In this document: positions 1 through 64,000 of the stretch, piece after piece | Position numbering within the stretch: the stretch's first letter is position 1 | How the letters are laid out: every line of letters begins with the position of its first letter | DNA from: a bacterium | GTDB lineage: Bacteria; Patescibacteriota; Minisyncoccia; UBA6257; GWB1-50-10 | Direction: 5' to 3' | Assembly (NCBI GenBank): GCA_021812365.1 | Contig: JAKANQ010000002.1 | Location: 16,953 to 80,952 of the forward strand | Length of the DNA stretch: 64,000 nt | Program-made: the position numbers and the translations under genes | Notes under the pieces: generated by a model | What the model saw: only the letters and a program-made list of their open reading frames with translations | The model's database searches: none | Told to the model about the DNA's origin: nothing

Positions 1-130
1 TTCGGTAAAGATAGGGAGTCCTTTTTCCGGAGATCAGAGGAAGGTGTCCATATCCTCCTATGTTCAGGATAAACAAAATATGACCACTATAATAAAAACC
101 GATTCTTCGCTCTATATAAAATAGTTCTTT

Positions 131-1312
131 ATGAAGCCTCTTTATAAAATTATACTTATCTTATTCTTGGTCGTTCTTCTTGGTTTTTTGGGTTATTTCC
201 TCTGGAACAAATTTTTTGCCCCTTCTCCCGCGACCACACAACAAACCAACACCACTGGAGCGGCCGTTGATCTTGGTAATTCAAATACTCCGCAAGAAGG
301 CGGGGCCACAACCACCACAAGCACACTTGGAACCATTGTGTTAAAGAAACTTTCCGACGCGCCTGTTTTTACATTTTGGGTTTCAAAAAGTTCCGGAAAT
401 GTTTTTTATCTCACCACAGATGGAGCAGCTATGCAGGCGACCGAAAATCAAGATACGGAAGTCTCTAAACAGCATGTTTCTGGAATTATAAGTACCGAAC
501 CTTCTCCAAGCGGAGATAAGGCGCTTGTTTCTTTTGGCGACCCTAATGCGCCCCAATGGGCCATTTTCGACTCGATGGATAAGGTGTGGAGGCCGCTCTC
601 GTCCGATTTTATTTCTGTTTCGTGGGCGGGAACCGAGGACAAACTTATCGGCATCATACAAAAGAATGGCACCCCAATACTCGCATCCATCAACCTTTTG
701 AAGACGCCATATGAAGCGACCGTCCTTGTGAACAACTTCACCATGAAGAATGTTTCGTTCTTTGCAAAATCTCCATCAGAGATACTAATCTCGGAAAAAC
801 CGTCTGCGCTCTATAATTCGCGTGTGTGGCAGCTTGATACAAAGACGGGGATACTTACCCTTATGCTTGACCCCTCGTTTGGCACATTCTTACGCTGGAG
901 CAATAACAGAGATATTGCATTTAAATTCACATCTCCAAATAAATTTTCCATTCTTAATCGTTCATTCAGTGATATTTCCCCGCTCGTCTTCCCCACCTTC
1001 CCAGGAAAATGTGATGGGGGGGCGGACGTCGTCTTTTGTTTTGTACCGCAAGATACATCAATCTTTTCGGGATCGTACTCGCTTCCCGATGATTATTTCA
1101 TGAATAAATTCTATACCGTTGATTCATTACATCGCATTGACCTGCGCTCAGGGAGCGACTCTCCGATATTAATAAGCAATACGGGATCCGTACCGGCTAT
1201 TGACGCTACTAGTGTGGTAGAAAATAATTCGTCGATTTATTTTATTAACAAATATGATAATTACCTCTATGTTGTCCAACAACCGCAACAAGAAGCACCT
1301 GTTGATTATTAA
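131..1312 (+). CDS. Hypothetical membrane-anchored protein (N-terminal TM helix, Thr-rich linker, large extracytoplasmic domain)
   Basis: 393-aa ORF. N-terminal hydrophobic segment ILILFLVVLLGFLGYFL followed by a T/Q/N-rich low-complexity region. No recognisable catalytic motif. Confidence 0.5.
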   Translation: MKPLYKIILILFLVVLLGFLGYFLWNKFFAPSPATTQQTNTTGAAVDLGNSNTPQEGGATTTTSTLGTIVLKKLSDAPVFTFWVSKSSGNVFYLTTDGAAMQATENQDTEVSKQHVSGIISTEPSPSGDKALVSFGDPNAPQWAIFDSMDKVWRPLSSDFISVSWAGTEDKLIGIIQKNGTPILASINLLKTPYEATVLVNNFTMKNVSFFAKSPSEILISEKPSALYNSRVWQLDTKTGILTLMLDPSFGTFLRWSNNRDIAFKFTSPNKFSILNRSFSDISPLVFPTFPGKCDGGADVVFCFVPQDTSIFSGSYSLPDDYFMNKFYTVDSLHRIDLRSGSDSPILISNTGSVPAIDATSVVENNSSIYFINKYDNYLYVVQQPQQEAPVDY

Positions 1313-2687
1313 ACGGGCTCTTTTCGCTTCCGCACTTGCACTATTCCTTTTTATTCCATCACTCGCGTCCGCGAGCGATCCTGTGCCTCTTAATTTTGCG
1401 CCGCCCTGTCTTAATGTTCCGGGTATGCCTGACTGCTCTTCGCCCGTGACAACCGCAACGACATTCCAGGATTACTTGATTCGTTTGTATCAGTTTGCGG
1501 TGGGTATCTCCGGTATTGTTGCGGTGGGTATGATCGTGTGGGGTTCAATCTATATCTCCGCGTTCACAGAAAGCATCGACAAGAAAGGCGAGGGGAGGGA
1601 GATGATAACATCGGCCATCGTCGGCATTATGCTTCTTCTTGGTTCATATCTTTTGTTGCGCACCATAAATCCGCGCATTGTTGCGCTTGGTGAATCACTT
1701 ACCCCCCAATCCGTTCCTCAAAATACAACAGCCACCACCACACAACAAATGGGACCGGGGACGTGCGCCGACCCCGCAACAATCACAGGAGCCGCGCATA
1801 CGCCGATTGACTATAACGTCTATCCGACATCAACTCTTAATACATGCGCATATCGAAGGTTATACATATATAAAGACGGTCTTCGAATCTCAAGTGATGA
1901 TAATGATTACTACGATACCACATTGGGTATCAACGTGGATCTGAAACCGAACTCTATCATATGGGTGTATCCATATATGAAATCGGGGGACCCCGCCTCC
2001 GCGCGCTGTATCATCTATGCATATAAGGAGCCAGGGGATAAGGGCTCAACCTTTACCAGTCTTCAAGACACCATTGAACCCTGTATCCTTCCCCCTGACA
2101 AACAGCAGCAACCTGGCTATATGGGGGATGTTGGCGCGGGGGGCGCAGGAAGCGGGGGGGCCGCTCCCGTTGAAACCGTTCAACAAGCGAGACTTCTTGC
2201 GGGCGGAAGTATCAATTTCAGCAACAGCGCGGATTGTCGTCCAGCCGAATCTTCTGCTGCGGGCATAATCTCAACCCTTCAACAGGGTAACCTCCCCATC
2301 GTATGTCACCACAACTGTTCAACCGATGGAATTCCATGCGCCGCAAACGGAGTATATCCTGATGTGTCTATGCTGGGGTTTATGAATTATTTAAATAAGC
2401 AAAAGGTTTCCGCAACCGTCACCAGCATTACGGGAGGAGACCACGCTCAAAATTCCGAACACTATCAAGGAAACGCTATTGATGTGGTAACGGGCGGCGG
2501 TATTGATGCGTACAATGCGATCATCGCCAAAGCAAATACATATGGCGTGTCGGCATATTGCGAATATGCGGACCCCGCATACGGCGGAGTGGTAAAACTC
2601 CATCAAACGTGTGGCGCTAACGCGGCGGGAGTTCCTAATCTTCATCTTCATATACAAACAGCGCCTAATGGCAACGCGGTTCCGTAA
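1254..2687 (+). CDS. Secreted/membrane protein: N-terminal TrbC/VirB2-like (CPR 'T4SS pilin'-type) two-helix domain fused to a C-terminal LAS/M15-type zinc peptidase-like domain
   Basis: Signal-peptide-like N-terminus (possible TTG start at 1302 giving MIIKRALFASALALFLFIPSLASA|SD). Two TM helices (FAVGISGIVAVGMIVWGSIYI and ITSAIVGIMLLLGSYLLLRTINP) typical of the pilin-like family. C-terminal SEHYQGNAIDV matches the SxHxxGxAxD zinc motif of peptidase M15/VanY-like enzymes, with a later LHLH histidine pair. Confidence 0.55.
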   Translation: MIITSMLSNNRNKKHLLIIKRALFASALALFLFIPSLASASDPVPLNFAPPCLNVPGMPDCSSPVTTATTFQDYLIRLYQFAVGISGIVAVGMIVWGSIYISAFTESIDKKGEGREMITSAIVGIMLLLGSYLLLRTINPRIVALGESLTPQSVPQNTTATTTQQMGPGTCADPATITGAAHTPIDYNVYPTSTLNTCAYRRLYIYKDGLRISSDDNDYYDTTLGINVDLKPNSIIWVYPYMKSGDPASARCIIYAYKEPGDKGSTFTSLQDTIEPCILPPDKQQQPGYMGDVGAGGAGSGGAAPVETVQQARLLAGGSINFSNSADCRPAESSAAGIISTLQQGNLPIVCHHNCSTDGIPCAANGVYPDVSMLGFMNYLNKQKVSATVTSITGGDHAQNSEHYQGNAIDVVTGGGIDAYNAIIAKANTYGVSAYCEYADPAYGGVVKLHQTCGANAAGVPNLHLHIQTAPNGNAVP

Positions 2688-2696
2688 ACAAACAAT

Positions 2697-2722
2697 CAAA
2701 AACCCCCGCGATGGGGGTTTTT
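2697..2722. terminator. Bidirectional rho-independent terminator
   Basis: aaaaacccccgcgatgggggttttt hairpin flanked by A- and T-runs, between convergent genes. Confidence 0.6.
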
Positions 2723-2724
2723 GA

Positions 2725-3153
2725 TTATACTACAAGTTTTATCACCACACGCCTCTCTTTTCCCACCCCGGTGCTTTCTGTTCTAAGTTCGGGTCGGGAG
2801 GCAATCTCCATGTGCACCAACCTGCGCTCGTATCCGTTCATCGCGGGTAGTTCAACATCTTCTTTTGTTAGTGTCGCTTTGCGGGCTGCCGCGCGAACAA
2901 GCTCGGTTATCAGTCGCTCTCGCTCTTTCCTATAGTAATTGAGGTCTACTACGTGGGGGATGAGTCCTTCTTTCTTGAGTACTATATTCACCACATGGTC
3001 AATCGCGGGAAGGATGGTCTCTACATTATCTGCCACAAACCGGTCGTCTATGAGCACAATTACTTTCCTGCGCTCCTCATCTATGGCGATTTCCGCCTCG
3101 GGATACCCTAAAAGCGTTATTATTTCCTTTGTTTTCTCAATAATGGGGTTCAT
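2725..3153 (-). CDS. khpB: RNA-binding protein Jag/KhpB (Jag_N + KH + R3H)
   Basis: C-terminal R3H-like ...NGYERRLVHMEI... Located in the conserved position downstream of yidC in the rpmH-rnpA-yidC-jag cluster. Confidence 0.75.
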   Translation of the reverse strand: MNPIIEKTKEIITLLGYPEAEIAIDEERRKVIVLIDDRFVADNVETILPAIDHVVNIVLKKEGLIPHVVDLNYYRKERERLITELVRAAARKATLTKEDVELPAMNGYERRLVHMEIASRPELRTESTGVGKERRVVIKLVV

Positions 3154-3170
3154 GGTCGATTTTTAGTATA

Positions 3171-3848
3171 CTACTCGTCTTCGAATTTTGGCAATCTTTT
3201 GTTGATATACATCTGCTGGAACACCGAGAATATGCCGGAGACGGTCCAATATACACTAAGCGCTGAAGGGAGATTCAAAAGAATGAAGAAGGTGAACGCG
3301 GGCCCCACCACAGTCATTGTTTTCCCCATGGATGCGAGTGGGTTTGTCTCGTTTGTGGCGCTTTTTGGCTGCGAACCTAACATCATTTTTGTTTGGATAT
3401 ATTGCACAACCGCGGCAATGATAGGCAGCACAAATCCTTTTGAGCCGAGGCTAAACCCAAGAAACGTGGTTGTTGCAAACACACCGGTTGAAAGTTCTTT
3501 GGAGAACACTTGGAAAAGAACGATAAATACGGGGAGTTGTAGAAAAAGAAGCAGTATTCCTGAAAAAGGATTTAATTTATATTTTTTATATAAATTAAGC
3601 ATCTCTTTCGCTTGCATCTCTTTGTCGTCTTTGTGATCGAGTTGGATTTTTTTGATATGCGGCTGGATTCGCTGCATAAGCGCTTGATCTTTCGCCCCTT
3701 TATAGAAAACAGGAAAAAGAACGATGCGAACCGCTATGGTTAGAAATACGATTGCGAGCCCAAGGTCATGAAACGCGACAGTGTTGTAGATGAACACGAG
3801 CGATGAGAGGGTTGGTAAATAAAGATAGGTATTAAAAAAGGCTGCCAT
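3171..3848 (-). CDS. yidC: Membrane protein insertase YidC/Oxa1 (short form)
   Basis: Multi-TM protein with KKYKLNPFSGILLLFLQLPVF... typical of the YidC core. Conserved gene order next to rnpA. Confidence 0.85.
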   Translation of the reverse strand: MAAFFNTYLYLPTLSSLVFIYNTVAFHDLGLAIVFLTIAVRIVLFPVFYKGAKDQALMQRIQPHIKKIQLDHKDDKEMQAKEMLNLYKKYKLNPFSGILLLFLQLPVFIVLFQVFSKELSTGVFATTTFLGFSLGSKGFVLPIIAAVVQYIQTKMMLGSQPKSATNETNPLASMGKTMTVVGPAFTFFILLNLPSALSVYWTVSGIFSVFQQMYINKRLPKFEDE

Positions 3849-3897
3849 ATGCGCTTCATTGTACGGGGTTTTTGGAAAATAATCCAGTTTTTTCCTA

Positions 3898-4152
3898 TTA
3901 AAGGTTTTTCTCTATCGCTTTTTTAAGGTCATCGAAAGACCTTCGCGCGGCTTCTTTTTTTGCGATTATGGTTATGTCCGCGGTGTTTTTAGCGGCTATA
4001 CTTCTTATAATCGCTCGTATGCGCCTTTTTGTTGTGTTTCGTTCTACTGCTTTTTTTGAAACATTCTTTCCTACTACAACAAAAAGCGGTTTTTTTTGAA
4101 AACCGCTTGGTGTTTTTTTTATAATTACCAAAGATTCCTTTTTTTCAGCCAC
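3898..4152 (-). CDS. rnpA: RNase P protein component (short; start uncertain)
   Basis: RNR motif region AVERNTTKRRIRAIIR. Lies immediately downstream of rpmH. Real start probably GTG at 4152 or TTG at 4131. The upstream part of the 179-aa ORF overlaps rpmH in another frame. Confidence 0.55.
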   Translation of the reverse strand: MAEKKESLVIIKKTPSGFQKKPLFVVVGKNVSKKAVERNTTKRRIRAIIRSIAAKNTADITIIAKKEAARRSFDDLKKAIEKNL

Positions 4153-4169
4153 TTTGGTTCTTTTTTGCC

Positions 4170-4304
4170 TTAAACCGAGAGTTTTTTGCGGCCTTTCTGC
4201 CTTCGTCGCGCAAGAACAGCCCTTCCACCCGCCGATTTGGTCCTCCTTAAGAATCCGTGGGTGTTTCTCCTTTTTTTCTTTTTGGGTTGATATGTTTGGC
4301 TCAT
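4170..4304 (-). CDS. rpmH: 50S ribosomal protein L34
   Basis: Hand-translated 44-aa [47 protein letters not shown]. It is below the 60-aa cutoff of the ORF track and sits in the canonical position upstream of rnpA. Confidence 0.8.
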
Positions 4305-4532
4305 ATGACTTTATTACAGACCATGATACCACATGCTTTTTAAAAACACAATTTTGTGGTTTTAGGTTTTGCGCCCTTGGAAAATATGTTATCAACAAAT
4401 AATGCACAATTAAAGCACAAACGTCGTGTTGTATCAATATTGAAAGTTTTTTGAATAAGCTTATGATAGATGAGAAGTTTGTGGTTTTTGTTTTTTATCG
4501 GATTTTTTAATTTATTTTTTACAAACATTTTT

Positions 4533-5915
4533 ATGGATCATCACGAACTTTGGAAGACGGTGCTTGGTGAGATCGAACTCCAGATTTCGCGTCCAAATTT
4601 CTTAACATGGTTTAAAAACAGTCAGCTTGTGGAAAAAAACGAGAAAGAGGGAATTGCTCTCGTGGGCGTTCCAAATAATTTTGCGAAGGAGTGGATAAAA
4701 AACAGATATCATAAGATCATTTTAGGCTCTTTGAGGAACATAGACGGTTCAATAAAGTATGTGAATTATGTCGTAGTGAATCACAACACGCCGCTCCAAC
4801 CCACAAAACAATCGAAGAAACAGAAAGAACCCGAGCTCACCGAGGAAAAAAACAATATTCCCATCACAGAGCTCCGCGTGGATCCGAAAACAAATCTTAA
4901 TCCGAAATATACATTCGACACTTTTGTGGTTGGTTCGTCGAACGAGCTTGCGTGTGCCGCCATCAACGCGATTATTGAGAGTGTGGGAAAGAAATATAAT
5001 CCTTTGTTTATTTATGGCGGCGTGGGGCTTGGGAAGACTCACTTGCTGCAGGCGGCGGGAAACGCGGTACAAGAAAAATACAAAGGAAAGGTGAATGTGC
5101 TTTACGTCACTTCGGAAAAATTTGTAAATGATGTTGTTTGGGCTCTCCGCAATAAGCGCGCGGAGGATATGAAGAAAAAATATAGGAACGTTGATATGCT
5201 CATCATTGATGATATTCAATTCATTGGAGGAAAACCCGCCACAGAATTGGAGTTTTTTTATACCTTTAACGCGTTATACGAAAACAACAAACAAATAATA
5301 ATATCTTCTGATAGGCCGCCCGCTGCGATTCCTACCCTTGAGGAACGTCTTCGTTCGCGTTTTGAAGGAGGAATGATAGCTGATGTCGCATATCCTGATT
5401 ACGAAATGCGGCTTGCGATATTGAGGACTAAAGCTCAATCTCACAACGTTGAAATAGACGAGAAAACACTTGAATATATTGCAACTAAAGTTCAAAAAAA
5501 CATTCGCGAGGTTGAGGGGGTTCTTAATAAGGTTATTTTTTATGAACAATACAAGCACGAAAAAATAGATCAAAAGAAACTTGATGATATCATCAATGAA
5601 ACCGCTCAAATCTCTCCGAAGAATATCACCGCAAACGAGATATTGAAGACAGTGGCTGAATTTTATGAGATATCACAATCCGATCTTTCGGACAGAGGAA
5701 GAAAACAAGAGGTGGTGGAGCCGCGCCAAGTCGCAATGTACCTTTTAAGAGAGATATTGAAGCTTTCATATCCTAATATCGGAGAAAAGGTTGGAAAAAG
5801 GGACCACACCACCGTCATTCACGCATATGAAAAGATAGCAAAAGAAATCACCACTAATTCCGCGCTTAATCAAAAAATACTTCTTATAAAAGAACGGTTG
5901 TTTAAAAACAATTAA
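4533..5915 (+). CDS. dnaA: Chromosomal replication initiator DnaA
   Basis: Walker A GGVGLGKTHLL. AAA+ sensor motifs. C-terminal DNA-binding signature ...KRDHTTVIHAYEKI. Start taken at MDHHELWKTVLGE (ORF track starts 63 nt earlier at 4470). Confidence 0.9.
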   Translation: MDHHELWKTVLGEIELQISRPNFLTWFKNSQLVEKNEKEGIALVGVPNNFAKEWIKNRYHKIILGSLRNIDGSIKYVNYVVVNHNTPLQPTKQSKKQKEPELTEEKNNIPITELRVDPKTNLNPKYTFDTFVVGSSNELACAAINAIIESVGKKYNPLFIYGGVGLGKTHLLQAAGNAVQEKYKGKVNVLYVTSEKFVNDVVWALRNKRAEDMKKKYRNVDMLIIDDIQFIGGKPATELEFFYTFNALYENNKQIIISSDRPPAAIPTLEERLRSRFEGGMIADVAYPDYEMRLAILRTKAQSHNVEIDEKTLEYIATKVQKNIREVEGVLNKVIFYEQYKHEKIDQKKLDDIINETAQISPKNITANEILKTVAEFYEISQSDLSDRGRKQEVVEPRQVAMYLLREILKLSYPNIGEKVGKRDHTTVIHAYEKIAKEITTNSALNQKILLIKERLFKNN

Positions 5916-6089
5916 GGTGTGGATAGATGTGGGTATAGGTATGTGCATAACACGGGGAAGAAAATAAAATTATAAAAAAAATCAACAATACCTTCCTTTT
6001 TCTCCACAAGATATTAATTTATTTAATGAGGCCTAGCGCGGAAAAATGACAATATCCACATATTCACAACTCTTACTACTACCACTAAT
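5916..6089. promoter_or_regulatory. Candidate oriC: DnaA-box cluster plus AT-rich unwinding element in the dnaA-dnaN intergenic region
   Basis: Four 8/9-9/9 matches to TTATCCACA/TGTGGATAA: tgtggatag at 5918-5926, tgtgggtat at 5928-5936, ttctccaca at 6000-6008 and atatccaca at 6052-6060. A/T-rich stretch at 5958-5990. Confidence 0.5.
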
Positions 6090-7199
6090 ATGAAATTAAT
6101 AATATTAAAGAATAATATAATAGAAGGATTGAATTCTGTTGAGAGAGCGATAAGTAACATTTCAAATCTTCCTATTTTAAAAAATCTTCTTATTAAAACC
6201 GAAGGGGGGCGAATTTTGTTTACATGCACCAATCTTGAGATCGCAATCACCCACACAGTGCCCGGAAAAATAGTAGAGGAAGGAGAAATCACAATTCCTC
6301 TCTCTGTGTTTGCGCCAGTAGCAAAAAATCTCAATACCGAAAGAATTTCTTTAGAAACAAAAGATTCTCATGTGTTGGTAACCACAGATAATTATGAAGC
6401 GACCATACAAGCGCAGAACGCAAAAGAGTTTCCTATTATTCCCGGAGTAAGCGATAAAGATAAGGTGGTAAAGATGTCGGCGGGAAAGCTTTTGGATGCG
6501 CTGCAAAGCGTGTTTATTGCAACTCAGTATTCGGAGATACGTCCTGAGATAAGCGGCGTGTTCTTTCATGTTTTTGATAATGAAGTAACTCTCGCAGCGA
6601 CGGATAGTTTTCGATTAGCTGAGCGGACAGTGAAGATTGAAGATGTTCAAACACAGCAAAACGATATTTCAATGATTGTGCCATATAGGACCGCGGAAGA
6701 GCTTTTACGATTTCTCACGAACAGTAACGGAGATGTTGAATTGTTCATTGAACAAAACCAAGTTCTTTTCAAAACAACTACCAAACAACTCATCTCAAGG
6801 CTTGTGGATGGTGTATTTCCTGAGTATAGAGCTATCATTCCGAAACAAATTCAAAACGAAGCAGTGTTGAACCGAGATGAGTTTATAAACGCGCTTAAAC
6901 TCACAAGTTCTTTTTCAGGGCGAGGAAATAACGTGACAATTACTATTGGTGAGAACAAGAAGTTTTTAGAACTTTCTTCTGCCGACTCTTCTGTTGGCGA
7001 AAATCATTACAAAATTCCTATAAAACTCAAAGGAGAGCCTTTCTCTGTTGTATTCAACTGGAGGTATCTTCTTGATGGATTGAAGATATATTCCTCGGAA
7101 GATATAACACTTGGAGTGAATGCAGCAGACAGACCCGCGGTCCTAAAAAACCCCACAGAAGCAAAACTTGTGTATGTGGTGATGCCGATTAAAAGCTAG
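6090..7199 (+). CDS. dnaN: DNA polymerase III beta sliding clamp
   Basis: N-terminus MKLIILKNNIIEGLNSVERAI...ILFTCTNLEIAI is typical of DnaN. 369 aa. Immediately downstream of dnaA. Confidence 0.9.
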   Translation: MKLIILKNNIIEGLNSVERAISNISNLPILKNLLIKTEGGRILFTCTNLEIAITHTVPGKIVEEGEITIPLSVFAPVAKNLNTERISLETKDSHVLVTTDNYEATIQAQNAKEFPIIPGVSDKDKVVKMSAGKLLDALQSVFIATQYSEIRPEISGVFFHVFDNEVTLAATDSFRLAERTVKIEDVQTQQNDISMIVPYRTAEELLRFLTNSNGDVELFIEQNQVLFKTTTKQLISRLVDGVFPEYRAIIPKQIQNEAVLNRDEFINALKLTSSFSGRGNNVTITIGENKKFLELSSADSSVGENHYKIPIKLKGEPFSVVFNWRYLLDGLKIYSSEDITLGVNAADRPAVLKNPTEAKLVYVVMPIKS

Positions 7200-7209
7200 T
7201 TTAATCAAA

Positions 7210-7236
7210 AAAAACCCCGTGATTCACGGGGTTTTT
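7210..7236. terminator. Bidirectional rho-independent terminator
   Basis: aaaaccccgtgattcacggggttttt hairpin between convergent dnaN and the PBP gene. Confidence 0.6.
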
Positions 7237-7245
7237 GGTTGTTTA

Positions 7246-9708
7246 CTAGTGATACACCGTTACCGAATTAGACGCCCAAATTCCTCCTTTTGTTTTTGTT
7301 TTTATCTCAATTTGATTTTGAGCCTCTAAAGGAAGATTTAATGAAGCTTGATAATGATATATCGTACCGCTGATATCACTTGCTCCTATAAGGCGGTTAT
7401 TGAAATATAATTCAACCCGCGCCAAGTCATCGTTTGATGATTTTAATGTTGCGTCTACAAGAAATGGAGCAGTCACAAAAACCGCATTTTTCGGTTCATT
7501 GATCGAAACCGATGCCAACACTTGCGAGGAAGGTATGGCGCCTGATTGAAAACCTGTGTTTACATACGAGCCAAGAATTCCAGGATTTTGTTTTACCCAA
7601 TTACTTACTCCAAGTTCCCAATTTGAAAACTCACTATCTCGCGCCGGATCGTCTGGCATCCCTCCAAGTGGATCTGTTTTGTCGACATAATAGAGGATAG
7701 AATGCGCTTGAGGGACACGAACACCGTTTATTATCGGAGCGTATATTGCTTCTCCATTCAACATGGTTTTTAAAGGGAGTGAATATGAATCAGGTGGATT
7801 GAAACGATCCGGTTTGAACGAGGGAAGAACCTCTTTCATAAAAGCGCTCCACATCGGCACCGCAGCTAAAATACTACTCCCTTGGCTTTTCATCGGAGTG
7901 TTATCATTATTTCCAGCCCACACACCAACCACCAGATCAGGAGTATATCCAAACGTCCACGCATCCCTATAATCCTGTGTTGTTCCTGTTTTTAGCGCAA
8001 CATCATATCCGTCAAACACGGTAAGGGGAAGGCTTGCGTGAAATATTGGCGAACGAAGTTCTGAGCTGGAAAGAATCTGATTTATAAGTTTCGGGTATTC
8101 AGGATCCACCACATTACTACTCTTATCCGTATATTCCTCAAGCACATTTCCTTTACTATCCGTTACTTTAAGAACGAGTTGTTGGTCATGTAATATCCCT
8201 TCTTGTGAAAGAACTGAATATGCTTTTACAAGATCAATAAGTTTAATCTCGCCGCCGCCCAAAGTAAGTGAAAGGCCATAACGCCACCGTTCTTTAAGGG
8301 TGGATATTCCAAACGTGTTGAGATTTTTTAACACATCATCCATTCCCGCAAGATATAATGTTTTTACCGCGGGGACATTCAGTGATTGAGCGAGAGCTTC
8401 TTCCATATGCACCGGCCCGCGGAACAACCCATCAAAGTTTCCAGGTCTATAACTTGTTGTTGGATCGTTTCTTGTGTCGAATTCCGTCGGCACATCAAAA
8501 AGAACGGTTTTCGGCGAGTATCCTTTTTGGAACGCGGTGAGATACACAAAAGGCTTAAGCGCGGAACCTGGTTGTCTTAATCCTTGTGTTGCCACGTTGA
8601 AATTGCCCTCAAAAAGACAATTCACCGTTGGAGTACATCCCGCTGGTTCCGGGTCTCCGAAGTAATCCTTAGAGCCCACCATTGCTAAAATTTGCCCTGT
8701 TTTAGGGTCTTCTGCTACCAACGCGCCATTTCGTCCATTGTAAAGTTCTGTGTTGCGTTGAACACCCTCCTTAACCGCCTTTTCCGCAGCAAGCTGAAGA
8801 TTTGTATCCAGTGTGGTAATCACATTCAGTCCGCCATTTTCCACCGCCTGCTCTCCATATTTATTAATAAGATAGTCTTTTACCGCAAGAGAAAAATGAG
8901 GCGCTGAGATGGAGCCGAGAGAGGGTGCTGCAAATTCAACTTTCTGTTTTTTTGCCGCAGCCGCTTCTTTCTCCGAGATGAAGCCAAGGCTTACCATGCG
9001 CCCAAGTACATAATCACTGCGCGCAAAAAGCTCTTTTGTGTGCGAACCCCAAGGAGAAAAATAACTAGGCGCTTGAAGCATGCTCGCAATAATGGACGCT
9101 TCGCGCGTGGTAAGGTCTTTCGCGTGTTTTCCGAAATATGTCTCGCTTGCCGCCTCCACGCCGTATGCATTCGATCCGATAGGAATTTGGTTCAAATAAA
9201 ATGAAAAAATCTCATCTTTTGAATATTTTGATTCAAGCTCTATCGCAAGGATTATCTCCTTCACTTTTCGCGTTATCGTTTTTTCATTTGTAAGTAAGGT
9301 GTTCTTTACAAGTTGTTGGGAGATGGTGGAACCCCCTTGTGATAGTTTTCCGGTTTTAATATCGGTGATGAACGCGCGCACAATCGCCTTCCAATCAAAC
9401 GCAGGCTGATTATAAAAATTATCATCTTCCGCGGCCAACACCGCTTTTTTAAGTACGTCAGGAATCTCACTGAAAGGGAGGACAGTCCTTTTTTCATTGC
9501 CATGAATCTCATAGATGAGTGTCTGGCCGGTTCTGTCATAAAGCTTGGTTGATTGGCTTACTTCGCGATTACCGAACTGATCTGGCGCCGGAAGCTGGCG
9601 CAACGTCACTATCACAAACACCGCCCCCACCACTAACACGCATACGAGGAAGGCGAGTATGGTCATTACGACAAGACCCGCGGCTTTTTTATTTTTTATT
9701 TTTTTCAT
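7246..9708 (-). CDS. Class A penicillin-binding protein (glycosyltransferase GT51 + transpeptidase) with C-terminal extension
   Basis: N-terminal TM. GT51 motif SQGGSTISQQLVKN. Transpeptidase SxxK (PGSALKPFVY). 820 aa. Confidence 0.85.
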   Translation of the reverse strand: MKKIKNKKAAGLVVMTILAFLVCVLVVGAVFVIVTLRQLPAPDQFGNREVSQSTKLYDRTGQTLIYEIHGNEKRTVLPFSEIPDVLKKAVLAAEDDNFYNQPAFDWKAIVRAFITDIKTGKLSQGGSTISQQLVKNTLLTNEKTITRKVKEIILAIELESKYSKDEIFSFYLNQIPIGSNAYGVEAASETYFGKHAKDLTTREASIIASMLQAPSYFSPWGSHTKELFARSDYVLGRMVSLGFISEKEAAAAKKQKVEFAAPSLGSISAPHFSLAVKDYLINKYGEQAVENGGLNVITTLDTNLQLAAEKAVKEGVQRNTELYNGRNGALVAEDPKTGQILAMVGSKDYFGDPEPAGCTPTVNCLFEGNFNVATQGLRQPGSALKPFVYLTAFQKGYSPKTVLFDVPTEFDTRNDPTTSYRPGNFDGLFRGPVHMEEALAQSLNVPAVKTLYLAGMDDVLKNLNTFGISTLKERWRYGLSLTLGGGEIKLIDLVKAYSVLSQEGILHDQQLVLKVTDSKGNVLEEYTDKSSNVVDPEYPKLINQILSSSELRSPIFHASLPLTVFDGYDVALKTGTTQDYRDAWTFGYTPDLVVGVWAGNNDNTPMKSQGSSILAAVPMWSAFMKEVLPSFKPDRFNPPDSYSLPLKTMLNGEAIYAPIINGVRVPQAHSILYYVDKTDPLGGMPDDPARDSEFSNWELGVSNWVKQNPGILGSYVNTGFQSGAIPSSQVLASVSINEPKNAVFVTAPFLVDATLKSSNDDLARVELYFNNRLIGASDISGTIYHYQASLNLPLEAQNQIEIKTKTKGGIWASNSVTVYH

Positions 9709-10033
9709 AAATAGAAGCTCTTCTTTATGGTAGCAAACAAGAAAAGAAAAACCCCTGCAGTAAGGGGGATTTCTTCTTTTTTACACGAGATTTTAAAATT
9801 CTTCTTCTGTTTCTTCTTCGCTTGTTTCCGGCGCGCTAAACTCCTCCTCTTCTCCTTCGAGGGGGAGGGTTGGATCAAAAAGCGCGTCGCCAAGCCCCTT
9901 TTCTAATTCTTCGTCACCGCTCGTGAAAATTCCGTCGTCTTGTAATGATTGCATGCCACTAAAACGTTGTTTTGTTCGACCGTTTTATGTACAGCAGTAT
10001 ACCTTGACCCTCGTTCCTGTCAAGAAGGAAGCA

Positions 10034-10507
10034 CTACCCCAATCTTTTATTCGAGGAGGCAATAGCGATTGCTAAGGCATCCGTGGCGTCGTCGAGGAGG
10101 TGAGACACATCCATATGAAGGAGAAGCGAGACCATTTTTGCAACCTCATTTTTTTTAGAGGCCCCATTTCCAGTGACCGCAAGCTTTACCTCGTTAGGTG
10201 AGAGTTCGAAAAGAGGAATTTTGTTATGAACTACCGTTGCCACCAACACACCCCGTGCTTCCGCGACAGAAAGCGCTGTTTTTTTATTTTTTGAAAAAAA
10301 TAAACGCTCAACCCCCACCTTTTCCGGGTGAATATGCAAGAGAAGGCGTTCAAGCGATGTTCGTATCTCGTCTAAGCGCTCCCCGTCAGTTTCCTTCGGT
10401 GTTAGTTCAAGAATACCGCTTGTGATGTGGCGTAGAGAGCTGCCCGATGACTCAATTGCGCCATATCCTATTCGTGTGGTGCCGGGGTCTATCCCAAGAA
10501 CAATCAT
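10034..10507 (-). CDS. ruvC: Holliday junction resolvase RuvC
   Basis: MIVLGIDPGTTRIGYGAIE... RuvC N-terminal catalytic motif. 157 aa. Confidence 0.85.
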   Translation of the reverse strand: MIVLGIDPGTTRIGYGAIESSGSSLRHITSGILELTPKETDGERLDEIRTSLERLLLHIHPEKVGVERLFFSKNKKTALSVAEARGVLVATVVHNKIPLFELSPNEVKLAVTGNGASKKNEVAKMVSLLLHMDVSHLLDDATDALAIAIASSNKRLG

Positions 10508-10510
10508 GGA

Positions 10511-11848
10511 TTAAAAAAGTTCTGTGGTTATTTCATTCTTCGGGACCAGCGCTTGGTCAAGTGGAATGGTAAACCAAAACGTCGAACCTCTATTCAGCTC
10601 CGACTCGACGCCCATCTCTCCGCCGTGGCGGTGAACGATATTTTTTGCGATATAAAGACCAAGACCGCTTCCGTTCGGTTCCACCTGCGCCGCGTTCGAG
10701 CCGCGGTATAGTTTTTGAAAGAGATTTTTCAAATCATCTTTTGATATTCCTATGCCGGTATCCGCAACAGAGACTCGCGCAAAATGGCCACTCGCGTCCT
10801 TGTTGATTGAGACAGTCACCTTTCCATTTTCCGTGTTGTATCGAATCGCGTTATCGATCAAATTGAAAAGTACCGAACTAAGGCGGTTTTGGTCAATAGA
10901 AACATCAGGAAACTGTTCCCTGGGGGGAACGAATTCAACCGCGATATTGTATTGACTCGCAAGCGTCTTTGTCTCTTTTGTTATATTGTCTACAAAAGAA
11001 ACAAGATTTATTGGTTGGAAGGAATATCCGAATTTTCCCTCTTCGATCTTTGAGACATCAAGAAGGTCGTTCGTTATCTTAAGGGAGCGTTCAGAGACCA
11101 CAAGCGCGTCCTCAGCAATCGGTTTTATTTCCGGGCTGTTTTCTGAAAATTTAAGAATGCTCTCGATTGCCCAGTGCAGCGCGGTGAGCGGTGTTCTTAG
11201 TTGATGAGCGGCAACACTGATAAAATCAGATTTCGATTGAAGTAATCCTTTTTCTCGCGTGGTGTTATGAATAAGTTTGATGAAGCCGGTCACTTTTCCC
11301 GCCTCGTCCTTGATTTGATGCAATGTGATATGTAATTCCAACTTCGGACCATCGAAGGAAAGATCAAAAACTTGCGGCCACGCATCAAACTCCGAAAGCT
11401 GCGTCATTGAAGGCGCGAGAGAGGGGAAGAGGGTTTGCACAAAAACCCTATATCGCGGAGTTTTTACGAGCCCTGGATCAAATTGTTTTTCAACCACTTC
11501 TTCTGAGGAGATGCCGAAGATGCGCTCCGCGCCAGCATTGAATGTCAGCACTCTGAAGTTGGGGTCGTAAATAACAACTCCATCTTCAAGAAACTTGATG
11601 ATGACATCTCGTTCTTTCGTCTTAAAATCTTCCTCGGAACCGAGACGAGCTAAACGGATAAAGGAGTTAAGAAGTTCGAACACGATAACAAAAAATAGTA
11701 TAAAAAGAAGCATTCCGAGATAAAAAGGGTATTGCAACGCCACAAAAAGAAAAACCGCCGCCACGATGATGAGTGTGGTATATAAAGGAATTAATTCCCT
11801 GTTTTTCCAAAAACGAAGTATCTTTTTGATATACGGTTCTTCCGCCAT
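10511..11848 (-). CDS. Sensor histidine kinase (2 TM + PAS + HisKA + HATPase_c)
   Basis: H-box VAAHQLRTPLT. G-box GSGLGLYIAKNIVHRHGG. N-terminal TM helices. Confidence 0.8.
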   Translation of the reverse strand: MAEEPYIKKILRFWKNRELIPLYTTLIIVAAVFLFVALQYPFYLGMLLFILFFVIVFELLNSFIRLARLGSEEDFKTKERDVIIKFLEDGVVIYDPNFRVLTFNAGAERIFGISSEEVVEKQFDPGLVKTPRYRVFVQTLFPSLAPSMTQLSEFDAWPQVFDLSFDGPKLELHITLHQIKDEAGKVTGFIKLIHNTTREKGLLQSKSDFISVAAHQLRTPLTALHWAIESILKFSENSPEIKPIAEDALVVSERSLKITNDLLDVSKIEEGKFGYSFQPINLVSFVDNITKETKTLASQYNIAVEFVPPREQFPDVSIDQNRLSSVLFNLIDNAIRYNTENGKVTVSINKDASGHFARVSVADTGIGISKDDLKNLFQKLYRGSNAAQVEPNGSGLGLYIAKNIVHRHGGEMGVESELNRGSTFWFTIPLDQALVPKNEITTELF

Positions 11849-11849
11849 A

Positions 11850-14294
11850 CTACTTCATTGTACCCCATTTTTTCCCGATTTTCATTTCTGCGGTCAATGG
11901 AACAGAAAGTGGGTAAGCACCCTCCATGATTGTTTTGAGGCGGGGAGTGAGCGCCGAAACAAACTCATCGCGTATTTCAAACAGCAACTCATCGTGAATA
12001 GAGAGAAGAAGATACGCTGAATCTTTATCAGAAAGAGTGCGGAGTTCTTTTGCCGCGTGAATCATCGCGAGCTTCAAAATATCGGCGCCAAGTCCCTGCA
12101 AGGGCATATTGATTCCCGCCCGTTCAAATTCTCCTGGGGCGGCATCTTTCGGGAACCATCGTTTTCTCCCATTTTCATTTTCAACAAAACCAGTTTTTTT
12201 CATCCCTTCTTTTACGCGTTCCTGCCACGCACGAACTCCAGGAAACGCTTTAAAATATTCGGAAATGAATTTTTTGGCCTCCTCCATTGAGACGCCGCTT
12301 GTTTTACTAAAAAGACGGGGGCCCATTCCGTACACAATTCCAAAATTAAGCGTTTTTCCTATTCGGCGCTGTTTCTGGGTAACGTCGGAAAGCGGCACCT
12401 CGAACACCTTCGAGGCGGTAAGCGCGTGAATATCCTCTCCTCCCATAAACGCCGAAACAAGTGTTGGATCGTGTGACACGTGCGCAAGAAGTCGAAGCTC
12501 AAGCTGAGAATAATCAAAGGAGACCAACGTAAATCCGTTTGTGGACACAAACGCGTCTCTTAGCGGTTTTGCCCATTTTGAACCTTGAGGAATGTTTTGG
12601 AGATTTGGTTTTTCAGAAGAGAGCCTTCCTGTGCCTGTACCAGTTTGGAGATAGGTTGTGTGGATTCTTCCGTCCGAGAGCCCCGCTTCACGGAGGGGTT
12701 CTAAGAAACTCGAGTATACCTTGAACGTTTCGCGATATTGGAGAATAAGGGGAACGATAGGGTGTGCATCAAGAAGTTCATATAACACATCTTTTCCTGT
12801 TTTTCGCTGACCCGTCGCGGTCTTCTTTTTTGTTTCGGTGGCGAGTTTCAATTTTTCAAAAAGCACCTCGCTTATCTGTTGTGGAGAATTTATGTTGAAT
12901 GGGCCTCCCGCGGCGGCGTATATCTTGCGCTCTAATCCGTCCACCTCTTCTCGCATCTCCTTGCCAAGATCTTCTAATATCTTTGAATCCGTCCTAATGC
13001 CTCGCTCCTCCATTGTTACAAGAACGCGAATAAGCGGCATTTCAATGTTCATAAACACCTTCTGAAGAGAGTTCTTCTCCATTTTTTCATTGAAAATATT
13101 CGCAAGCATCTCAAGCGCTTCAGATTTTTTATTCGGATACTCTCCTATGTCAATCCCCGCGATTTGTTTTGCGAGTTCCGCAAACCCAACATCCTTCTCA
13201 TCTGGGTTTGTGAGCCATGAGGCAATATGCACATCAAAAAGAGGGTCGGAAGCCTCAATCCCCACACCCCTCCAAACCTTAAGAGTGTGTTTCCAGTCAA
13301 ACGCGACTTTTGTTTTTTCTCCCAACAACTCCTTTTTAATCGAAGAGATGTTTGTTTCATCCTCAACAACAACAAAATCATTTTTTTTGAAATGAAGGTC
13401 CAGCGCTGCGGGTTTTTCAGAATGCGGCCTTTCCGCTTCAGATTTTTTATTGGTAAGACTTTCAAACCCAAGTTCCAAAAAATAGCGCGAAAGCGCGGAA
13501 GCATCCGGTTTTTTATATGCGAGGTCATCAAGCGAAACAACAAGCGGCACCTCCAAGGAAATTGTCGCAAGTTTTTTCGAGAATAACGCGTCTTTTTCAT
13601 AAGGAAGAAATTTTTTTGCGAGCTTATGATCCTCTTTCATCGATGAATATAAGTTCTCAATCGTACCGAACTCTTTAAGCGCTTGCAATGCTGTTTTTGG
13701 ACCGACGCCGGGGACGCCCGGTATGTTGTCTGAGGGGTCGCCCACCAAACCCTTATAGTCGGTCATTTGGTCCGGATTCAGTTCGTATCGCGCGCGAACA
13801 GCATTCGCGTCGTATGTTATCGTCTCACTGATGCCTTTTTTGGGCGCACATACCACAATCTGCTTTCCTTTTACCAGTTGGAGTGTGTCCATATCGCCCG
13901 TGAGAATCGTTATATGGAGGTTCTCATCAGTACCAAATTTTGCTGCAAGTGTTCCGATGATATCATCACCTTCAAAACCGGGGAGTTCGAAGATCGGAAT
14001 ATTAAGTTTGGTAAAGAGCTCTCGAGCTTTTATAAGTTGTGATACAAGTTCGTCGGGCGCCTTCGGTCGTTGCGCCTTATATGCTTCGAACATCTCCTTT
14101 CGAAACGTGGGTTCGGGTCTATCGAAGGCCGCCGCAACATAATCGGGTTCATGCTCCTTCATGGTCTTAAGGAGTGCTCGCGTCAATCCATAGATTGCGC
14201 CGATCGGTTCTCCCTTCGGGGTGGTGAGAGGGGGAATTGCGTGGTATGAACGATGGATCAGCGCGTGCGCGTCGATTAAAAGAAGTGTCTTCAT
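11850..14294 (-). CDS. polA: DNA polymerase I
   Basis: 5'-3' exonuclease N-terminus LLLIDAHALIHRSYHA. Polymerase motifs RRIGKTLNFGIVYGMG and LLSIHDELLFE. Start set at the internal MKTLLLID, which removes the overlap with tsaE. Confidence 0.9.
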   Translation of the reverse strand: MKTLLLIDAHALIHRSYHAIPPLTTPKGEPIGAIYGLTRALLKTMKEHEPDYVAAAFDRPEPTFRKEMFEAYKAQRPKAPDELVSQLIKARELFTKLNIPIFELPGFEGDDIIGTLAAKFGTDENLHITILTGDMDTLQLVKGKQIVVCAPKKGISETITYDANAVRARYELNPDQMTDYKGLVGDPSDNIPGVPGVGPKTALQALKEFGTIENLYSSMKEDHKLAKKFLPYEKDALFSKKLATISLEVPLVVSLDDLAYKKPDASALSRYFLELGFESLTNKKSEAERPHSEKPAALDLHFKKNDFVVVEDETNISSIKKELLGEKTKVAFDWKHTLKVWRGVGIEASDPLFDVHIASWLTNPDEKDVGFAELAKQIAGIDIGEYPNKKSEALEMLANIFNEKMEKNSLQKVFMNIEMPLIRVLVTMEERGIRTDSKILEDLGKEMREEVDGLERKIYAAAGGPFNINSPQQISEVLFEKLKLATETKKKTATGQRKTGKDVLYELLDAHPIVPLILQYRETFKVYSSFLEPLREAGLSDGRIHTTYLQTGTGTGRLSSEKPNLQNIPQGSKWAKPLRDAFVSTNGFTLVSFDYSQLELRLLAHVSHDPTLVSAFMGGEDIHALTASKVFEVPLSDVTQKQRRIGKTLNFGIVYGMGPRLFSKTSGVSMEEAKKFISEYFKAFPGVRAWQERVKEGMKKTGFVENENGRKRWFPKDAAPGEFERAGINMPLQGLGADILKLAMIHAAKELRTLSDKDSAYLLLSIHDELLFEIRDEFVSALTPRLKTIMEGAYPLSVPLTAEMKIGKKWGTMK

Positions 14295-14307
14295 AATACT
14301 CTTATTA

Positions 14308-14763
14308 TTATAACCCTCGCGTGATGATTGTGCGTTCTGTTTCGTGTTTCCCGTGAGCGAGGGAGATTGCGCGCGCGCCGCGCAACATGTTTCCCTGTAT
14401 ATTCTCCGCCCACTCAATGAGGACGATGTTCGATGGTTCTTTCAGTACATTCTCAAACCCAAGCGGAGCTATATCAGTAATGTTTTTCATTCGATACGCG
14501 TCTATGTGGAATAGATTCGAGTAGGCGCCTTTTTTAACGATGTGGCGCTTCATGATGACGAAGGTTGGGCTTGTGATGTTGCGAGAAATACCCAACTCCT
14601 TCGCAAATCCCTGTGTGAACGTCGTCTTTCCCGCGCCAAGATCCCCATTCAATGTAATGATGAGCGCCCCCGTTTTCTTGGGGTGAGTGTTTGCGACTTT
14701 GGCGGCTATTGCCGCGGCAATTTGTTTTGTTTCGCTCGGAGAGTGGCTTTTGAATACGGCCAT
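14308..14763 (-). CDS. tsaE: tRNA t6A37 biosynthesis ATPase TsaE (YjeE)
   Basis: P-loop LNGDLGAGKTTFTQGFAKELGI, characteristic of TsaE. 151 aa. Confidence 0.8.
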   Translation of the reverse strand: MAVFKSHSPSETKQIAAAIAAKVANTHPKKTGALIITLNGDLGAGKTTFTQGFAKELGISRNITSPTFVIMKRHIVKKGAYSNLFHIDAYRMKNITDIAPLGFENVLKEPSNIVLIEWAENIQGNMLRGARAISLAHGKHETERTIITRGL

Positions 14764-14765
14764 AG

Positions 14766-15770
14766 TTACACAAGACCACCTTTCTTTTTCAGTCCGAGAT
14801 GCTCGTACGCAAGATCTGTTGCGGTGCGTCCCGCCGATGTGCGGTTCAAAAGCCCCAACTTCATAAGAAAGGGCTCATAGACATCCTCTATGGTGCCAGG
14901 CTCTTCATTAAGAGCCGCGCCAAGCGCTTTAAGACCGACAGGACCTCCGTTGAACGTATCAATGATCGCGAATAGAAGCTGGCGATCCGTGTTATCCAAC
15001 CCAAGAGAATCTATTTCTAAAAGTTCAAGCGTCTTGTTGACCGCTTCCGCGTTGATGACATTGTTCAAATAAACTTGCGCGTAATCGCGGGCACGTTTTA
15101 AGATGCGATTCGCAGAGCGGGGCGTGAATCTCGATGCTTCGGCGATGAGGGGGAGCGCTTCGGGGAGTATTTCCACATCAAGAAGCTTCGCTGAACGTTT
15201 TATTATCTGTTCAAGATCCTTCGGTGTGTAATAATCGAGACGAAACGTAGCGCCGAAACGCGAACGGAGCGGCGCCGAGATAAGATTCGCTTTCGTGGTT
15301 GCCGCAATGATGGTGAATGGCGGGAGGTCGAGCGAGAATGTTCGCGCGGAGGGGCCCTTACCCACGATCAAGTGCAATTTTCTGCTTTCCATCGCAGGAT
15401 AAAGAATTTCTTCAACCATTGTGTTCACCCGATGCGCCTCATCGATGAAAAGTATCTCGTTCGGCTCGAGGTTAGTGAGGAGCGCCGCGATATCTCCTGT
15501 TTTTTCAAGCGCGGGACCCGATGTTGATTTGATGTTCGCGCCCATTTCCTTTCCTACAAGATATGCAAGCGTGGTCTTTCCGAGCCCCGGCTGACCGTAA
15601 AAAAGAATATGATCACAACTTTCATTGCGGCCTTTCGCGGCATCCACAATAAGGCGAAGATTTTTCTTCACATTATCCTGTCCCACATAATCTTCCCAAC
15701 GAGAGGGGCGAAGCGAGAGGTCAAAACTTATTTCTTCCCCTTCTTCTTGTTTTTGTATGTCTGTGCTCAT
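14766..15770 (-). CDS. ruvB: Holliday junction branch-migration helicase RuvB
   Basis: AAA+ Walker A LFYGQPGLGKTTLA. RuvB-type sensor and winged-helix C-terminus. 334 aa. Confidence 0.9.
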   Translation of the reverse strand: MSTDIQKQEEGEEISFDLSLRPSRWEDYVGQDNVKKNLRLIVDAAKGRNESCDHILFYGQPGLGKTTLAYLVGKEMGANIKSTSGPALEKTGDIAALLTNLEPNEILFIDEAHRVNTMVEEILYPAMESRKLHLIVGKGPSARTFSLDLPPFTIIAATTKANLISAPLRSRFGATFRLDYYTPKDLEQIIKRSAKLLDVEILPEALPLIAEASRFTPRSANRILKRARDYAQVYLNNVINAEAVNKTLELLEIDSLGLDNTDRQLLFAIIDTFNGGPVGLKALGAALNEEPGTIEDVYEPFLMKLGLLNRTSAGRTATDLAYEHLGLKKKGGLV

Positions 15771-15865
15771 CGCGATTCTTTTTTCTTATCTCAAAATACC
15801 ACAATCCGAGGCGAACTTCTAATAGAAAATAAAAAATCCGCCCAAACAAAGGCGGAAAAAGAGGG

Positions 15866-16090
15866 TATTGACAAAGTTAGGTTTCCGTGATAGGATAAGC
15901 CCAGAAATCCCAAATTGGGTTCTGTGGGCATTCGGATTCTTTCTTAGATTTTAGGATTGTTTGGCTCCGGCTGGATAACTCCTCGGAAATATCCGTTCCT
16001 TTCTTAAACTACATTTAGGAAAGGTTTTTACAAATGCCTTTATGGGCGCCCTGCCCACAGAACCGAGTTCGGGATTTTTTAGTATCCCGT
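15866..16090 (+). ncRNA. Candidate structured small RNA with its own promoter (function unknown)
   Basis: Near-consensus -35 TTGACA, 17-nt spacer, TAGGAT -10 at about 15868-15896. A 13-bp perfect long-range helix (ggttctgtgggca at 15922-15934 pairing with tgcccacagaacc at 16051-16063) encloses about 115 nt containing several internal hairpins. Ends in a T-run (gggatttttt). Sits in a 325-bp gap between two minus-strand genes. Confidence 0.3.
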
Positions 16091-16095
16091 GCCTC

Positions 16096-17841
16096 TTAGG
16101 CATTGTGGAGCCAGTCAACTATCCCCGTCGTCCTATCCACCTCTTCCAAGCTTGTGACACCCTGAATGACTTTCAATACACCGTCTTCTTGCATTGTAAC
16201 CATTCCTCGCCTTCTTGCCAATGTGAATAACTCAGTTTCGGATGGTGTGTGGTAAATACTCTCTCGAATTTCCTCATCAACCGCAAAAAGTTCAAAAATA
16301 GAGATGCGTCCTCGATAACCGAGTCCGCCGCATTCCGCGCAACCCACATGGTCATACATTTCAAAGTTCTCGTATACTTTTTTATCCACGCGCTCCGGAA
16401 GTCCCGCAATAAATTGTTTTATCGCCTCACGGGTTGCGCCGCTTAATTCCTTTTTCTTTTTACACGCCGGACATAGGACGCGAACCAAGCGTTGTGCAAT
16501 GATAAGGTTCAATGAGGGGGCGAGTGTATTTGGTTTTGCGCCAAGATCGATGAAGCGAGGAATCGCGCCGATGGCGTCATTGGTGTGCAGTGTTGAAAAG
16601 ACGAGGTGGCCCGTGAGCGCCGCATTCACGGAAATCTCCGCGGTTTCCTTATCGCGAATTTCTCCGATGAGAATGACATTCGGGTCCTGGCGAAGGATGG
16701 AGCGAAGGCCGCTTGCGAACGTGTAATTTACATCAGGATTCACCTGCGTTTGAGAAATGCCCGCGATATGATATTCAATCGGGTCTTCAACGGTGATTAT
16801 TTTGATTTCCGGCGAGTACACTCTTTTTAAGAATGCGTAGAGAGTTGTGGTCTTACCGGAACCCGTGGGGCCAGTGGTGAGAATTAGTCCGTTCGGTTTG
16901 GCAATCTCCTTTTTTATGATAACGAGGTCGTCCGGGCGCCAACCAAGATCCTCAAGATTCACTTTGAGGGCCAGTGGATCCAAGAGACGCATCACCACCG
17001 TTTCACCGAACTCAGAAGGAATGATCGAGGTGCGAATCTCGATGTCGCGGTTATTGAGGCCGATGGTAAAACGGCCATCCTGGGGTTCGTCCATTACATT
17101 AAGTTTCAGATTGGAAAGAAGTTTGATGCGCATCACAATGGAGCGATATGCGTGCGGGGTAAATTTGGAATATACGGTATGCAGCATTCCATCAATCCGG
17201 TATCGCAATGTACCAAAATCCTCACCCGGCTCCATGTGGATATCAGAAGCTTTGAGCGCCATTGAACCACCAAGAATGATTTCCAGAATTTGTGAGACGA
17301 GCGGGCTGCTAAAATTAGCAAGCTCTTTTTCCAATATCTCAATCGTTTTTATCTTTTCGAGAAGTTCGTTGAGGCGCTCTTCGTCGATATTGACTTGTCC
17401 GCTTATTTCCTTCGTTTCATCAGGTGCGTAGCGGTAGTATCCCCATGCATGTTCAAGGCTCGCCATCGAAGAGATGACGATCTGCACATCGAATTTCTTT
17501 TTCAACTCATTAAGAAGCGCGACAGAGGCGGGAAGGTTTGGGTCGAATGCCGCCACCAGAAGCTTATTCCTTAAAAGCTGAAAAGGAACGAGTTTTGCCG
17601 CGCGCGCTTCTTCGGGTTTTATCACCGTCATCGCCTTTATTTCCGTAGGAACGGTAACAGAGATAAGGTTGAGGTAGGGGATTTTAAGTGAGGCGGCGCG
17701 GCGTTTCGCATCGCCCTCCTCCGCTTCAAGGTGTGCTTTCTTAAGCCGCTCATCAAGGTCTTTCGAATTCAGCATCAGTATAAGTTTACTCTGCGGCGGT
17801 TCATTTGAGTAGTGGAAAACGAGGTACTTGACTAATATCAA
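16096..17841 (-). CDS. pilB: Type IV pilus / type II secretion assembly ATPase (PilB/GspE family)
   Basis: Walker A LILTTGPTGSGKTTTLYAFL. Asp box and His box (LRQDPNVILIGEIRD). C-terminal tetracysteine CPACKKKK...CAECGGLGYRGR. N-terminal GSPII_E_N-like domain. Confidence 0.85.
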   Translation of the reverse strand: MILVKYLVFHYSNEPPQSKLILMLNSKDLDERLKKAHLEAEEGDAKRRAASLKIPYLNLISVTVPTEIKAMTVIKPEEARAAKLVPFQLLRNKLLVAAFDPNLPASVALLNELKKKFDVQIVISSMASLEHAWGYYRYAPDETKEISGQVNIDEERLNELLEKIKTIEILEKELANFSSPLVSQILEIILGGSMALKASDIHMEPGEDFGTLRYRIDGMLHTVYSKFTPHAYRSIVMRIKLLSNLKLNVMDEPQDGRFTIGLNNRDIEIRTSIIPSEFGETVVMRLLDPLALKVNLEDLGWRPDDLVIIKKEIAKPNGLILTTGPTGSGKTTTLYAFLKRVYSPEIKIITVEDPIEYHIAGISQTQVNPDVNYTFASGLRSILRQDPNVILIGEIRDKETAEISVNAALTGHLVFSTLHTNDAIGAIPRFIDLGAKPNTLAPSLNLIIAQRLVRVLCPACKKKKELSGATREAIKQFIAGLPERVDKKVYENFEMYDHVGCAECGGLGYRGRISIFELFAVDEEIRESIYHTPSETELFTLARRRGMVTMQEDGVLKVIQGVTSLEEVDRTTGIVDWLHNA

Positions 17842-17916
17842 TAACTGTGCTATATTTCAATTAGTAACTAAACATGCTTGTCGGATGCTCCGACAACCAA
17901 TCATATGAGGTGTGCC

Positions 17917-18348
17917 ATGAAAAGGAACCTTACCCTCGTAGTCGCTCTCGGATTCCTGCTCATGTCGTTTGGGTGTCTCGCAGTTCCAATCGATATGCCC
18001 ACCGTGAGCGTCAATACCACCGGGTTCCCCGTGATCTTCTCGCGGAATCAGGTGGTCGTCACATGCCCCACGAATCTGTCTCTTCTGAAGGTCGAGAAGC
18101 TCGACCAGTTCGGAACGACTTCGTGGGCTCTGAAGCCCGGTGAGAGTGTCGGGGTTCGCCCGAGCGGCATGTATGCCGATCAGACGATGGTCATCGTCGT
18201 CTACGGGTATAACAAAGGCTGCAAGAACGCGAAGGGAGAGGACACATTTCTCCTCGTCGGAAGGACGTCGCGGAACTACAGCTTCTACGACAACGGCAAC
18301 TCGGGGCAGATGTACACGTGGGACGTTCAGATGAGCGAACTGCGGTAG
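17917..18348 (+). CDS. Small secreted protein with signal peptide; locally GC-rich, possibly horizontally acquired
   Basis: MKRNLTLVVALGFLLMSFGCLAV signal peptide. The ORF is visibly more G+C-rich than flanking pilB and holA. Followed by a strong terminator. Confidence 0.5.
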   Translation: MKRNLTLVVALGFLLMSFGCLAVPIDMPTVSVNTTGFPVIFSRNQVVVTCPTNLSLLKVEKLDQFGTTSWALKPGESVGVRPSGMYADQTMVIVVYGYNKGCKNAKGEDTFLLVGRTSRNYSFYDNGNSGQMYTWDVQMSELR

Positions 18349-18361
18349 TCCGCACCCAATC

Positions 18362-18391
18362 CCGCGTATCCTATGGATACGCGGTTTTTTT
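18362..18391 (+). terminator. Rho-independent terminator
   Basis: ccgcgtatcc-tat-ggatacgcgg hairpin followed by a T-run. Confidence 0.7.
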
Positions 18392-18404
18392 ATATATAAT
18401 TGAA

Positions 18405-19232
18405 ATGATGGTTATCTATCTTTACGGTGCCGACTCATACAGGAGGTCTAAAAAACTCAAGGAGCTTTTGGAACAGAACAAGAAGAAGCAGCCGAACACC
18501 GACGTGTTGTTTGTTGATTTTTTGGAGGATCCGGATGCGTGGAAAAAAGCGAAAGATTTTTTGAATCAACCATCCATGTTTTCGGAATCCAAAACACTCG
18601 TGGTCTATGAGAGCGGGGAGGTGAGTGAGAGGGGCGAGAAAGAGTGGCTTAAGACGGTGAAGGAATATCTCGAAGAGAAAAAAGTATTCATCATCATTTC
18701 CGATTCATGGGATAAACCGCGGAAGGCGTTCATGTTTCTTATTGAGTTGCCCGTAAAAGCGCAGGAGTTTGCGGGATTGGAAGGGAGAACACTTGATGCC
18801 TTTTTAAGAAAGGAAGCGAGTGTGCTTGGGTTGCGCTTCGAGAGCGACGCATGGACTCATTTCGTAAAACATATCGAGTCAGCAACCGGGAAAAGTTGGG
18901 CTGGAGTCCACGAGCTCCAAAAAATAGCGCTTGCGAGATATAACGCACCGATTTCAAAAAACGATGTCGAATCGATCATTGAACACATGGCGCAAATTGA
19001 CGTATTCAATTCAGCTCGCGAGCTTATGGGGCCGGGGAAGATAGGAAAAAGAATTGCGACACTTGAACGATTATTGGCTCAAGGTGAGGATTCGGCGCGG
19101 CTTTTCAATCTTTTAGCATATAACGCGCGCGGAGCGCACGCGGTACGTCTCGCCGACCTCGATATCGCGATAAAAAGCGGACAAGCGGATTACGAGGAAG
19201 CGCTTCTTGAATTCGTTCTCGGTGGTCAATAG
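18405..19232 (+). CDS. holA: DNA polymerase III delta subunit (HolA-like)
   Basis: N-terminus MMVIYLYGADSYRRSKKLKELLEQ resembles delta-subunit starts. Overall length and C-terminal helical region are consistent. No Walker motifs, as expected for delta. Confidence 0.55.
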   Translation: MMVIYLYGADSYRRSKKLKELLEQNKKKQPNTDVLFVDFLEDPDAWKKAKDFLNQPSMFSESKTLVVYESGEVSERGEKEWLKTVKEYLEEKKVFIIISDSWDKPRKAFMFLIELPVKAQEFAGLEGRTLDAFLRKEASVLGLRFESDAWTHFVKHIESATGKSWAGVHELQKIALARYNAPISKNDVESIIEHMAQIDVFNSARELMGPGKIGKRIATLERLLAQGEDSARLFNLLAYNARGAHAVRLADLDIAIKSGQADYEEALLEFVLGGQ

Positions 19233-19237
19233 AAACA

Positions 19238-19262
19238 AAAAATCCCCAGTGGGGATTTTTTT
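19238..19262. terminator. Bidirectional rho-independent terminator
   Basis: aaaaaatccccagtggggattttttt between convergent holA and rpsT. Confidence 0.6.
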
Positions 19263-19263
19263 G

Positions 19264-19518
19264 TTACTTCGCGAGCTTCTTTGCGAGGCGTGATTTCATT
19301 CTGTCCGCCTTTCCTTTTTTGATGAATTTTACCTTCGCCATCTTGTCGATCGCCTTATAAGCGTCTTTTAAGAATGCTTGCGCTTCGGTTTTTTCCGATA
19401 TGGTAAGTTTTTTGAATTTTTTTACAGTATCCTTAAGTGTTTTTTCGCGAGAAAGATTGAGCGCCCTTCTGCGGACGTTCTGGCGCAATGCTTTTTTCGC
19501 TCCTTTCGTTTTTGGCAT
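19264..19518 (-). CDS. rpsT: 30S ribosomal protein S20
   Basis: MPKTKGAKKALRQNVRRRALNLSREKTLKDTVKKF... 84 aa, basic. Typical S20 N-terminus. Confidence 0.85.
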   Translation of the reverse strand: MPKTKGAKKALRQNVRRRALNLSREKTLKDTVKKFKKLTISEKTEAQAFLKDAYKAIDKMAKVKFIKKGKADRMKSRLAKKLAK

Positions 19519-19657
19519 ATTGGGTCTATTTAACCGCAGACCACCTCGAAAGTCAAGAAAGGCGAGGAGTTATTTCAGAGGAAAATGAGCCACCCCACTT
19601 TGTTTCAAAGCGAGGGTTCAAGCTGAAAAATGACAAAATAGTGTTTTTTGCTATCAT

Positions 19658-20062
19658 ATGAACTTTATGAAGCTAAAGGAAAATATGCGATATGTAGTGA
19701 AGCGTTCAGCTGCCGGACTCGGGCTTTTTGCGCGCACCGGCATCAAAAAAGGGGAATTCATCATCGAATATACCGGTGAACATATAAGCGAAGAAGAGGC
19801 TGACCGCCGCGGAGGGATGTACCTTTTTTCGCTTGGCAAGGGTGGGGTAATTGATGGCAGGGGGCGTGAAAATCTCGCGCGCTACGTGAACCACGCATGC
19901 AAGCCGAATTGCGAAGCGGAATATAACGAGGAAGATGGGCGGGTTCGTATCTACGCGATACGTTCTATCAAGGCTGGCGAAGAACTCACCTATGATTATG
20001 GTAAGGAATTCTTTGACGAATATATCAAACCAAAAGGGTGCCGCTGCGCTGTGTGCGCGTAG
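19658..20062 (+). CDS. SET-domain protein (putative protein-lysine methyltransferase) with post-SET Cys cluster
   Basis: GLFA...GEFIIEYTGE; NHACKPNCEA (the NHSCxPN motif); ELTYDYG; C-terminal CRCAVCA post-SET-like cysteines. Confidence 0.75.
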   Translation: MNFMKLKENMRYVVKRSAAGLGLFARTGIKKGEFIIEYTGEHISEEEADRRGGMYLFSLGKGGVIDGRGRENLARYVNHACKPNCEAEYNEEDGRVRIYAIRSIKAGEELTYDYGKEFFDEYIKPKGCRCAVCA

Positions 20063-20110
20063 ATCGGCATTGCGTGGTCACGGTTCTCCGAGTGCGGTAT
20101 GATATGGTAT

Positions 20111-20689
20111 ATGCTCCACACGTTGAGGGGAAGTATCGCGGCAAAATACAATGATTCGTTTGTTATTGAGCTGAATGGAATGGGACTTAAAGCCTTTGCC
20201 AACACGCAGACACTTTCCGCGCTTCCTCCCGTTGGAGGTGAGGCGATGGTGTATTGCCATCTTATCGTGCGGGAGGAGAAGTTTGAATTATTCGCATTCC
20301 ATAGCGAGGAGGAGTTGAAGTTCTTTGAGATATTGAATTCTGTCGCGGGCGTAGGGCCAAAGACCGCACTCGGCATTCTTAATATGGATAAGGTGCCCAA
20401 TATAATGTCGGCTATCTTGGAGAAAAGAGTTGATGTTCTGACGCGCGCGTCGGGCATCGGAAAGAAGACCGCGGAGCGCATCATTTTGGAATTACAGAGC
20501 AAGATAACACTTCCCCAAGGCGCTCATAGCGGGAAGGAGATGGATATCAATCGCGACGTTGAGGATGTACTCGTGGGGCTTGGATATGCGCGAAACGATG
20601 TGCGTAGCGTACTTCAAACGATAACCGGAAAGGAAACAATAGAAGAACGATTAAGGCACGCATTAAGAGAACTCGGATCAACAAAATAA
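20111..20689 (+). CDS. ruvA: Holliday junction DNA helicase RuvA
   Basis: MLHTLRGSI... N-terminal OB domain. HhH motif ILNSVAGVGPKTALGIL. C-terminal domain III. Confidence 0.85.
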   Translation: MLHTLRGSIAAKYNDSFVIELNGMGLKAFANTQTLSALPPVGGEAMVYCHLIVREEKFELFAFHSEEELKFFEILNSVAGVGPKTALGILNMDKVPNIMSAILEKRVDVLTRASGIGKKTAERIILELQSKITLPQGAHSGKEMDINRDVEDVLVGLGYARNDVRSVLQTITGKETIEERLRHALRELGSTK

Positions 20690-20691
20690 CA

Positions 20692-21945
20692 ATGAAAAAA
20701 CTCTATTCACTCTATCATTGGCTTTGGGCGTTCGCGAGCGCGCTCGCATTCGGATTTCCAAGTAGGAAACTGTACGTAGTCGGAGTTACCGGAACAAAAG
20801 GTAAGTCTACCACTGTTGAAGTGATGAGTGCGATGTTCGAAGCCGCGGGAGAAAATACTGCTATACTTTCCTCTGTCACTCGGAAAGTGGGAAAACAGCA
20901 CGGAAGGAATATGACTGGTAACACCATGCCGGGGAGATTCGCGATACAAAAGTTTCTCGCTGATGCGGTGCGAGCGAAATGCGCGTACGCGTTTGTCGAG
21001 GTGACCTCGCAGGGGGTGGTACAGCACAGACACAGATTCATCGATTGGAATGCCGCGGTATTTTTGAATCTCGCGCCCGAACACATCGAGTCGCACGGTT
21101 CATTTGAAAAGTATCGCGACGCAAAAGTCTCATTTTTTAAATATGTGGCTCGTTCGCCCAAAAAAGGAAGGCTTTTTTTTATCAATAAGAACGATGAGTC
21201 TCAATCATATTTTGAGGAGGCGGTGAAGCACAATTATGGAAATTCCATCTATCTGTTCAGCGGAGAAGATTTTTTGCGTAATGTGCTCGCCGAACATTAT
21301 GATCTGCGAAGCGAGAGGGCGAGGAAAACGCTTGGGGAGTGGGTGCTCGCTGATTTTAATTTGGAGGATGAGGCGGCGGCATATGCACTCGCGAAAGTGC
21401 GCAAGGTCTCGTGGGAAGCGGTCGCGCGCGCACTCACGCATTTTAAAGGCGTTCCGGGGAGGCTTGAGGTGGTACAGGAAAAACCGTTTGTGGCGGTAAT
21501 TGATTATGCGCATACCCCAGATTCATTAAGGAAGCTCTATACCACGCTTCGAAAGGATTATCTCATGGACAGCGGAAGGCTCATTTGCGTATTGGGTTCC
21601 GCGGGAGGCGGACGCGATAAATGGAAGCGGCCAGAAATGGGAAAAATCGCGGCTGAATTCTGCTCGTTCATTGTGCTTACGAATGAGGACCCCTATAACG
21701 AAGAACCTGAGGATATTATGAATGAAATAAAAGCAGGTATATTAGAAACAAGTTTTTCACCCGCAAAGGTGTTCATGGTCGTTGATAGGCGCGAGGCGAT
21801 TCAAAAAGCGATTGCGTTGGCCGAGAAGGGGGATGTGGTTGTCGCGACCGGCAAAGGGAGTGAGATGTCCATCAATGGAAAGAGTGGAAGCAAGATTCCA
21901 TGGAATGAGCGAGAGGTGTTTGATGAAGAATTGCAAAGAAAATAA
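20692..21945 (+). CDS. Mur ligase family protein (MurE-like; lacks the usual N-terminal domain)
   Basis: P-loop VVGVTGTKGKSTT at residue about 30. DYAHTPDSL motif as in MurE. Mur ligase C-terminal domain. 417 aa. Confidence 0.6.
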   Translation: MKKLYSLYHWLWAFASALAFGFPSRKLYVVGVTGTKGKSTTVEVMSAMFEAAGENTAILSSVTRKVGKQHGRNMTGNTMPGRFAIQKFLADAVRAKCAYAFVEVTSQGVVQHRHRFIDWNAAVFLNLAPEHIESHGSFEKYRDAKVSFFKYVARSPKKGRLFFINKNDESQSYFEEAVKHNYGNSIYLFSGEDFLRNVLAEHYDLRSERARKTLGEWVLADFNLEDEAAAYALAKVRKVSWEAVARALTHFKGVPGRLEVVQEKPFVAVIDYAHTPDSLRKLYTTLRKDYLMDSGRLICVLGSAGGGRDKWKRPEMGKIAAEFCSFIVLTNEDPYNEEPEDIMNEIKAGILETSFSPAKVFMVVDRREAIQKAIALAEKGDVVVATGKGSEMSINGKSGSKIPWNEREVFDEELQRK

Positions 21946-21968
21946 AACAGCCCTAAGGCTGTTTTTTA
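21945..21968 (+). terminator. Rho-independent terminator
   Basis: aaacagccctaaggctgttttttatt. Confidence 0.6.
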
Positions 21969-22000
21969 TTATTTATTGAAACGAAGTATAATAAGCATAT

Positions 22001-23356
22001 ATGAAACTGACATTTTACGGAGGCGCGGAAGAGGTGACTGGCTCAAATTATCTTTTGGAGTCTGATGGCACTAAGATTCTTATTGATTGCGGTCTTTTTC
22101 AAGGCTCAAGGTATGCCGAAGAAGGAAATCAAATTCCTTTTCAATATGATCCGAAGTCGATTGATGCGTTATTTGTGACGCATGGACACATTGACCACAT
22201 CGGAAGAATTCCTAAGCTTTTCAAAGATGGATTTCGCGGGAAGATATATTCCACCGAACCCACAAAAGATTTTGCAGAGCCACTTCTTTTGGATGCAATG
22301 CATATGATGAGCGATGAAGGGGTGCGCCACGGCACAAAAGACCTATATGACGAGGATGATATCGACGGAGCGCTCAAATTGTGGGATGCCTACTCATATC
22401 ATGAGCCGATAACTATCGGTCCTTTTGAGATAGAGTTCTATGATGCGGGGCACATTTTAGGGTCATCATCTATTTTGGTTTCTGCAGAGGGGAAGCGCGT
22501 GTTGTTCTCGGGTGATCTGGGAAACACCCCCTCTCTTTTCATAAAGCCGACGGAATATTTTGAAAACGTCGATTATGCGCTCATCGAGTCAGCATACGGC
22601 AATCGCATTCATGAGGGTGCGGAGGACCGGTCTGATATATTGGAGGACGTAATCGAAGAAACCACGAAAAACGGCGGTGTAGTCATGATTCCTTCATTTG
22701 CGCTTGAGCGTACGCAGGAGATGATCTACGAGATAAATGAACTTGCCGAAGGGGGGAAGATTCCAGAGGTTCCCGTGTTCGTTGATAGTCCGCTCGCGAT
22801 AAAACTGACCGCCATTTATCAGAAGTACTCGAGGAATCCAAAATACATCAATGACGAGTTTCTCGCACACGAACACTCTGGACAATCGACGTTCACTCTT
22901 CCTGGGGTGACAATGACGCTCACTACTGAACAATCAAAGGAGATCAATGATGTTCCTGCGCCGAAGATTATCATCGCCGGTTCCGGAATGTCGCAGGGTG
23001 GACGCATTCTCCATCACGAGATGAGATATCTGCCCGATCCTAAAAGCCTCATTCTTTTTGTTGGGTATCAGTCAAAAGGCTCGCTTGGCCGCGCGATTTT
23101 GGAGGGTGCTGCGCGCGTTAGGATAATGGGTGAGGATGTAGATGTGCGTTGTAAGAAAAGTGTCATTAGTGGATATTCAGCGCACGCAGACCAAAACCAG
23201 CTTATGAAGTGGCTCGCCCCAATGCGAGAACGCGTAAAAACCGTATTTGTGGTGCAGGGTGAAAAAGACAGCGCGGAAGCGCTTGCGCAGCGTGCGCGGG
23301 ACGAGCTTGCAATACGCGCGGTAGTTCCCGCGGCAAATACTTCCGTGGTGTTATAA
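22001..23356 (+). CDS. Metallo-beta-lactamase/beta-CASP family ribonuclease (TTHA0252/RNase J-like, about 450 aa)
   Basis: HGHIDHIG (HxHxDH) motif. Beta-CASP region. C-terminal GYSAHAD motif. Confidence 0.7.
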   Translation: MKLTFYGGAEEVTGSNYLLESDGTKILIDCGLFQGSRYAEEGNQIPFQYDPKSIDALFVTHGHIDHIGRIPKLFKDGFRGKIYSTEPTKDFAEPLLLDAMHMMSDEGVRHGTKDLYDEDDIDGALKLWDAYSYHEPITIGPFEIEFYDAGHILGSSSILVSAEGKRVLFSGDLGNTPSLFIKPTEYFENVDYALIESAYGNRIHEGAEDRSDILEDVIEETTKNGGVVMIPSFALERTQEMIYEINELAEGGKIPEVPVFVDSPLAIKLTAIYQKYSRNPKYINDEFLAHEHSGQSTFTLPGVTMTLTTEQSKEINDVPAPKIIIAGSGMSQGGRILHHEMRYLPDPKSLILFVGYQSKGSLGRAILEGAARVRIMGEDVDVRCKKSVISGYSAHADQNQLMKWLAPMRERVKTVFVVQGEKDSAEALAQRARDELAIRAVVPAANTSVVL

Positions 23357-23380
23357 TTGAAGAATACAAAAACATAATCT

Positions 23381-24016
23381 ATGGTCAAAAAAACAATCAC
23401 AACCGATAAAGATTTTTCATCGCACATTCATCAATTGAAATATAAGATATGTGTTTCCGGTGCGGCGGAGACGGGGCATTGTTCAAAGAATGCATTTGAG
23501 ATGGCGGAGGCGATAGGTCGCGAAGTGGCAAGGCGCGACCTAGTGTTGGTAACCGGCGCAACAACCGGAATTCCCTACTGGTCGGCGAAGGGTGCGAAGA
23601 TGGCTGGTGGTCTGGTCATTGGTCTCTCTCCCGCGGCTTCAAAGACGGCACACGTGAAATCATACAAGCTACCCACCGACTATCACGATATGATAATTTA
23701 CACGGGGTTTGATTATGCAGGAAGAAACCTTCTTCTTACCCGTTCATCCGATGCAATCATCACCATTTGTGGCCGCGTGGGAACGCTGAACGAGTTTACT
23801 ATTGGATTTGAGGACAATAAACCTATGGGTGTCTTGGAGGGGTCTGGTGGAACCGCGGATTATATCCGCGAACTTTTAGAAAAATCACATAGAGGTACGG
23901 GAAAGGTCTCGTTTTCAAACGACCCCGCAGAGCTTGTGGAAAAAGTTCTCGCAACCATCAAAGAAGATGAGGCGAAGAATGGAAGTGGAAAGGTTGGTTC
24001 GGCGCGAGGAGGATAA
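23381..24016 (+). CDS. TIGR00725/LOG-like (SLOG) Rossmann-fold protein
   Basis: ICVSGAAE...LVLVTGATTGIPYWSAKGAKMAGGLVIGLSP...ITICGRVGTLNEF...GVLEGSGG matches the LOG/DprA-like Rossmann family pattern. Confidence 0.5.
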   Translation: MVKKTITTDKDFSSHIHQLKYKICVSGAAETGHCSKNAFEMAEAIGREVARRDLVLVTGATTGIPYWSAKGAKMAGGLVIGLSPAASKTAHVKSYKLPTDYHDMIIYTGFDYAGRNLLLTRSSDAIITICGRVGTLNEFTIGFEDNKPMGVLEGSGGTADYIRELLEKSHRGTGKVSFSNDPAELVEKVLATIKEDEAKNGSGKVGSARGG

Positions 24017-24032
24017 CTACGCACTTAATACA

Positions 24033-24434
24033 ATGAAGAAGAAAATAAAAACAAAACCGAAAAAGACAATAAATAGGAGTAAGTTGAAAACGACGCCGAA
24101 GAAAAAAACGAAACTAAAGATAAAAACACAATCAAGGGCAAGGAAGGTAATAAAAAAGGAAACAATAACCGCAAAACTATCAGTAAAGGCAGAAAAACCC
24201 ATTGGCAGAGTGACCCATTTCTTTAATCACATCAATGTTGTTATCGTGAAGTTCAGGGTGCCGGTGAGGATTGGAGCCGACGTTCGCCTGAAGGGCGCGA
24301 CCACCGATTTTCCAACGGTGATAAAATCGATGCAGTATGATCACAAACCCATCAATGTTGCCAAAAAAGGGCAGGAGGTTGGAATCAAGATAAAAAAGAA
24401 AGCGAGAGAAGGGGATTTGGTATATCTCGTATGA
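24033..24434 (+). CDS. Lysine-rich basic protein with C-terminal beta-barrel-like domain (hypothetical nucleic-acid binding)
   Basis: KKKIKTKPKKTINRSKLKTTPKKKTKLKIK low-complexity N-terminus. Start moved to the internal MKKKIKT to avoid a frame overlap with the preceding gene. Confidence 0.4.
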   Translation: MKKKIKTKPKKTINRSKLKTTPKKKTKLKIKTQSRARKVIKKETITAKLSVKAEKPIGRVTHFFNHINVVIVKFRVPVRIGADVRLKGATTDFPTVIKSMQYDHKPINVAKKGQEVGIKIKKKAREGDLVYLV

Positions 24435-24450
24435 CGCACGACCACGAAAG

Positions 24451-24475
24451 ACACCTCCAAGCGAGGTGTTTTTAT
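24451..24475 (+). terminator. Rho-independent terminator
   Basis: acacctccaagcgaggtgt hairpin plus T-run. Confidence 0.55.
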
Positions 24476-24489
24476 TTATTTGGATTATA

Positions 24490-25611
24490 ATGAACCAAAT
24501 GAATAAGGATTTTATATTTGCATCAAGTTTACTTGCAAACACCATCATTGGAGCTGGTATTTTTTCACTTCCTTTCGTATTTCACGCGGTGGGGATGGGA
24601 TACGGGATACTGTGTCTCCTTTCCTTTGCCACACTATATTCAGCGCTTCACCTTATGTATGCGCATATTCTTCAAACCGGAGAAAAAAATCATAGATTTG
24701 CCTATTTTGCCGAAAAATATTTAGGGCGTGGACTTGGGAGGGTTGTTGCGGGGTTTATACTCGTTGAGTTGTTGCTTGTTCTCACGGTGTATCTCATTTT
24801 AGCTCCTTCATTTTTCTCAATCCTGCTTGGGATTTCGGGTAGCGCGGCTATTTTGCTTTTTTGGACACTAGGCTCCATCTTTATTTTTTTAAATCTCGAA
24901 GAGTTGGGGTGGGTGGCAACAGTGAGCTTGTTTTCAATTTTTGCCATTGTCGCAATTGTTTTTCAATACAGCACTCTCCACGAGCTCACAACCCCTCTTT
25001 TCAAGCAAATGAATATAGTTACCATCATGCTTCCGTTCGGTCCATTACTATTCGCTCTTAATGGGCGGCCAGGAATCTCGAAGGTGGTGGATATTTGGAG
25101 AAAGGCGAAAAATCACGCAACGCCATTTTTATTGGGCAATGCAATCATCGCGGGAACCTTGATTTCTGCGCTTATTTACTTTCTTTTTGTGGTGAGCGTG
25201 CTTAAGTTAAGCCCAGTTCCCAGCGAGGATGCGATTTTCGGACTTTTTGGCGTTATGCCAATGTGGACAATCATCTGCCTTGGTATGCTCGGTCTCCTCG
25301 CAATTTGGACGTCTTATTTTATGATTGGTGCGAATATACGCGATATATTGCGCGGAGATCTTCATTTCTCGAGTATTACCAGCGCATTTTTTGTTCTTTT
25401 TGTGCCACCCGCGCTATATTTCTTAGGGGTAAGCCAATTTATAAAAGCGATAAGTTTTATTGGTGGCACGCTTCTATCCCTTGAGGGAATCTTCATTGTG
25501 ATGATGTGGCGACGCGCATTTCCAAAAAGCAGGCTGTATCACGTTTCACTTGTTTTGTATTTAGTATTTTTGTGTGCAATCATCTATCAAGTCGCACAAT
25601 TTTTCACATAA
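24490..25611 (+). CDS. Polytopic membrane permease (amino-acid/aromatic-amino-acid permease-like)
   Basis: About 10 TM segments. N-terminal FIFASSLLANTIIGAGIFSLPFVF resembles the Aa_trans/Trp-Tyr permease signature. Confidence 0.45.
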   Translation: MNQMNKDFIFASSLLANTIIGAGIFSLPFVFHAVGMGYGILCLLSFATLYSALHLMYAHILQTGEKNHRFAYFAEKYLGRGLGRVVAGFILVELLLVLTVYLILAPSFFSILLGISGSAAILLFWTLGSIFIFLNLEELGWVATVSLFSIFAIVAIVFQYSTLHELTTPLFKQMNIVTIMLPFGPLLFALNGRPGISKVVDIWRKAKNHATPFLLGNAIIAGTLISALIYFLFVVSVLKLSPVPSEDAIFGLFGVMPMWTIICLGMLGLLAIWTSYFMIGANIRDILRGDLHFSSITSAFFVLFVPPALYFLGVSQFIKAISFIGGTLLSLEGIFIVMMWRRAFPKSRLYHVSLVLYLVFLCAIIYQVAQFFT

Positions 25612-26897
25612 TGAAAACGCTCTTACGTTGGTTCACTTTATTGTTCATATTCGCGCTTCCGATTGGCGCAAAAAAATTCGTTGTAGTGCTTCTCCCTCAA
25701 TTTTTTGAGAACGCGCGGGAATTCTCATCGCTTTTCATATATGGGACGGATATTATTGCTGTGCTGATTATCGTGTTTGCTGTTATTCATTTTCGCCGCA
25801 CATTGTTTGAGGAATTTGCGGGCTCGAAGATACTTCCTATATTCGTTGGATTGGCGGCGGTTTCCATAGTGGGCGCCGCGAATTATAGTTACGCGGCATA
25901 CGTGTTCGGGGGGCTCTTGATGGGGGTGCTTATCGCACTTGCCGTTGGAGCCATGTTGAGAACTGACACTATTCGTTTTCGGGATGTGGCAATAGCCATC
26001 GGATTTTCCGCTTTTTTTCAGGCGGTTGTCGCGCTTCTCCAGTTCTATTATCAAAAAAGCATCGGTCTTTGGTTTCTTGGTGAGTCAGTGATTACTGCGA
26101 CGACGCCGGGTGTGGCAAGGGTTCTTATAGGAGGAGAGCGGTACCTACGGAGTTATGGAACGTTGCCACACGCAAATATTTTGGCAGGATTCCTTGTCTT
26201 GGGAATTATTGCCATCGCGTATCTGTTTTTTACTTCAGCGCCTGAGAAAAAGTTTGCACGAATGGTTTCCGCGGCGGGTTTTTTCATCATATTGTTCGCG
26301 CTTATTCTCACGTTTTCCCGTTCGGGTTGGATTGTCGGAGGTGGGAGTGTCGCTGCCATTCTCGCGTATGGAATCATACGAAAAGAGCTGAGGGCCCGCG
26401 CATTCAGATTTTTAGGAGTTGCTCTCATCTCGCTCCTCATCCTTGCATACTCGTTGGGGTGGGCAATCGTGCCGCGCGCAGGATTTGTGAAAGGCGAGGC
26501 ATCGGTGGATCACCGTATTTTTTACAATGAAATAGGTCTCTCGCTTCTTGAAAGGCACCCCTTGGGGGTGGGTGAGGGAAATCAGGTGCTCCAAGCTGTG
26601 CGTGAAGGGTTGTATCTGTCGAAGGGACTTAATGAGGTATGGCTTTGGCAGCCTGTGCATAATATTTACATTCTTATCGCATCCGAGCTCGGCATACCCG
26701 GTCTTTTGCTATTTCTGCTGTTTCTCTTCGTCCTTTTTAAGGAAATGGAATTCAAGCGCACGCAGGCGGTATTTGCGAGTCTTTTAGTTATATCGCTCTT
26801 GGCGTTCGGCCTCGTCGATCATTTCCCGTGGGACTTGCATGCGGGGCGTTTGATGTTTTGGGTTGCATTGGGAATAATGATGGGTGAGCAGGTGTAG
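25611..26897 (+). CDS. O-antigen ligase/Wzy-like polymerase family membrane protein
   Basis: Polytopic. ...LTFSRSGWIVGGGSVAAIL... matches the Wzy_C signature loop. The TAATG start overlaps the upstream stop by 1 nt. Confidence 0.6.
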   Translation: MKTLLRWFTLLFIFALPIGAKKFVVVLLPQFFENAREFSSLFIYGTDIIAVLIIVFAVIHFRRTLFEEFAGSKILPIFVGLAAVSIVGAANYSYAAYVFGGLLMGVLIALAVGAMLRTDTIRFRDVAIAIGFSAFFQAVVALLQFYYQKSIGLWFLGESVITATTPGVARVLIGGERYLRSYGTLPHANILAGFLVLGIIAIAYLFFTSAPEKKFARMVSAAGFFIILFALILTFSRSGWIVGGGSVAAILAYGIIRKELRARAFRFLGVALISLLILAYSLGWAIVPRAGFVKGEASVDHRIFYNEIGLSLLERHPLGVGEGNQVLQAVREGLYLSKGLNEVWLWQPVHNIYILIASELGIPGLLLFLLFLFVLFKEMEFKRTQAVFASLLVISLLAFGLVDHFPWDLHAGRLMFWVALGIMMGEQV

Positions 26898-26908
26898 TGC
26901 GTTGCCAC

Positions 26909-26980
26909 GCCCTCGTAGTTGAATGGATACAATATCTCCCTCCGAAGGAGGAGGTGCAAGTTCGATTCTTGCCGAGGGCA
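26909..26980 (+). tRNA. tRNA-Arg (anticodon CCG)
   Basis: Hand-folded cloverleaf: acceptor GCCCTCG/CGAGGGC, D-arm GTTG-AATGGATA-CAAT, anticodon arm TCTCC-CTCCGAA-GGAGG (U33, CCG, A37), T-arm GCAAG-TTCGATT-CTTGC, discriminator A. No encoded CCA. Confidence 0.7.
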
Positions 26981-26984
26981 CAGG

Positions 26985-27896
26985 ATGAAAATTTTGAAGA
27001 ACAAAAAAATCAGCACGTTCTCTACGTTTGGCATTGGCGGCCGCGCTGAATATTTTTGCGAAGCGCATACTAAAAAAGAATTGTTTTTAGCATTTGAGTT
27101 CGCGAAAGCAAAGAAGACAGCGTATAAGCTTTTCGCGGGGGGAAGCAATGTGGTGTTCCCTGATGGAGTGATGCGTGGACTTTTGATACGCATCAAGGGC
27201 GGAACGATACAAAGGCTTGCGTCGCGGCGCCTATATGTAGGTGCGGGCGTACCCCTTTCACGGCTTATCACGCATACAATTGCGAGCGGATTGGCGGGGC
27301 TTGAGGCGCTTTCGGGAATTCCCGGTACGGTTGGAGGCGCGCTTGTGGGAAACGCGGGCGCGTATGGCCACTCGATTGAGGAGGTGGTTCTGCGAGTGCG
27401 TGTGTGGAACGGGAAAAAAGAGATGTGGATTGGAAAAAACGAATGTAAATTTGCATATCGAGAAAGCATTTTCAAGTACGATGGATTGGTGGTACTTGGG
27501 GCAGAACTCCTCTTTAAAAAAGAAAGCATTAAAAAACTCCGCGAGACATCGAGACGGATTATCGCGGAACGGCTCGCAAAATATCCAAATGGACTGATGT
27601 GCCCCGGAAGTTATTTTAAGAACGTCCTTGTTGGTGATATTTCACCGCGTGCATTTGAGAAGATAGACATGCGTAAGATAACCGGGGGCAAGGTTGCCGC
27701 GGGGTATCTTCTTGAGGCTGCGGGCGCGAAGGGAATGAGGTATGGTGGTGTGGGGGTCGCGGAATATCATGGAAATCTTATTTTGAATTATGGAAAGGGT
27801 ACCGCAAAAGACGCTAAAGCTCTTGCCGCAACACTCAAACGACGAGTAAGGATGAAATTCGGAATTGAGCTTCAGGAAGAGGTAAAGTATCTTTGA
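26985..27896 (+). CDS. murB: UDP-N-acetylenolpyruvoylglucosamine reductase MurB
   Basis: MKILKNKKISTFSTFGIGGRAEYF...AGGSNVVFPD, typical FAD-binding MurB N-terminus. C-terminal MurB domain. Confidence 0.85.
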   Translation: MKILKNKKISTFSTFGIGGRAEYFCEAHTKKELFLAFEFAKAKKTAYKLFAGGSNVVFPDGVMRGLLIRIKGGTIQRLASRRLYVGAGVPLSRLITHTIASGLAGLEALSGIPGTVGGALVGNAGAYGHSIEEVVLRVRVWNGKKEMWIGKNECKFAYRESIFKYDGLVVLGAELLFKKESIKKLRETSRRIIAERLAKYPNGLMCPGSYFKNVLVGDISPRAFEKIDMRKITGGKVAAGYLLEAAGAKGMRYGGVGVAEYHGNLILNYGKGTAKDAKALAATLKRRVRMKFGIELQEEVKYL

Positions 27897-27899
27897 TAT

Positions 27900-28484
27900 A
27901 TGGAAAAGCGAGACGCATTACAAAAACTTGAACGAGAACTCATAAATGATATGTCACTCCCGCTTCGCGAGGCGAATCTCGTGTTTGGCGAGGGGAACAC
28001 CAACTGCAAGATACTTTTTATCGGAGAAGCGCCAGGACAGAAAGAAGATGAGTTGCGGCGGCCATTTGTCGGTCGTTCGGGGCAGCTTTTGAATAAGATG
28101 TTGGAAGAGATAGGTTTGAAGCGCGAGGATGTGTACATTACAAACATCGTGAAGCGCCGCCCTCCGGGAAACAGAGATCCGCTACCTCACGAAATTGAGG
28201 CATATAAGCCGTATCTTACGCGGCAGATTGAGATAATAAAACCGACGATCGTTGTGACACTCGGCAGATTTTCGATGAACTACTTTTTACCTGAGGCGAA
28301 GATATCAAGGGATCAGGGCAGGTTATTTCGCGCAAACGGTTTTTTTATCTATCCCATCTATCATCCCGCCGCCGCAATGAGAGGAAATTCAATGATGGCG
28401 GAGTTTAGAGAGAGTTTTGAAAAACTTCCAAAAGCGATTGCAAGGTGCGAAGGACTGCTTCATAAGCCAGCAACTAACGACTGA
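27900..28484 (+). CDS. Uracil-DNA glycosylase, family 4
   Basis: GEGNTNCKILFIGEAPGQKEDELRRPFVGRSGQLL...VYITNIVKRRPPGNRDP matches family-4 UDG motifs A and B. Confidence 0.8.
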   Translation: MEKRDALQKLERELINDMSLPLREANLVFGEGNTNCKILFIGEAPGQKEDELRRPFVGRSGQLLNKMLEEIGLKREDVYITNIVKRRPPGNRDPLPHEIEAYKPYLTRQIEIIKPTIVVTLGRFSMNYFLPEAKISRDQGRLFRANGFFIYPIYHPAAAMRGNSMMAEFRESFEKLPKAIARCEGLLHKPATND

Positions 28485-28512
28485 CAGCCGCTGACCAACC
28501 GCAGCGGATAGA

Positions 28513-28549
28513 ATACAGTGCTGTGCTATAGCACAGCACTGTATTTTTA
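28513..28549 (+). terminator. Rho-independent terminator
   Basis: atacagtgctgtgc-tata-gcacagcactgtat perfect 14-bp stem followed by TTTTT. A second small hairpin lies at 28485-28507. Confidence 0.75.
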
Positions 28550-28628
28550 ATAATGCCAATCTTGTTTAATGTCTTGAGGCGCGGAGGAATCTACTCAGGG
28601 AGCCCGAAAACGGGTATAATGGGGATAT

Positions 28629-28970
28629 ATGGATTTTGCGTTTTCATATATCATCTCTCGTTTTTTCTATCGAATCGCCGAGTTTTTGCGCCATTGGTAT
28701 GTGGTGGGTACTTATACATACGCCAATTTTGTGATGGGGGTTTTAAGGCGAATGGACAGAACTCTTGCGTGGCGTATTACGTTTAAGTACCTCTTTAAAC
28801 CGCTCTATGGAGACTATTCCGCGCTTGGGTATGTGATGGGATTCATATTTCGCCTATTCCGACTTTTTGTGGGTAGTATCATCTATTTTGCGGTATTTGT
28901 TGTCGCGCTTCTCTCATATCTTCTATGGCTCTCGCTTCCGCTGTATCTTATCGCGAAATTATTTTTTTAA
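28629..28970 (+). CDS. Small hypothetical membrane protein (3 hydrophobic segments)
   Basis: 113-aa ORF ending 12 nt before the ClpB-like gene; possible operon partner. Confidence 0.4.
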   Translation: MDFAFSYIISRFFYRIAEFLRHWYVVGTYTYANFVMGVLRRMDRTLAWRITFKYLFKPLYGDYSALGYVMGFIFRLFRLFVGSIIYFAVFVVALLSYLLWLSLPLYLIAKLFF

Positions 28971-28982
28971 TTTTTTATTCTT

Positions 28983-31496
28983 ATGCTTTACTTCCGCGAA
29001 CCACGCCTCCTTTTCACCTCTTTCGGTGAATTTATAGTGCGCCTTGTTTCATACTCGATGTATGCAATCCTCTCGCTAGGGGCGATATTTCTTGTTATTT
29101 CAAATACACCAGTCATGAGGCGCGTGGGGATTCTCGTGGCGCTCTTTCTTATTGATAGAGCCTTTCATGTGGGGAGGGGTGAGCGTTCAATCGCAGAACT
29201 CACTGGCGAAAAGAAGAATGTCGCATTGACGCTTACGGTGCCAGCATATCGAGTCATTAATCGGGCATATCGAAAAGCGCGAACCGTAGGTAAGAATTTT
29301 TACCTTATTCTTCTTCAAGAGTTGCTTGAACATAAGGATATAAAAGAGTCGTTAAAACGGCTCTCTGTCGACGTTCATGAGTTTGAGAAAAAAGTAGAGA
29401 GCGCTATTCAGATGGCGCCGGTGAATTCCCTTAAACGAGAAGATCTTTTACAGGTAATCGAATCATTGGTGGTTATTGCGTACGGGAATGCGCTTCATAC
29501 GGGTGAGCAGTATGTGCACACAAGAAATCTTTTCGTCGCGCTTTCCCTCGCGGCCGATCCCGCGGTCTCCCGTCTTTTCGAACTTTCCGAACTCTCATCT
29601 ACGAACCTGCAGGAGGCGGTTATTTTCGGACGGTGGAGAAAGACATTTTTCAGAACATTCGGCCTTCCTTCTGTCCTTGGAGGGTTCGTCCACCCCCCCA
29701 TCAGCTCAACTAAAAAGCGAATGAATCGTTCATGGACGTCTCGTCCTACGCCGATTCTTGATAGGTTTAGCACGGACCTCACCGATCTTGCGCGGGCAAA
29801 TCGAGTGGGATTTTTGATAGGGCACGAGAAGGAGTTCGAGACGCTTTTACAAGTTGTCGCCCGAGTTGGCAAACCAAATGCGTTGTTGGTGGGAGAGCCT
29901 GGAGCTGGCAAGAACTCGGTCATAGCGCATCTTGCATATCGGATGATAAACGATGACGTTCCTCCCGTGTTATTTGATAAGCGTCTCGTATCGATTGATG
30001 TGGGCGGACTTGTTTCTGATGTAACACCAGACGCGCTTGCGGGACGATTGAATGGTATTGTTGATGAGGTGTTGGCTGCGGGTAACATCGTGCTACACAT
30101 CCCTAACATGCACGACCTTTTTCGTACGGGGCAGGCGAAGGCGATGAACGCGATTGATATTCTTCTGCCGCTTATCGTAAGCCAAGGTATTCCGGTCATT
30201 GGGGAATCGTTTCCCCGTGAATTCAAGCAGTATATCGAGCCGCGCACCGATTTTTTGGATCAGTTTCAGGTCGTTCCCATAGAAGAGATATCAGAAGACG
30301 ATGCGGTAAAGTATCTCATTTATAGCTCGCTCATTCTTGAGAAACAATATGGCGTCTTCATCACGTTTCGCGCGATTGAAAAAGCGGTCAATCTCGCGCA
30401 TCGATATTTTCACGATAAGCTGCTGCCCGGAAGTGCCGAGGATCTTTTGAAACAAGCGATTACCGCGGCAACCACGAATAAAAAGAAGCTTGTTGAAGCG
30501 GATATGGTGGTGGCTATTGCGGAGCGGCAAAGCAAGGTCCCCATCGGACAGGCACGAGAGGTGGAGGCGGAAAAACTGTTGAATCTTGAAAGCATCATCC
30601 ATGAGCGGTTGGTGAATCAGGATGCGGCGGTGAGTTCTGTGTCGCGCGCGCTCCGCGAATATCGCAGCGGACTTGCTCGCAAAGGCGGACCTATTGCAAC
30701 CTTCCTTTTCGTGGGTCCGACCGGGGTTGGAAAAACTGAACTTGCGAAGATATTGACCGACATTCAGTTCGGTTCAAAAGATTTTATGCTTCGCTTCGAT
30801 ATGTCGGAGTATCAAGATAAACAGAGCATCTTTCAGCTTATCGGTACGCCTTCGGGTGAGAAATCAGGAACGCTTACTGATGGGGTGCTGAAGAATCCCT
30901 ATAGTCTTGTGTTGCTTGATGAGTTCGAAAAAGCGCATCCTGATATTCTCAACCTTTTTTTGCAGGTATTCGATGATGGGCGTCTCACTGATAGTATGGG
31001 GCACGTCGTTGATTTTCAGAATACAATCATCATCGCCACCTCAAACGCCAATTCAACCTTTATAAAGGAGGAGATAGAAAAAGGTTCGAAGGTTGAAGAT
31101 ATCGCCGTTGAATTGAAAAAGAAATTAACGGACTATTTCAAGCCTGAACTTATAAATCGTTTTTCTGATATCATTGTATTTCGCGATCTGAAGCCCGAGG
31201 AAATATACGCCGTTGCAAAGATTCTTGTGAAGGATGTGGTGGGCACTCTTCGAACGGCGCAGGGTATTGATCTTAGGGTTGACGACTCCGCCCTTAAGAA
31301 GATAGCCGAGCTTGGATTCAGTCCTGTGTTTGGCGCAAGGCCTTTGCGCCAAGTCATTTCCGAGAAGGTGAGGAGCACGCTTGCGGAAAAGATATTGCGC
31401 CGTGAGATTACGCGAGGTGTAGTGCTATCGCTTGTATACGCAAATGATCAGTTTGTGTGGTCAAATGTCGAAGATGAGGTAAATAAGGTACAATAG
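28983..31496 (+). CDS. ClpB/ClpC-family AAA+ ATPase with N-terminal membrane anchor and degenerate first nucleotide-binding domain
   Basis: NBD2 intact (FLFVGPTGVGKTELAKIL; Walker B LVLLDEFEKAH; ARPLRQVI C-terminal motif). NBD1 degenerate: GEPGAGKNSV instead of GKT, and IVLHIPNMHDL where the DE Walker B should be. Clp_N-like region present. Two hydrophobic helices in the first 60 aa. Confidence 0.7.
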   Translation: MLYFREPRLLFTSFGEFIVRLVSYSMYAILSLGAIFLVISNTPVMRRVGILVALFLIDRAFHVGRGERSIAELTGEKKNVALTLTVPAYRVINRAYRKARTVGKNFYLILLQELLEHKDIKESLKRLSVDVHEFEKKVESAIQMAPVNSLKREDLLQVIESLVVIAYGNALHTGEQYVHTRNLFVALSLAADPAVSRLFELSELSSTNLQEAVIFGRWRKTFFRTFGLPSVLGGFVHPPISSTKKRMNRSWTSRPTPILDRFSTDLTDLARANRVGFLIGHEKEFETLLQVVARVGKPNALLVGEPGAGKNSVIAHLAYRMINDDVPPVLFDKRLVSIDVGGLVSDVTPDALAGRLNGIVDEVLAAGNIVLHIPNMHDLFRTGQAKAMNAIDILLPLIVSQGIPVIGESFPREFKQYIEPRTDFLDQFQVVPIEEISEDDAVKYLIYSSLILEKQYGVFITFRAIEKAVNLAHRYFHDKLLPGSAEDLLKQAITAATTNKKKLVEADMVVAIAERQSKVPIGQAREVEAEKLLNLESIIHERLVNQDAAVSSVSRALREYRSGLARKGGPIATFLFVGPTGVGKTELAKILTDIQFGSKDFMLRFDMSEYQDKQSIFQLIGTPSGEKSGTLTDGVLKNPYSLVLLDEFEKAHPDILNLFLQVFDDGRLTDSMGHVVDFQNTIIIATSNANSTFIKEEIEKGSKVEDIAVELKKKLTDYFKPELINRFSDIIVFRDLKPEEIYAVAKILVKDVVGTLRTAQGIDLRVDDSALKKIAELGFSPVFGARPLRQVISEKVRSTLAEKILRREITRGVVLSLVYANDQFVWSNVEDEVNKVQ

Positions 31497-31506
31497 ATTA
31501 AGTTAT

Positions 31507-32070
31507 ATGATATCGACACCGCGCCCCCACACTAAAATAGACATTACTAAAAAGGAATTTTCCGCAGGAATCATCATTTTCAGGAGGACTAAAGAAGGTC
31601 CTAAGTTTTTGATACTGTATCACGGCGGGCCATACTGGAACTTCCCCAAGGGGAAGCTTGAGGGGGAGTCAAACTTTAAAGCGGCACTTCGTGAGGTACA
31701 GGAGGAGACCGGTATCGTGCAGGACGACCTCAGGTTCAAAAGCTGGTTCAAGGTACAGGACAAGTTTACCTACGTGCGCAACAAAGAGAAGATTGCCAAG
31801 GTGGTAACCTATTATCTTGCAGAAACCAAACAGAAAGAAGTAAAGATAAAGATAGTCCCTGATACGCACGAAGGTGAGCAGCATGAGGGATATGGATGGT
31901 TCTTATATCGTGACGCGGTCCGACTGCTTATCTCACCAACGCTGAAACAGAATCTCAAGAAGGCTTATCTCGCCATTACGCGAAAGAAGACGCCCCCCGC
32001 TCTTCGTATGAATCCGTCCCCGACAACCAATAACAAGATTCCTCAAGCAATAAAAAATCCGCTCATCTAG
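31507..32070 (+). CDS. NUDIX hydrolase
   Basis: Nudix box GKLEGESNFKAALREVQEETGI. Confidence 0.75.
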   Translation: MISTPRPHTKIDITKKEFSAGIIIFRRTKEGPKFLILYHGGPYWNFPKGKLEGESNFKAALREVQEETGIVQDDLRFKSWFKVQDKFTYVRNKEKIAKVVTYYLAETKQKEVKIKIVPDTHEGEQHEGYGWFLYRDAVRLLISPTLKQNLKKAYLAITRKKTPPALRMNPSPTTNNKIPQAIKNPLI

Positions 32071-32083
32071 AGCGGATTTTTTT
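32053..32083. terminator. Bidirectional rho-independent terminator
   Basis: aaaaatccgctc-atctag-agcggatttttt between convergent NUDIX and rplT. Confidence 0.65.
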
Positions 32084-32086
32084 GTA

Positions 32087-32437
32087 TTATTTTATCTTTG
32101 CCGCCTCCACTATCTTTACGAATACTTTCGGTTCTGTTTTGGCGAGTTCTGCAAGGATCTTTCGGTCAATCTCTATCTTCTGTTTCTTCAGCGCGCCCAT
32201 AAGTACGCTGTAGCTTACTCCCTGCTTTCTTGCTGCCGCATTCACCTGGACCTGCCAAAGGGCTCGGAATTCACGTTTCTTCTCCTTCCTTCCTTTGAAC
32301 ATTCTGCTCTGCGCGTGAAGTAGCGCTTCTTTTGCCGCGCGCTCTTTTGTTTTTCTACCCCACTTATAACCCTTGGTGAGTTTTAAGGTCTTCTCTCTTT
32401 TTTTGTGGGCAATCGTACCTCTTTTTATGCGTGTCAT
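32087..32437 (-). CDS. rplT: 50S ribosomal protein L20
   Basis: MTRIKRGTIAHKKREKTLKLTKGYKWGRK... canonical L20. Confidence 0.9.
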   Translation of the reverse strand: MTRIKRGTIAHKKREKTLKLTKGYKWGRKTKERAAKEALLHAQSRMFKGRKEKKREFRALWQVQVNAAARKQGVSYSVLMGALKKQKIEIDRKILAELAKTEPKVFVKIVEAAKIK

Positions 32438-32440
32438 GTT

Positions 32441-32617
32441 TTAAAAATATTTCTTTATGAGCTCAGTCGAGTTTTCCAATCCGCGGCTGAGTTTCTTTCT
32501 CTTCATTTGCGAGGTCGACTTATTGACTCGCGAGTGTCCAAGCGCCATAGCGCGGCGGACCACCTTTCCCTTTTTGGTGATACGAATTCTTTTTGTGATA
32601 CTCTTTGGTGTTTTCAT
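32441..32617 (-). CDS. rpmI: 50S ribosomal protein L35
   Basis: Hand-translated 58-aa ORF MKTPKSITKRIRITKKGKVVRRAMALGHSR..., below the ORF-track cutoff. Canonical infC-rpmI-rplT order. Confidence 0.8.
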   Translation of the reverse strand: MKTPKSITKRIRITKKGKVVRRAMALGHSRVNKSTSQMKRKKLSRGLENSTELIKKYF

Positions 32618-32619
32618 AA

Positions 32620-33147
32620 TTATTTTTTTGCGATTTGAGTTATAAATCCTCTGCCGCCTTGTTTCGGGGGGAGTGTCACTTGGTGGGGGGTGATTATCAT
32701 TCCCAAAAACTCTTTCAGTTTTTGCAATCCCCAGTCCTTGTTTCCCTTCTCCCTTCCCTTAAGGAACAATCCTATTTCAACTTTGTGGCCTTCAGCAAGG
32801 AATTCCTCAACTTTCTTCACTTTCACAAGAAGGTCGTTTTGTCCGGCGCGGGGGGTGATGCGAACCTGCTTTAGCTCTTTTGTCTTTTGAGTGGAGCGCT
32901 TCTTCTTCTCCTCCTTTTCCTGCTGGTATCTAAACTTATCAAAACCTATGATTTTTGCAACTGGCGGCTTCGCCATTGGCGCGATTTCGATAAGGTCTAA
33001 CCCTCTTTCGTGAGCCGCTTCCAGCGCCTGACTAAGCGACATAACACCAAGATTTTCGCCGGAATCAGTCACTACACGAAGTTCCGATGCCTGTATTTGA
33101 TTGTTTACTCTATATTGTATGGGAGAATAATACCACAAGTTTCGCAT
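32620..33147 (-). CDS. infC: Translation initiation factor IF-3
   Basis: ...INNQIQASELRVVTDSGENLGVMSLSQALEAAHERGLDLIEIAP... both IF-3 domains present. True start may be a non-ATG codon inside the ORF. Confidence 0.85.
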   Translation of the reverse strand: MRNLWYYSPIQYRVNNQIQASELRVVTDSGENLGVMSLSQALEAAHERGLDLIEIAPMAKPPVAKIIGFDKFRYQQEKEEKKKRSTQKTKELKQVRITPRAGQNDLLVKVKKVEEFLAEGHKVEIGLFLKGREKGNKDWGLQKLKEFLGMIITPHQVTLPPKQGGRGFITQIAKK

Positions 33148-33176
33148 TTGTAAAATGAGTTTGTCTTGGGTATCCG

Positions 33177-33201
33177 CAAAAAAGGAGCCCCGTAGGGCTC
33201 C
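33177..33201 (-). terminator. Rho-independent terminator for the upstream minus-strand hypothetical gene
   Basis: Minus-strand reading ggagccctacggggctcc followed by a T-run. Confidence 0.55.
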
Positions 33202-33212
33202 ATGGTCTTAGG

Positions 33213-33794
33213 TTAGCGCGCAGAAATGAGCGCCGCAACCTCTGTGTTTTTGATGAGTCCGCACTGTAGCGCGGCGATCACATCAAGCGGGGAGATGGCT
33301 CCAAGCGTAAGTGCTTCTCGTATCTCGATGAAAATGGGGAAGACGGTGCTGTCATTCACGCGGTCTCCGAGACCGTCGTGAAAGGCCTGCCCTTCTCTCG
33401 CGGTATCCGGAAAGCGGGCGCTGCGGCCCAGTGCGGTGCAGAGGATGTAGAATACCTCTCCTTCCTTGCGCTCGGGGTGTTCGAAACGTCTTCGTACTTG
33501 TTCCGATATCACCGACGGTTTTTCGACGGGCCTTGGCAGCTCTCCGTGAAGCGAGGCGTGCCAGGCCTCAAGCGCCTGACTCATCTCCTTTGTGGCTTTG
33601 GAGAAGTTTGGAATGTATGTATCCGCGATTTGCATCTCTTCCTTATTGCTTTTTGCTTTTTTCAGTAAGGCCGCCATTTCGGCAAAGATGCCTGCGGCAA
33701 TGAACTTTTGGTCCAACGCGCGAACAAAAAGATGCTGATTCATTCTCATGACGAACTCCTCAAAAGGGAAGATTGTAAAAGAACAACTGAACAA
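33213..33794 (-). CDS. Hypothetical protein (G+C-richer than the core genes; leftmost gene of the putative island)
   Basis: 193-aa ORF with no recognised motif. Locally higher G+C. Confidence 0.4.
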   Translation of the reverse strand: MFSCSFTIFPFEEFVMRMNQHLFVRALDQKFIAAGIFAEMAALLKKAKSNKEEMQIADTYIPNFSKATKEMSQALEAWHASLHGELPRPVEKPSVISEQVRRRFEHPERKEGEVFYILCTALGRSARFPDTAREGQAFHDGLGDRVNDSTVFPIFIEIREALTLGAISPLDVIAALQCGLIKNTEVAALISAR

Positions 33795-33862
33795 AAAAAT
33801 TGTAACCTATTTTAGTGAAAAAGTCAACATAAGAAAACCCCGCCTTTCGGCGGGGAAGTGAT

Positions 33863-34174
33863 TTATTTTGAAAGTGCCCATTTTCCAGTGCTTTCGAGTT
33901 TGTACTTCGTTTCGCTTCCGTCTTGGTTGCGAACGACTGTGGTTTCTGGGAATCCCGTGAATTCACTGTGTTCCACACACACAATGTTCACGGCTTCGGG
34001 GTGGTCGGCCTGTATGGCGTGAAGGATTTTTTTACGATCCCTTTTTATCCATATGAGAAGGCATATCACCGCGATGAGTACGAAGACCCAGTCCACTGGG
34101 TTGAAGCCGTGAGGGGACAGCGCGAGGGTCTTTGCGAGGAGCTTGACCCAGTGCGCGAGCAGCATGAACATCAT
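33863..34174 (-). CDS. Small hypothetical membrane protein
   Basis: 103-aa ORF with one TM helix (VFVLIAVICLLIWI). Confidence 0.35.
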   Translation of the reverse strand: MMFMLLAHWVKLLAKTLALSPHGFNPVDWVFVLIAVICLLIWIKRDRKKILHAIQADHPEAVNIVCVEHSEFTGFPETTVVRNQDGSETKYKLESTGKWALSK

Positions 34175-34408
34175 TCATCTCCGGATGGTTGATTGGCGGT
34201 CGCGCCAAAAGGTCTGTCTAAAGCGTACCATATAATACATATTTTGTCAATCAACCATCCTTTTTTCCTTCAAATGAAAACAACCCCGTTGTGGGGTTGT
34301 TTTGTGTGGACATCGTTCAAAAATCTTGGAACCAGCTAGAGTGCTTTGTTTTTGAATGGGGCGAGGCAATCAGAAACTTAATGGGCCAAGAATTTATAAG
34401 CGTTAGTA

Positions 34409-34831
34409 TCACACAGCATTAGTAGAACCATCTACGGGCTCTACGTATTCTCGGGTGCCTCTACAGCGAGGAAAACGACTACAACCATAAAACCTACCCC
34501 GAGTACCATTGCGCAAAATCATAGGCGCGTTGCAATGCGGACACGTCATAGAATTACTCGTATTCCCTTCCTTGTTCGCAAATAGTCCGGCAATACCTTT
34601 AATTATTCCACCGATTAAACCAATTATTAAACTGACACCGAGGGCAATGAGAGGATCCGCCTTCACGGTGGTTCGGTTGTAAAGTCTATTGTATGCGGCG
34701 CGTTTTGGATTAGTGATCCAGCCGTACCCACGGGGTGCTTTAAGTCCCATAGAGTGTCTGACTACGCGCTTCCAGGAAGTTCTCGCCGCAATCCTCTTTT
34801 TTAACGATGGTGTTCTTATGCCGAATTTCAT
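34409..34831 (-). CDS. Membrane-anchored protein with C-terminal topoisomerase-type C4 zinc ribbon
   Basis: Basic N-terminus. TM helix LIALGVSLIIGLIGGIIKGIAGLF. Then CPHCNAPM...YGCSRFPRCRGT (zf-C4_Topoisom-like). Confidence 0.45.
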   Translation of the reverse strand: MKFGIRTPSLKKRIAARTSWKRVVRHSMGLKAPRGYGWITNPKRAAYNRLYNRTTVKADPLIALGVSLIIGLIGGIIKGIAGLFANKEGNTSNSMTCPHCNAPMILRNGTRGRFYGCSRFPRCRGTREYVEPVDGSTNAV

Positions 34832-34940
34832 TTTATTAATAAATCATAATTCTTTGCTTAAAAGAGGGAAAGGGTTTTCTGTCCTTTTTATTCAAAAAAC
34901 CGACCAGCGTGATTGGTCGGTTTTTCAGCCTACTTGCCCC

Positions 34941-35396
34941 CTAAGACTGCCAGGGGGAGTTAACTTCTACGGGATAAACGTTCGGGAACCTATCTCCAAC
35001 CTTTGGGTTCCATTTGTCTCCCAGGTGGCGCTCTACGCCATCCAGATGGATTGCTGGAACGGCTGCCCACGTTGCGAAAAGGCCAAGGCCCTTATACGCA
35101 AGAATTTCTGGGTCCTGGTTGTGGTTGGAGAGCCTGTCTCCTATAACTCCCTGTCCAACCCTTACCACCGCTGGATTTGCTCCGCCGTGCCATATAATAT
35201 AAACGCCGCTTAGATTATCGAAATACGAACTTTCGAAATTTAAAGAAGCTAATTCATACCAATGGTCGGGGTGTTTAGCCCACTGCAGTTTTAACACTAT
35301 CTGCTTGTTAAGAGGGGGGTGTCGTGGTATGCTTAAACTGTTAGATTTGAGCATTTGGCCTGTATCGACCCGGAAAATCACGCTTTCCGAAGCCAT
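34941..35396 (-). CDS. Hypothetical protein with GIY-YIG-like nuclease motif
   Basis: GVYIIWHGGANPAVVRVGQGVIGDRLSNH fits the GIY-(x10)-YIG...R..H spacing. Confidence 0.4.
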   Translation of the reverse strand: MASESVIFRVDTGQMLKSNSLSIPRHPPLNKQIVLKLQWAKHPDHWYELASLNFESSYFDNLSGVYIIWHGGANPAVVRVGQGVIGDRLSNHNQDPEILAYKGLGLFATWAAVPAIHLDGVERHLGDKWNPKVGDRFPNVYPVEVNSPWQS

Positions 35397-35582
35397 TTTC
35401 CACTAAAAACATCCTTTCCCGGGTGTTTTTTAGTAGCACGTTGGTTATTAACACCTCCCTATTGTGCTACGGGGGTCAGAGGTATATAATACTATTAACC
35501 CTTAACGTTAATTATATCACGTTTATGAGTTGAAAACAAGCAATGTGTGGACTATGCTGGTCGAGTAGTCCACAACAAAGAA

Positions 35583-35915
35583 ATGATAGTATCTTTCGAA
35601 AAAAAGAAATTAGCTGACCAGCTTGGCAATCCGCGCACTTGTATTCAAAGCTACGGAGTAGCTATGCAAAAAATGATCCATAGGAGGCTAAACGAACTAT
35701 CTGCCGCCCCCTGCCTGGAAACGATGCGCGGCATAGGAGATTGCCACGAATTGCACGGCGTATCAAAAGGACTTTTGGCGATTGATTTAATCGGTAAGCA
35801 GCGAATGGTATTTAGGCCTGCGGCCCCATCGAGCTCATATACAGAAAATAACTGTATTGCCTGGGCGAAGATAGATGATGTGATTATCGTCGGCGTGGGA
35901 GATTACCATAAATAA
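35583..35915 (+). CDS. higB: HigB-type toxin (plasmid maintenance killer protein, RelE/ParE superfamily)
   Basis: MIVSFEKKKLADQL... N-terminus and C-terminal ...IIVGVGDYHK (the family ends in DYH). 5 nt upstream of the HTH-antitoxin gene. Confidence 0.65.
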   Translation: MIVSFEKKKLADQLGNPRTCIQSYGVAMQKMIHRRLNELSAAPCLETMRGIGDCHELHGVSKGLLAIDLIGKQRMVFRPAAPSSSYTENNCIAWAKIDDVIIVGVGDYHK

Positions 35916-35919
35916 AAAG

Positions 35920-37032
35920 ATGAATAAAAACGATTTAATATTTAAGCCTTCTGTTGCCATCGCGCCAGGAGAAACACTTTTCGAATTGATAAATTCACTA
36001 GGCATTACGCAGGCAGAGCTTTCTCGACGAATGAATAGGCCGTTGAAAGTTGTCAACGAAATAATTAAGGGCAAATCAGCAATTACCCCAGAAACCGCGC
36101 TACAACTTGAGCAGGTTTTGGGTAAGCCCGCTTCGTTTTGGAATAATTTGGAAGCAACCTATCAAGGGCTTCGTGCGCGCGAATATTTGCGAGAGCAGCT
36201 GTCTTCGTTGGTTAATGAAGCAGAAAAATTTCCGTATACAGAAATGGCTGGGCTAAATTGGGTGCCAAGGGCAAGCGACGAAATCGACAGGGTCCACAAT
36301 TTGCTAAGTTTCTTCTCCGTAACTTCGTTCGATAACATTGTAGAAAAAGCTGCTCTAAAAGCTGCTTTTGATGTTTCAACTAAGCACAAAAAAGATAAGC
36401 CGGCCATATACGCCTGGTTGAGGCAGGGCGTTAGACAAATTGAAGGATTTCAGACTAAGGATTTTGATAGAAGCAAACTAATAAGCACACTTCCAGAAAT
36501 TAAAGGCTTAACAAAACTTTCGCCCGAGGAATTTATACCAAAATTGACGAGTATTTTGTCTGATTGTGGGGTTGCCTTTGTTGTTGTTAAGAGCATAACA
36601 AATGCTCCGGTTTTTGGTTCTACCAGATGGCTTGCTTCGAATAGAGCGCTAATACAGCTGAGCATTAGACTGCGCTGGGCAGATCGCTTTTGGTTTTCTT
36701 TGTTCCACGAGCTTGGACATATTCTTTATGGAAACAAGAAGGATTTTAATGTCGATTTTCTTGAAAATAACCCGGATGGAGATATTGAGGAAAAGGCTAA
36801 TTCTTTTGCCAGAGATGCACTTGTTAGCCCTGAAGATTATTTGAAAATAGTTAGCGTAATCGCCCCTAGAATTAGAGCAAAACAACCTGTTTATCCACTA
36901 GTCAATTCATTTGCGCAGACGCTAAATATACATCCAGGAATAATTGTTGGAAGGTTGCAGCACGATGGAATTTTCCCTCCTACTTTTAATAAATTAAGGG
37001 ACCGTCTCGAATGGAAAGGGGGCGAAAATTAA
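35920..37032 (+). CDS. HigA-type XRE-family HTH antitoxin fused to an ImmA/IrrE (DUF955) zinc-metallopeptidase domain
   Basis: HTH GITQAELSRRMNRPLKVVNEIIKGKSAITPETALQLEQVLG. C-terminal FSLFHELGHILYG (HExxH) with a downstream E/D, typical of ImmA/IrrE. Confidence 0.7.
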   Translation: MNKNDLIFKPSVAIAPGETLFELINSLGITQAELSRRMNRPLKVVNEIIKGKSAITPETALQLEQVLGKPASFWNNLEATYQGLRAREYLREQLSSLVNEAEKFPYTEMAGLNWVPRASDEIDRVHNLLSFFSVTSFDNIVEKAALKAAFDVSTKHKKDKPAIYAWLRQGVRQIEGFQTKDFDRSKLISTLPEIKGLTKLSPEEFIPKLTSILSDCGVAFVVVKSITNAPVFGSTRWLASNRALIQLSIRLRWADRFWFSLFHELGHILYGNKKDFNVDFLENNPDGDIEEKANSFARDALVSPEDYLKIVSVIAPRIRAKQPVYPLVNSFAQTLNIHPGIIVGRLQHDGIFPPTFNKLRDRLEWKGGEN

Positions 37033-37033
37033 A

Positions 37034-37180
37034 TTAGGTTATTAGGTTTTTAAACCTAATTCGGTTATCCGGTTAAATAACAGGATTTTTCAGTTGGGTT
37101 ATTGGCTTTTTAAAGCCAAAATGGATTTTTGGATTAAATAATCCAATTTCGGTTATTTTGGTTTTTTTAACCTAATTTTC
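37034..37180. repeat. Iteron-like array: four GGTTAT motifs interleaved with A/T-centred palindromes
   Basis: GGTTAT at about 37037, 37063, 37097 and 37150. Palindromes aggtttttaaacct (37043-37058), ttggctttttaaagccaa (37102-37119), ttggattaaataatccaa (37129-37146) and ggtttttttaacc (37160-37172). Lies between two convergent gene ends. Confidence 0.6.
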
Positions 37181-37516
37181 GTGCTTGTCTTCTTTGCGCT
37201 CCTCCATCCACGAGCCACCCTCCCACATTGATTTCATACCCCTTATCAAAGGGTTCATTCCGGCCGCTGCCATAAGGTAATAAAGCACCCCGAATAAGCC
37301 AGCAACGATCATAGCGACTACGCTGCTGAAGTTAAAATCGGAAACCAGCAAAGAAAATATAACCCAAATCCCAAAACCAATCCCGGCTCTTTTGAAATGC
37401 TTTTTCTCCAGCTTTTTCATAGATTGACCTTTGTTAATGTGCTGGCTGAAAACACAAAGCTCCCAGCCAGCGATGACCTTGCGGCCACCAACCCGAGTTT
37501 CCCCGGATTGCCTCAA
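37172..37516 (-). CDS. Small hypothetical membrane protein
   Basis: Two TM helices (IGFGIWVIFSLLV and VVAMIVAGLFGVLYYLMAAAG). The real start may be the internal MKKLEKK at 37420. Confidence 0.35.
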   Translation of the reverse strand: MRQSGETRVGGRKVIAGWELCVFSQHINKGQSMKKLEKKHFKRAGIGFGIWVIFSLLVSDFNFSSVVAMIVAGLFGVLYYLMAAAGMNPLIRGMKSMWEGGSWMEERKEDKHEN

Positions 37517-37956
37517 CAGCGCTCTGACTAGGAGCTTTCTGCTGTTGAGGTCTTGAGGAACCGTGCCGCCGATTTCTCGGACGGGTTAGGTTCTGCCTTT
37601 CGGCTATTCAGTTGTGGTTTTATATTACCTCAGAAAGTGTATAATGAAAATGTTCTTTAAATCAGAGTGTCATCAAGGGAATTAATTTTCTAGCAGTCTG
37701 ACCCCGACTTAGAGCGGGCGCAATATTTCGCAATTCCTTTAAACGCAAAGACCCCAGCGTTTAAGGGATTAGTCTACCCAAACGCTGAGCAGCGTTTTTT
37801 TGTTGTTTTGCGAAAATGCTCACGCTTGAGGAGTGTAGAAAACTAGACCCAATATTTCAGGAAATGGCCGACGCACAGCTTTTAGAGTTGTTGGCGACTT
37901 TGTGTGCACTGGTCGATAGTGTTTTAGATAATGAATTGGACTAAAATAAAACCACT

Positions 37957-39525
37957 ATGAAGCAGAAGGCTCTAATTTACTGTCGCGTATCTTCCGAGAG
38001 GCAAAAAAATGAAGGCCACGGACTTGATGGTCAAGAGCATCGCTGCCGGGAATATGCGAGAAGCAAAGAATATGAAGTTGAGGAAGTGTTTCGGGATAGT
38101 TTTACTGGAGGGGGCGATTTTATGAAGCGTCCGGCTATGCGAGAGTTGCTTAATTATGTCGACAAGAATAGCCATAAAGAATACGTTGTAATTTTTGACG
38201 ATCTCAAGCGCTTTGCCCGAGACACAATCTTCCATTGGAATTTGCGACGCGAATTTCGTGCGCGCGGACTAAAACCAGAATGCCTCAATTTTAATTTTGA
38301 TGATAGCCCGGAAGGAGCTTTTGTGGAAACGGTTTTTGCCGCACAAGGTCAATTAGAACGAGAGCAAAATAAACGTCAGGTGATACAAAAACAAAAAGCC
38401 AGACTAGAAAGGGGCTATTGGCCGTTTTATCACCCGCCGGGTTATAGAGCCATCAACAATCCGATACACGGCAAACTCCTTGCGCCCGTCCAACCGGAGG
38501 CGAAGATAATCAAACAAGCTTTTGAGGGTTTTGCGTCTAACAGATTTCAGGAGCAGGTTGATGTCCAAAAATTTTTAACCCAGGAAGGTTTTGGTGGTGG
38601 ACGAAAAATATATTTGGGAATGGTGGGCAAATTATTACGGAGGGCAATTTATGCTGGCTACATAGAATATCCCGATTGGGAAGTTGAGAGGAGGGAGGGG
38701 CATCACGAGCCATTGATAAGCAAAGAAGTTTTTGCAAGGGTTCAGGAAAAGCTTTCTGGCAAGTTAAAAACTTTTTCCAGGCGCGATACTCGAGAAGATT
38801 TTGCGCTCAGGGGGTTTGTTTTATGTCCGGAGTGTTCGCAGCCATTTACCGCTTCTTGGACTACGAAAAAGCGAAAAAATTACAGAATTGGCTATTATCG
38901 CTGCAAGACGGCTGGATGCTCTCTAAAAAATAAAAATATAAACAAAACAGTTATCGATAAGCAGTTTGAAGAGCTGCTTTCGGGGATCAAGCCAAAATCG
39001 GCAATATTAAAACTAACTCAGGCAATATTTATAAAAGCTTGGAATGACCGAGTGTCCACGGCTGAAATCCGTAAAAGTGCAACGGCGAAGGAGTTGGAGG
39101 TTGTGGAAGGTGAAATAGCAGCATTGGCGCGCAGGGCAGCCAAAACGGGCAGTGAAGAGGCTCTGGGGGCTTATGAGAGGGAGATTGAGGCTCTCGGAAA
39201 GAAGGCCGCCTCTTTGCGGGAAAAGCTGGGAGGATTAGAAAAGCCAAAAATAAATTTTGAAACCGCCTTAAATATGGTTTTTGAATTTATCAAAAATCCC
39301 CACAATAAGTGGGTTAATGGAGATTTGGCAACAAAACGCCTACTCTTAAAAGTTGTTTTTGAGAGCAAGATTAGATACAGCAAAGAAAATGGATTTGAAA
39401 CCGCCAATTTAGCCCTTCCCTTAAGGGTTTTTGAGCATTTTGCGGTTTCTAAATACGCAGGTGTGGAGATGACCGGAGTTGAACCGGTGTCCAAGATACT
39501 TCCCATAGACCGTCTACAAGCTTAG
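37957..39525 (+). mobile_element. Large serine recombinase (phage-integrase type); 3' end reads through the tmRNA gene
   Basis: Resolvase catalytic N-terminus MKQKALIYCRVSSERQ. Recombinase domain. Zinc ribbon CPECSQPF...YRCKTAGCSL. Coiled-coil region. The last ~20 codons are encoded by the ssrA 3' tRNA-like domain on the opposite strand. Confidence 0.8.
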
Positions 39526-39801
39526 TCCTCTTATAGAGAGCGAATTGATTCTAATTTTAACGATTGCATACGAACCTGCTCTGTAATCGCGATTTTCAAA
39601 TATTACACCAGCGAACCCCTATGAAACCTCGGGGACTGATGCCTCACTCTTAAAGAGTGAGGAACACCATTCATTACGCAAATGCGAATGAAGGCGCTGC
39701 AACACGAGTGTTGTCAGTTACATTTTTTTGATCCTTTAACGAAGTGATCGTTTCGGCCTGCAAATCTATGAGTGGGTATATTGTCAAAGCCCAACATCCC
39801 C
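39464..39801 (-). ncRNA. ssrA: tmRNA (SsrA)
   Basis: 5' GGGGATGTTGGGCTTTGACA... 3' ...GGACACCGGTTCAACTCCGGTCATCTCCA closely parallels E. coli GGGGCUGAUUCUGGAUUCGAC... / ...GGACGCGGGUUCAACUCCCGCCAGCUCCA. 5' and 3' ends pair as an acceptor stem. Multiple internal hairpins. Immediately downstream of smpB. Confidence 0.75.
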
Positions 39802-39810
39802 GTTGTTAAT

Positions 39811-40248
39811 TTACGAGACAGCCCTTCGGATCTCGCGCTCCACCTCCCGTTTCTTTATCGTTTCGCGCTTGTCGGCCTTCTTTTTGCCGCGTCCCAATCC
39901 GAGTTCTATCTTCACAAACCCGCGCTTATTATACGATTTTAGTGGCACAATTGTCAACCCTTCATTCAGTTTTCCAAGGAGATGGTTTATCTCTTTGCGC
40001 GTCAAAAGAAGTCTGCGCGTGCGCATAGGATCGTAATTGTCGGGCGCGTTCTTCACCTGAAAGGGATGAATCGTTGAGCCGACAAGGTATGCTTCGTTGC
40101 CCCGAATGACCGCGTGGCTTCCGGACAGATCAAAACGACCCATTTTCACGGATTTTGCCTCGTGCCCCAGAAGTTCGATTCCCGCGACGAACGTCTCGAG
40201 AATCTCATAATCAAAAGTAGCCTTTTTGTTTACGGAATACGGTTCCAT
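39811..40248 (-). CDS. smpB: SsrA-binding protein SmpB
   Basis: ...KKATFDYEILETFVAGIELLGHEAKSVK...YLVGSTIHPF... canonical SmpB. C-terminal basic tail. Confidence 0.85.
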   Translation of the reverse strand: MEPYSVNKKATFDYEILETFVAGIELLGHEAKSVKMGRFDLSGSHAVIRGNEAYLVGSTIHPFQVKNAPDNYDPMRTRRLLLTRKEINHLLGKLNEGLTIVPLKSYNKRGFVKIELGLGRGKKKADKRETIKKREVEREIRRAVS

Positions 40249-40346
40249 ACGTACTTAAGGTAACACTTTCTTGGTTGGCATAAAAGTCGCATAGTCCTTC
40301 ATCGCCGCGCTTCCGTATTTGCCGCGTGTCTGCTTTAATATGAGAT

Positions 40347-41930
40347 ATGCGAGAAAAGATACTCATCGCCCTCAAGAAGCGCATTCCCGAAGATGTGCGC
40401 GTTGATGTTTCCATTGCGGAAAATAAAGCATTCGGGCATTACAGCAGCAATGTTTCATTTAAACTTGCGAAAATAAGGAATAAAGCGCCTCGCGAGATTG
40501 CGGAAGGACTCTCTCTCTCGCTCTCAAACGAAAAAGAATTTGAGAAGGTTGAGGTTGCGGGCGGCGGATTTTTGAATTTCAGACTTTCACAAAAGGTTCT
40601 TGCACATGAACTCAAGGATATTTTGAAAAAAGCTGATGCATACGGTTCGAAAAAACTGTCGAAAGCAAAACAGAAAAAGATTCAGGTTGAATATATCTCC
40701 GCAAATCCCACGGGACCGCTCACACTCGCGAACGGACGAGGTGGGTTTTTAGGAGATGCGATAGCGAACGTACTCGCAGCGGCGGGGCACAAGGTTGAGC
40801 GAGAATATTATGTGAATGATACCGGAAATCAGGTGCGTACCCTTGGCCTCTCTCTTATCGCCTCGGCGGGATTCATTCCTTTTGAAGAGACCTTCTACAA
40901 GGGGGAGTATGTGAAGGATTGGGCGCTTGCCAACAAGACAACGGTGAAGAAGTTCAAGGATAACCCTGAACATTTAGGCGGTTTGGCGGCAAACCATTTT
41001 TTGAAACTCATTAAAACGGCCATAGAAAAAAAGGCTGGAATTCATTTTGACAGGTATACCTCGGAAAAAAATGATGTGCACGGCAAGAAGTTCATTGAGA
41101 AAGCGCTCGAGCTGTTCAAAGAGCTCGGGGTGTCGTATGAAAAAGATGGCGCGTTGTGGCTTAAGACGACCGATTATGGCGATGATAAAGATAGGGTACT
41201 TGTGACAAGCGAGAAGACGCCGACATATTTCCTTGCCGACGCAGGGCATTATTTCGAGACGAAGGTGAGAGGATTTGATGAGAAGATCCTTATTTTGGGC
41301 CCCGACCACTATGGATATGTCAGTCGTATTCAGGCGGCGGCAACGATAGTCGGGCTTCCAAGTTCAAAGGTCATCATCACGCAGGCCGTCCGTCTTATAC
41401 GGGGAGGAAAGGAGGCGAAGATGTCGAAGCGAAAAGGATTATTCGTCACGTTTCAGGAATTAATTGAGGACGTTTCACCGGATGCCGCACGTTTCTTTTT
41501 CCTTATGATATCGCCCGACACGCATATGGATTTTGATCTTGACCTTGCAAAGGAAAAATCACTCAAAAATCCGGTATTTTATGCGCAGTATGCATACGTG
41601 CGCGCAGTAAGCATCATTAAAAAGACAAAAATTAAAAAAGGAAAGGAAGACCTTTCACTGTTGGGGAGCGGGGAGGACATCCACCTTATGCTAAAACTTT
41701 CCGAATTTCCTGAAATTCTTGAAGACGCGGCTGGGGATTATGCGATACATCGCATAACAAAGTACATACTTGAGCTTTCCAAGGCATTCCATAATTTCTA
41801 TGAGAAGGAACGAGTGGGTGGTGTGGATGATGAGCTTGTCCGCGCGCGCCTCGCATTGGTGGGTGCGACCGCGGTCGTATTGAAAAACGCGCTCGGTGTG
41901 CTCGGAGTGTCAACACCAAAGAAGATGTAA
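40347..41930 (+). CDS. argS: Arginyl-tRNA synthetase
   Basis: VEYISANPTGPLTLANGRGGFLGDAIANVL (ArgRS catalytic core with a degenerate HIGH). C-terminal DALR anticodon-binding domain. Confidence 0.85.
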   Translation: MREKILIALKKRIPEDVRVDVSIAENKAFGHYSSNVSFKLAKIRNKAPREIAEGLSLSLSNEKEFEKVEVAGGGFLNFRLSQKVLAHELKDILKKADAYGSKKLSKAKQKKIQVEYISANPTGPLTLANGRGGFLGDAIANVLAAAGHKVEREYYVNDTGNQVRTLGLSLIASAGFIPFEETFYKGEYVKDWALANKTTVKKFKDNPEHLGGLAANHFLKLIKTAIEKKAGIHFDRYTSEKNDVHGKKFIEKALELFKELGVSYEKDGALWLKTTDYGDDKDRVLVTSEKTPTYFLADAGHYFETKVRGFDEKILILGPDHYGYVSRIQAAATIVGLPSSKVIITQAVRLIRGGKEAKMSKRKGLFVTFQELIEDVSPDAARFFFLMISPDTHMDFDLDLAKEKSLKNPVFYAQYAYVRAVSIIKKTKIKKGKEDLSLLGSGEDIHLMLKLSEFPEILEDAAGDYAIHRITKYILELSKAFHNFYEKERVGGVDDELVRARLALVGATAVVLKNALGVLGVSTPKKM

Positions 41931-41960
41931 AAAAGAATCCCCGGATGGGGATTCTTTTTT
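41930..41960. terminator. Bidirectional rho-independent terminator
   Basis: aaaaagaatccccggatggggattctttttt. Confidence 0.65.
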
Positions 41961-42342
41961 ATTTTTCCAAGACCTCTTTTACCTTGCTTATTACATCTTC
42001 TATCTTCCAATCCGCTTTCACGAGGTAGAACACGGGTTCTGTTTCCACGACTTCCCGCATTATCTTATCATCAGGATTCAAATTGGTAAGGATGATGACG
42101 GGGACCGATTTACCCCAGTCTCCGCTTTTACGGAGTTCATCAAGCATCGTCATACCACTCATTCTAGGCATGATGATATCGAGAAGGATGAGGTCGGGTT
42201 TCTCTTGGAGTGCTATCACAAGCCCCTCTTCACCATCTTTTGCTTCAAGTGCTTTCATGCCCTCATGCCGGAGTTTTTCTACGAGGGCCATTCGTACAGG
42301 AGCATGGTCTTCGATGACGAGGATTGTTTTGGTGGTTTGCAT
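41959..42342 (-). CDS. Stand-alone response-regulator receiver (CheY-like)
   Basis: ILVIEDH...LILLDIIMPRMSGM...VPVIILT. Receiver Asp pocket. No output domain. Confidence 0.8.
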   Translation of the reverse strand: MQTTKTILVIEDHAPVRMALVEKLRHEGMKALEAKDGEEGLVIALQEKPDLILLDIIMPRMSGMTMLDELRKSGDWGKSVPVIILTNLNPDDKIMREVVETEPVFYLVKADWKIEDVISKVKEVLEK

Positions 42343-42386
42343 AGTTTCGCAATTAGCTATTGTGTTTATTATATCATTTTGATCTC

Positions 42387-45338
42387 CTATGTCGAAAGAG
42401 TGAGTGTTTTACTTCCTTCCCTTGCCTCCATTCCAGAGAGTGGAATGGTTACATAGAACGTGGTGCCCTCATTTTCTTTTGAAGTAAATCGAATTGTTCC
42501 GCCGCTGTTATCCATGATGGATTTCACGATATAGAGGCCTAATCCGGTTCCGTCAGTTTTTGTCTCTATCGCGTTATCGGCTCTGAAGAGTTTGCCGAAT
42601 ATTTTTGGTTGCGAGGCCTTTGGAATCCCAATTCCGTTATCGGAAACGGAGAAAAGAAATTCGTTTCCATCTTTTTTCAGTTCTACGTGGACCAGCCCGT
42701 TTTCCTTCGTGTATTCTATCGCGTTTGCAATGAGATTTTGGAATACTATTTTCACAAGATTTTTGTCGGCATTTATGAGGGGAATATCTTTTCCAAATGA
42801 CGTAGTAAGCATTATGCGCCTTTTTATAGTGAGCGGTTCCAGTTCTTTCAGTGTTATTCTACATATCTCAACAAGGTCAGACGGTTCCGGCTCAATGGAG
42901 AAGGTACCTAGTTCGATGCGGGACACGCTGAGGAGCGCGTTCACAAGCGACACGAGGCGTCGGCCTCCATTATGAATCTCCTCAATATATTGTTTTTGTT
43001 TTTCAGTTATTGTCCCCGCGTCTCCTCCAAGAAGCATTTCGGCATACCACGTAATGGTAGTAAGGGGCGTGCGAAGTTGGTGAGAGGCAAGTGACACGAA
43101 TTCCGTTTTCGCGCGGTCTATCGCTTTTTCTTTGGTGATATCTCGCTCAATTGCCACAAAGAATTGTACGTTACTTCTTTCATCAAGAATGGGGGATATA
43201 TCAATGAGGGCCACGTATTCTTCCCCATTCTTCCTCTTGTTGCGAATCTCACCGGTGAATAATTTCTTTTGGTTTTTAATTCTGTCCCACATATTCTTGT
43301 AGAATATCTTTGGCATAAGCCCTCCCCATATCTTCCCTGCTTTTTGTCCAAGCATCTCTTCTATTGAATATCCTGTTATTTTTTCGGCGGCTTTATTCGC
43401 ATACTGCACTACGCCTTCCGGATCGGTGATGATGATGTGGTCTGAGGCTGATTCAACCGCAAGTTTGAATTTTTGCAGTTCGAAATAGTTATTGCGTAAT
43501 GTCTCTTCGCCGCGCTTTTGGATGGTTATGTCTTGGACTAGTGCTTGAAGATATGGGCGGTCGGCAACCTCAAATCTGTTTAGGGAAACCTCCGCATCAA
43601 ATAGCGTGCCGTCCTTTCGAAGGTGTTTCCAGTAAAAACGTTGTGGATGTCCTGCGAGCGCCGCATTGATGAATGCCCTTGCCATTGTTGCGGAGTCTTC
43701 GCCGTTTGGTTGCTTGGTTGGACTGAACTCTTGCGGCGTGTGGCCTATTATGTCCTCCATTTTTTCACTTTTGAACATTGATAGAGCCATTTTGTTGCAT
43801 TCGATGAAGATATTGCCATCCATTATAAATATCGCATCGTTGGCTCCCTCAAAAAGCGTGTGGTATCGATTTTCCGCCTTCTCAAGGTTATTCGCATATT
43901 CTTTCAGTATTGTCTCCGTTTTTTTTCTTTCAGTGATATCACGAAGAATCAATTGAACCCCAACGATCTTATTGTTCTCGTGTATTGCCGCGGCATTCGC
44001 TTCTATGGTGAGCAGATTTCCCGATCTTTGCTTTATTTCCAATTCAAATGCGCTTCCTTTTTGTCCTCCAAGAACATTTGCGAACTCTTCCAGTGCTTTG
44101 TGGTTGAATATGTCGGAAAGCGCTCCGATTTTGGTAAAATGTTTCCCTCTCACTTCCTCAAGGGGGTAGCCGAACAGCGCAATAGCGGCTTCGTTTGCGG
44201 AAATGAATGAACCGTTTGTATCAAGGGTGATAATCGCATCCGGTGCTGTTTCGATGAGGCGCCGCTCGGTCTCACTCAGTTTTTTTGCAAGGTCTTCCGC
44301 GAGCCCCCTTGCGCGCGATTCCGAGTGCTTAAGCGTGTGGTAGATGCCAATGAGGAGAATGCCGGAAAAAATGATCGCAACGGCCGCAAGCGGTGGAATA
44401 TATCTTTGAAACAGCGTTATATTTTTATCTGATGGTTCTGTAATGCGCAGCGTCCAATTGATGCCATTGAATTTGAACGGCGTGATTTCCTCAAAGATGC
44501 TTTTCTGATTTCCATTCGTCTTACCGAAATAGTATATGAGATTTTTATCGGTAAGTTCGGTGTTTTGCGTGGTGTCATAAAAACCAACACTCACGTCTTC
44601 AGATGGTTTGGTATATTTGGTGAGGACAAGATCAAAGAGCTGTTTTATGTTCACTTCCATTGACACCAATCCCGCAATTGCCGCTCTTCGTTCATCTATA
44701 GTGGAGACAAGCATCCCGTTTCTATAGATAGGAAGATAAATAAATAGGTATGGGGCACCCCCTTCATAAAAACCGGGCGCTATGGTGAATTCGCCCGTAT
44801 CTCTTGCTTTTTCTATCGCGGCTCGCATATTTGCATTGGTAAATTCATCAAGACCAAAATATCTGCTGATATTTTCCTGCGGCTCCATGTAATTTACCAC
44901 ATAGTATTCCTCACGATCTCCCGCGGGAGAGATGGTGAAGTTCGGAAATCCTTTTGGATTGGTTGAGGTGTCTTTGCGTACGGAATCAATGAATAATACC
45001 CTCTCTTTCCCCTTAACCCGTTGGATATACATGAAGCCATTGGTGGCGGGAAAAAGGTCCGAAGAGCGTGACCCTTGTATGAAGTTTGACCATTCGTTTC
45101 GTTCCACGGATTTACTTGCGGCAAAGAGGCCGTGAAGCCCCTGAAGGGATTTCAGGTATCCTGAGAGCCCCGCTTCTCCAAGGATATCGTCGTGTACGCC
45201 CCTTGCCTCATTTTTAAAGTAAGCCTCTGCTTCATTGTAGATATATGAACGAGTGGAAAAATAAATAAAAACGCCCATCGCAACGATTGTGAATACGAGC
45301 GCAAAACTCAGGACTATTGTGGTATATTTGCGAATCAT
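42387..45338 (-). CDS. Large sensor histidine kinase (TM, periplasmic sensor, about 3 PAS/PAC, HisKA, HATPase_c)
   Basis: H-box SLASHQLRTPLTTI. N and G boxes ...DNGIGIPKASQPKIFGKLFRADNA...GTGLGLYIVKSIM. Repeated PAS-like segments. N-terminal TM and a second TM after about 300 aa. Confidence 0.8.
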   Translation of the reverse strand: MIRKYTTIVLSFALVFTIVAMGVFIYFSTRSYIYNEAEAYFKNEARGVHDDILGEAGLSGYLKSLQGLHGLFAASKSVERNEWSNFIQGSRSSDLFPATNGFMYIQRVKGKERVLFIDSVRKDTSTNPKGFPNFTISPAGDREEYYVVNYMEPQENISRYFGLDEFTNANMRAAIEKARDTGEFTIAPGFYEGGAPYLFIYLPIYRNGMLVSTIDERRAAIAGLVSMEVNIKQLFDLVLTKYTKPSEDVSVGFYDTTQNTELTDKNLIYYFGKTNGNQKSIFEEITPFKFNGINWTLRITEPSDKNITLFQRYIPPLAAVAIIFSGILLIGIYHTLKHSESRARGLAEDLAKKLSETERRLIETAPDAIITLDTNGSFISANEAAIALFGYPLEEVRGKHFTKIGALSDIFNHKALEEFANVLGGQKGSAFELEIKQRSGNLLTIEANAAAIHENNKIVGVQLILRDITERKKTETILKEYANNLEKAENRYHTLFEGANDAIFIMDGNIFIECNKMALSMFKSEKMEDIIGHTPQEFSPTKQPNGEDSATMARAFINAALAGHPQRFYWKHLRKDGTLFDAEVSLNRFEVADRPYLQALVQDITIQKRGEETLRNNYFELQKFKLAVESASDHIIITDPEGVVQYANKAAEKITGYSIEEMLGQKAGKIWGGLMPKIFYKNMWDRIKNQKKLFTGEIRNKRKNGEEYVALIDISPILDERSNVQFFVAIERDITKEKAIDRAKTEFVSLASHQLRTPLTTITWYAEMLLGGDAGTITEKQKQYIEEIHNGGRRLVSLVNALLSVSRIELGTFSIEPEPSDLVEICRITLKELEPLTIKRRIMLTTSFGKDIPLINADKNLVKIVFQNLIANAIEYTKENGLVHVELKKDGNEFLFSVSDNGIGIPKASQPKIFGKLFRADNAIETKTDGTGLGLYIVKSIMDNSGGTIRFTSKENEGTTFYVTIPLSGMEAREGSKTLTLST

Positions 45339-45375
45339 CGGAAGAGTGTGGGGGGCCTCCGGTTTTTCCGAAGAG

Positions 45376-45741
45376 CTATGAGATGCGGGCAGCCTCTATC
45401 TTCTCTACGATTTCGTTGATGGGGTGCTGTGATTTCACAAAATAATCTTTTGCTCCGAGTGCGAATGCCTTCTTAATGTTCTCGTCCTCCCCAAGATTTG
45501 AGAGAACGATGACGGGGACCATTCCAAGTTCAGGATCCGCTTTTAAATCTTTCAATACGGAAAACCCGTCTTTTTTAGGAAGAATAAGATCCAAGAGAAC
45601 CAATTCCGGTTTATATGCGTGGGCAAGAGCAATCGCCGCTTCGCCGTCTTTTGCCACTTTTGTCTCAAATCCAGACTTATCCAGTTTTTCTTTGAGTACG
45701 AACGCAAGGGATTCCTCATCTTCAACAATTAAAATTTTCAT
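45376..45741 (-). CDS. Stand-alone response-regulator receiver (CheY-like)
   Basis: MKILIVEDEESLAF...LVLLDLILPKKDGFSVL...VPVIVLSNLGEDEN... Confidence 0.8.
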   Translation of the reverse strand: MKILIVEDEESLAFVLKEKLDKSGFETKVAKDGEAAIALAHAYKPELVLLDLILPKKDGFSVLKDLKADPELGMVPVIVLSNLGEDENIKKAFALGAKDYFVKSQHPINEIVEKIEAARIS

Positions 45742-45793
45742 GGCTTATGTATCTTGCCTTTATTGTAGCACAGCTATTTTCGAGCGTCATTGC

Positions 45794-47512
45794 CTATTTA
45801 TCTATCTCCGAGATGTTTGAGGTGATATATTTTTCAGCTCTTTCAATGGAACTCACGGCACGTCTTAGCAGGAATTCGAGGGTTGTCATCTCCTCTGGTG
45901 TGAGTTTCTTGTCCCCGAACGCTTCTATGGCTTTTGCAAGATCTGTCTTTGTGGTTTTGAATGCGTTTACCACGTCGCGCTGGGCGATAAGTACGCGTAA
46001 CGCGCGCCGTTTTTTTAGATTGGCATTAAGGAGATATCCCCCTGAAAAACTAAACACGAGAATTGCGATGAGGAACCAAATAAGCTCCGTTTGTGTTATA
46101 GAGAGTCCGAAAAGTGAGAGAACTGGTCTTTCTTTTACGGATATTGTCGGGGTATCGATTGGTATGCTTTGAGCTCCACGCGTATCGCTCGCGATTACGC
46201 GAACCATGTATGTTCCACTTCCAAGCGCTTTATCGAATGTGGCTGACCACGCGCCACCCGCGTCCACGTCTACAGTTTTATCAGCCAGGATATTTCCCGC
46301 ATTATTTTTGAGTGCGAGAAGTATTTTTGAGTTTGGAATTGCTGTTCCGCTCAGTCCTACCCTTCCTTCATTTGCGTACACATCTCTTGTTACCGTTGAA
46401 ATTGAGGGGGGTGCTATCGGGGTGATGGTGATATCGGCTGTTCCTTCGGTGATGTTACCACCCGCATCTTGAGCATCGATGCGTATGTGATGCGTTCCCG
46501 GGGTTTGGGGAGGAAGCCTGTATGATGTGCTTGTGGCTACCGCTATTTCGTTGCCGTCCACTAAAATATGATATTCGACAGTACTTAATGAATCCCCGCT
46601 CTCATAGGTAAGGATGGGGGAGGGATTATCGGTTGATGTTCCGAAGTCCTCCTTGATGGTGAAGGGGAGTGGCGGAACGGTATCAATCGCGAGACGGTAG
46701 TGGCTTATCGGACCCCAGCCGACATTATTCTTAAATTGAACATGAAGATACCACACGCCATCACTGAGCGCGGGGAATGTCTTGTTATCGAAGAGCCCTT
46801 CCGATCTCTGGGGGATACCCCTCGGATCTTTATTGATGAGCGTTGCAACCTCGCTTACGTCATTTGGAAGCGGCCATTGTGCGGTAAAATCAGAGGAAAG
46901 GTTGTACCATTTTTGTTGGTCCGGATAGAGGGATACTGAGATAATTGGTGCCGCGGGAAGTTTTGCGGCCACGACCGGCGGACGAGTGATTTGAGTCGGT
47001 TGTGGAGCTATTGTGGTTATTTCTCCCGTGGCCGCACTCGTGATATTCACACCCTTCGTCGCCCTCATCACATTAGTTCCACTTCCATCACTTGCGGTTA
47101 TCGCGCCGTCGGTAAAGGTGATGGTTGAACTACCGACTCCTTTCACTTTAAACACAACTCTGAATACCTCAAGAGAGGAACCGGTGAATCCATTGGATGA
47201 GCCACCAAGAAACGTTATTTTTCCCGCGTCATTCGAAAAGGTTGGCGCCTGGAGCCAAAAATTGAATACCGAATTGCTCGTATCCGTTTTTGATATTGAG
47301 AGCACGTTCGGAGAAAAGGAAATCGTGCCTTGTGCCGCATTCACTCCAACGCCTTCGGTATCCATTTTTATGTCCGCGGTAAATTCCTGACCTATTGGAA
47401 AAGCTTGTTTGTCCAGCGAGATGGAAAACGTCGCGGCGTGCGCAAAGATAGGGAGGGCCGCGAAGGCAATGCTCGCGAGAAGTACTCGTATTTTATGCAT
47501 GGAAGAAGTCAT
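45794..47512 (-). CDS. Cell-surface anchoring protein: signal peptide, cohesin-like domain, Ig-like domains, C-terminal TM anchor and cytoplasmic tail
   Basis: Signal peptide MTSSMHKIRVLLASIAFAALPIFAHA. Residues about 27-150 (ATFSISLDKQAFPIGQEFTADIKMDTEGVGVNAAQGTISFSPNVLSI...GKITFLGGSS...SLEVFRVVFKVKGVGSSTITFTDGAI) follow the cohesin beta-sandwich sequence pattern. TM helix LIWFLIAILVFSFSGGYLL near the C-terminus. Confidence 0.6.
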   Translation of the reverse strand: MTSSMHKIRVLLASIAFAALPIFAHAATFSISLDKQAFPIGQEFTADIKMDTEGVGVNAAQGTISFSPNVLSISKTDTSNSVFNFWLQAPTFSNDAGKITFLGGSSNGFTGSSLEVFRVVFKVKGVGSSTITFTDGAITASDGSGTNVMRATKGVNITSAATGEITTIAPQPTQITRPPVVAAKLPAAPIISVSLYPDQQKWYNLSSDFTAQWPLPNDVSEVATLINKDPRGIPQRSEGLFDNKTFPALSDGVWYLHVQFKNNVGWGPISHYRLAIDTVPPLPFTIKEDFGTSTDNPSPILTYESGDSLSTVEYHILVDGNEIAVATSTSYRLPPQTPGTHHIRIDAQDAGGNITEGTADITITPIAPPSISTVTRDVYANEGRVGLSGTAIPNSKILLALKNNAGNILADKTVDVDAGGAWSATFDKALGSGTYMVRVIASDTRGAQSIPIDTPTISVKERPVLSLFGLSITQTELIWFLIAILVFSFSGGYLLNANLKKRRALRVLIAQRDVVNAFKTTKTDLAKAIEAFGDKKLTPEEMTTLEFLLRRAVSSIERAEKYITSNISEIDK

Positions 47513-47528
47513 TGATTTTATTATACAT

Positions 47529-50500
47529 TTATTTATTTAGCGTGCGGGCAAAGATACTGAGGTCCTGAATATCAATCACTCCATCGCCATTAAAATCCAA
47601 ACTTTTTCTTGTTGCGGGGTCTTTTGAAAGCCAGCGCGCGAGGAAGATGCTGAGGTCGCTTGCGTTCACCACCCCATCGCCGTTCAGATCTGTTTTTGGC
47701 ACAAAAAGATTAGTCACGAGAAATGTGCGCTCGACTGAGGAATCGCTTCTTTCTCCACTGCTGTTCGATTGCCATACGCGCACGGTGTGAGTGCCGAGCT
47801 GAAGGTCCAATGTGTTAAAGGCTATCTTGTATTCTCCGGAACTTCCCGCAACTACAATATTTGGAATTGATTTTCCATCGATAGATGCTTCGATGGTATT
47901 TCCAGGCGAGGCAAACCCCGTGATTCCCAAGAACCCTCCTTTAAGAACCGCCTGCTGCGTAAAGCCGAGCGTAGGCGGCAGAAACACATCTCGCACAATG
48001 AGGGTTTGGTTCGCGTTGATGGGATACACTTTTGTTTGCGTGGGGCGTCCGCTTTCATCAGTCGCCGAGAGGAAGTATTGCTGTATGCCAGGCGTGGTGT
48101 CGTTGAAACGAATTGAGAACGCTCCATCCGCTCGTGCGGTAGCGCCTCGGCGTACCGGAATATTTCCATTTGAGACGCCCAATATGGTTAGTTTTGCGCC
48201 TGGAAATGCGGTGCCCGAAAAGATCACCGTTGAACGAATGAGTGCGGGCTCACCTCCTGCACTTACCGTCATTACGGGCGTGCTTGAGAAGGTGACGGTC
48301 TGTGTTGACGATACATCAAGCGTGGTTGAGGCGGTATCAAGGAGGCTGAGCGTCACCGTTTCCGCAACTGTATCGGTGATTGTTTTTGTGCCTATGCCGT
48401 TCGTAACGGTGACAATTCCACCGCCAACTGCCGAGCCTGAGACGACAAGGGTAACGCTATTGTTGTAGGTGGTATCAAGATTTCCACTATTGTCTTCCAC
48501 TCGTATTGTGACTGTGGTATTCGTTCCTACGAGAGTGTCATTGGGTTTTATTATCGTGAATCGAGTTGCAATTATGGGGGTGTTGGAAACAGTCACTGAT
48601 TGTGATGCATCCGCAATTCCCACCGCGCCATCCGGCGTCGATGAATTATCCGACGCGGTTATGGTCCATGTGCCCACCGCCGTGTCATAATACCAGAATG
48701 ATGCGGTTGATGCTCCGTCCGCTATTGTTCTAGATGCGATAGGGCTTCCGCCGCTTGCGCCGCCGTAGAAAGCACTCGAAGTACTATTTGAATACATATA
48801 GAATGTATTACTACCCGCCGTTACCAAATTTCCAAAACTGTCCTTTCTTGTCACCGTGTATCCGAGCCGCGTGCCCGCGGTCATATTGCCGGGGTTATCA
48901 ATAAGGAATTGTGAGGTGGTTGCGGGGGATACCGTCACCGATTGCGATGCGTCCGCGATTCCCGTCGCGCCATCGGGCGCTACCGCGTTGTCGGACGCGG
49001 TGACAACCCACGTTCCCGCTTTTCCTTCCGAGTACCAGAATTGAGTTGCGGAACTGCCATCCGTGATCTGTACCGATGTTATCTGGATGCCCCCACTCAA
49101 TGCGCTATAGAATGCGCCAAGCCCTCCTGTTGCATTTGAATACAAATGAATCGTGTCCGTACCCGCCGTTACCAAATTTCCAAAACTGTCCTTTCTTGTC
49201 ACCGTGTATCCGAGCCGCGTGCCCGCGGTCATATTGCCGGGGTTATTGAGAATGAATTGTGCGGTCGGTCCCGTGGTGAAGGTAACGGTCTGTGTTGACG
49301 ATACATCAAGTGTGGTTGAGGCTGTCGCGGTAAGCGAGAGTGTTACTGTTTCCGCTTTCGTGTCGGTGATGTTGACCGTGCCCACACCATTTACGATGGT
49401 GAGTACTACGCCATTTTGAGGAGTTGCCAATCCCGATGTTTTTAGCGTGATATCGGTGCTGTTGTTATACGTGGTATCAAGATTTCCTGAGTTATCCTGT
49501 GCTTGCACTGTGACCGGTATTGTACTGCCCACCACGCCGTCAGTCGGCTTTAGGATGACTATGCGAGTTGCGATGATTGGCGCGGCATTTACCGTCACCG
49601 ATTGCGATGCGTCCGCGATTCCCGTCGCGCCATCCGGCGCTACGGCATTGTCGGAAGCAGTTATGGTCCATGTGCCAACTTGTTCATCGTAGTACCAAAA
49701 ATTCGCGGAGGATGAGCCATTTGTGATTACCATTGAAGTCACGAGATTGCCGCCCGCACTCGCGTCATAGAATGCCTTTGTCGCTCCCGTTGAGTTCGAG
49801 TAAAGGTGCGCGGTATCGCTGCCTACGGTCACTGTATTTCCGAATATGTCTTGTCTTGTCACCGTGTATCCGAGCCGCGTGCCCGCGGTCATATTGCCGG
49901 GGTTATTGAGAATGAATTTTCCTGTAGATGCCGGTACGATCACGATTGCGTTCGTGCCGTCAATTATCCCCGTCGCGCCATCCGGTGCTACCGCGTTGTC
50001 GGACGCGGTTATGGTCGCGGAGCCTGCAAGTTCGTCGTAGTACCAGAATTGCGCGGATGAGGAGCCTGGGAGTATCGCGACGTTTGTTATCGTGGTGCTT
50101 CCTGTCGCACTATCGAAGAATTTTTTCATCCCCCCCGCGGAACTGCTATAGAGATATGCGGTGCTTGTACCTACGGTAGAAAGATTTCCGAATTGGTCCT
50201 TTCGCGTGACGGAATAGTCCAAGCGTGTTCCTGCGACCATCGATGTCTGATTTGTGAGTGAGAATTGAGCTGCGGCTCCCGGAGTTATCATCACAATGCT
50301 CGTTCCATCTTTTATCCCCGTCGCGCCATCCGGTGCTACCGCGTTGTCGGACGCGGTTATGGTCGCGGAGCCTGCAAGTTCGTCGTAGTACCAGAATTGG
50401 GCGGATGAGGTTCCATTTTGAACTGTTATTGAGGTGATGATGTTTCCTCCGCTCGCCGCATCGTAAAATCGTTTCGCACTCCCCGCGGAATCGCTATAAA

Positions 50501-52661
50501 GATAGAATGTCTCACTTCCCATCGTTTTCAGGTTGTTGTATTGATCTTTTCGTGTGACGGCGAACATTCCTCTTGTCCCCGCAACGGTACTACTTACGCC
50601 CGACAAGAAGAGCTGTGCAGTCGCTCCGGGTGAGAATATCACGTCTTGTGTCGAGCTTACATCAAGGCCCGTTCCTTGCGTATCGGAGAGTGAGAGGTGG
50701 ACCGTTTCCGCGACCATGTCGGAGATAGTGGTAGTACCTACGCCGTTTACGATATTCACGAGGCCGCCACCCGTCGCGGAACCGGATTTCAAAAGGGTCA
50801 CATCTTGCTGATATGTTGTTGCAATGGCCCCCGCATTATTTTGTGCTTCTATGGTGACCATTATCGGCGCGTCGACTGTGCCGTTGGCGGGCGGGAGAAT
50901 GACGAATTTTGTGGGGGTTATTGGTTTCGGCATTCCAAGTTGAAATGCGCCGAATCCAGTTATACCTCCCGCTGCCGTGCTTACGGATGTTCTTGTCCCC
51001 ACCGTTGGATAGGACCATGCCGAACCTGCATATTGTCCGACAATAAGGTCTCCTGTATTTACCCCGGAATCAAGGTCCCCAGGATTAACGAAGGTGAAGA
51101 TCGCGCTGTAATTATCAAATGCTATTGCCGAGCTTGTGGCTGTCCAATACCGATTCACGCTTTTTGTTCCGTCTATATTGGAAGCGGCGATATTCGGATG
51201 GTCTCCTGCTGTTGTGCTGAATGTCAGGTCTCCGCCGCTTGTTACATTACCGAACGCAATGCTTACGGGAGCGTAGTTTGATGAGTCGCCAATTTCGAAT
51301 ATCTTACTCGTTGCTCCCACACCAATATATTTTCTAAGATTGCCGATGATGTGTCCCGATGTGCGTGCTACGTTTCCCGTTCCGCTTATATAGATATCGT
51401 TTGCGCCCGTTACGACATTGCCCGAGGTTAGTGTGAGTGTTCCATCAACGCGCGTACCTGCGCCGGAGAGCGTGGCTGCCCCCGCGCCTTTATTTATCGT
51501 AAGATTTGAATAGGTGAGGGCGGCAACTGTTTGCGCAATGCCCGCAACGTATTCCACCGTCGTGCCCGCAGAGATGTTTCTTGTGGTAAAGGAGGGGAAT
51601 GCGGTGGCTGAACTTGAGCTGCCCAGCACGAATGTTCCCGACGCGAGATTCAGAGTTCCTGTCCCCGTAAGCTGGAAACCGCCATCATTGAATATGCTGT
51701 TTGCAATCGTTGCTCCGATGGTAAACGGTTTTGTGCCAACCGATTTCGCAGCATTCAAGGTAACTCCATTTGCGTTTTCAATCAAAACGCCACCACTGCC
51801 AGGCCACGGCGAGATGAATTCACTGCCGGTCGTTTGCGCCGCGGAACCTTTGTACTCCAATGTTGATGCTGTGCCTGGACTGAGTGTACCCGTAAGAATG
51901 GTCGTTGCCGATCCCTGCATTGAGAGCTTGCCACTTACCGCCGTCGTGCCTGTTATGAATGTCTTTGCACCGCTTCCCGAAAGCGTAAGATTTGCATATG
52001 TTGTCGGTTTAAGCGATTGGTCGGCGCCATCGTAATTCACGATGTTTCCCGCTGCGGTTGCGGTGAGTGTTACATTTGCCGCGGGTGTGAACGTTCCACT
52101 TATGTTCACCACCGCGTTGGTGCCCTGTGTCCATATTGCGGTTCCTCCGGTCCTCATATAATTTCCGTTGAGATATATGGTTCCGTTATTGGTAACCGTT
52201 TTACCGGCTGAATCAATATCATTGTTGATTGTGAGATTGGCGGATGAAAGGAAAGAAAAGTTTTGAGCCGCAAGTATGATGCTATTTATGGTACCGTTCC
52301 CATCTATGGTTTGCCCCTTAGTATTCATTTTTATCGTTGCCGTTCCGCCATTCACATCGCCATTCACCGCGATGTTGCCGTTTTCGGTGATAATTGCCGT
52401 GCTATTTATGTTCAGTGTGGCGCCCGAATTTACCGTGAGGCCTGCATTGGTGATGTTCGTACCGATGGTCACGCTGTTGCCGCCCGTTGTGGCAATGATC
52501 GCGGAGTCGTTATTGGTAGGAGCAATGCCCCCTATCCACGTTCCGCCGGCCGTCCAATTACCCCCCGTTGCGGTGCTTGTTCTTACTGCCGCATCCGCAG
52601 TCGGCACAAGAAGCACCGATGCAAAAAGCATCGCTGTACCGAGTAATAGAGTCTTTTTCAT
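47529..52661 (-). CDS. Giant secreted repeat protein (1710 aa) with beta-helix-like N-region, nested tandem Ig-like repeats and C-terminal type-I dockerin
   Basis: Signal peptide MKKTLLLGTAMLFASVLLVPTADA. G/T/N-rich N-terminal region. Six copies of an about 100-aa repeat (...FWYYDE..GTWTITASDNAVAPDGATGI...), plus three copies of a larger repeat (PIIATR..I.KP.DG.VG...). C-terminal DLNGDGVVNASDLSIFLARWL...DFNGDGVIDIQDLSIFARTL is a textbook duplicated dockerin Ca-binding segment. Confidence 0.7.
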   Translation of the reverse strand: MKKTLLLGTAMLFASVLLVPTADAAVRTSTATGGNWTAGGTWIGGIAPTNNDSAIIATTGGNSVTIGTNITNAGLTVNSGATLNINSTAIITENGNIAVNGDVNGGTATIKMNTKGQTIDGNGTINSIILAAQNFSFLSSANLTINNDIDSAGKTVTNNGTIYLNGNYMRTGGTAIWTQGTNAVVNISGTFTPAANVTLTATAAGNIVNYDGADQSLKPTTYANLTLSGSGAKTFITGTTAVSGKLSMQGSATTILTGTLSPGTASTLEYKGSAAQTTGSEFISPWPGSGGVLIENANGVTLNAAKSVGTKPFTIGATIANSIFNDGGFQLTGTGTLNLASGTFVLGSSSSATAFPSFTTRNISAGTTVEYVAGIAQTVAALTYSNLTINKGAGAATLSGAGTRVDGTLTLTSGNVVTGANDIYISGTGNVARTSGHIIGNLRKYIGVGATSKIFEIGDSSNYAPVSIAFGNVTSGGDLTFSTTAGDHPNIAASNIDGTKSVNRYWTATSSAIAFDNYSAIFTFVNPGDLDSGVNTGDLIVGQYAGSAWSYPTVGTRTSVSTAAGGITGFGAFQLGMPKPITPTKFVILPPANGTVDAPIMVTIEAQNNAGAIATTYQQDVTLLKSGSATGGGLVNIVNGVGTTTISDMVAETVHLSLSDTQGTGLDVSSTQDVIFSPGATAQLFLSGVSSTVAGTRGMFAVTRKDQYNNLKTMGSETFYLYSDSAGSAKRFYDAASGGNIITSITVQNGTSSAQFWYYDELAGSATITASDNAVAPDGATGIKDGTSIVMITPGAAAQFSLTNQTSMVAGTRLDYSVTRKDQFGNLSTVGTSTAYLYSSSAGGMKKFFDSATGSTTITNVAILPGSSSAQFWYYDELAGSATITASDNAVAPDGATGIIDGTNAIVIVPASTGKFILNNPGNMTAGTRLGYTVTRQDIFGNTVTVGSDTAHLYSNSTGATKAFYDASAGGNLVTSMVITNGSSSANFWYYDEQVGTWTITASDNAVAPDGATGIADASQSVTVNAAPIIATRIVILKPTDGVVGSTIPVTVQAQDNSGNLDTTYNNSTDITLKTSGLATPQNGVVLTIVNGVGTVNITDTKAETVTLSLTATASTTLDVSSTQTVTFTTGPTAQFILNNPGNMTAGTRLGYTVTRKDSFGNLVTAGTDTIHLYSNATGGLGAFYSALSGGIQITSVQITDGSSATQFWYSEGKAGTWVVTASDNAVAPDGATGIADASQSVTVSPATTSQFLIDNPGNMTAGTRLGYTVTRKDSFGNLVTAGSNTFYMYSNSTSSAFYGGASGGSPIASRTIADGASTASFWYYDTAVGTWTITASDNSSTPDGAVGIADASQSVTVSNTPIIATRFTIIKPNDTLVGTNTTVTIRVEDNSGNLDTTYNNSVTLVVSGSAVGGGIVTVTNGIGTKTITDTVAETVTLSLLDTASTTLDVSSTQTVTFSSTPVMTVSAGGEPALIRSTVIFSGTAFPGAKLTILGVSNGNIPVRRGATARADGAFSIRFNDTTPGIQQYFLSATDESGRPTQTKVYPINANQTLIVRDVFLPPTLGFTQQAVLKGGFLGITGFASPGNTIEASIDGKSIPNIVVAGSSGEYKIAFNTLDLQLGTHTVRVWQSNSSGERSDSSVERTFLVTNLFVPKTDLNGDGVVNASDLSIFLARWLSKDPATRKSLDFNGDGVIDIQDLSIFARTLNK
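48370..50600. repeat. Coding tandem DNA repeats (about 330-345 bp units, about 6 copies) inside the giant gene
   Basis: cgtgtatccgagccgcgtgcccgcggtcatattgccggggtt recurs at about 48856, 49201 and 49861. Repeated shadow ORFs on the opposite strand. Confidence 0.6.
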
Positions 52662-52734
52662 TACTTTAATTGTACTAAATTAGAAAGTTAGAATGTGCAT
52701 ATTTCTGTCTCTATTCCTCCTGTTCTTCCGAATC

Positions 52735-52760
52735 AAAAAACGGCGCGACGGCCGTTTTTT
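52735..52760 (-). terminator. Rho-independent terminator after the anti-sigma-like gene
   Basis: Minus-strand reading aaaaaacggccgtcgcgccgttttt. Confidence 0.5.
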
Positions 52761-52768
52761 GGCTCTGC

Positions 52769-53464
52769 TTATCTCGCCCTTTCCCACGGTCTTATCTCCC
52801 GTGCTATGAAGACCTGTTCATTTTCATAGGCGCCGATAAGTTTTACTTCTGAACCTACGGCACGGAGCCCATTTTTTCTCCAATCAGCGTCGTCTTCTAT
52901 GATGACCCACTCATTGTGAGAGAAGTCTTCCAGTATGAAGATGTCATCATTTACGATTTCGGTTATGGTGCCTGACAAGAGTCCGAGTCCGGGACTGTTC
53001 CAGACCGCGAGCTCGTTATGGGGGAGATTGGTATACGCCGGAATATAGCGCAGAAGCGCTTCATCAATGCGCTTACCCGCGCCGAACATATAGAATACTG
53101 TTCCAAGTATCACGCTCACCAAAAGTATAATGGCGAAGAATACGAGCGTGGCGTAGCGATAACCGGTTTTGGTTTGTCGCACTATCGCGTAAGTGAGACC
53201 AAGGAAAAGCGCCGCGGCAAAGAGCCAGAGATAGGGGAAGACCGTGGTCACATATGCCCAAAGAGTTTTTCCAAGGTATTCATAAATATCCCAATCATTA
53301 TTATGAACGATGTGGAGGAGGGTGCTGACCGCGAGCGCTCCAATGAGCATGGAAATGACCACAAGTGTCCAGAGCACGATATTGCGTATCACAAACTTCC
53401 AACGCGCCACCGGAGTTATGTTCTTTTCTTCTATTGTTTTCAATACGTTATCGCTTATCGACAT
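52769..53464 (-). CDS. Polytopic membrane protein, putative anti-sigma factor (co-transcribed downstream of ECF sigma, 17-nt overlap)
   Basis: Four TM segments and a C-terminal extracytoplasmic domain. Call is by position only. Confidence 0.35.
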   Translation of the reverse strand: MSISDNVLKTIEEKNITPVARWKFVIRNIVLWTLVVISMLIGALAVSTLLHIVHNNDWDIYEYLGKTLWAYVTTVFPYLWLFAAALFLGLTYAIVRQTKTGYRYATLVFFAIILLVSVILGTVFYMFGAGKRIDEALLRYIPAYTNLPHNELAVWNSPGLGLLSGTITEIVNDDIFILEDFSHNEWVIIEDDADWRKNGLRAVGSEVKLIGAYENEQVFIAREIRPWERAR

Positions 53465-54059
53465 ATGAGTGTGTTCTATTTTGCAGCTCCTCTCGTAATT
53501 TCACCTTTGCTCGATTGATGAGTGTTCCAACAGTGCCGACCGGTTTCTTCAAAATATCCGAGATCTCTTCATAGCTTTTTTCTTCAAGAAATTTGAGAAT
53601 GAGCACCTCGCGGTATTTTTCAGATATATTGGAAAGCGCGGCACGGACACTCTCGCTTTCCATTTTCCTCAACATCTCTTCCTCAAGGTCCGATGAGTCC
53701 GCGATGTTCTCGAGAAAAAAATGTTCTTCTTCGGTGCGGGGAGTGAGCGGTAAGCGGCTTATCTTTCTCAATGCATTTATCGCTTCATTATGGGCGATGC
53801 GGTATATCCAGGATGAGAATTTGAGTGAAGCATCGAAGTTGTTCAAATGCTCGTAGGTCTTGATGAAGGTTTCTTGGACCACGTCTTCCGCGTCTTCCCT
53901 TGAGCATAGGATGATGCGTTGTACGTAGCGAATGAGTCTTTGCTCATATCGCTGCATAAGGTAGAGATAACGCTGCTTATTTTGAATTGTGAGAGCAACC
54001 AACTCCTCATCGGTTTTCTCTGAGTATGGGTTATGTTCGTTCATTCGCGGCGCGCTCAT
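53448..54059 (-). CDS. ECF-type sigma-70 family RNA polymerase sigma factor
   Basis: Region 2 EDAEDVVQETFIKTYEHLNNFD. Region 4 HTH YREVLILKFLEEKSYEEISDILKKPVGTVGTLINRAKVKLRE. Confidence 0.75.
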   Translation of the reverse strand: MSAPRMNEHNPYSEKTDEELVALTIQNKQRYLYLMQRYEQRLIRYVQRIILCSREDAEDVVQETFIKTYEHLNNFDASLKFSSWIYRIAHNEAINALRKISRLPLTPRTEEEHFFLENIADSSDLEEEMLRKMESESVRAALSNISEKYREVLILKFLEEKSYEEISDILKKPVGTVGTLINRAKVKLREELQNRTHSYVDKR

Positions 54060-54159
54060 TAGTTAATACGTAAAAACACAGTACTTTCTTTTGATGGTTC
54101 CGTAAAGTCCCATTGTATCGAATTTTGTAAAAATACCCCATTTTTATTACAATAAATCC

Positions 54160-57100
54160 ATGCTCAAAAATACGGAAAAATTCTCGTTGCCCGAGGTTGA
54201 GGAAAAGGTTCTTGCATTTTGGGACGACAACAAGATTTTTGAGAAATCGCTTTCCAAAAATAAGCCCGCAAAGGGGAGGGGTGGCAAGAAATTCGTGTTC
54301 TATGAGGGGCCGCCGACCGCCAATGGGCGACCCGGCATCCATCACGTTCTCGCGCGCTCCTATAAAGACGTGGTCCTTCGCTATAAGACCATGTCCGGTT
54401 TTTCCGTGCCTCGCAAAGGAGGGTGGGACACCCATGGACTTCCCGTCGAACTTGAGGTTGAGAAGGCGTTGGGATTGAAATCAAAGAAGGAGATTGAGAA
54501 GTATGGCGTCGCCGCATTCAACAAGAAGTGCCGTGAGTCAGTATGGAAGTACAAGGATGAGTGGGAAAAGCTTACGAGGCGAATGGGATTCTGGCTTGAT
54601 ATGGAGAATCCTTATATCACCTATAAGAATGAATACATGGAAACGATCTGGTGGACGTTCTCACAGATCGCGGAAAAGAAACTTCTCTATAAGGGACATA
54701 AGATAGTGCCATGGTGCACGCGCTGCGGCACCGCGCTTTCTTCGCACGAGCTCGCGCTCGGATACAAGGAGGTGGAGGACACCTCCGTCTATGTGAAGTT
54801 CAAAGTGAAGAAGGGGCAGCATATCGGCAAATCACTCGTTGCCGACAATAAGACCTATATTCTTTCGTGGACGACGACGCCGTGGACACTTCCCGGAAAT
54901 GTCGCACTCGCGGTAGGCGAGGGAATTGAGTATGCCGCCATTGAGGCAGGCGAGGGGAGTAAGAAAGAAACACTTATTCTCGCGTCGCCGCGTCTTGGTA
55001 TTTTGGATATGCCGCATACTGTTCTTGGAACGATGAAAGGGAAGGAGTTGGTTGGTGTTGAGTACGAACCTCTTTTTTCCATTGATGTATTTATCCATGG
55101 GTCCGCGAAAGATGTTTCCTATAGGGTATACCCCGCGGATTTTGTGACTACTACCGATGGTACGGGGGTCGTGCATACCGCGGTGATGTATGGTGAGGAT
55201 GATTACAAACTTGGCAAGAAGTTTGGATTGCCCGAGGTGCATACCGTCAACGAGCAAGGAATGTTCGTGGAGGCTGTGCCTGAGTTTGCTGGTATGTATG
55301 TGAAGGCGAAAGATACGGAAGAAAAGATACTTGCCGCACTTTCACACAAGAACCTTTTATTGAAGAAGGAGCTTTATGCGCATGAATATCCCTTTTGCTG
55401 GCGTTGCAGTTCGCCGCTTCTCTATTATGGCCGCCACTCTTGGTTCATTGAGATGAGCAAGTTGAGAACCTCGCTTCAGAAGGAGAATAAGAATATCAAC
55501 TGGATTCCCGAGAATATTCGCGAAGGGCGATTTGGAGAGTGGATTCGTGAGGCGAAGGATTGGGCCATCTCGCGTGAACGGTATTGGGGGACACCGCTTC
55601 CCATATGGGAGTGTGAATCGTGCAAAACAGTCAGGGTCATTGGCGGCGTGAAGGACCTTGAGAGTACGCAAAAGAAGAGCACGAATCGTTATCTATTGAT
55701 TCGTCATGGAGAGGCGGAGAATAATGTGAAGAATGTGGTGAGTTCGTGGCCGGAAAAGGCAAGGTATCATCTGACGCCGAAGGGTAGGGCTGCGGTATTG
55801 AAGCTTGCAAAAAAACTTTCGCGAACGAAGATAGATATTATCTTTGCTTCGGATCTTTTACGCACGAAAGAGACCGCCAACCTTTTGAAGGAGGAGCTCG
55901 AGGTTCCCGTTATCTTTGATGAACGGCTCCGTGAGATAAACGTGGGCGAATTCAATGGGTCGCTGATAAAGGAATATCAGGATTTCTTCGGCACAAAGAT
56001 GGAAAAATTCACCAAGGCGCCTGAAGGTGGTGAGACGCTCACTGAACTGCGTACGCGTATGTTCGGATTTGTGAAGGAGATGGAAAAGAAGTATAGCGGT
56101 AAGACTATCGCAATCGTAAGTCATGAAGATCCGCTCTGGCTATTAACGAGCGCGATGCAGGGCTGGACTGATGAACAGATCATCGCGGAGAAGGAGGGAC
56201 ATCTCGGCGCATTCCTTGGCGCGGGCGAGATGCGCGAAGAGGTATTTCGCGTATTGCCTCGTGATGAGTCGGGAATGTTCGATTTGCATAAGCCGTACAT
56301 CGATTCGGTGGTCTTTCCGTGCAAGAAGTGCGGAAGCGAGATGAAAAGAATTCCCGAAGTGGCGGATGTGTGGTTCGATTCAGGGGCTATGCCGTTCGCG
56401 CAAGCTCACTATCCATTTGAGCATTCGAAGAGTTTGGATTTTCCCGCCGATTACATTTCGGAAGGAATGGATCAGACGCGCGGATGGTTCTATACGCTTC
56501 TTGCGGTCTCCACGCTTCTAGGGCGCGGGACTCCGTATAAGAATGTCATCTCTCTCGGACTTATCTTGGATAAGAATGGACAGAAGATGTCCAAGTCAAA
56601 GGGTAATATCGTGAGTCCGTGGGATATGATACAAAAGTATGGCATTGATGTGACACGATGGTATTTCTATACGGTGAATCCTCCGGGTGAGGCGAAGAAG
56701 TTCGATGAGTTGGAACTTGCGAAGGTCTCTCGCCAGTTCTTCGCGCTCATCTATAACTCGTTTGTGTTCTTCGACCTCTACAGCGATAGGAAATATATTC
56801 CAAAGACGACGCCGAAAGCGACCAATATTTTGGATAAGTGGATAATGGCGCGCCTTCATGAGACGATATCGGAGGCGACGGAACATATGGAGAAGTATGA
56901 GATGGGGGATGCGGCGCGTCTTATCGAGGAATTTGTGGGAGACCTTTCGCGTTGGTACATTCGTCGTTCGCGCCGCCGACTCCAAAAGCCGGAGTCTAAG
57001 AAGGAGTTTGAAGCGGTCTCGACAGTGTTTGGGTATACACTGATACAACTCGCGAAACTTATGGCGCCATTCTCTCCGTTTTTCTCGGAGGCGCTCTACA

Positions 57101-57684
57101 AGTCATTAGCGCAGAATGCAAAGGCATCCGTGCATCTTGAGGATTGGCCGAAGGCGGAGAAGCGGCTGATAGACGAGAGCTTGATTGAGGGGATGGCGGA
57201 GGTGCGTCTTGCGGCAAGCGTTGCGCTCGCGAAACGCGCGGAGAAGGGAATAAAAGTACGCCAGCCGCTCGCAGAACTGAAACTGAAGAGTATAAAACTT
57301 GAGGGAAAGAAGGCGCTTCTCGAGATATTGAAGGATGAGGTGAATGTAAAGAAGGTCTCATTCAACAAAGACCTCGCGGAAGACGTGGAACTTGATACGA
57401 ACATCACGCATGAGCTTGTGGAGGAAGGATTACTTCGTGAATTGGTGCGTATGGTGCAGGACTTGCGCCAGGATGCGGGATTCTCACCAAAAGACGCCAT
57501 TGTGCTGCACGTTGATGTTCCTGAGGAATTGAGTTTTGTCTTGCGCAAGAATGAGGCGTTCGCAAAACGAGAGGTGAATGCCAAGGTCATTGAGTTCAAG
57601 CGCGTTGAACGATTTGATGCGGAGATAGCCTCGAAACTCGGTGATTTCAATGTCTGGCTCGCGGTACGGAAGAATAAGAAATAG
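54160..57684 (+). CDS. ileS: Isoleucyl-tRNA synthetase with an inserted histidine-phosphatase (PGAM-like) domain
   Basis: HIGH-region PPTANGRPGIHHVLARS. KMSKSKGN. Editing (CP1) domain. Type-2-like C-terminus. An extra about 200 aa between CESCKT and CKKCGS carries LLIRHGEAENN and IVSHEDP, the two catalytic His motifs of the histidine phosphatase superfamily. Confidence 0.9.
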   Translation: MLKNTEKFSLPEVEEKVLAFWDDNKIFEKSLSKNKPAKGRGGKKFVFYEGPPTANGRPGIHHVLARSYKDVVLRYKTMSGFSVPRKGGWDTHGLPVELEVEKALGLKSKKEIEKYGVAAFNKKCRESVWKYKDEWEKLTRRMGFWLDMENPYITYKNEYMETIWWTFSQIAEKKLLYKGHKIVPWCTRCGTALSSHELALGYKEVEDTSVYVKFKVKKGQHIGKSLVADNKTYILSWTTTPWTLPGNVALAVGEGIEYAAIEAGEGSKKETLILASPRLGILDMPHTVLGTMKGKELVGVEYEPLFSIDVFIHGSAKDVSYRVYPADFVTTTDGTGVVHTAVMYGEDDYKLGKKFGLPEVHTVNEQGMFVEAVPEFAGMYVKAKDTEEKILAALSHKNLLLKKELYAHEYPFCWRCSSPLLYYGRHSWFIEMSKLRTSLQKENKNINWIPENIREGRFGEWIREAKDWAISRERYWGTPLPIWECESCKTVRVIGGVKDLESTQKKSTNRYLLIRHGEAENNVKNVVSSWPEKARYHLTPKGRAAVLKLAKKLSRTKIDIIFASDLLRTKETANLLKEELEVPVIFDERLREINVGEFNGSLIKEYQDFFGTKMEKFTKAPEGGETLTELRTRMFGFVKEMEKKYSGKTIAIVSHEDPLWLLTSAMQGWTDEQIIAEKEGHLGAFLGAGEMREEVFRVLPRDESGMFDLHKPYIDSVVFPCKKCGSEMKRIPEVADVWFDSGAMPFAQAHYPFEHSKSLDFPADYISEGMDQTRGWFYTLLAVSTLLGRGTPYKNVISLGLILDKNGQKMSKSKGNIVSPWDMIQKYGIDVTRWYFYTVNPPGEAKKFDELELAKVSRQFFALIYNSFVFFDLYSDRKYIPKTTPKATNILDKWIMARLHETISEATEHMEKYEMGDAARLIEEFVGDLSRWYIRRSRRRLQKPESKKEFEAVSTVFGYTLIQLAKLMAPFSPFFSEALYKSLAQNAKASVHLEDWPKAEKRLIDESLIEGMAEVRLAASVALAKRAEKGIKVRQPLAELKLKSIKLEGKKALLEILKDEVNVKKVSFNKDLAEDVELDTNITHELVEEGLLRELVRMVQDLRQDAGFSPKDAIVLHVDVPEELSFVLRKNEAFAKREVNAKVIEFKRVERFDAEIASKLGDFNVWLAVRKNKK

Positions 57685-57695
57685 AGAGCGAACAG

Positions 57696-57720
57696 GAATC
57701 CCGCGAATGCGGGATTTTTT
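57696..57720 (+). terminator. Rho-independent terminator
   Basis: gaatcccgcgaatgcgggatttttt. Confidence 0.65.
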
Positions 57721-57784
57721 GTTGACGCAGTGTGGGTTTGGTAGTAGCGTAATCGAAGCACATAGACTGCCAAGGAGGTGCCCT

Positions 57785-58294
57785 GTGAATGATAGAATCT
57801 TCGGTTTGAACATGACGTCTCTTGAGACCAAGGTGAAGGAGCTCGATGAGCTCATTCGCGCATACACGCGGTCCGAGAGGGAGTTGTGGCAGCTTGTTCC
57901 GTACCTTGCGCTTCAGGCGGATGGACGGAGCGGATATTCTTCGCAATATTCCCTTGCGTATAGTGTGGGGCTTTGGAGAATTGAGCATTCACTGGACAGA
58001 TTTAGTTCGTACACGGTCGCGGTTGACTGCGCGACGGGCGAGCTTGTGTCTATTCCTAATACGCATGAGAAGGCCCACAAGGAAGATGTGCTCCGATGCG
58101 CTTCTCGGCTGCGCGAGTTTGATGCAGCTGCGGTCGTCCTCGAACTTCGAAAGGAGGGGAAGGCTTCTTATTCGAAGTGTTATGACGAGGCGGAGATCAA
58201 GGCGTGGCGTCTCAGGACTCAGGAGGAGTACGATCTGAGAGAGGTCTTCATACGAAAAGGTGAGGTACCGATATTCGGATTTTGTTGGGATTGA
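57785..58294 (+). CDS. Hypothetical protein (GTG start after AAGGAGG RBS)
   Basis: RBS aaggagg at 57772-57778, 6 nt before GTG 57785. About 170 aa. No motif recognised. Confidence 0.4.
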   Translation: MNDRIFGLNMTSLETKVKELDELIRAYTRSERELWQLVPYLALQADGRSGYSSQYSLAYSVGLWRIEHSLDRFSSYTVAVDCATGELVSIPNTHEKAHKEDVLRCASRLREFDAAAVVLELRKEGKASYSKCYDEAEIKAWRLRTQEEYDLREVFIRKGEVPIFGFCWD

Positions 58295-58297
58295 TAC

Positions 58298-58327
58298 AAA
58301 AACCCCCGCGCGTTGCGGGGGATTTTT
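58298..58327. terminator. Bidirectional rho-independent terminator
   Basis: aaaaacccccgcgcgttgcgggggattttt between convergent genes. Confidence 0.65.
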
Positions 58328-58328
58328 A

Positions 58329-59312
58329 TTATGCGAGTCCCAATTTTTTCTTTACCACCTCCATCTTCTTTTCAGAAACCTTGAGTGCTTTCTTATTCCC
58401 TTTTTCCATTATGGCCTTTATACCCTTCGCATCCTTTGCGAGTACCCTCTTTCTTTTCTGGAATGGGGTAAGCGAGGTTATCACCGTTTCCGCCAAATCC
58501 CTCTTGAAGTCCGCGTATCCCTTGCCCCTGTATGCTGCGACAAGCGCATCTATCGATTTGCCGCTCATTGCAGAGTAGAGCGTTAAAAGATTTGCCATCG
58601 CGGGGCGATTCTCCTTATCAAATCCCACTTCGCGCTCCGAATCCGTGACCGCGCTCATTATCTTCTTTCGAATGACCTCCGGCGCATCATCAATGAAGAC
58701 GCATCCCGCGGGGCGCGATTTTGACATCTTCTTTGTGGGGTCATCAAGGCTCATAAGGCGGGTGACCTCGGTCATCTTCGGCGCGGGCTCGAAGAAGGTC
58801 TTGCCGAACTTCGTGTTGAACTTTCGCGCGAGCGTTCGCGTGAGCTCCAAGTGCTGTAGCTGGTCGTGGCCCACGGGCACCACCTTCGCGTCGTAGAGGA
58901 GAATATCGGCCGCCATGAGAACGGGGTAATTGAAAAGACCCACGTTCGTATTCTCAGCGATATCTTCCGACTTATCTTTGAATTGCGTCATGCGGCGCAG
59001 CTCTCCCATCGGGGTGATGGTGTTCAACGCCCACATCAATTCGGTGTGCGCGGGAATCGCGGATTGCTGGAAGATGACCGATTTTTTGGGGTCGAGACCT
59101 GCCGCGAGATAATCAAGCGCGACATTCACTATCTGCTTCTGCTTCTCCTTCGGATTGTATTCCTCCGTCATCGAGTGGAGGTCCGCAATGAAGAAATAGC
59201 ACTCATATTTTCCTGAGTTTTGAAGCTCCACGAAGTTTTTCAAAGCTCCCAGATAGTTGCCAAGATGAAGATTTCCCGTCGGCTGAATGCCGGATACAAG
59301 CACTGGTTTCAT
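58329..59312 (-). CDS. trpS: Tryptophanyl-tRNA synthetase
   Basis: VSGIQPTGNLHLGNYLGAL (class I HIGH variant). KMSKS (KMSKSRPAGCVF). Start set at the internal MKPVLVSG. Confidence 0.85.
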   Translation of the reverse strand: MKPVLVSGIQPTGNLHLGNYLGALKNFVELQNSGKYECYFFIADLHSMTEEYNPKEKQKQIVNVALDYLAAGLDPKKSVIFQQSAIPAHTELMWALNTITPMGELRRMTQFKDKSEDIAENTNVGLFNYPVLMAADILLYDAKVVPVGHDQLQHLELTRTLARKFNTKFGKTFFEPAPKMTEVTRLMSLDDPTKKMSKSRPAGCVFIDDAPEVIRKKIMSAVTDSEREVGFDKENRPAMANLLTLYSAMSGKSIDALVAAYRGKGYADFKRDLAETVITSLTPFQKRKRVLAKDAKGIKAIMEKGNKKALKVSEKKMEVVKKKLGLA

Positions 59313-59483
59313 ATTTTTCAGTATACTATGCGCGGAATGGCTACGCAAAACAGTTGAGTCATGTGGCGCTCCCCATGTTGTTTTAAAGAACATCGCGCAG
59401 ACCACGAAGGTGGTCGAGCGGGAAGAAAATTTTTAGTAAAAAATTATTCTGGTTCTGAAAAATAATCTGGGGAGCGCTAAACA

Positions 59484-59506
59484 AAAACCCCCTTGCGGGG
59501 GATTTT
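59484..59506 (-). terminator. Rho-independent terminator downstream of rnj
   Basis: aaaacccccttgcgggggatttt palindrome. Confidence 0.55.
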
Positions 59507-59507
59507 G

Positions 59508-61382
59508 TTAGATTTCTATTATTACCGGCAGGATCATCGGTCGGCGCTTCGTCTTATTGAAGAGGAAGAGTCCGATCTGATCACGAACCAATCCTTTAAG
59601 ATAGTCGGGATCAAGATTCTCCTTGTTTGGAATGCGTGTGATAAGGTTTCGTATCCTCTTGCGCACCTCCTCCAAGAGCTCCTGATTTTCCTTGAGATAG
59701 ATGAAGCCGCGGGAGATGATGTCGGGATTTTTGAGTATCCTTCCATCCGCCTTGCTTACCGTGACGATGACCACCACCATACCTTCCTGAGAGAGGGTAA
59801 TGCGGTCGCGGAGCACCACCTCGCCGACATCGCCGACGCCGAGTCCGTCAACCATGATGTATTCCGATTCGACGTGCTGGTCGGTCTTTACCACCTTGTC
59901 GGGGTACAATTCCACAACCTGTCCGTTATCGGTCACAATGGTATTTTCGGGTTTCAATCCTATCGCTTCCTGCGCGGTCTTCGCGTTCCTCCAGCGCAAG
60001 AAATAATATCCATGCATCGGGATGAAGTGCTTCGGCTTCACAAATTCTATCACCGCGCGCAATTCACCTTGTGGGGCGTGGCCCGATGAGTGAATGGAAA
60101 GCATTTTGTTGTGATACACGATGGCTCCTTGGCGAGCGAAATTGTCGCGCAACGTCTGTACGCCGCGCTCATTTCCCGGAATGACGCCGGATGAGAGTAC
60201 GACTGAGTCGCCTGGTTTCAATTTGATGTGCTTGTGTTCGCCATTCGCGATGCGCATGAAGCTTCCATTCGGTTCTCCCTGCGAACCGGTGCAGAGAAGC
60301 ATAAGTTTGTTGTCCTTATGTTTGTGAATCTCCTCAAGCGGAATGAACGTGTCCTTTTTGAATTTGAGATAGCCTAGGTTCTGCGCGATCTGAAGATTTG
60401 TCTTCATCGAGAGTCCGCTTATCGCAACCTTCCTGCCGAGCTTTTCCGCAATCTTGATGATCTCACCCAGTCGGTCGAGAAGCGACGCAAATGTTCCCAC
60501 GAGGATGCGTCCTTCCGCGGCGGAGAATATTTTTTCAAGTTCCGCTTCGACGACGCGTTCTGAAACGGAAAGTCCTGGGACTTCGGCATTCGTCGAATCA
60601 AGGAGAAGGGTGTGGATGCCTTCCTCACCGACGCGTTTCCATGTGTCGATGCCGAGCGGTTTTCCATCCGTATCGTAATCGAATTTGAATTCTCCCGGGT
60701 GTACCACATTACCGATAGGGGTGCGGAAGATGATTCCGATACCGTCGGGAATGTTGTGAACCACGTCGAAGAATGTCGCGGAGAAGTATCTTCCGAACTG
60801 GTGCGTCTCTCCGCCCTTCACGAGCTGGAAGCGCAATTTTGGTGCGTTCGGAAAATCTTCCTGACGTTTCAAGATTATCTCCTTTGAGAGTAATGTGGTG
60901 TAGATGGGTGGGTTGCCAATCTTTTCCATGATGTGCGGAATCGCGCCGATGTGGTCATAGTGCGCGTGGGTGATGATTAGTGCCTTTATCTTGTTCCTGT
61001 TGTTCTCAAGATAGGTGATGTTCGGGATGATGTAGTCGACGCCTGGAGTGTTTTCCTCGGGGAAGCCGAGGCCTGCATCGATGATGATTATTTCATCCTT
61101 GTATTCCATCATCATCATGTTGCGGCCGATTTCGCCGAATCCGCCGAGCGCTATGAAGCGGAGCGGTTCTTCACCGGTATGTTTCGGTGCGGTGTGTTGG
61201 ACTATCGGCTGTGTCGCGCGAAATGCGGGACGCGTACGATAACTTTCGCTTCGCCCACGCGGACGAGGGCGATTTCCGGGGTGTCCACCCTGCCTTGTGT
61301 TCGGCCTATCGTTGTGCGGACGAGGACCTTTGTGTTGATTTGTTGACCCGTGTTCTCGGGGTTTTTGTGGTTGTGTAACCAT
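59508..61382 (-). CDS. rnj: Ribonuclease J with N-terminal Arg/Pro-rich disordered extension
   Basis: ...IIDAGLGFPEE...ALIITHAHYDHIGAIPHI... MBL + beta-CASP + RNase J C-terminal domain. First about 90 aa are basic low complexity (PRPRGRSESYRTRP). Confidence 0.8.
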   Translation of the reverse strand: MVTQPQKPREHGSTNQHKGPRPHNDRPNTRQGGHPGNRPRPRGRSESYRTRPAFRATQPIVQHTAPKHTGEEPLRFIALGGFGEIGRNMMMMEYKDEIIIIDAGLGFPEENTPGVDYIIPNITYLENNRNKIKALIITHAHYDHIGAIPHIMEKIGNPPIYTTLLSKEIILKRQEDFPNAPKLRFQLVKGGETHQFGRYFSATFFDVVHNIPDGIGIIFRTPIGNVVHPGEFKFDYDTDGKPLGIDTWKRVGEEGIHTLLLDSTNAEVPGLSVSERVVEAELEKIFSAAEGRILVGTFASLLDRLGEIIKIAEKLGRKVAISGLSMKTNLQIAQNLGYLKFKKDTFIPLEEIHKHKDNKLMLLCTGSQGEPNGSFMRIANGEHKHIKLKPGDSVVLSSGVIPGNERGVQTLRDNFARQGAIVYHNKMLSIHSSGHAPQGELRAVIEFVKPKHFIPMHGYYFLRWRNAKTAQEAIGLKPENTIVTDNGQVVELYPDKVVKTDQHVESEYIMVDGLGVGDVGEVVLRDRITLSQEGMVVVIVTVSKADGRILKNPDIISRGFIYLKENQELLEEVRKRIRNLITRIPNKENLDPDYLKGLVRDQIGLFLFNKTKRRPMILPVIIEI

Positions 61383-61651
61383 ATTTTTTTAAATTTTTGC
61401 CTTTCATTTCCGATTTCCTTTCTCTCGAAAAATCACAGAAACTGATCGAAAAGGGAATGAGCAAAAACTTGTTTAATTATTTTGTTGTTTTTAAATTATT
61501 TGCACACAGAACGACTCAATGTATGAAAAATAAATAGTGTATAAGAGTTGGGGACGGTGTCCTCATCTCTTAGGTAAAGCGTATATATGATGTAGATTAC
61601 TGCCAGTAAGCGTTTTTAAATTGATTCAATCTTTAAATGCCAATGTCAGTG

Positions 61652-61735
61652 TGCCGAGGAGGAGAGTTGAACTCCTATGGCCTTGCGGCCGCTGGCACCT
61701 GAAGCCAGTGCGTCTGCCAATTCCGCCACCTCGGC
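61652..61735 (-). tRNA. tRNA-Leu (anticodon CAG)
   Basis: Hand-folded: acceptor GCCGAGG/CCTCGGC, anticodon arm CTGGC-TTCAGGT-GCCAG, long variable arm CGGCCGCAAGGCCAT, T-arm AGGAG-TTCAACT-CTCCT, discriminator A. 84 nt. Confidence 0.7.
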
Positions 61736-61946
61736 ATCGGTATCTTTCTTATGAGACGTACCAATGTCGTTATCCGTCCCTATGCCAACAATAATACAAG
61801 ACGAATATTTTAGGAAGTCTTGCGGAATAGTATTGTTTTCAAGTGAGTATTCGGAATGCCCTACGGAGGGCCGAATGGAGGAGTAAACGCTTGAATACAT
61901 AGTACACAAACACCTCCATTTTGTCAATTTGTGTCGTTTTTTCTCG

Positions 61947-63596
61947 CTATTTCAGTATACGTACGCTGGAAAGGTTCCAGTTCTCCACGCCTCTGAATCT
62001 ATCTTCCGGCGCGGTCAACGTGCCAGGATTGAAGCCATTCAAGCGCGAAGAATGAGCATAGAAATAGGGCATTGAGAAGAGGAATATCGCGGGATTGTCA
62101 TTCATAAGAATCTGCTCCTCGCGCTCAAGGTTTGCGCGTTGAGTTTCTGGATCGTTCTGTTGCCGCGTTGATTCCATGAGCTTATCCGCTTCGGTATTTT
62201 GGTAGAGTGAAAGATTCAGCCCTGGGTAGAAGCGTTGTGACGAGTGCCAGAAGGGGAAAAGGTCGGCGGGATTCTCATACACATTGCCGAAGAGGAGCAG
62301 GTCGTAGTTTCTTGTTTTGATATAGCTATCAACGAGCGTATCTGTGTCCTCTTGCGTGATAGTGACGTCAGAGATGCCCGCGGTCATCCAATCCGATTTT
62401 ATCTTCTCCGCCACTTTTTCGAGGAAGGGAACCTTTGGTACTAAAAGCGTCAGTTGGATATTCTTATTCTTGAGCCCCGCGATTATGCGCGCCGCGGCGA
62501 CCGGATCATACGACGGCACTGTTCCGGTGTTTGTCCACGCAGGAATCGTCGATGTGCCAAGCGCGCTTTGCGGTTCAAATGAGATGAGATTTTTGAAGAG
62601 CGGAGATTCCATCGGTGTGGCATTACCTTTGAATATGTCACTTGCAATCGCTTCTTTGTTGATGGCCGCATTGAGTGCGTTTCGCAGATTGCCATCTTTC
62701 AACACCGGGTTATTCACTGAATTAATGAAGATGGCATAGTATCGCGGCATTGGCACATTCTCAACGGTGATGCGAGGAAGGCTTTGTGTCTCCGCGCCAA
62801 GCGGAAGTGCGCTTCCGAATCCGTCAATGCGGCGCAAGCGCATATCGTTCGCGAGCTCCTCATTTGACGCGTAAAAACGGAATATGAATTGGCTGATGTA
62901 CGGTTCCTGTCCGCTAAAATTAGTATTTGCCAAGAGGCGATACTCCGTGATGAAGCCATCCTTCTGTTTTGAAAAACTGTCGAATTTGTATGGACCGCTT
63001 CCTACGGGTTCAAGGTTGTATTCCGAAAGTGTCATATTCTCTATCGGTATCGCGCCGAAAATATGTTTTGGAATGACGCGGGTGGTTCTTAGGTTCTTTG
63101 TGAAGAAGACATACGGCGCGGGAAGCGTGAATTTGATTTGTAACTGGCTTATGCGTTCCACGTTTACGCCCTGCCAATCTTTTGCGAGGGGCGAGCGCGA
63201 GTCGGGATTCTGAATCGTTTGAACGGTGAATAATACGTCATCGCTTGTGAGCGGTTGGCCGTCGCTCCACAAAAGTCCTTCTTTGAGTTTTATTGTATAT
63301 TCGCGGCCATCATCGGAAAGTTTCCAATCCGAGATGAGTGATGACAGGTCGGAAAATACGAGCGCTGAGATGTCCTGGTCCGTCTGATTGGAAGAGAATA
63401 CGGGATTTATCATAATGGGTTGTCCTACGATGCCTTCTGTATAGGTCCCTCCGCGTACAGGAATATATGAGCCGCTCTCCTCGATTGTTTTGGTTATAGT
63501 GACCATAAGCGCGAACACAAAGATCGCGAATGCAATCGCAATGGTCACGCGATCCTTTTGAGAGATGGATTTTAATATAAGTTTTAATGTTTGCAT
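61947..63596 (-). CDS. ABC transporter substrate-binding protein, family 5 (peptide/nickel type), N-terminally TM-anchored
   Basis: N-terminal TM VTIAIAFAIFVFALMVTI, then ...RGGTYTEGIVGQPIMINPV..., typical of the SBP_bac_5 N-lobe. 549 aa. Confidence 0.65.
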   Translation of the reverse strand: MQTLKLILKSISQKDRVTIAIAFAIFVFALMVTITKTIEESGSYIPVRGGTYTEGIVGQPIMINPVFSSNQTDQDISALVFSDLSSLISDWKLSDDGREYTIKLKEGLLWSDGQPLTSDDVLFTVQTIQNPDSRSPLAKDWQGVNVERISQLQIKFTLPAPYVFFTKNLRTTRVIPKHIFGAIPIENMTLSEYNLEPVGSGPYKFDSFSKQKDGFITEYRLLANTNFSGQEPYISQFIFRFYASNEELANDMRLRRIDGFGSALPLGAETQSLPRITVENVPMPRYYAIFINSVNNPVLKDGNLRNALNAAINKEAIASDIFKGNATPMESPLFKNLISFEPQSALGTSTIPAWTNTGTVPSYDPVAAARIIAGLKNKNIQLTLLVPKVPFLEKVAEKIKSDWMTAGISDVTITQEDTDTLVDSYIKTRNYDLLLFGNVYENPADLFPFWHSSQRFYPGLNLSLYQNTEADKLMESTRQQNDPETQRANLEREEQILMNDNPAIFLFSMPYFYAHSSRLNGFNPGTLTAPEDRFRGVENWNLSSVRILK

Positions 63597-63615
63597 GTCT
63601 TCGTTTTATAGTACC

Positions 63616-63636
63616 AAAAAACCCCACGAGGGGGAA
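63616..63636 (-). terminator. Rho-independent terminator downstream of secG
   Basis: Minus-strand cccctcgtgggg hairpin plus T-run. Confidence 0.45.
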
Positions 63637-63658
63637 TTGTTTGGTTTTTAACAAAAAG

Positions 63659-63874
63659 TTATTTTACGAGAAGGTTCGCTACCGCAAGCGCGCCAAAAAC
63701 GAATGCTAGCACGAGTGTCGCCCAGTAGATTATTTTTTCGAATCCGCGGCGCGTCTGATATGATGCCCCCGCGCCTCCGCCGAAAAGTCCTCCGGCTCCC
63801 GCAGAGCGCTCCTGAACGAGCACGAGCGCGATAAGCGCGACTGATACCACGATTTCTGCAATGTTTAATCCCAT
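63659..63874 (-). CDS. secG: Preprotein translocase subunit SecG
   Basis: Two TM helices flanking a Gly-rich loop: ...LVLVQERSAGAGGLFGGGAGASYQTRRGFEKIIYWATLVLAFVF. Confidence 0.65.
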   Translation of the reverse strand: MGLNIAEIVVSVALIALVLVQERSAGAGGLFGGGAGASYQTRRGFEKIIYWATLVLAFVFGALAVANLLVK

Positions 63875-63909
63875 AGTATGTGTTAGTCTTCTGATCCCAT
63901 ATGCGTAAA

Positions 63910-64000
63910 TTATTCTTCTGTGTGGAAGCGCCTGCTTATGAACTCGAGAACCATGTTCACTGCGGTCACAATAAGCGTGCCATATAAGAGTGGAAGATAC
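63910..64000 (-). CDS. C-terminal fragment of a gene continuing beyond the window
   Basis: Open frame ...LPLLYGTLIVTAVNMVLEFISRRFHTEE* running off the right edge. Confidence 0.25.
   Translation of the reverse strand, partial: YLPLLYGTLIVTAVNMVLEFISRRFHTEE

Follow-up and report, generated by a model that had tools for sequence, protein, structure and literature searches.

Two adjacent genes encode a cohesin-bearing membrane protein and a dockerin-ended giant protein

The window, by which we mean the whole 64-kb stretch of DNA analyzed here, carries two adjacent open reading frames (ORFs) on the minus strand, separated by 16 nt and located where a first-pass annotation of this DNA had placed them (Table 1). 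One encodes a type I membrane protein, here called the anchor, and the other a much larger secreted protein, the cargo or giant. The only cohesin of the window lies in the anchor and its only dockerin in the giant. The source had been described as a CPR-like genome with a wall-less envelope. The first part agrees with the named homologues and loci, which belong to Patescibacteria/Paceibacterota apart from MAGs that databases label 'Saccharibacteria' or 'Gammaproteobacteria'. The second part does not hold: genes for a class A PBP, a Mur ligase and MurB all lie in the window.

Table 1. Features of the locus in order of their position in the window (residue numbers refer to the respective protein; a slash marks signal peptide cleavage).
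Feature	Position	Strand	Basis
Terminator-like hairpin, strong, 15-bp stem and T-run	41928..41961	(-)	Sequence
Single-domain response regulator gene, directly downstream of anchor	45376..45741	(-)	ORF; Response_reg in the identical locus L001
Anchor gene, 572 aa, type I membrane protein with N-terminal cohesin	45794..47512	(-)	ORF; full-length AF2 model
Anchor cytoplasmic helical hairpin, residues 498-572	45797..46021	(-)	Helices 474-531 and 539-571 (AF2)
Anchor TM helix, residues ~474-497	46022..46093	(-)	Hydropathy; start of long helix 474-531
Anchor stalk, three beta-sandwich domains, residues 191-462	46127..46942	(-)	AF2 strands; Pfam
Anchor flexible linker, residues 161-190	46943..47032	(-)	Low pLDDT, no secondary structure
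Anchor cohesin domain, residues 27-160	47033..47434	(-)	PF00963; AF2; Foldseek
Anchor signal peptide, residues 1-26 (…ALPIFAHA/A)	47435..47512	(-)	Hydropathy; helix 2-23 in AF2 model
Cargo (giant) gene, 1710 aa, secreted modular surface protein with dockerin at its end	47529..52661	(-)	ORF
Cargo dockerin, residues 1657-1710, F-hand repeats DLNGDGVVNASDLSIFLARWL and DFNGDGVIDIQDLSIFARTL, 31 residues apart	47532..47693	(-)	PF00404
Cargo conserved C-terminal Ig-like module, residues ~1481-1656	47694..48221	(-)	Kept in 64-78 of 81 related cargos
Cargo stalk, about eight tandem Ig-like repeats, residues ~571-1480	48222..50951	(-)	Window-vs-self BLAST
Cargo variable head, residues ~25-570, boundaries approximate	50952..52589	(-)	Degenerate repeats, then non-repetitive segment
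Cargo signal peptide, residues 1-24 (MKKTLLLGTAMLFASVLLVPTADA/A)	52590..52661	(-)	Sequence reading; hydropathy peak at 1-24

The N-terminal domain of the anchor has a cohesin fold

The N-terminal domain of the anchor matched the Pfam Cohesin profile PF00963 over residues 32-154 (24.4 bits, E 3.6e-5, profile positions 4-136 of 139), a marginal score only just above the curated gathering cutoff of 24.1 bits. Within the anchor family the same profile called 57 of 85 members at E<=0.01, with a best E of 1.2e-9, and missed 28 at E 0.01. The marginal score is backed by the predicted structure and its Foldseek matches; structure comparison was needed because a search of the single cohesin sequence against PDB sequences returned only spurious weak matches, to an ABC substrate-binding protein and an S-layer protein. 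The AF2 model of residues 25-170, built with 113 homologues, reached a pLDDT of 92.8 and a pTM of 0.85 and is all beta, with 10 strand elements. Cohesins are elongated beta-sandwiches (jelly-rolls) of about nine strands that bind the dockerin on the 8-3-6-5 strand face. When the model was compared with the PDB, the best 50 matches were all cohesins (probability 1.00, TM-score 0.60-0.75), covering types I, II and III as well as non-cellulosomal kinds. Profile and fold thus agree with the first-pass reading of this domain as a cohesin. The domain identity itself is not new, as family members are already named 'cohesin domain-containing protein' in databases.

The cohesin ranks among the two best-conserved regions of the anchor; 35 of its 134 columns reach >=90%. 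These columns include N58, A59, Q61 and T63 in strand 3 and the loop T139-A-S-D-G-S-G-x-N147; conserved polar residues fall in strand 3 (A59, Q61, T63) and, behind strand 7, in a loop (S141-N147), which indirectly suggests that a dockerin may bind the 8-3-6-5 face here too.

Besides the cohesin, the anchor has a linker, an Ig-like stalk, a TM helix and a cytoplasmic tail

The anchor belongs to a family of >270 homologues of ~570 aa each, and >100 of the top 150 representatives (50% identity level) matched it over the full length; at that identity level the family comprises several hundred clusters. Two hydropathy peaks were found, at residues 8-33 (the signal peptide, cleaved at AHA/A) and 464-499 (the TM segment), the maximum of 2.23 lying at residue 477. 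The protein had been annotated with a signal peptide and a C-terminal TM anchor; both segments are present, but the TM helix is not C-terminal, as a tail of 75 aa comes after it. The motif KKRR follows the helix directly, and the tail is therefore placed in the cytoplasm by the positive-inside rule. The signal peptide sequence is poorly conserved across the family. The tail, which is basic and helical, has near-invariant residues at R512, D513, Y562 (100%) and I570, with an overall conservation below that of the ectodomains, and no known signalling domain was matched in it by Pfam and NCBIfam HMMs (window anchor) or by Pfam HMMs (85 family members).

In the full-length AF2 model (pLDDT 85.7) the linker behind the cohesin has a mean pLDDT of ~53 at residues 161-170, falling below 50 at 165-168, and it varies in both length and sequence among homologues. 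The stalk is made of D2 (Y_Y_Y-like), D3 (Ig) and D4 (Big_13, 46.9 bits in the window anchor), in this order; across the family, Pfam called Big_13 in 85/85, Big_6 in 32/85 and Y_Y_Y in 23/85 members. Foldseek matched the stalk only to generic Ig/FN3 rods, among them adhesin extender regions, GhpA and receptor ectodomains, and the fold search with the full-length anchor found nothing beyond such rods and no informative match for the cytoplasmic tail. We rejected a scaffoldin anchored by SLH domains or sortase: the anchor has a TM helix with a cytoplasmic tail, Pfam found SLH in none of 85 family members, and by reading the C-terminal sequence of the window anchor lacks an LPXTG sortase signal.

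The giant protein ends in a dockerin and begins with a variable head

Dockerin_1 (PF00404) matched the C-terminus of the giant at residues 1657-1709 with 36.4 bits (E 5.9e-9, profile positions 2-57 of 57), above the curated gathering cutoff of 22.9 bits; the NCBIfam model dockerin_GC gave 25.9 bits, under its cutoff of 29. The repeats DLNGDGVVNASD and DFNGDGVIDIQD, quoted in the first-pass annotation as a duplicated F-hand dockerin, are both there as quoted, and its call is confirmed. Type I dockerins comprise two F-hand repeats of ~22 residues with Ca2+ ligands at positions 1, 3, 5, 9 and 12. The profile of the family dockerins matched solved cellulosomal dockerins, among them 2y3n_B, 4fl4_A, 5lxv_B, 1daq and 2vn6_B, with E values of 2e-7 to 2e-3. 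Both repeats share the consensus D1 N3 D5 G6 D/N9 D12 with invariant S14 and F16, and the Ca2+-ligand positions are kept in both repeats of 68 family dockerins as follows: D1 in 68/68, N3 in 60-63, D5 in 63-67, D/N9 in 62-68 and D12 in 68/68. The repeats are spaced by 31 residues in 55 of the 68. The canonical Ser-Thr recognition pair at positions 10-11 is absent from these 68 dockerins, in which position 10 is mostly I/V and position 11 varies (S, K, R, Q or T). This pair is typical of Clostridium thermocellum type I dockerins and not universal, so that its absence leaves dockerin membership intact. The invariant S14/F16 in place of the Ser-Thr pair suggests a distinct specificity subtype.

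The signal peptide, with a cleavage site deduced from an AxA motif, is the sole hydrophobic segment of the giant by hydropathy. The head contains Gly/Thr/Asn-rich degenerate repeats at residues 50-440 that look beta-helix-like by eye, and the HMM scan found in it no Pfam family and no recognized adhesin domain. Only 6-8 close relatives share residues 1-250, and none shares residues 251-500. The stalk repeats have a period of ~116 aa with copies 45-68% identical, and occur in about half of the related cargos. Homologues of the C-terminal module carry Big_6 (PF17936) together with Dockerin_1. At E<=1, Pfam and NCBIfam HMMs detected no glycoside hydrolase or CBM family in either the anchor or the giant. 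An Abhydrolase call on the giant, present in precomputed annotation, was not reproduced in our Pfam scan.

Cohesin and dockerin genes recur as a one-to-one pair

Of 86 related loci, 83 share one layout: a single cohesin anchor whose next gene upstream, in the same orientation, is a single dockerin-ended gene, with typically 0-60 nt between them. No further cohesin or dockerin copy was found within 10 kb on either side of the pair in those 83 loci. The three exceptions are two contig edges and one rearrangement; at locus L058 the anchor has no adjacent cargo. Eighty of the 83 came from the genome scan and represent 80 different Patescibacteria assemblies from many candidate phyla. The reciprocal test agreed, with all six family-type dockerins from dockerin-only searches adjoining an anchor. 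The dockerin-only metagenome scan returned mostly generic dockerins, with three of the family type among the matches listed, and a homologue search with the dockerin profile returned 24 short fragments, of which three on long contigs (L129-L131) are split or truncated cargos adjoining anchors. Further cargos, from genes in other parts of the genome, may likewise use the cohesin. The first-pass proposal of a receptor-ligand pair, formed by a cohesin-bearing membrane anchor and a dockerin-ended secreted giant, thus finds support in the HMMs, in the cohesin fold and in the adjacency seen from both sides.

The two genes differ in what they conserve. Cargo lengths lie between 420 and 2737 aa, some partial genes exceeding 3316 aa, and the heads are unalignable among related loci; pairwise identity averages 0.45 among the cohesins and 0.48 among the dockerins versus 0.31 for the cargo Ig module. 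The anchor and the C-terminus of the cargo are conserved, and the head and size of the cargo variable. A mirror-tree comparison of cohesin and dockerin over 71 loci gave a raw correlation of r=0.52, and specific co-evolution was not detected in these loci: with the flanking Ig domains as controls the partial r was 0.04, a value reached or exceeded in 484 of 2000 permutations. An interface that is just conserved would be expected to give this outcome; it is neutral and gives no support to pairing.

The missing mirror-tree signal would also suit a reading in which cohesin and dockerin are not binding partners. The dockerin would then be a Ca2+-stabilized terminal module or a glycan binder, the cohesin-like domain would bind another target such as a host surface or an envelope protein, and adjacency would reflect co-function. 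Many non-cellulosomal dockerins are said to lack a cognate cohesin (Peer et al., 2009, as cited in PMC10066038), and glycan targeting has been speculated for one dockerin protein (PMC10633639). The strict adjacency (83/86 loci, 6/6 reciprocal cases) is, however, hard to explain unless the modules need each other, and cohesin and dockerin are among the most conserved parts of their proteins. Mutual binding is, to our knowledge, the sole established function of this domain pair. We regard non-binding as very improbable and infer that the cohesin and the dockerin bind each other, presumably in a Ca2+-dependent manner.

If the tether is accepted, its cargo could still be a structural component of the envelope, such as a coat, a fibril layer or a spacer present on every cell, instead of an adhesin specific to a host. 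Each of the 80 assemblies has a single locus, often embedded among housekeeping genes (e.g., IleRS, ArgRS and SmpB), and the cargo is mostly made up of Ig-like rods without a recognizable binding or enzymatic domain, as might be expected of such a component. Moreover, the dockerin-domain envelope protein SEML1_0315 is essential in the cultivated Saccharibacterium Southlakia epibionticum (PMC10633639). Yet the extreme variability in head and length (420 to >3300 aa) fits diversifying, partner-facing surfaces better than a lattice, and no S-layer-type or SLH domains were found in the window pair (HMM scan) or the anchor family (85 members). We therefore consider a structural cargo unlikely, though by no means far-fetched, and favor an adhesin or contact fiber.

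Two-component genes often accompany the pair

In the window, the giant and anchor genes are followed by RR, HK and RR genes. The hairpin listed in Table 1 is the sole convincing terminator downstream of this run, and no comparable hairpin separates the giant from the anchor or the anchor from the two-component genes, from which the run appears to be co-transcribed. An upstream sigma factor and a multi-TM protein were rejected as parts of the module, being conserved in only 7/51 loci. The response regulator is best described as a gene associated with the tether.

The gene order raises the question of whether the anchor is a signalling receptor, in which load on the cohesin-dockerin pair, or its occupancy, would be passed on by TM helix and hairpin to the neighbouring two-component system. 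An RR or HK gene comes directly after the anchor in 55 of 82 loci as well as in L129 and L131, and before the pair in L130 and L058; together with the terminator-free run from anchor to RR-HK-RR in the window and the near-invariant residues of the helical hairpin, this would suit a relay. On the other hand, 27 of the 82 loci have no two-component gene beside the anchor, the tail has neither a known signalling domain nor the conservation of the ectodomains, and synteny alone may be inherited gene order. A signalling receptor thus seems improbable to us, and tethering is the function that we ascribe to the anchor.

Discussion

We consider it likely that the two genes form a dedicated surface-tethering module of Patescibacteria (Paceibacteria/Parcubacteria-type CPR), whose cargo would most likely be an adhesin or contact fiber. 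All related genomes but one, where the sequence sufficed for a check, have the pair, and these ultra-small bacteria probably use it to keep a rapidly evolving protein at their surface. Both proteins would be exported by Sec, and the anchor would be retained in the cytoplasmic membrane by its single TM helix. The three Ig/FN3-like domains and the flexible linker would keep the cohesin off the membrane, presumably reaching through the peptidoglycan or beyond it. The cargo is envisaged as a large rod whose head is lineage-specific and whose Ig-like repeats vary in number. Behind them comes the conserved C-terminal module, at the end of which the Ca2+-type dockerin would plug into the cohesin of the anchor; the cargo would therefore be held non-covalently on the cell and would not diffuse away. 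With socket and plug constant, the displayed head and the stalk length could evolve freely. Host attachment, which the first-pass annotation had proposed, is a plausible role for such a module.

A more far-reaching version would make the module a conserved host-contact organelle of Paceibacteria-type CPR in which the hypervariable giant fiber sets partner specificity, and the anchor doubles as a trans-envelope sensor whose hairpin (R512, D513, Y562, I570) reports cargo engagement or tension to the RR and HK found downstream in about two thirds of loci. We give this version a low probability.

OlpA and OlpC of Clostridium (Acetivibrio) thermocellum combine a type I cohesin with SLH repeats and hold individual dockerin-bearing enzymes on the cell surface. 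The arrangement predicted here resembles theirs in that one cohesin on a cell-bound protein captures one dockerin protein without a multi-cohesin scaffoldin, and in the cohesin fold (3ul4_A and 4dh2_A are among the Foldseek matches, TM-score ~0.70-0.72). In contrast to OlpA and OlpC, the anchor has a TM helix and a cytoplasmic tail instead of SLH repeats, its cargo, a giant repeat protein without enzymatic domains, is encoded by a gene that is its constant neighbour, and the organism belongs to the CPR, the window showing no trace of a cellulolytic system. The label 'cellulosome type', given to the pair in the first-pass annotation, holds for the two modules, including the duplicated F-hand dockerin with conserved Ca-ligand positions, but fails for the composition. 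We rejected a cellulosome: one cohesin and one dockerin occur in the 64-kb window and in each of the 83 loci of ~20 kb, there is no scaffoldin, the two proteins of the window have no CAZyme or CBM domains, and a TM anchor takes the place of SLH or sortase attachment.

Cohesins and dockerins are also used outside plant cell-wall degradation, and non-cellulosomal cohesins, from Archaeoglobus fulgidus (2xdh) and from the Clostridium perfringens toxin complex (2jh2, 2vo8, 2w1n), are among the top structural matches of the anchor. Whereas those cases are isolated examples or enzyme-enzyme assemblies, the present pair is a clade-wide, syntenic 1:1 membrane tether, as predicted, for a hypervariable giant. 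Large envelope proteins with dockerins occur in other reduced-genome episymbionts, with a proposed role in adhesion: an Omnitrophota giant ORF carries nine dockerins (PMC10066038), and SEML1_0315 is a second case (PMC10633639) and, being essential, a precedent for the present module. We found no cognate cohesin named in these two papers, whereas here a candidate partner is genetically linked. The use of an Ig/FN3-like rod to present a distal head is shared with LPXTG/sortase-anchored MSCRAMM-type proteins, with the extender regions of large adhesion proteins and with the GhpA grappling hook. Unlike in Gram-positive sortase adhesins, the predicted attachment is non-covalent and split over two polypeptides, not covalent or single-chain. 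In the literature, Peer et al. (2009) aside, we found no description of a cohesin-dockerin pair in Parcubacteria, Paceibacteria, Patescibacteria or CPR. What is new here is the comparative result, a recurrent 1:1 pair with a constant anchor and a variable cargo.

With this finding, cohesin-dockerin biology would come to include a non-enzymatic 1:1 form with a TM anchor in a reduced-genome monoderm. The dockerin subtype, with its invariant S14/F16 and no Ser-Thr pair, could supply an orthogonal pair for protein engineering, and the tether is testable with two small recombinant domains of ~135 aa and ~65 aa. If functional, the two-component link would couple surface contact to signalling in a new manner. 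A large part of bacterial diversity falls within CPR/Patescibacteria, and for most of them a host-attached life is assumed; a few Saccharibacteria excepted, we know of no molecules that mediate this contact. The pair offers a concrete, clade-wide and genetically compact candidate, consisting of a constant membrane socket and a hypervariable plug-in giant. The cohesin could thereby serve as a marker for the main displayed protein of each genome, and the cargo heads could be compared with host range.

Results

A cohesin membrane anchor is encoded beside a dockerin-ended giant

The first-pass annotation had placed a cohesin-bearing anchor gene and a dockerin-bearing giant gene side by side, and both ORFs were found where claimed on the minus strand, 16 nt apart (see table). 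Profile searches of the two proteins put each above its curated Pfam cutoff: anchor residues 32-154 matched Cohesin (PF00963) over nearly the full profile span at 24.4 bits (cutoff 24.1), and giant residues 1657-1709 matched Dockerin_1 (PF00404) at 36.4 bits (cutoff 22.9). The cohesin assignment is secured despite this marginal score by an AF2 model of anchor residues 25-170 (pLDDT 92.8, 113 homologues as input), which has a cohesin fold and whose best 50 Foldseek PDB matches were all cohesins (probability 1.00, TM 0.60-0.75), comprising types I, II and III as well as non-cellulosomal ones. The duplicated F-hand dockerin claimed for the giant is present, with Ca2+-ligand positions 1, 3, 5, 9 and 12 kept in both repeats across 68 family members, and a profile of the family dockerins retrieved solved cellulosomal dockerins. 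The dockerin has no Ser-Thr pair at positions 10-11, and S14 and F16 are invariant in both repeats, which suggests that this dockerin has its own specificity subtype; its internal symmetry possibly allows a dual binding mode. No second cohesin or dockerin occurs in the window. The earlier observation of a cohesin/dockerin gene pair is thus confirmed.

Features of the gene pair, its downstream genes and the envelope genes of the window
Feature	Position	Strand	Source
Giant gene	47529-52661	minus	ORF, 1710 aa
Giant signal peptide	residues 1-24	minus	
Giant head, Gly/Thr/Asn-rich, degenerate repeats	residues ~25-570	minus	
Giant tandem Ig-like repeats, about eight x ~116 aa	residues ~570-1480	minus	
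Giant conserved Ig-like module	between ~116-aa repeats and dockerin	minus	
Giant dockerin	C-terminal end	minus	PF00404
Anchor gene	45794-47512	minus	ORF, 572 aa
Anchor signal peptide	residues 1-26	minus	
Anchor cohesin	residues 27-160	minus	Pfam, AF2, Foldseek
Anchor linker, low-confidence	residues 161-190	minus	
Anchor beta-sandwich stalk, three domains (Y_Y_Y-like, Ig, Big_13)	residues 191-462	minus	
Anchor TM helix, then KKRR	residues ~474-497	minus	
Anchor cytoplasmic helical hairpin	45797-46021 (residues 498-572)	minus	predicted
Response regulator (RR), single-domain, directly downstream of anchor	45376-45741	minus	
CHASE-PAS histidine kinase (HK), 983 aa, after first RR	42387-45338	minus	
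Second RR, after HK	41959-42342	minus	
Class A PBP (Transgly + Transpeptidase)	7246-9708	minus	Pfam
Mur ligase	20692-21945	plus	Pfam
Wzy_C/O-antigen-ligase-like membrane protein	25506-26897	plus	Pfam
MurB	26919-27896	plus	Pfam

The full-length anchor was modelled with a pLDDT of 85.7. Its most conserved regions are the cohesin, including N58, A59, Q61 and T63 of strand 3 and a near-invariant TASDGSGxN loop (residues 139-147), and the adjoining first stalk domain. In structure comparisons the stalk matched nothing more specific than generic Ig/FN3 rods. Five giant proteins of the searched library (P0144, P0217, P0259, P0281 and P0283; 4269-7336 aa) carry its domains (profile positions ~190-470) 32-46 times, so the repeat unit of the stalk is one in wide use. 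The head of the window's giant had no Pfam match. Abhydrolase_1 and Abhydrolase_4 appear in the precomputed Pfam record of the identical giant (L001, 4840-9972); direct hmmscan at E<=1 recovered neither, and we treat this assignment as unreliable.

Cohesin and dockerin genes are linked 1:1 across relatives

Relatives of the anchor form a large Patescibacteria family of nearly constant length (~560-610 aa), and databases already name some of them 'cohesin domain-containing protein'. Scanning one genome per species gave 121 relatives, from which 80 loci from 80 different assemblies were kept; named lineages include Wolfe-, Staskawicz-, Colwell-, Yonath-, Nomura-, Jorgensen-, Azam-, Giovannoni-, Adler-, Niyogi-, Harrison-, Buchanan-, Uhr-, Falkow- and Magasanik-bacteria. 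Family-specific HMMs for the two modules, run over all six frames, showed that 83 of 86 loci have a single cohesin with a single dockerin immediately upstream on the same strand, and no further cohesin or dockerin within 10 kb on either side. The gap between the two genes is typically 0-60 nt. Two of the three exceptions are contig edges; the third, L058 (7272-11620), is rearranged and is the only testable locus without cargo upstream of the anchor, which is preceded by HK and RR genes.

The linkage also holds reciprocally. In a dockerin-first metagenome scan, all three family-type matches among those listed had a family cohesin downstream, and generic dockerins of other organisms had none. 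Three further database ORFs, listed as 'dockerin-only' and located on long contigs, proved to be cargos that are truncated or split by a frameshift, each with an anchor 19-31 nt downstream, bringing the total to 6/6 among the matches listed. These counts support the reading of the two proteins as a display pair, and so strict a 1:1 linkage makes it unlikely that the two modules fail to bind one another. In a mirror-tree test, cohesin and dockerin showed no shared signal beyond what phylogeny explains (partial r 0.04), a null result that is neutral for a conserved interface.

Several loci vary in arrangement. In L130 (3896-6297; 686 aa + 98 aa) and L131 (1875-6321; 1387 aa overlapping a 106-aa ORF) the dockerin is separated from the rest of the cargo by a split directly ahead of it; the splits may reflect frameshifts from assembly or sequencing, or phase variation uncoupling cargo from plug. 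One Patescibacteria MAG cargo (L032, 9499-9813) carries two consecutive terminal dockerins (77 and 63 bits) rather than a single one. Two unrelated metagenome contigs (L113, 2-1582; L115, 4595-5023) have a generic dockerin scoring 29-36 bits and, after it, a weak cohesin-like match to the family HMM (15-20 bits); more remote gene pairs with this dockerin-then-cohesin order may occur outside the anchor family.

The anchor is constant and the cargo variable

Complete cargos measure 420-2737 aa (median 1361), and incomplete ones reach beyond 3316 aa. The last ~260 aa of the giant are common to 64-78 of 81 cargos and its Ig repeats to about half, and its head has a counterpart in the closest relatives only, or in none. 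Pairwise identities average 0.45 (cohesin), 0.48 (dockerin), 0.41 (anchor stalk) and 0.31 (cargo Ig module). Rather than a host adhesin, the cargo might be a structural fibre or general coat, a reading that leaves the tether itself unchanged.

Two-component genes often follow the anchor

In 55 of 82 loci the anchor is followed within 500 nt by the start of a two-component gene (27 single-domain RRs, 28 larger PAS/HK/hybrid proteins), and such genes accompany the anchor among loci L007-L086 and L129-L131. The anchor could also signal, and its cytoplasmic hairpin, with near-invariant R512, D513, Y562 (100%) and I570 in 85 homologues, points the same way, as a passive membrane anchor has no obvious need for it. 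The first convincing terminator downstream of the gene pair lies at 41961-41928, after the RR-HK-RR genes, and this one observation suggests that giant, anchor and RR-HK-RR genes may be co-transcribed.

Directly upstream of the giant (52769-54059, minus strand), an ECF-type sigma factor gene (Sigma70_r2/r4) overlaps that of a 231-aa multi-TM protein without a Pfam match. The two look like a sigma/anti-sigma system; they were rejected as part of the core module, as the position is kept in only 7 of 51 loci.

Other features of the window

The isoleucyl-tRNA synthetase (1174 aa; 54160-57684, plus strand) has a complete His_Phos_1 (histidine-phosphatase, phosphoglycerate-mutase-like) domain inserted inside its catalytic domain (residues 512-673, 123 bits), a fusion that is unusual among aminoacyl-tRNA synthetases and recurs in L001 and L005/L006. 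A large serine recombinase gene (Resolvase + Recombinase + Zn_ribbon_recom; 37957-39525) adjoins an HTH_3-type gene (35920-37032; weak HTH_3 match in the identical locus L001), GC content drops to 0.42-0.44 at 36-40 kb, and region 35547-39525 may be an integrated mobile element. A 477-aa ORF (1254-2687, plus strand) with a signal-peptide-like N-terminus has a sub-threshold T4SS_pilin match (25.7 bits, cutoff 26.6); its 393-aa neighbour (131-1312), with a hydrophobic N-terminus, had no Pfam match.

Discussion

A dedicated non-covalent surface tether is the best-supported reading of the gene pair. Both proteins would be exported by Sec; the anchor would stay in the membrane, its stalk and linker pushing the cohesin outward, and the C-terminal dockerin of the giant would dock into it. 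We infer the binding itself, its Ca2+ dependence and an adhesin role for the cargo, of which host attachment would be a plausible form. The premise of a wall-less envelope was not borne out: because genes for a class A PBP, a Mur ligase and MurB are present in the window, the organism makes a wall, and the Ig-like stalk would make sense as a wall-spanning spacer.

The anchor resembles OlpA/OlpC of C. thermocellum, likewise single-cohesin cell-surface anchors, whose cohesins are among the Foldseek matches. With one cohesin and neither CAZyme nor CBM, the CPR system differs in composition from a cellulosome, and the earlier 'cellulosome type' label does not fit it. Nor is the anchor an SLH- or sortase-anchored scaffoldin; no SLH match was found in 85 members of its family, and it has a TM helix instead.

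Cohesin and dockerin domains are already annotated by databases, and a passage in PMC10066038 (citing Peer et al., 2009) records non-cellulosomal examples of both. Dockerins have been noted in Omnitrophota giant ORFs (PMC10066038), and in a Saccharibacterium an essential protein of the envelope bears a dockerin (PMC10633639), the cohesin partner being named in neither case. We found no description of the present pair in Parcubacteria/CPR among the open-access papers searched. What is new is a predicted tether in which a TM-anchored cohesin is matched 1:1, in syntenic genes, with the dockerin of a hypervariable giant, and which is conserved in a large part of CPR. The tether pair offers a concrete, easily testable handle on CPR cell-surface biology.

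Follow-up and report, generated by a model that had tools for sequence, protein, structure and literature searches.

Few enzymes have been studied as thoroughly as the aminoacyl-tRNA synthetases; to our knowledge, none of them is associated with a phosphatase activity. The ileS gene of a 64,000-nucleotide stretch of a Patescibacteriota contig (JAKANQ010000002.1; the window) raises a question: why should the isoleucyl-tRNA synthetase (IleRS) that it encodes hold a predicted histidine phosphatase (HP) domain inside its zinc knuckle, and what might that domain do there? An earlier note, drawn from the sequence, had described a complete, probably active phosphatase module in an unusual place.

Host synthetase and insertion point

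The ileS product scored 897.7 bits against the TIGR00392 equivalog model (cut-off, 621.4) and matched the Pfam families tRNA-synt_1 (PF00133), Anticodon_1, and DUF5915, with tRNA-synt_1 in two blocks (residues 17-507 and from about 718 onward). The AlphaFold model of the whole protein had a mean pLDDT of 91.3 and a pTM of 0.82. Its top Foldseek matches were two type-2 enzymes, P. megaterium IleRS2 (8c8u/8c8w) and T. thermophilus IleRS (1ile); like them, it has the four CP3 cysteines, a type-2 C terminus, and both the KMSKS and the editing motifs. Among 179 homologs, the class I signature reads GxHH in 142 and HxGH in 33, and K809, S811, and K812 of the KMSKS loop are kept in 178 to 179; the editing motifs TTTPWT and GTGVVH..D, together with KMSKS, are without variation in a 112-sequence alignment. 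The host is an intact, complete type-2 IleRS with all domains present, and it would function normally despite the insert. Feature coordinates are collected in Table 1.

Table 1. Positions, in window coordinates, of ileS, argS, and the predicted functional sites of IleRS and its insert
Feature	Position (nt)	Strand	Remarks
argS	40347..41930	+	Pfam Arg_tRNA_synt_N, tRNA-synt_1d, DALR_1
ileS	54160..57684	+	Single uninterrupted ORF, 1174 aa; insert-bearing type-2 isoleucyl-tRNA synthetase
Class I signature (G59-I-H-H62)	54334..54345	+	Non-canonical GxHH form
First CxxC of CP3 zinc knuckle (C485, C488)	55612..55623	+	Aligned with T. thermophilus C461/C464
His_Phos_1 insert with linkers (aa 505-705)	55672..56274	+	Pfam match aa 512-673 (nt 55693-56178)
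RHG motif (R515, putative nucleophile H516, G517)	55702..55710	+	Inside LLIRHGEAENN
R568, putative second phosphate-binding Arg	55861..55863	+	SDLLRTKETA motif; aligned with conserved Arg of PhoE and PspA
E592, putative proton donor	55933..55935	+	RLREINVG motif; aligned with catalytic Glu of PhoE and PspA
H655, putative second catalytic His	56122..56124	+	IVSHED
Second CxxC of CP3 zinc knuckle (C721, C724)	56320..56331	+	Aligned with T. thermophilus C502/C504
KMSKS loop (aa 809-813)	56584..56598	+	3' of insert

Insert-free IleRSs of relatives are 954 to 1047 aa long, so the 1174-aa product is about 200 aa above the usual length, in agreement with the earlier note. The extra segment lies, as also claimed, between the two CxxC pairs, CESCKT (aa 485-490, nt 55612-55629) and CKKCGS (aa 721-726, nt 56320-56337); the interval proposed for it, 55630-56330, corresponds to aa 491-723, exactly that stretch. 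Alignment with solved IleRSs confirmed the insertion point: query residues 504 and 706 fall on residues 480 and 487 of T. thermophilus IleRS and on 475 and 486 of P. megaterium IleRS2, which puts about 200 residues, a predicted enzyme domain, in place of the 6- to 10-residue loop that type-2 enzymes have between the knuckle halves. The four cysteines are kept in most of the 179 homologs (C485, 167; C488, 160; C721, 166; C724, 165) and are predicted to form a Cys4 zinc motif of the T. thermophilus type. CP3, a subdomain at the periphery of the enzyme whose structure varies, carries a zinc-binding motif in T. thermophilus IleRS (PMC7191050).

A catalytic domain inside IleRS has a precedent in the enzyme with an embedded N-acetyltransferase (NF040702, ileS_w_GNAT). 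That domain is of another enzyme family; the window IleRS scored 326 bits against the model (cut-off, 1999) and had no acetyltransferase Pfam match, and a relative carrying both GNAT and phosphatase (P0217) holds the GNAT in a different loop, after HYPF. Class Ia synthetases likewise carry idiosyncratic domains (the CP1 editing domain and the leucine-specific domain of LeuRS) within loops of their Rossmann-fold catalytic domain; these work on the aminoacyl group or in tRNA binding, and we know of none that is a phosphatase. A GNAT and a transposase-like domain were also seen within such CPR IleRSs.

The inserted domain

The scan with PF00300 (His_Phos_1) that the earlier note had suggested matched the insert with an E value of 1.3e-35 and 123.3 bits (gathering score, 21.7). 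Both phosphatase signatures that it had read are present, LLIRHGEAENN at aa 512-522 (nt 55693-55725) and IVSHEDP at aa 652-658 (nt 56113-56133). R515, H516, and H655 were found in 178 of 179 homologs, R568 in at least 95%, and E592 in at least 90 to 95%; R515, H516, R568, and H655 do not vary in the 112-sequence alignment. By residue number, 62 residues stand between E592 and H655, a spacing close to that of PhoE. The insert stretch had a pLDDT of 92 to 97 within the whole-protein model, and the excised domain was modeled with a pLDDT of 89.9 and a pTM of 0.87. Foldseek matched this domain (probability, 1.00; TM, 0.70 to 0.79) to 1ebb, 4qih, 6s2q, 4ij6, and 1e58, a set that takes in PhoE/YhfR (1ebb), GpgP (4qih), PspA (4ij6), CobC, and cofactor-dependent phosphoglycerate mutases (dPGMs); the closest solved sequences were PspA (4ij5) and PhoE (1h2e), with E values of about 1e-16. 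Its profile match, RHG motif, R/E/H pocket, and modeled alpha/beta fold place the insert in branch 1 of the histidine phosphatase superfamily.

The dN/dS ratio was 0.030 in the insert and 0.036 in the IleRS body; the insert is under purifying selection as strong as that on the body. With a full domain, conserved catalytic residues, and a predicted fold that matches solved phosphatases, the earlier claim of a complete module holds, and the best explanation is that the inserted domain is a complete, probably catalytically competent, small (~190-aa) branch-1 histidine phosphatase. By analogy with the family, H516 would attack a phosphomonoester to give a phospho-histidine intermediate, the phosphate would be held by R515, R568, and H655, and E592 would protonate the leaving group. 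A non-catalytic fold for dimerization, ligand sensing, or scaffolding, which would regulate or localize IleRS, appears very improbable. Many histidine phosphatase family members are dimers, chains with two or three copies could form intramolecular pairs, and the high pLDDT of the linkers suggests fixed docking on CP3; however, pseudo-enzymes normally lose their catalytic residues, and here, all five are conserved over deep divergence, with RH(G/A)..N..R..E..H retained in every extra copy of the multicopy variants.

PhoE/YhfR of Geobacillus stearothermophilus (1h2e/1ebb), a branch-1, broad-specificity phosphatase of ~200 aa with RHG...R...E...H and a short cap, resembles the insert, as does PspA/iPSP1 of Hydrogenobacter thermophilus (4ij5), a metal-independent phosphoserine phosphatase with the same catalytic set and short cap. 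Identity to either is just ~25 to 30%, and the insert has motifs of its own, SSWPE and an N-x-Y that precedes the RHG motif. Both are free-standing metabolic proteins, whereas this phosphatase is found within IleRS or shares an operon with it. Covalent joining of a CobC/PhoE-like phosphatase to a nucleic-acid enzyme is known from the bifunctional RNase H/acid phosphatase (PRK07238, Rv2228c type); that protein is an end-to-end fusion with another partner enzyme, unlike the nested insertion of the window IleRS, and its model gave the insert 76 bits (cut-off, 326). The insert fell under every NCBIfam equivalog cut-off, and no substrate could be assigned by these curated subfamily models. Identity as a PspA phosphoserine phosphatase (79.5 bits; cut-off, 350), a CobC alpha-ribazole phosphatase (82.8; 162.9), or SixA (26; 74.5) was rejected on these scores. 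No second phosphatase paralog was found within the 64-kb window.

We considered whether the segment could be an artifact (an assembly chimera or two genes joined by a frameshift) or a selfish element (an intein or a mobile insertion). Insert position differs between lineages, and HP and IleRS phylogenies are discordant (at loci L042 and L044, HP is 79% identical and the N-terminal part of IleRS 45%), as such an origin would allow. This explanation is already refuted by independent assemblies, one of which encodes a protein of the same length and 95% identity, and its probability is negligible. An assembly chimera or frameshift, which the earlier note had named as fatal to its claim, was ruled out by the uninterrupted ORF, even GC content and skew across the insert, that independent assembly, the dN/dS ratio, and homologs, hundreds of which share the insert junctions. 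The insert boundaries read ...DLESTQKKSTNRY... and ...FRVLPRDESGMFDLH... and lack splicing motifs; an intein was rejected on the absence at the junctions of an N-terminal Cys/Ser block and a C-terminal HN-[CST], and because the same protein also occurs as a free gene. A mobile cassette was rejected, as no direct or inverted repeats flanking the insert were found.

Inserted domain or separate upstream gene

The same insert occurs in related IleRSs, which the earlier note had proposed to survey: the best 120 database matches, all from Patescibacteria and 95 to 55% identical, carried PF00300 in the same architecture (120/120), and 296 clusters at 50% identity scored at an E value of ≤1e-30. Judged from these homologs, a phosphatase within IleRS is the usual arrangement across much of the Patescibacteria. 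It had been called unusual, which is borne out by the literature, where our search found no description of any IleRS-phosphatase architecture, but not by nature. A recent survey of 96,219 domain-annotated IleRS sequences leaves the phosphatase insert unmentioned. Other aminoacyl-tRNA synthetase domains with phosphatase were absent among the 120 matches listed; free-standing 225-aa relatives from other phyla dominated the profile search, which is therefore uninformative on other synthetases beyond those matches. The more distant 225-aa relatives have no ileS linkage.

An HP-only scan of GTDB species-representative genomes gave 80 loci, with HP inside ileS at 37, immediately upstream of it as a gene of its own in the same orientation at 42, and unlinked at 1. 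Separate HP genes are followed by an insert-free ileS in an argS-HP-ileS operon arrangement, a layout also seen on independent metagenome contigs. All 42 have a stop codon; the gap from it to the ileS start is a few nucleotides, often 1 to 4, and the first possible ileS start is ≤23 nt away in 24. HP lies 12 to 20 nt downstream of argS, closer to argS than to ileS. HP would come from a tightly coupled operon as a protein of its own or else form part of the IleRS chain as an internal domain. Synteny of argS-(HP)-ileS was found in at least 60 related loci, and HP stands in a conserved block of translation genes (infC-rpmI-rplT, smpB, argS, ileS, and recO). In the window, a minus-strand block of ~12 kb fills the gap between argS and ileS; the ORF at 41896-42456 looks spurious. 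Unannotated ORFs between argS and HP, or after ileS, showed no similarity between loci.

Rare variants hold one to three HP copies at four different IleRS sites, backed by alignment and Pfam profile coordinates (265-270, 285, 319, and >408), with no simple terminal fusion. On the window IleRS, the four sites fall at about residues 504, 716, 757, and 882. N-terminal HP-IleRS fusions were not found (HP starts at residue 423 or later in full-length proteins), and fusions to argS numbered 0 among the 80 loci. At least six changes between the split and inserted states were counted on the ileS tree, bootstrap-stable on neighbor-joining (NJ) trees that are not a reconciled phylogeny. Four insertion sites, one to three copies, and a split form together suggest that proximity to or stoichiometry with IleRS, not one exact geometry, appears to be under selection. 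It is partly shown that this phosphatase subfamily is a dedicated IleRS partner in Paceibacteria-type Patescibacteria; this partnership, as an upstream gene or an insert at four sites, goes beyond the earlier note.

Several observations weigh against a partnership. Synteny of the whole translation gene block could alone hold HP beside ileS, CP3 may simply tolerate inserts, and frequent switching between split and inserted forms fits a function without need for covalent linkage. HP would then be a housekeeping phosphatase with no mechanistic link to IleRS, kept by ancestral synteny, repeatedly dropped into permissive loops, and persisting neutrally. The at least six switches, the other foreign domains inside CPR IleRSs, and the varying CP3 topology among IleRSs (PMC7191050) are in keeping with this view. 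The closest relatives are small-molecule phosphatases and mutases, and the top NCBIfam match of the insert is the archaeal dPGM model. HP could, for example, be the phosphoglycerate mutase (PGM) reported as undetected in some Parcubacteria; Jaffe et al. [quoted passage not shown]

We nevertheless regard this neutral account as rather doubtful. Although HP is nearer argS, it lies inside ileS at 37 of the 80 loci and inside argS at none. Terminal fusion needs just the loss of a stop codon, yet it was never seen, and insertions are internal only. Catalytic residues are intact throughout the four independent sites and the one to three copies. A dPGM identity was itself rejected, with curated cut-offs missed (TIGR01258, pgm_1, 34.4 bits against 81.7; NF038349, dPGM_arch, 99.7 against 225; PRK dPGM models far under theirs) and dPGM substrate-binding residues lacking. 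In E. coli GpmA, these residues are R-H-Y after the catalytic Glu and G-N after the second His; the insert reads E592-I-N-V and H655-E-D, and positions 656 and 657 vary across the 179 sequences.

Candidate roles and significance

The best reading of these data is an active phosphomonoesterase in obligate partnership with IleRS. On balance, we favor, with moderate confidence, an active PhoE/PspA/GpgP-like phosphatase in CP3 that is a dedicated IleRS partner and clears a small phosphorylated compound or nucleotide-type phosphoester. Its hydrolysis would benefit the isoleucylation cycle; candidate substrates may include a phosphorylated inhibitor, compounds of the pyrophosphate type, and a nucleotide formed as product or by-product.

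A target of another kind, tRNA or protein, would make HP a built-in repair or antitoxin module, which we judge unlikely. Targets of this sort would be a tRNA whose charging is blocked by a 3'/2'-phosphate or pyrophosphate at its CCA end, or an IleRS or translation factor on which a toxin kinase has placed a phospho-Ser/Thr/His. Precedents exist: SixA, Sts-1, and PGAM5, all of this superfamily, are protein phosphatases; aminoacyl-tRNA synthetases are inactivated by HipA/HipT-type kinases; and toxSAS enzymes pyrophosphorylate tRNA 3' ends. The subfamily is tied exclusively to an aminoacyl-tRNA synthetase within a translation gene cluster, and the ileS-linked standalone HP proteins are basic (median pI, 9.74), the latter being weak evidence because CPR proteins are generally basic. 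The insert, however, resembles small-molecule enzymes in its length and in having retained their cap region, and its best matches are PhoE, PspA, and GpgP, not SixA. PADLOC defense models matched neither the insert nor the standalone protein, a repair enzyme for all tRNAs would need no IleRS specificity, and we know of no histidine phosphatase acting on RNA ends.

More broadly, and only as a tentative possibility, HP may be an unrecognized translation accessory that must act beside IleRS, with selection for proximity having driven its hopping between the upstream gene and the four sites. As such, it might strip a blocking phosphate from tRNA(Ile) or IleRS, in the manner of built-in repair or an antitoxin, or it might break down a phosphorylated compound that is a product or an inhibitor of isoleucylation.

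The upstream-or-inserted pattern in relatives suggests that a phosphatase and a core translation enzyme work as partners, in a way not previously described. That a strongly conserved, apparently active phosphatase is linked with IleRS across hundreds of lineages of Patescibacteria implies that some phosphorylated molecule is important to isoleucylation in these reduced episymbionts. Small molecules (a metabolite or a nucleotide by-product) are candidates, as are a damaged tRNA end and a phosphorylated enzyme. Since matched split and fused forms occur naturally, the system is directly testable. It also offers a natural example of one domain repeatedly inserted in different loops of the same essential enzyme, useful for work on domain-insertion tolerance and for protein engineering, and annotation would benefit, as many such proteins are named just "class I tRNA ligase family protein." If the accessory reading is true, HP would represent an unrecognized translation activity across a major bacterial radiation.

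Histidine phosphatase domain in IleRS

The earlier note had placed a PGAM-like domain in the zinc knuckle of isoleucyl-tRNA synthetase (IleRS) at 55630-56330, and the open reading frame, motifs, Pfam matches and alignment bear this out as written. The interval corresponds to residues 491-723, exactly the region separating the two cysteine pairs, and contains both of the phosphatase signatures described (see table). The host protein was identified as IleS with NCBIfam (TIGR00392, 897.7 bits; cut-off, 621.4). A Pfam scan, one of the checks that the note had proposed, placed His_Phos_1 (PF00300) at residues 512-673 (E=1.3e-35) and left the class I catalytic domain (PF00133) in two pieces, residues 17-507 and about 718 onward. 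When aligned to solved IleRS, residues 504-706 take the place of residues 480-487 in Thermus thermophilus and 475-486 in Priestia megaterium type-2 IleRS (IleRS2), which fixes the insertion point, and the four knuckle cysteines pair with T. thermophilus C461/C464/C502/C504. Published structural work assigns this region to the CP3 subdomain (PMC7191050).

GC content and skew were constant through the insert, no flanking repeats were found around it, and intein termini were absent from the junction sequences inspected. A contig from an independent assembly (L088) encodes a protein of equal length, 95% identical, with dN/dS of 0.030 for the insert versus 0.036 for the remaining IleRS. PF00133 and PF00300 were both present in 120/120 best database matches (95-55% identity, about 1160-1200 aa), the survey of relatives that the note had suggested; named sources were Patescibacteria, Paceibacterota, Jorgensenbacteria and Minisyncoccia, the taxon labels of many MAGs being unreliable. 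A 316-aa query covering both insert boundaries, searched exhaustively, returned 296 cluster representatives (50% identity, E<=1e-30), and one continuous match ran over both junctions in most of the 150 representatives listed. An assembly chimera or frameshift was ruled out by the unbroken frame, even composition, independent L088 assembly and 120 homologues, and the probability that the insert is an artefact is negligible.

R515, H516 and H655 were kept in 178 of 179 full-length homologues (MAFFT), R568 and E592 were at least 95% conserved, and N522 was kept in 158; a second alignment (n=112) had R515, H516, S564, R568, E625 and H655 invariant. As judged from sequence, these data show an intact and conserved phosphatase domain on which purifying selection acts. 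AlphaFold modelled the whole protein with mean pLDDT 91.3 and pTM 0.82 (insert mostly 92-97, falling to about 80 at residues 671-690), with no disordered linkers around the insert and an IleRS body that superposes on IleRS2 and T. thermophilus IleRS. The insert modelled alone (pLDDT 89.9) matched PhoE/YhfR, glucosyl-3-phosphoglycerate phosphatase, PspA, CobC and dPGMs at TM 0.70-0.79; the closest solved proteins by sequence were PspA (4ij5, E=7e-17) and PhoE (1h2e, E=4e-16). It reached no curated NCBIfam subfamily cut-off (bits/cut-off: dPGM models, 99.7/225 and 34.4/81.7; CobC, 82.8/162.9; PspA, 79.5/350; SixA, 26/74.5), and is therefore classed, by family resemblance, as a genuine histidine phosphatase of branch 1, small and PhoE-like, without assignable substrate.

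IleRS body and other window features

The IleRS portion is canonical throughout; editing motifs and KMSKS were invariant (n=112). Its class I signature is GxHH, not HxGH, as in 142/179 homologues (HxGH, 33/179), and its best PDB sequence match is 8c8w, an IleRS2 "mupirocin hyper-resistant HIGH motif mutant" from P. megaterium, so CPR IleRS with GxHH may be naturally mupirocin hyper-resistant. The ground for this suggestion reportedly lies in IleRS2 work from 2023. All four CP3 cysteines are replaced in one inserted-form IleRS (L050; WVSEDGSETE... and ...FQSRSGKS), so an IleRS that already carries the phosphatase can do without the zinc knuckle.

The otherwise conserved argS-(phosphatase)-ileS neighbourhood is broken in the window by a minus-strand block of about 12 kb (42387-54059), and no second phosphatase gene was found in the window. 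The region 37472-39801 resembles an element integrated at ssrA or beside it. The ORF downstream of ileS has no similarity to small post-ileS ORFs of other lineages; L088 has a 195-aa ORF at the matching position.

Features of the window and motifs of its IleRS
Feature	Position	Strand	Remarks
LOOT RNA match	37472-37592	-	
Large serine recombinase ORF	37957-39525	+	overlaps one end of tmRNA gene
tmRNA gene	39463-39801	-	tag DNTRVAAPSFAFA
argS	40347-41930	+	parted from ileS by minus-strand block
CHASE/PAS histidine kinase	42387-45338	-	in argS-ileS block
Cohesin/Big_13 protein	45794-47512	-	in argS-ileS block
Surface protein, 1710 aa	47529-52661	-	in argS-ileS block; highly repetitive, Thr/Ser/Gly-rich, dockerin-like C-terminus
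Membrane protein	52769-53464	-	in argS-ileS block; no Pfam match
ECF-type sigma factor	53448-54059	-	in argS-ileS block
ileS	54160-57684	+	single unbroken ORF, 1174 aa
Class I signature GIHH	54334-54345 (aa 59-62)		window IleRS
CESCKT	aa 485-490		motif search, window IleRS
LLIRHGEAENN	aa 512-522		motif search, window IleRS
IVSHEDP	aa 652-658		motif search, window IleRS
CKKCGS	aa 721-726		motif search, window IleRS
ORF downstream of ileS	57641-58294	+	no Pfam match; overlaps ileS end

Genomic link between phosphatase and ileS

An insert-only search found free-standing Patescibacteria proteins of about 190 aa (41-46% identity), whose genes have argS before them and, usually within a few bases after them, an ileS that lacks the insert (954-1047 aa). 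GTDB was scanned with a phosphatase-only alignment, not biased toward IleRS (one genome per species; 258 pattern matches, 213 confirmed, 80 loci returned), and IleRS and ArgRS were mapped onto the loci. The phosphatase lay inside ileS in 37/80 loci and directly upstream on the same strand, as a separate gene, in 42/80; the single unlinked locus was the most distant match. A stop codon closes all 42 separate genes, and in 24 of them the first possible ileS start follows within 23 nt, often 1-4 nt. Relatives of 225 aa from other phyla, which are more distant, do not adjoin ileS. We regard the phosphatase as dedicated to ileS.

No fusion to argS was seen among the 80 loci, nor any simple N-terminal phosphatase-IleRS fusion, though loss of one stop codon would suffice. 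That a housekeeping phosphatase or mutase merely hitch-hikes by ileS is unlikely: Jaffe et al. found PGM undetected in some Parcubacteria (PMC7304191), which would favour it, but the insert does not qualify as a dPGM and the ileS/argS asymmetry speaks against neutrality.

Inserted and upstream-gene states were interspersed on phosphatase and IleRS trees (neighbor-joining only; IleRS tree, 855 columns without the phosphatase, 65 loci), with a parsimony minimum of 6-7 state changes in 100/100 bootstrap replicates versus a label-shuffle mean of 21.6. Some locus pairs are discordant between phosphatase and IleRS, such as L042 (upstream gene) and L044 (inserted), 79% identical in the phosphatase and 45% in the IleRS N-terminal part. 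The junction position was identical among all inserted forms compared, L050 included. In rare variants, CP3 has a second copy following its DLHxxxD element (P0250, P0282, P0281), the loop behind HYPF has a copy at about residue 757 in window IleRS numbering (P0281, P0284), or a copy lies between the stem-contact fold and anticodon-binding domain at about residue 882 in the same numbering (sole copy in P0256, second in P0213 and P0284, third in P0281). Interruptions of the PF00133 match at profile positions 265-270, 285, 319 and >408 independently confirmed the separate sites. Together these loci show that the phosphatase and ileS are linked in the genome, the phosphatase being either a co-transcribed neighbor or an internal domain, at several sites and copy numbers. 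All copies in the rare variants retain the catalytic residues; a non-catalytic dimerization or sensor module is very improbable.

Other genes were observed around these loci. In L007, a defense/mobile island (6621-11419; EcoRI-type methylase, AbiU2-like HEPN, PemK toxin, GmrSD/HNH and NYN genes) has inserted directly downstream of the phosphatase gene, at the usual place of ileS. In L003 (Moraniibacteria-type), NUDIX hydrolase and 23S_rRNA_IVP-family genes (8630-9109, 9519-10196) separate the phosphatase gene from ileS, whose stop codon is overlapped by a zeta-toxin/AAA_33 kinase-like gene (13424-13933). NUDIX genes recur around the cluster in other loci.

Proposed function and novelty

By analogy with the family, H516 would form the phospho-histidine intermediate, R515, R568 and H655 would bind phosphate, and E592 would be the general acid. 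The genomic pattern suggests that selection may act on proximity to or stoichiometry with IleRS, not on one fixed geometry; for this reason we favor a phosphomonoesterase whose substrate would be some small phosphorylated compound with a link to the isoleucylation cycle. That the phosphatase is active and functionally coupled we rate slightly above even, while each candidate substrate, taken singly, is unlikely. A phosphatase aimed at tRNA or protein, as a repair or antitoxin module, is quite improbable: the ileS-linked free proteins are basic (median pI, 9.74), which speaks for it, but fold and cap are of small-molecule type and no defense model matched.

The component families, type-2 IleRS and histidine phosphatase, are already known, and catalytic inserts have a precedent in the NCBI model for an IleRS that embeds a GNAT domain. 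One relative, P0217, joins three foreign domains in one IleRS: an IS200-like Y1 transposase domain within the editing domain (residues 340-461), the phosphatase in CP3 (680-854) and, in the loop that follows HYPF, a GNAT acetyltransferase (935-1063); CPR IleRS thus seems unusually prone to domain insertion. Phosphatase-IleRS proteins are already in public databases, labeled "isoleucine--tRNA ligase" or "class I tRNA ligase family protein." A full-text literature search found no published description of the architecture, and a 2026 preprint annotating domains in 96,219 IleRS sequences mentions neither phosphatase nor Patescibacteria. A conserved phosphatase within IleRS that moves between a stand-alone gene and four sites inside the synthetase would surprise a specialist, and because split and fused pairs both occur naturally, its function is open to direct testing.
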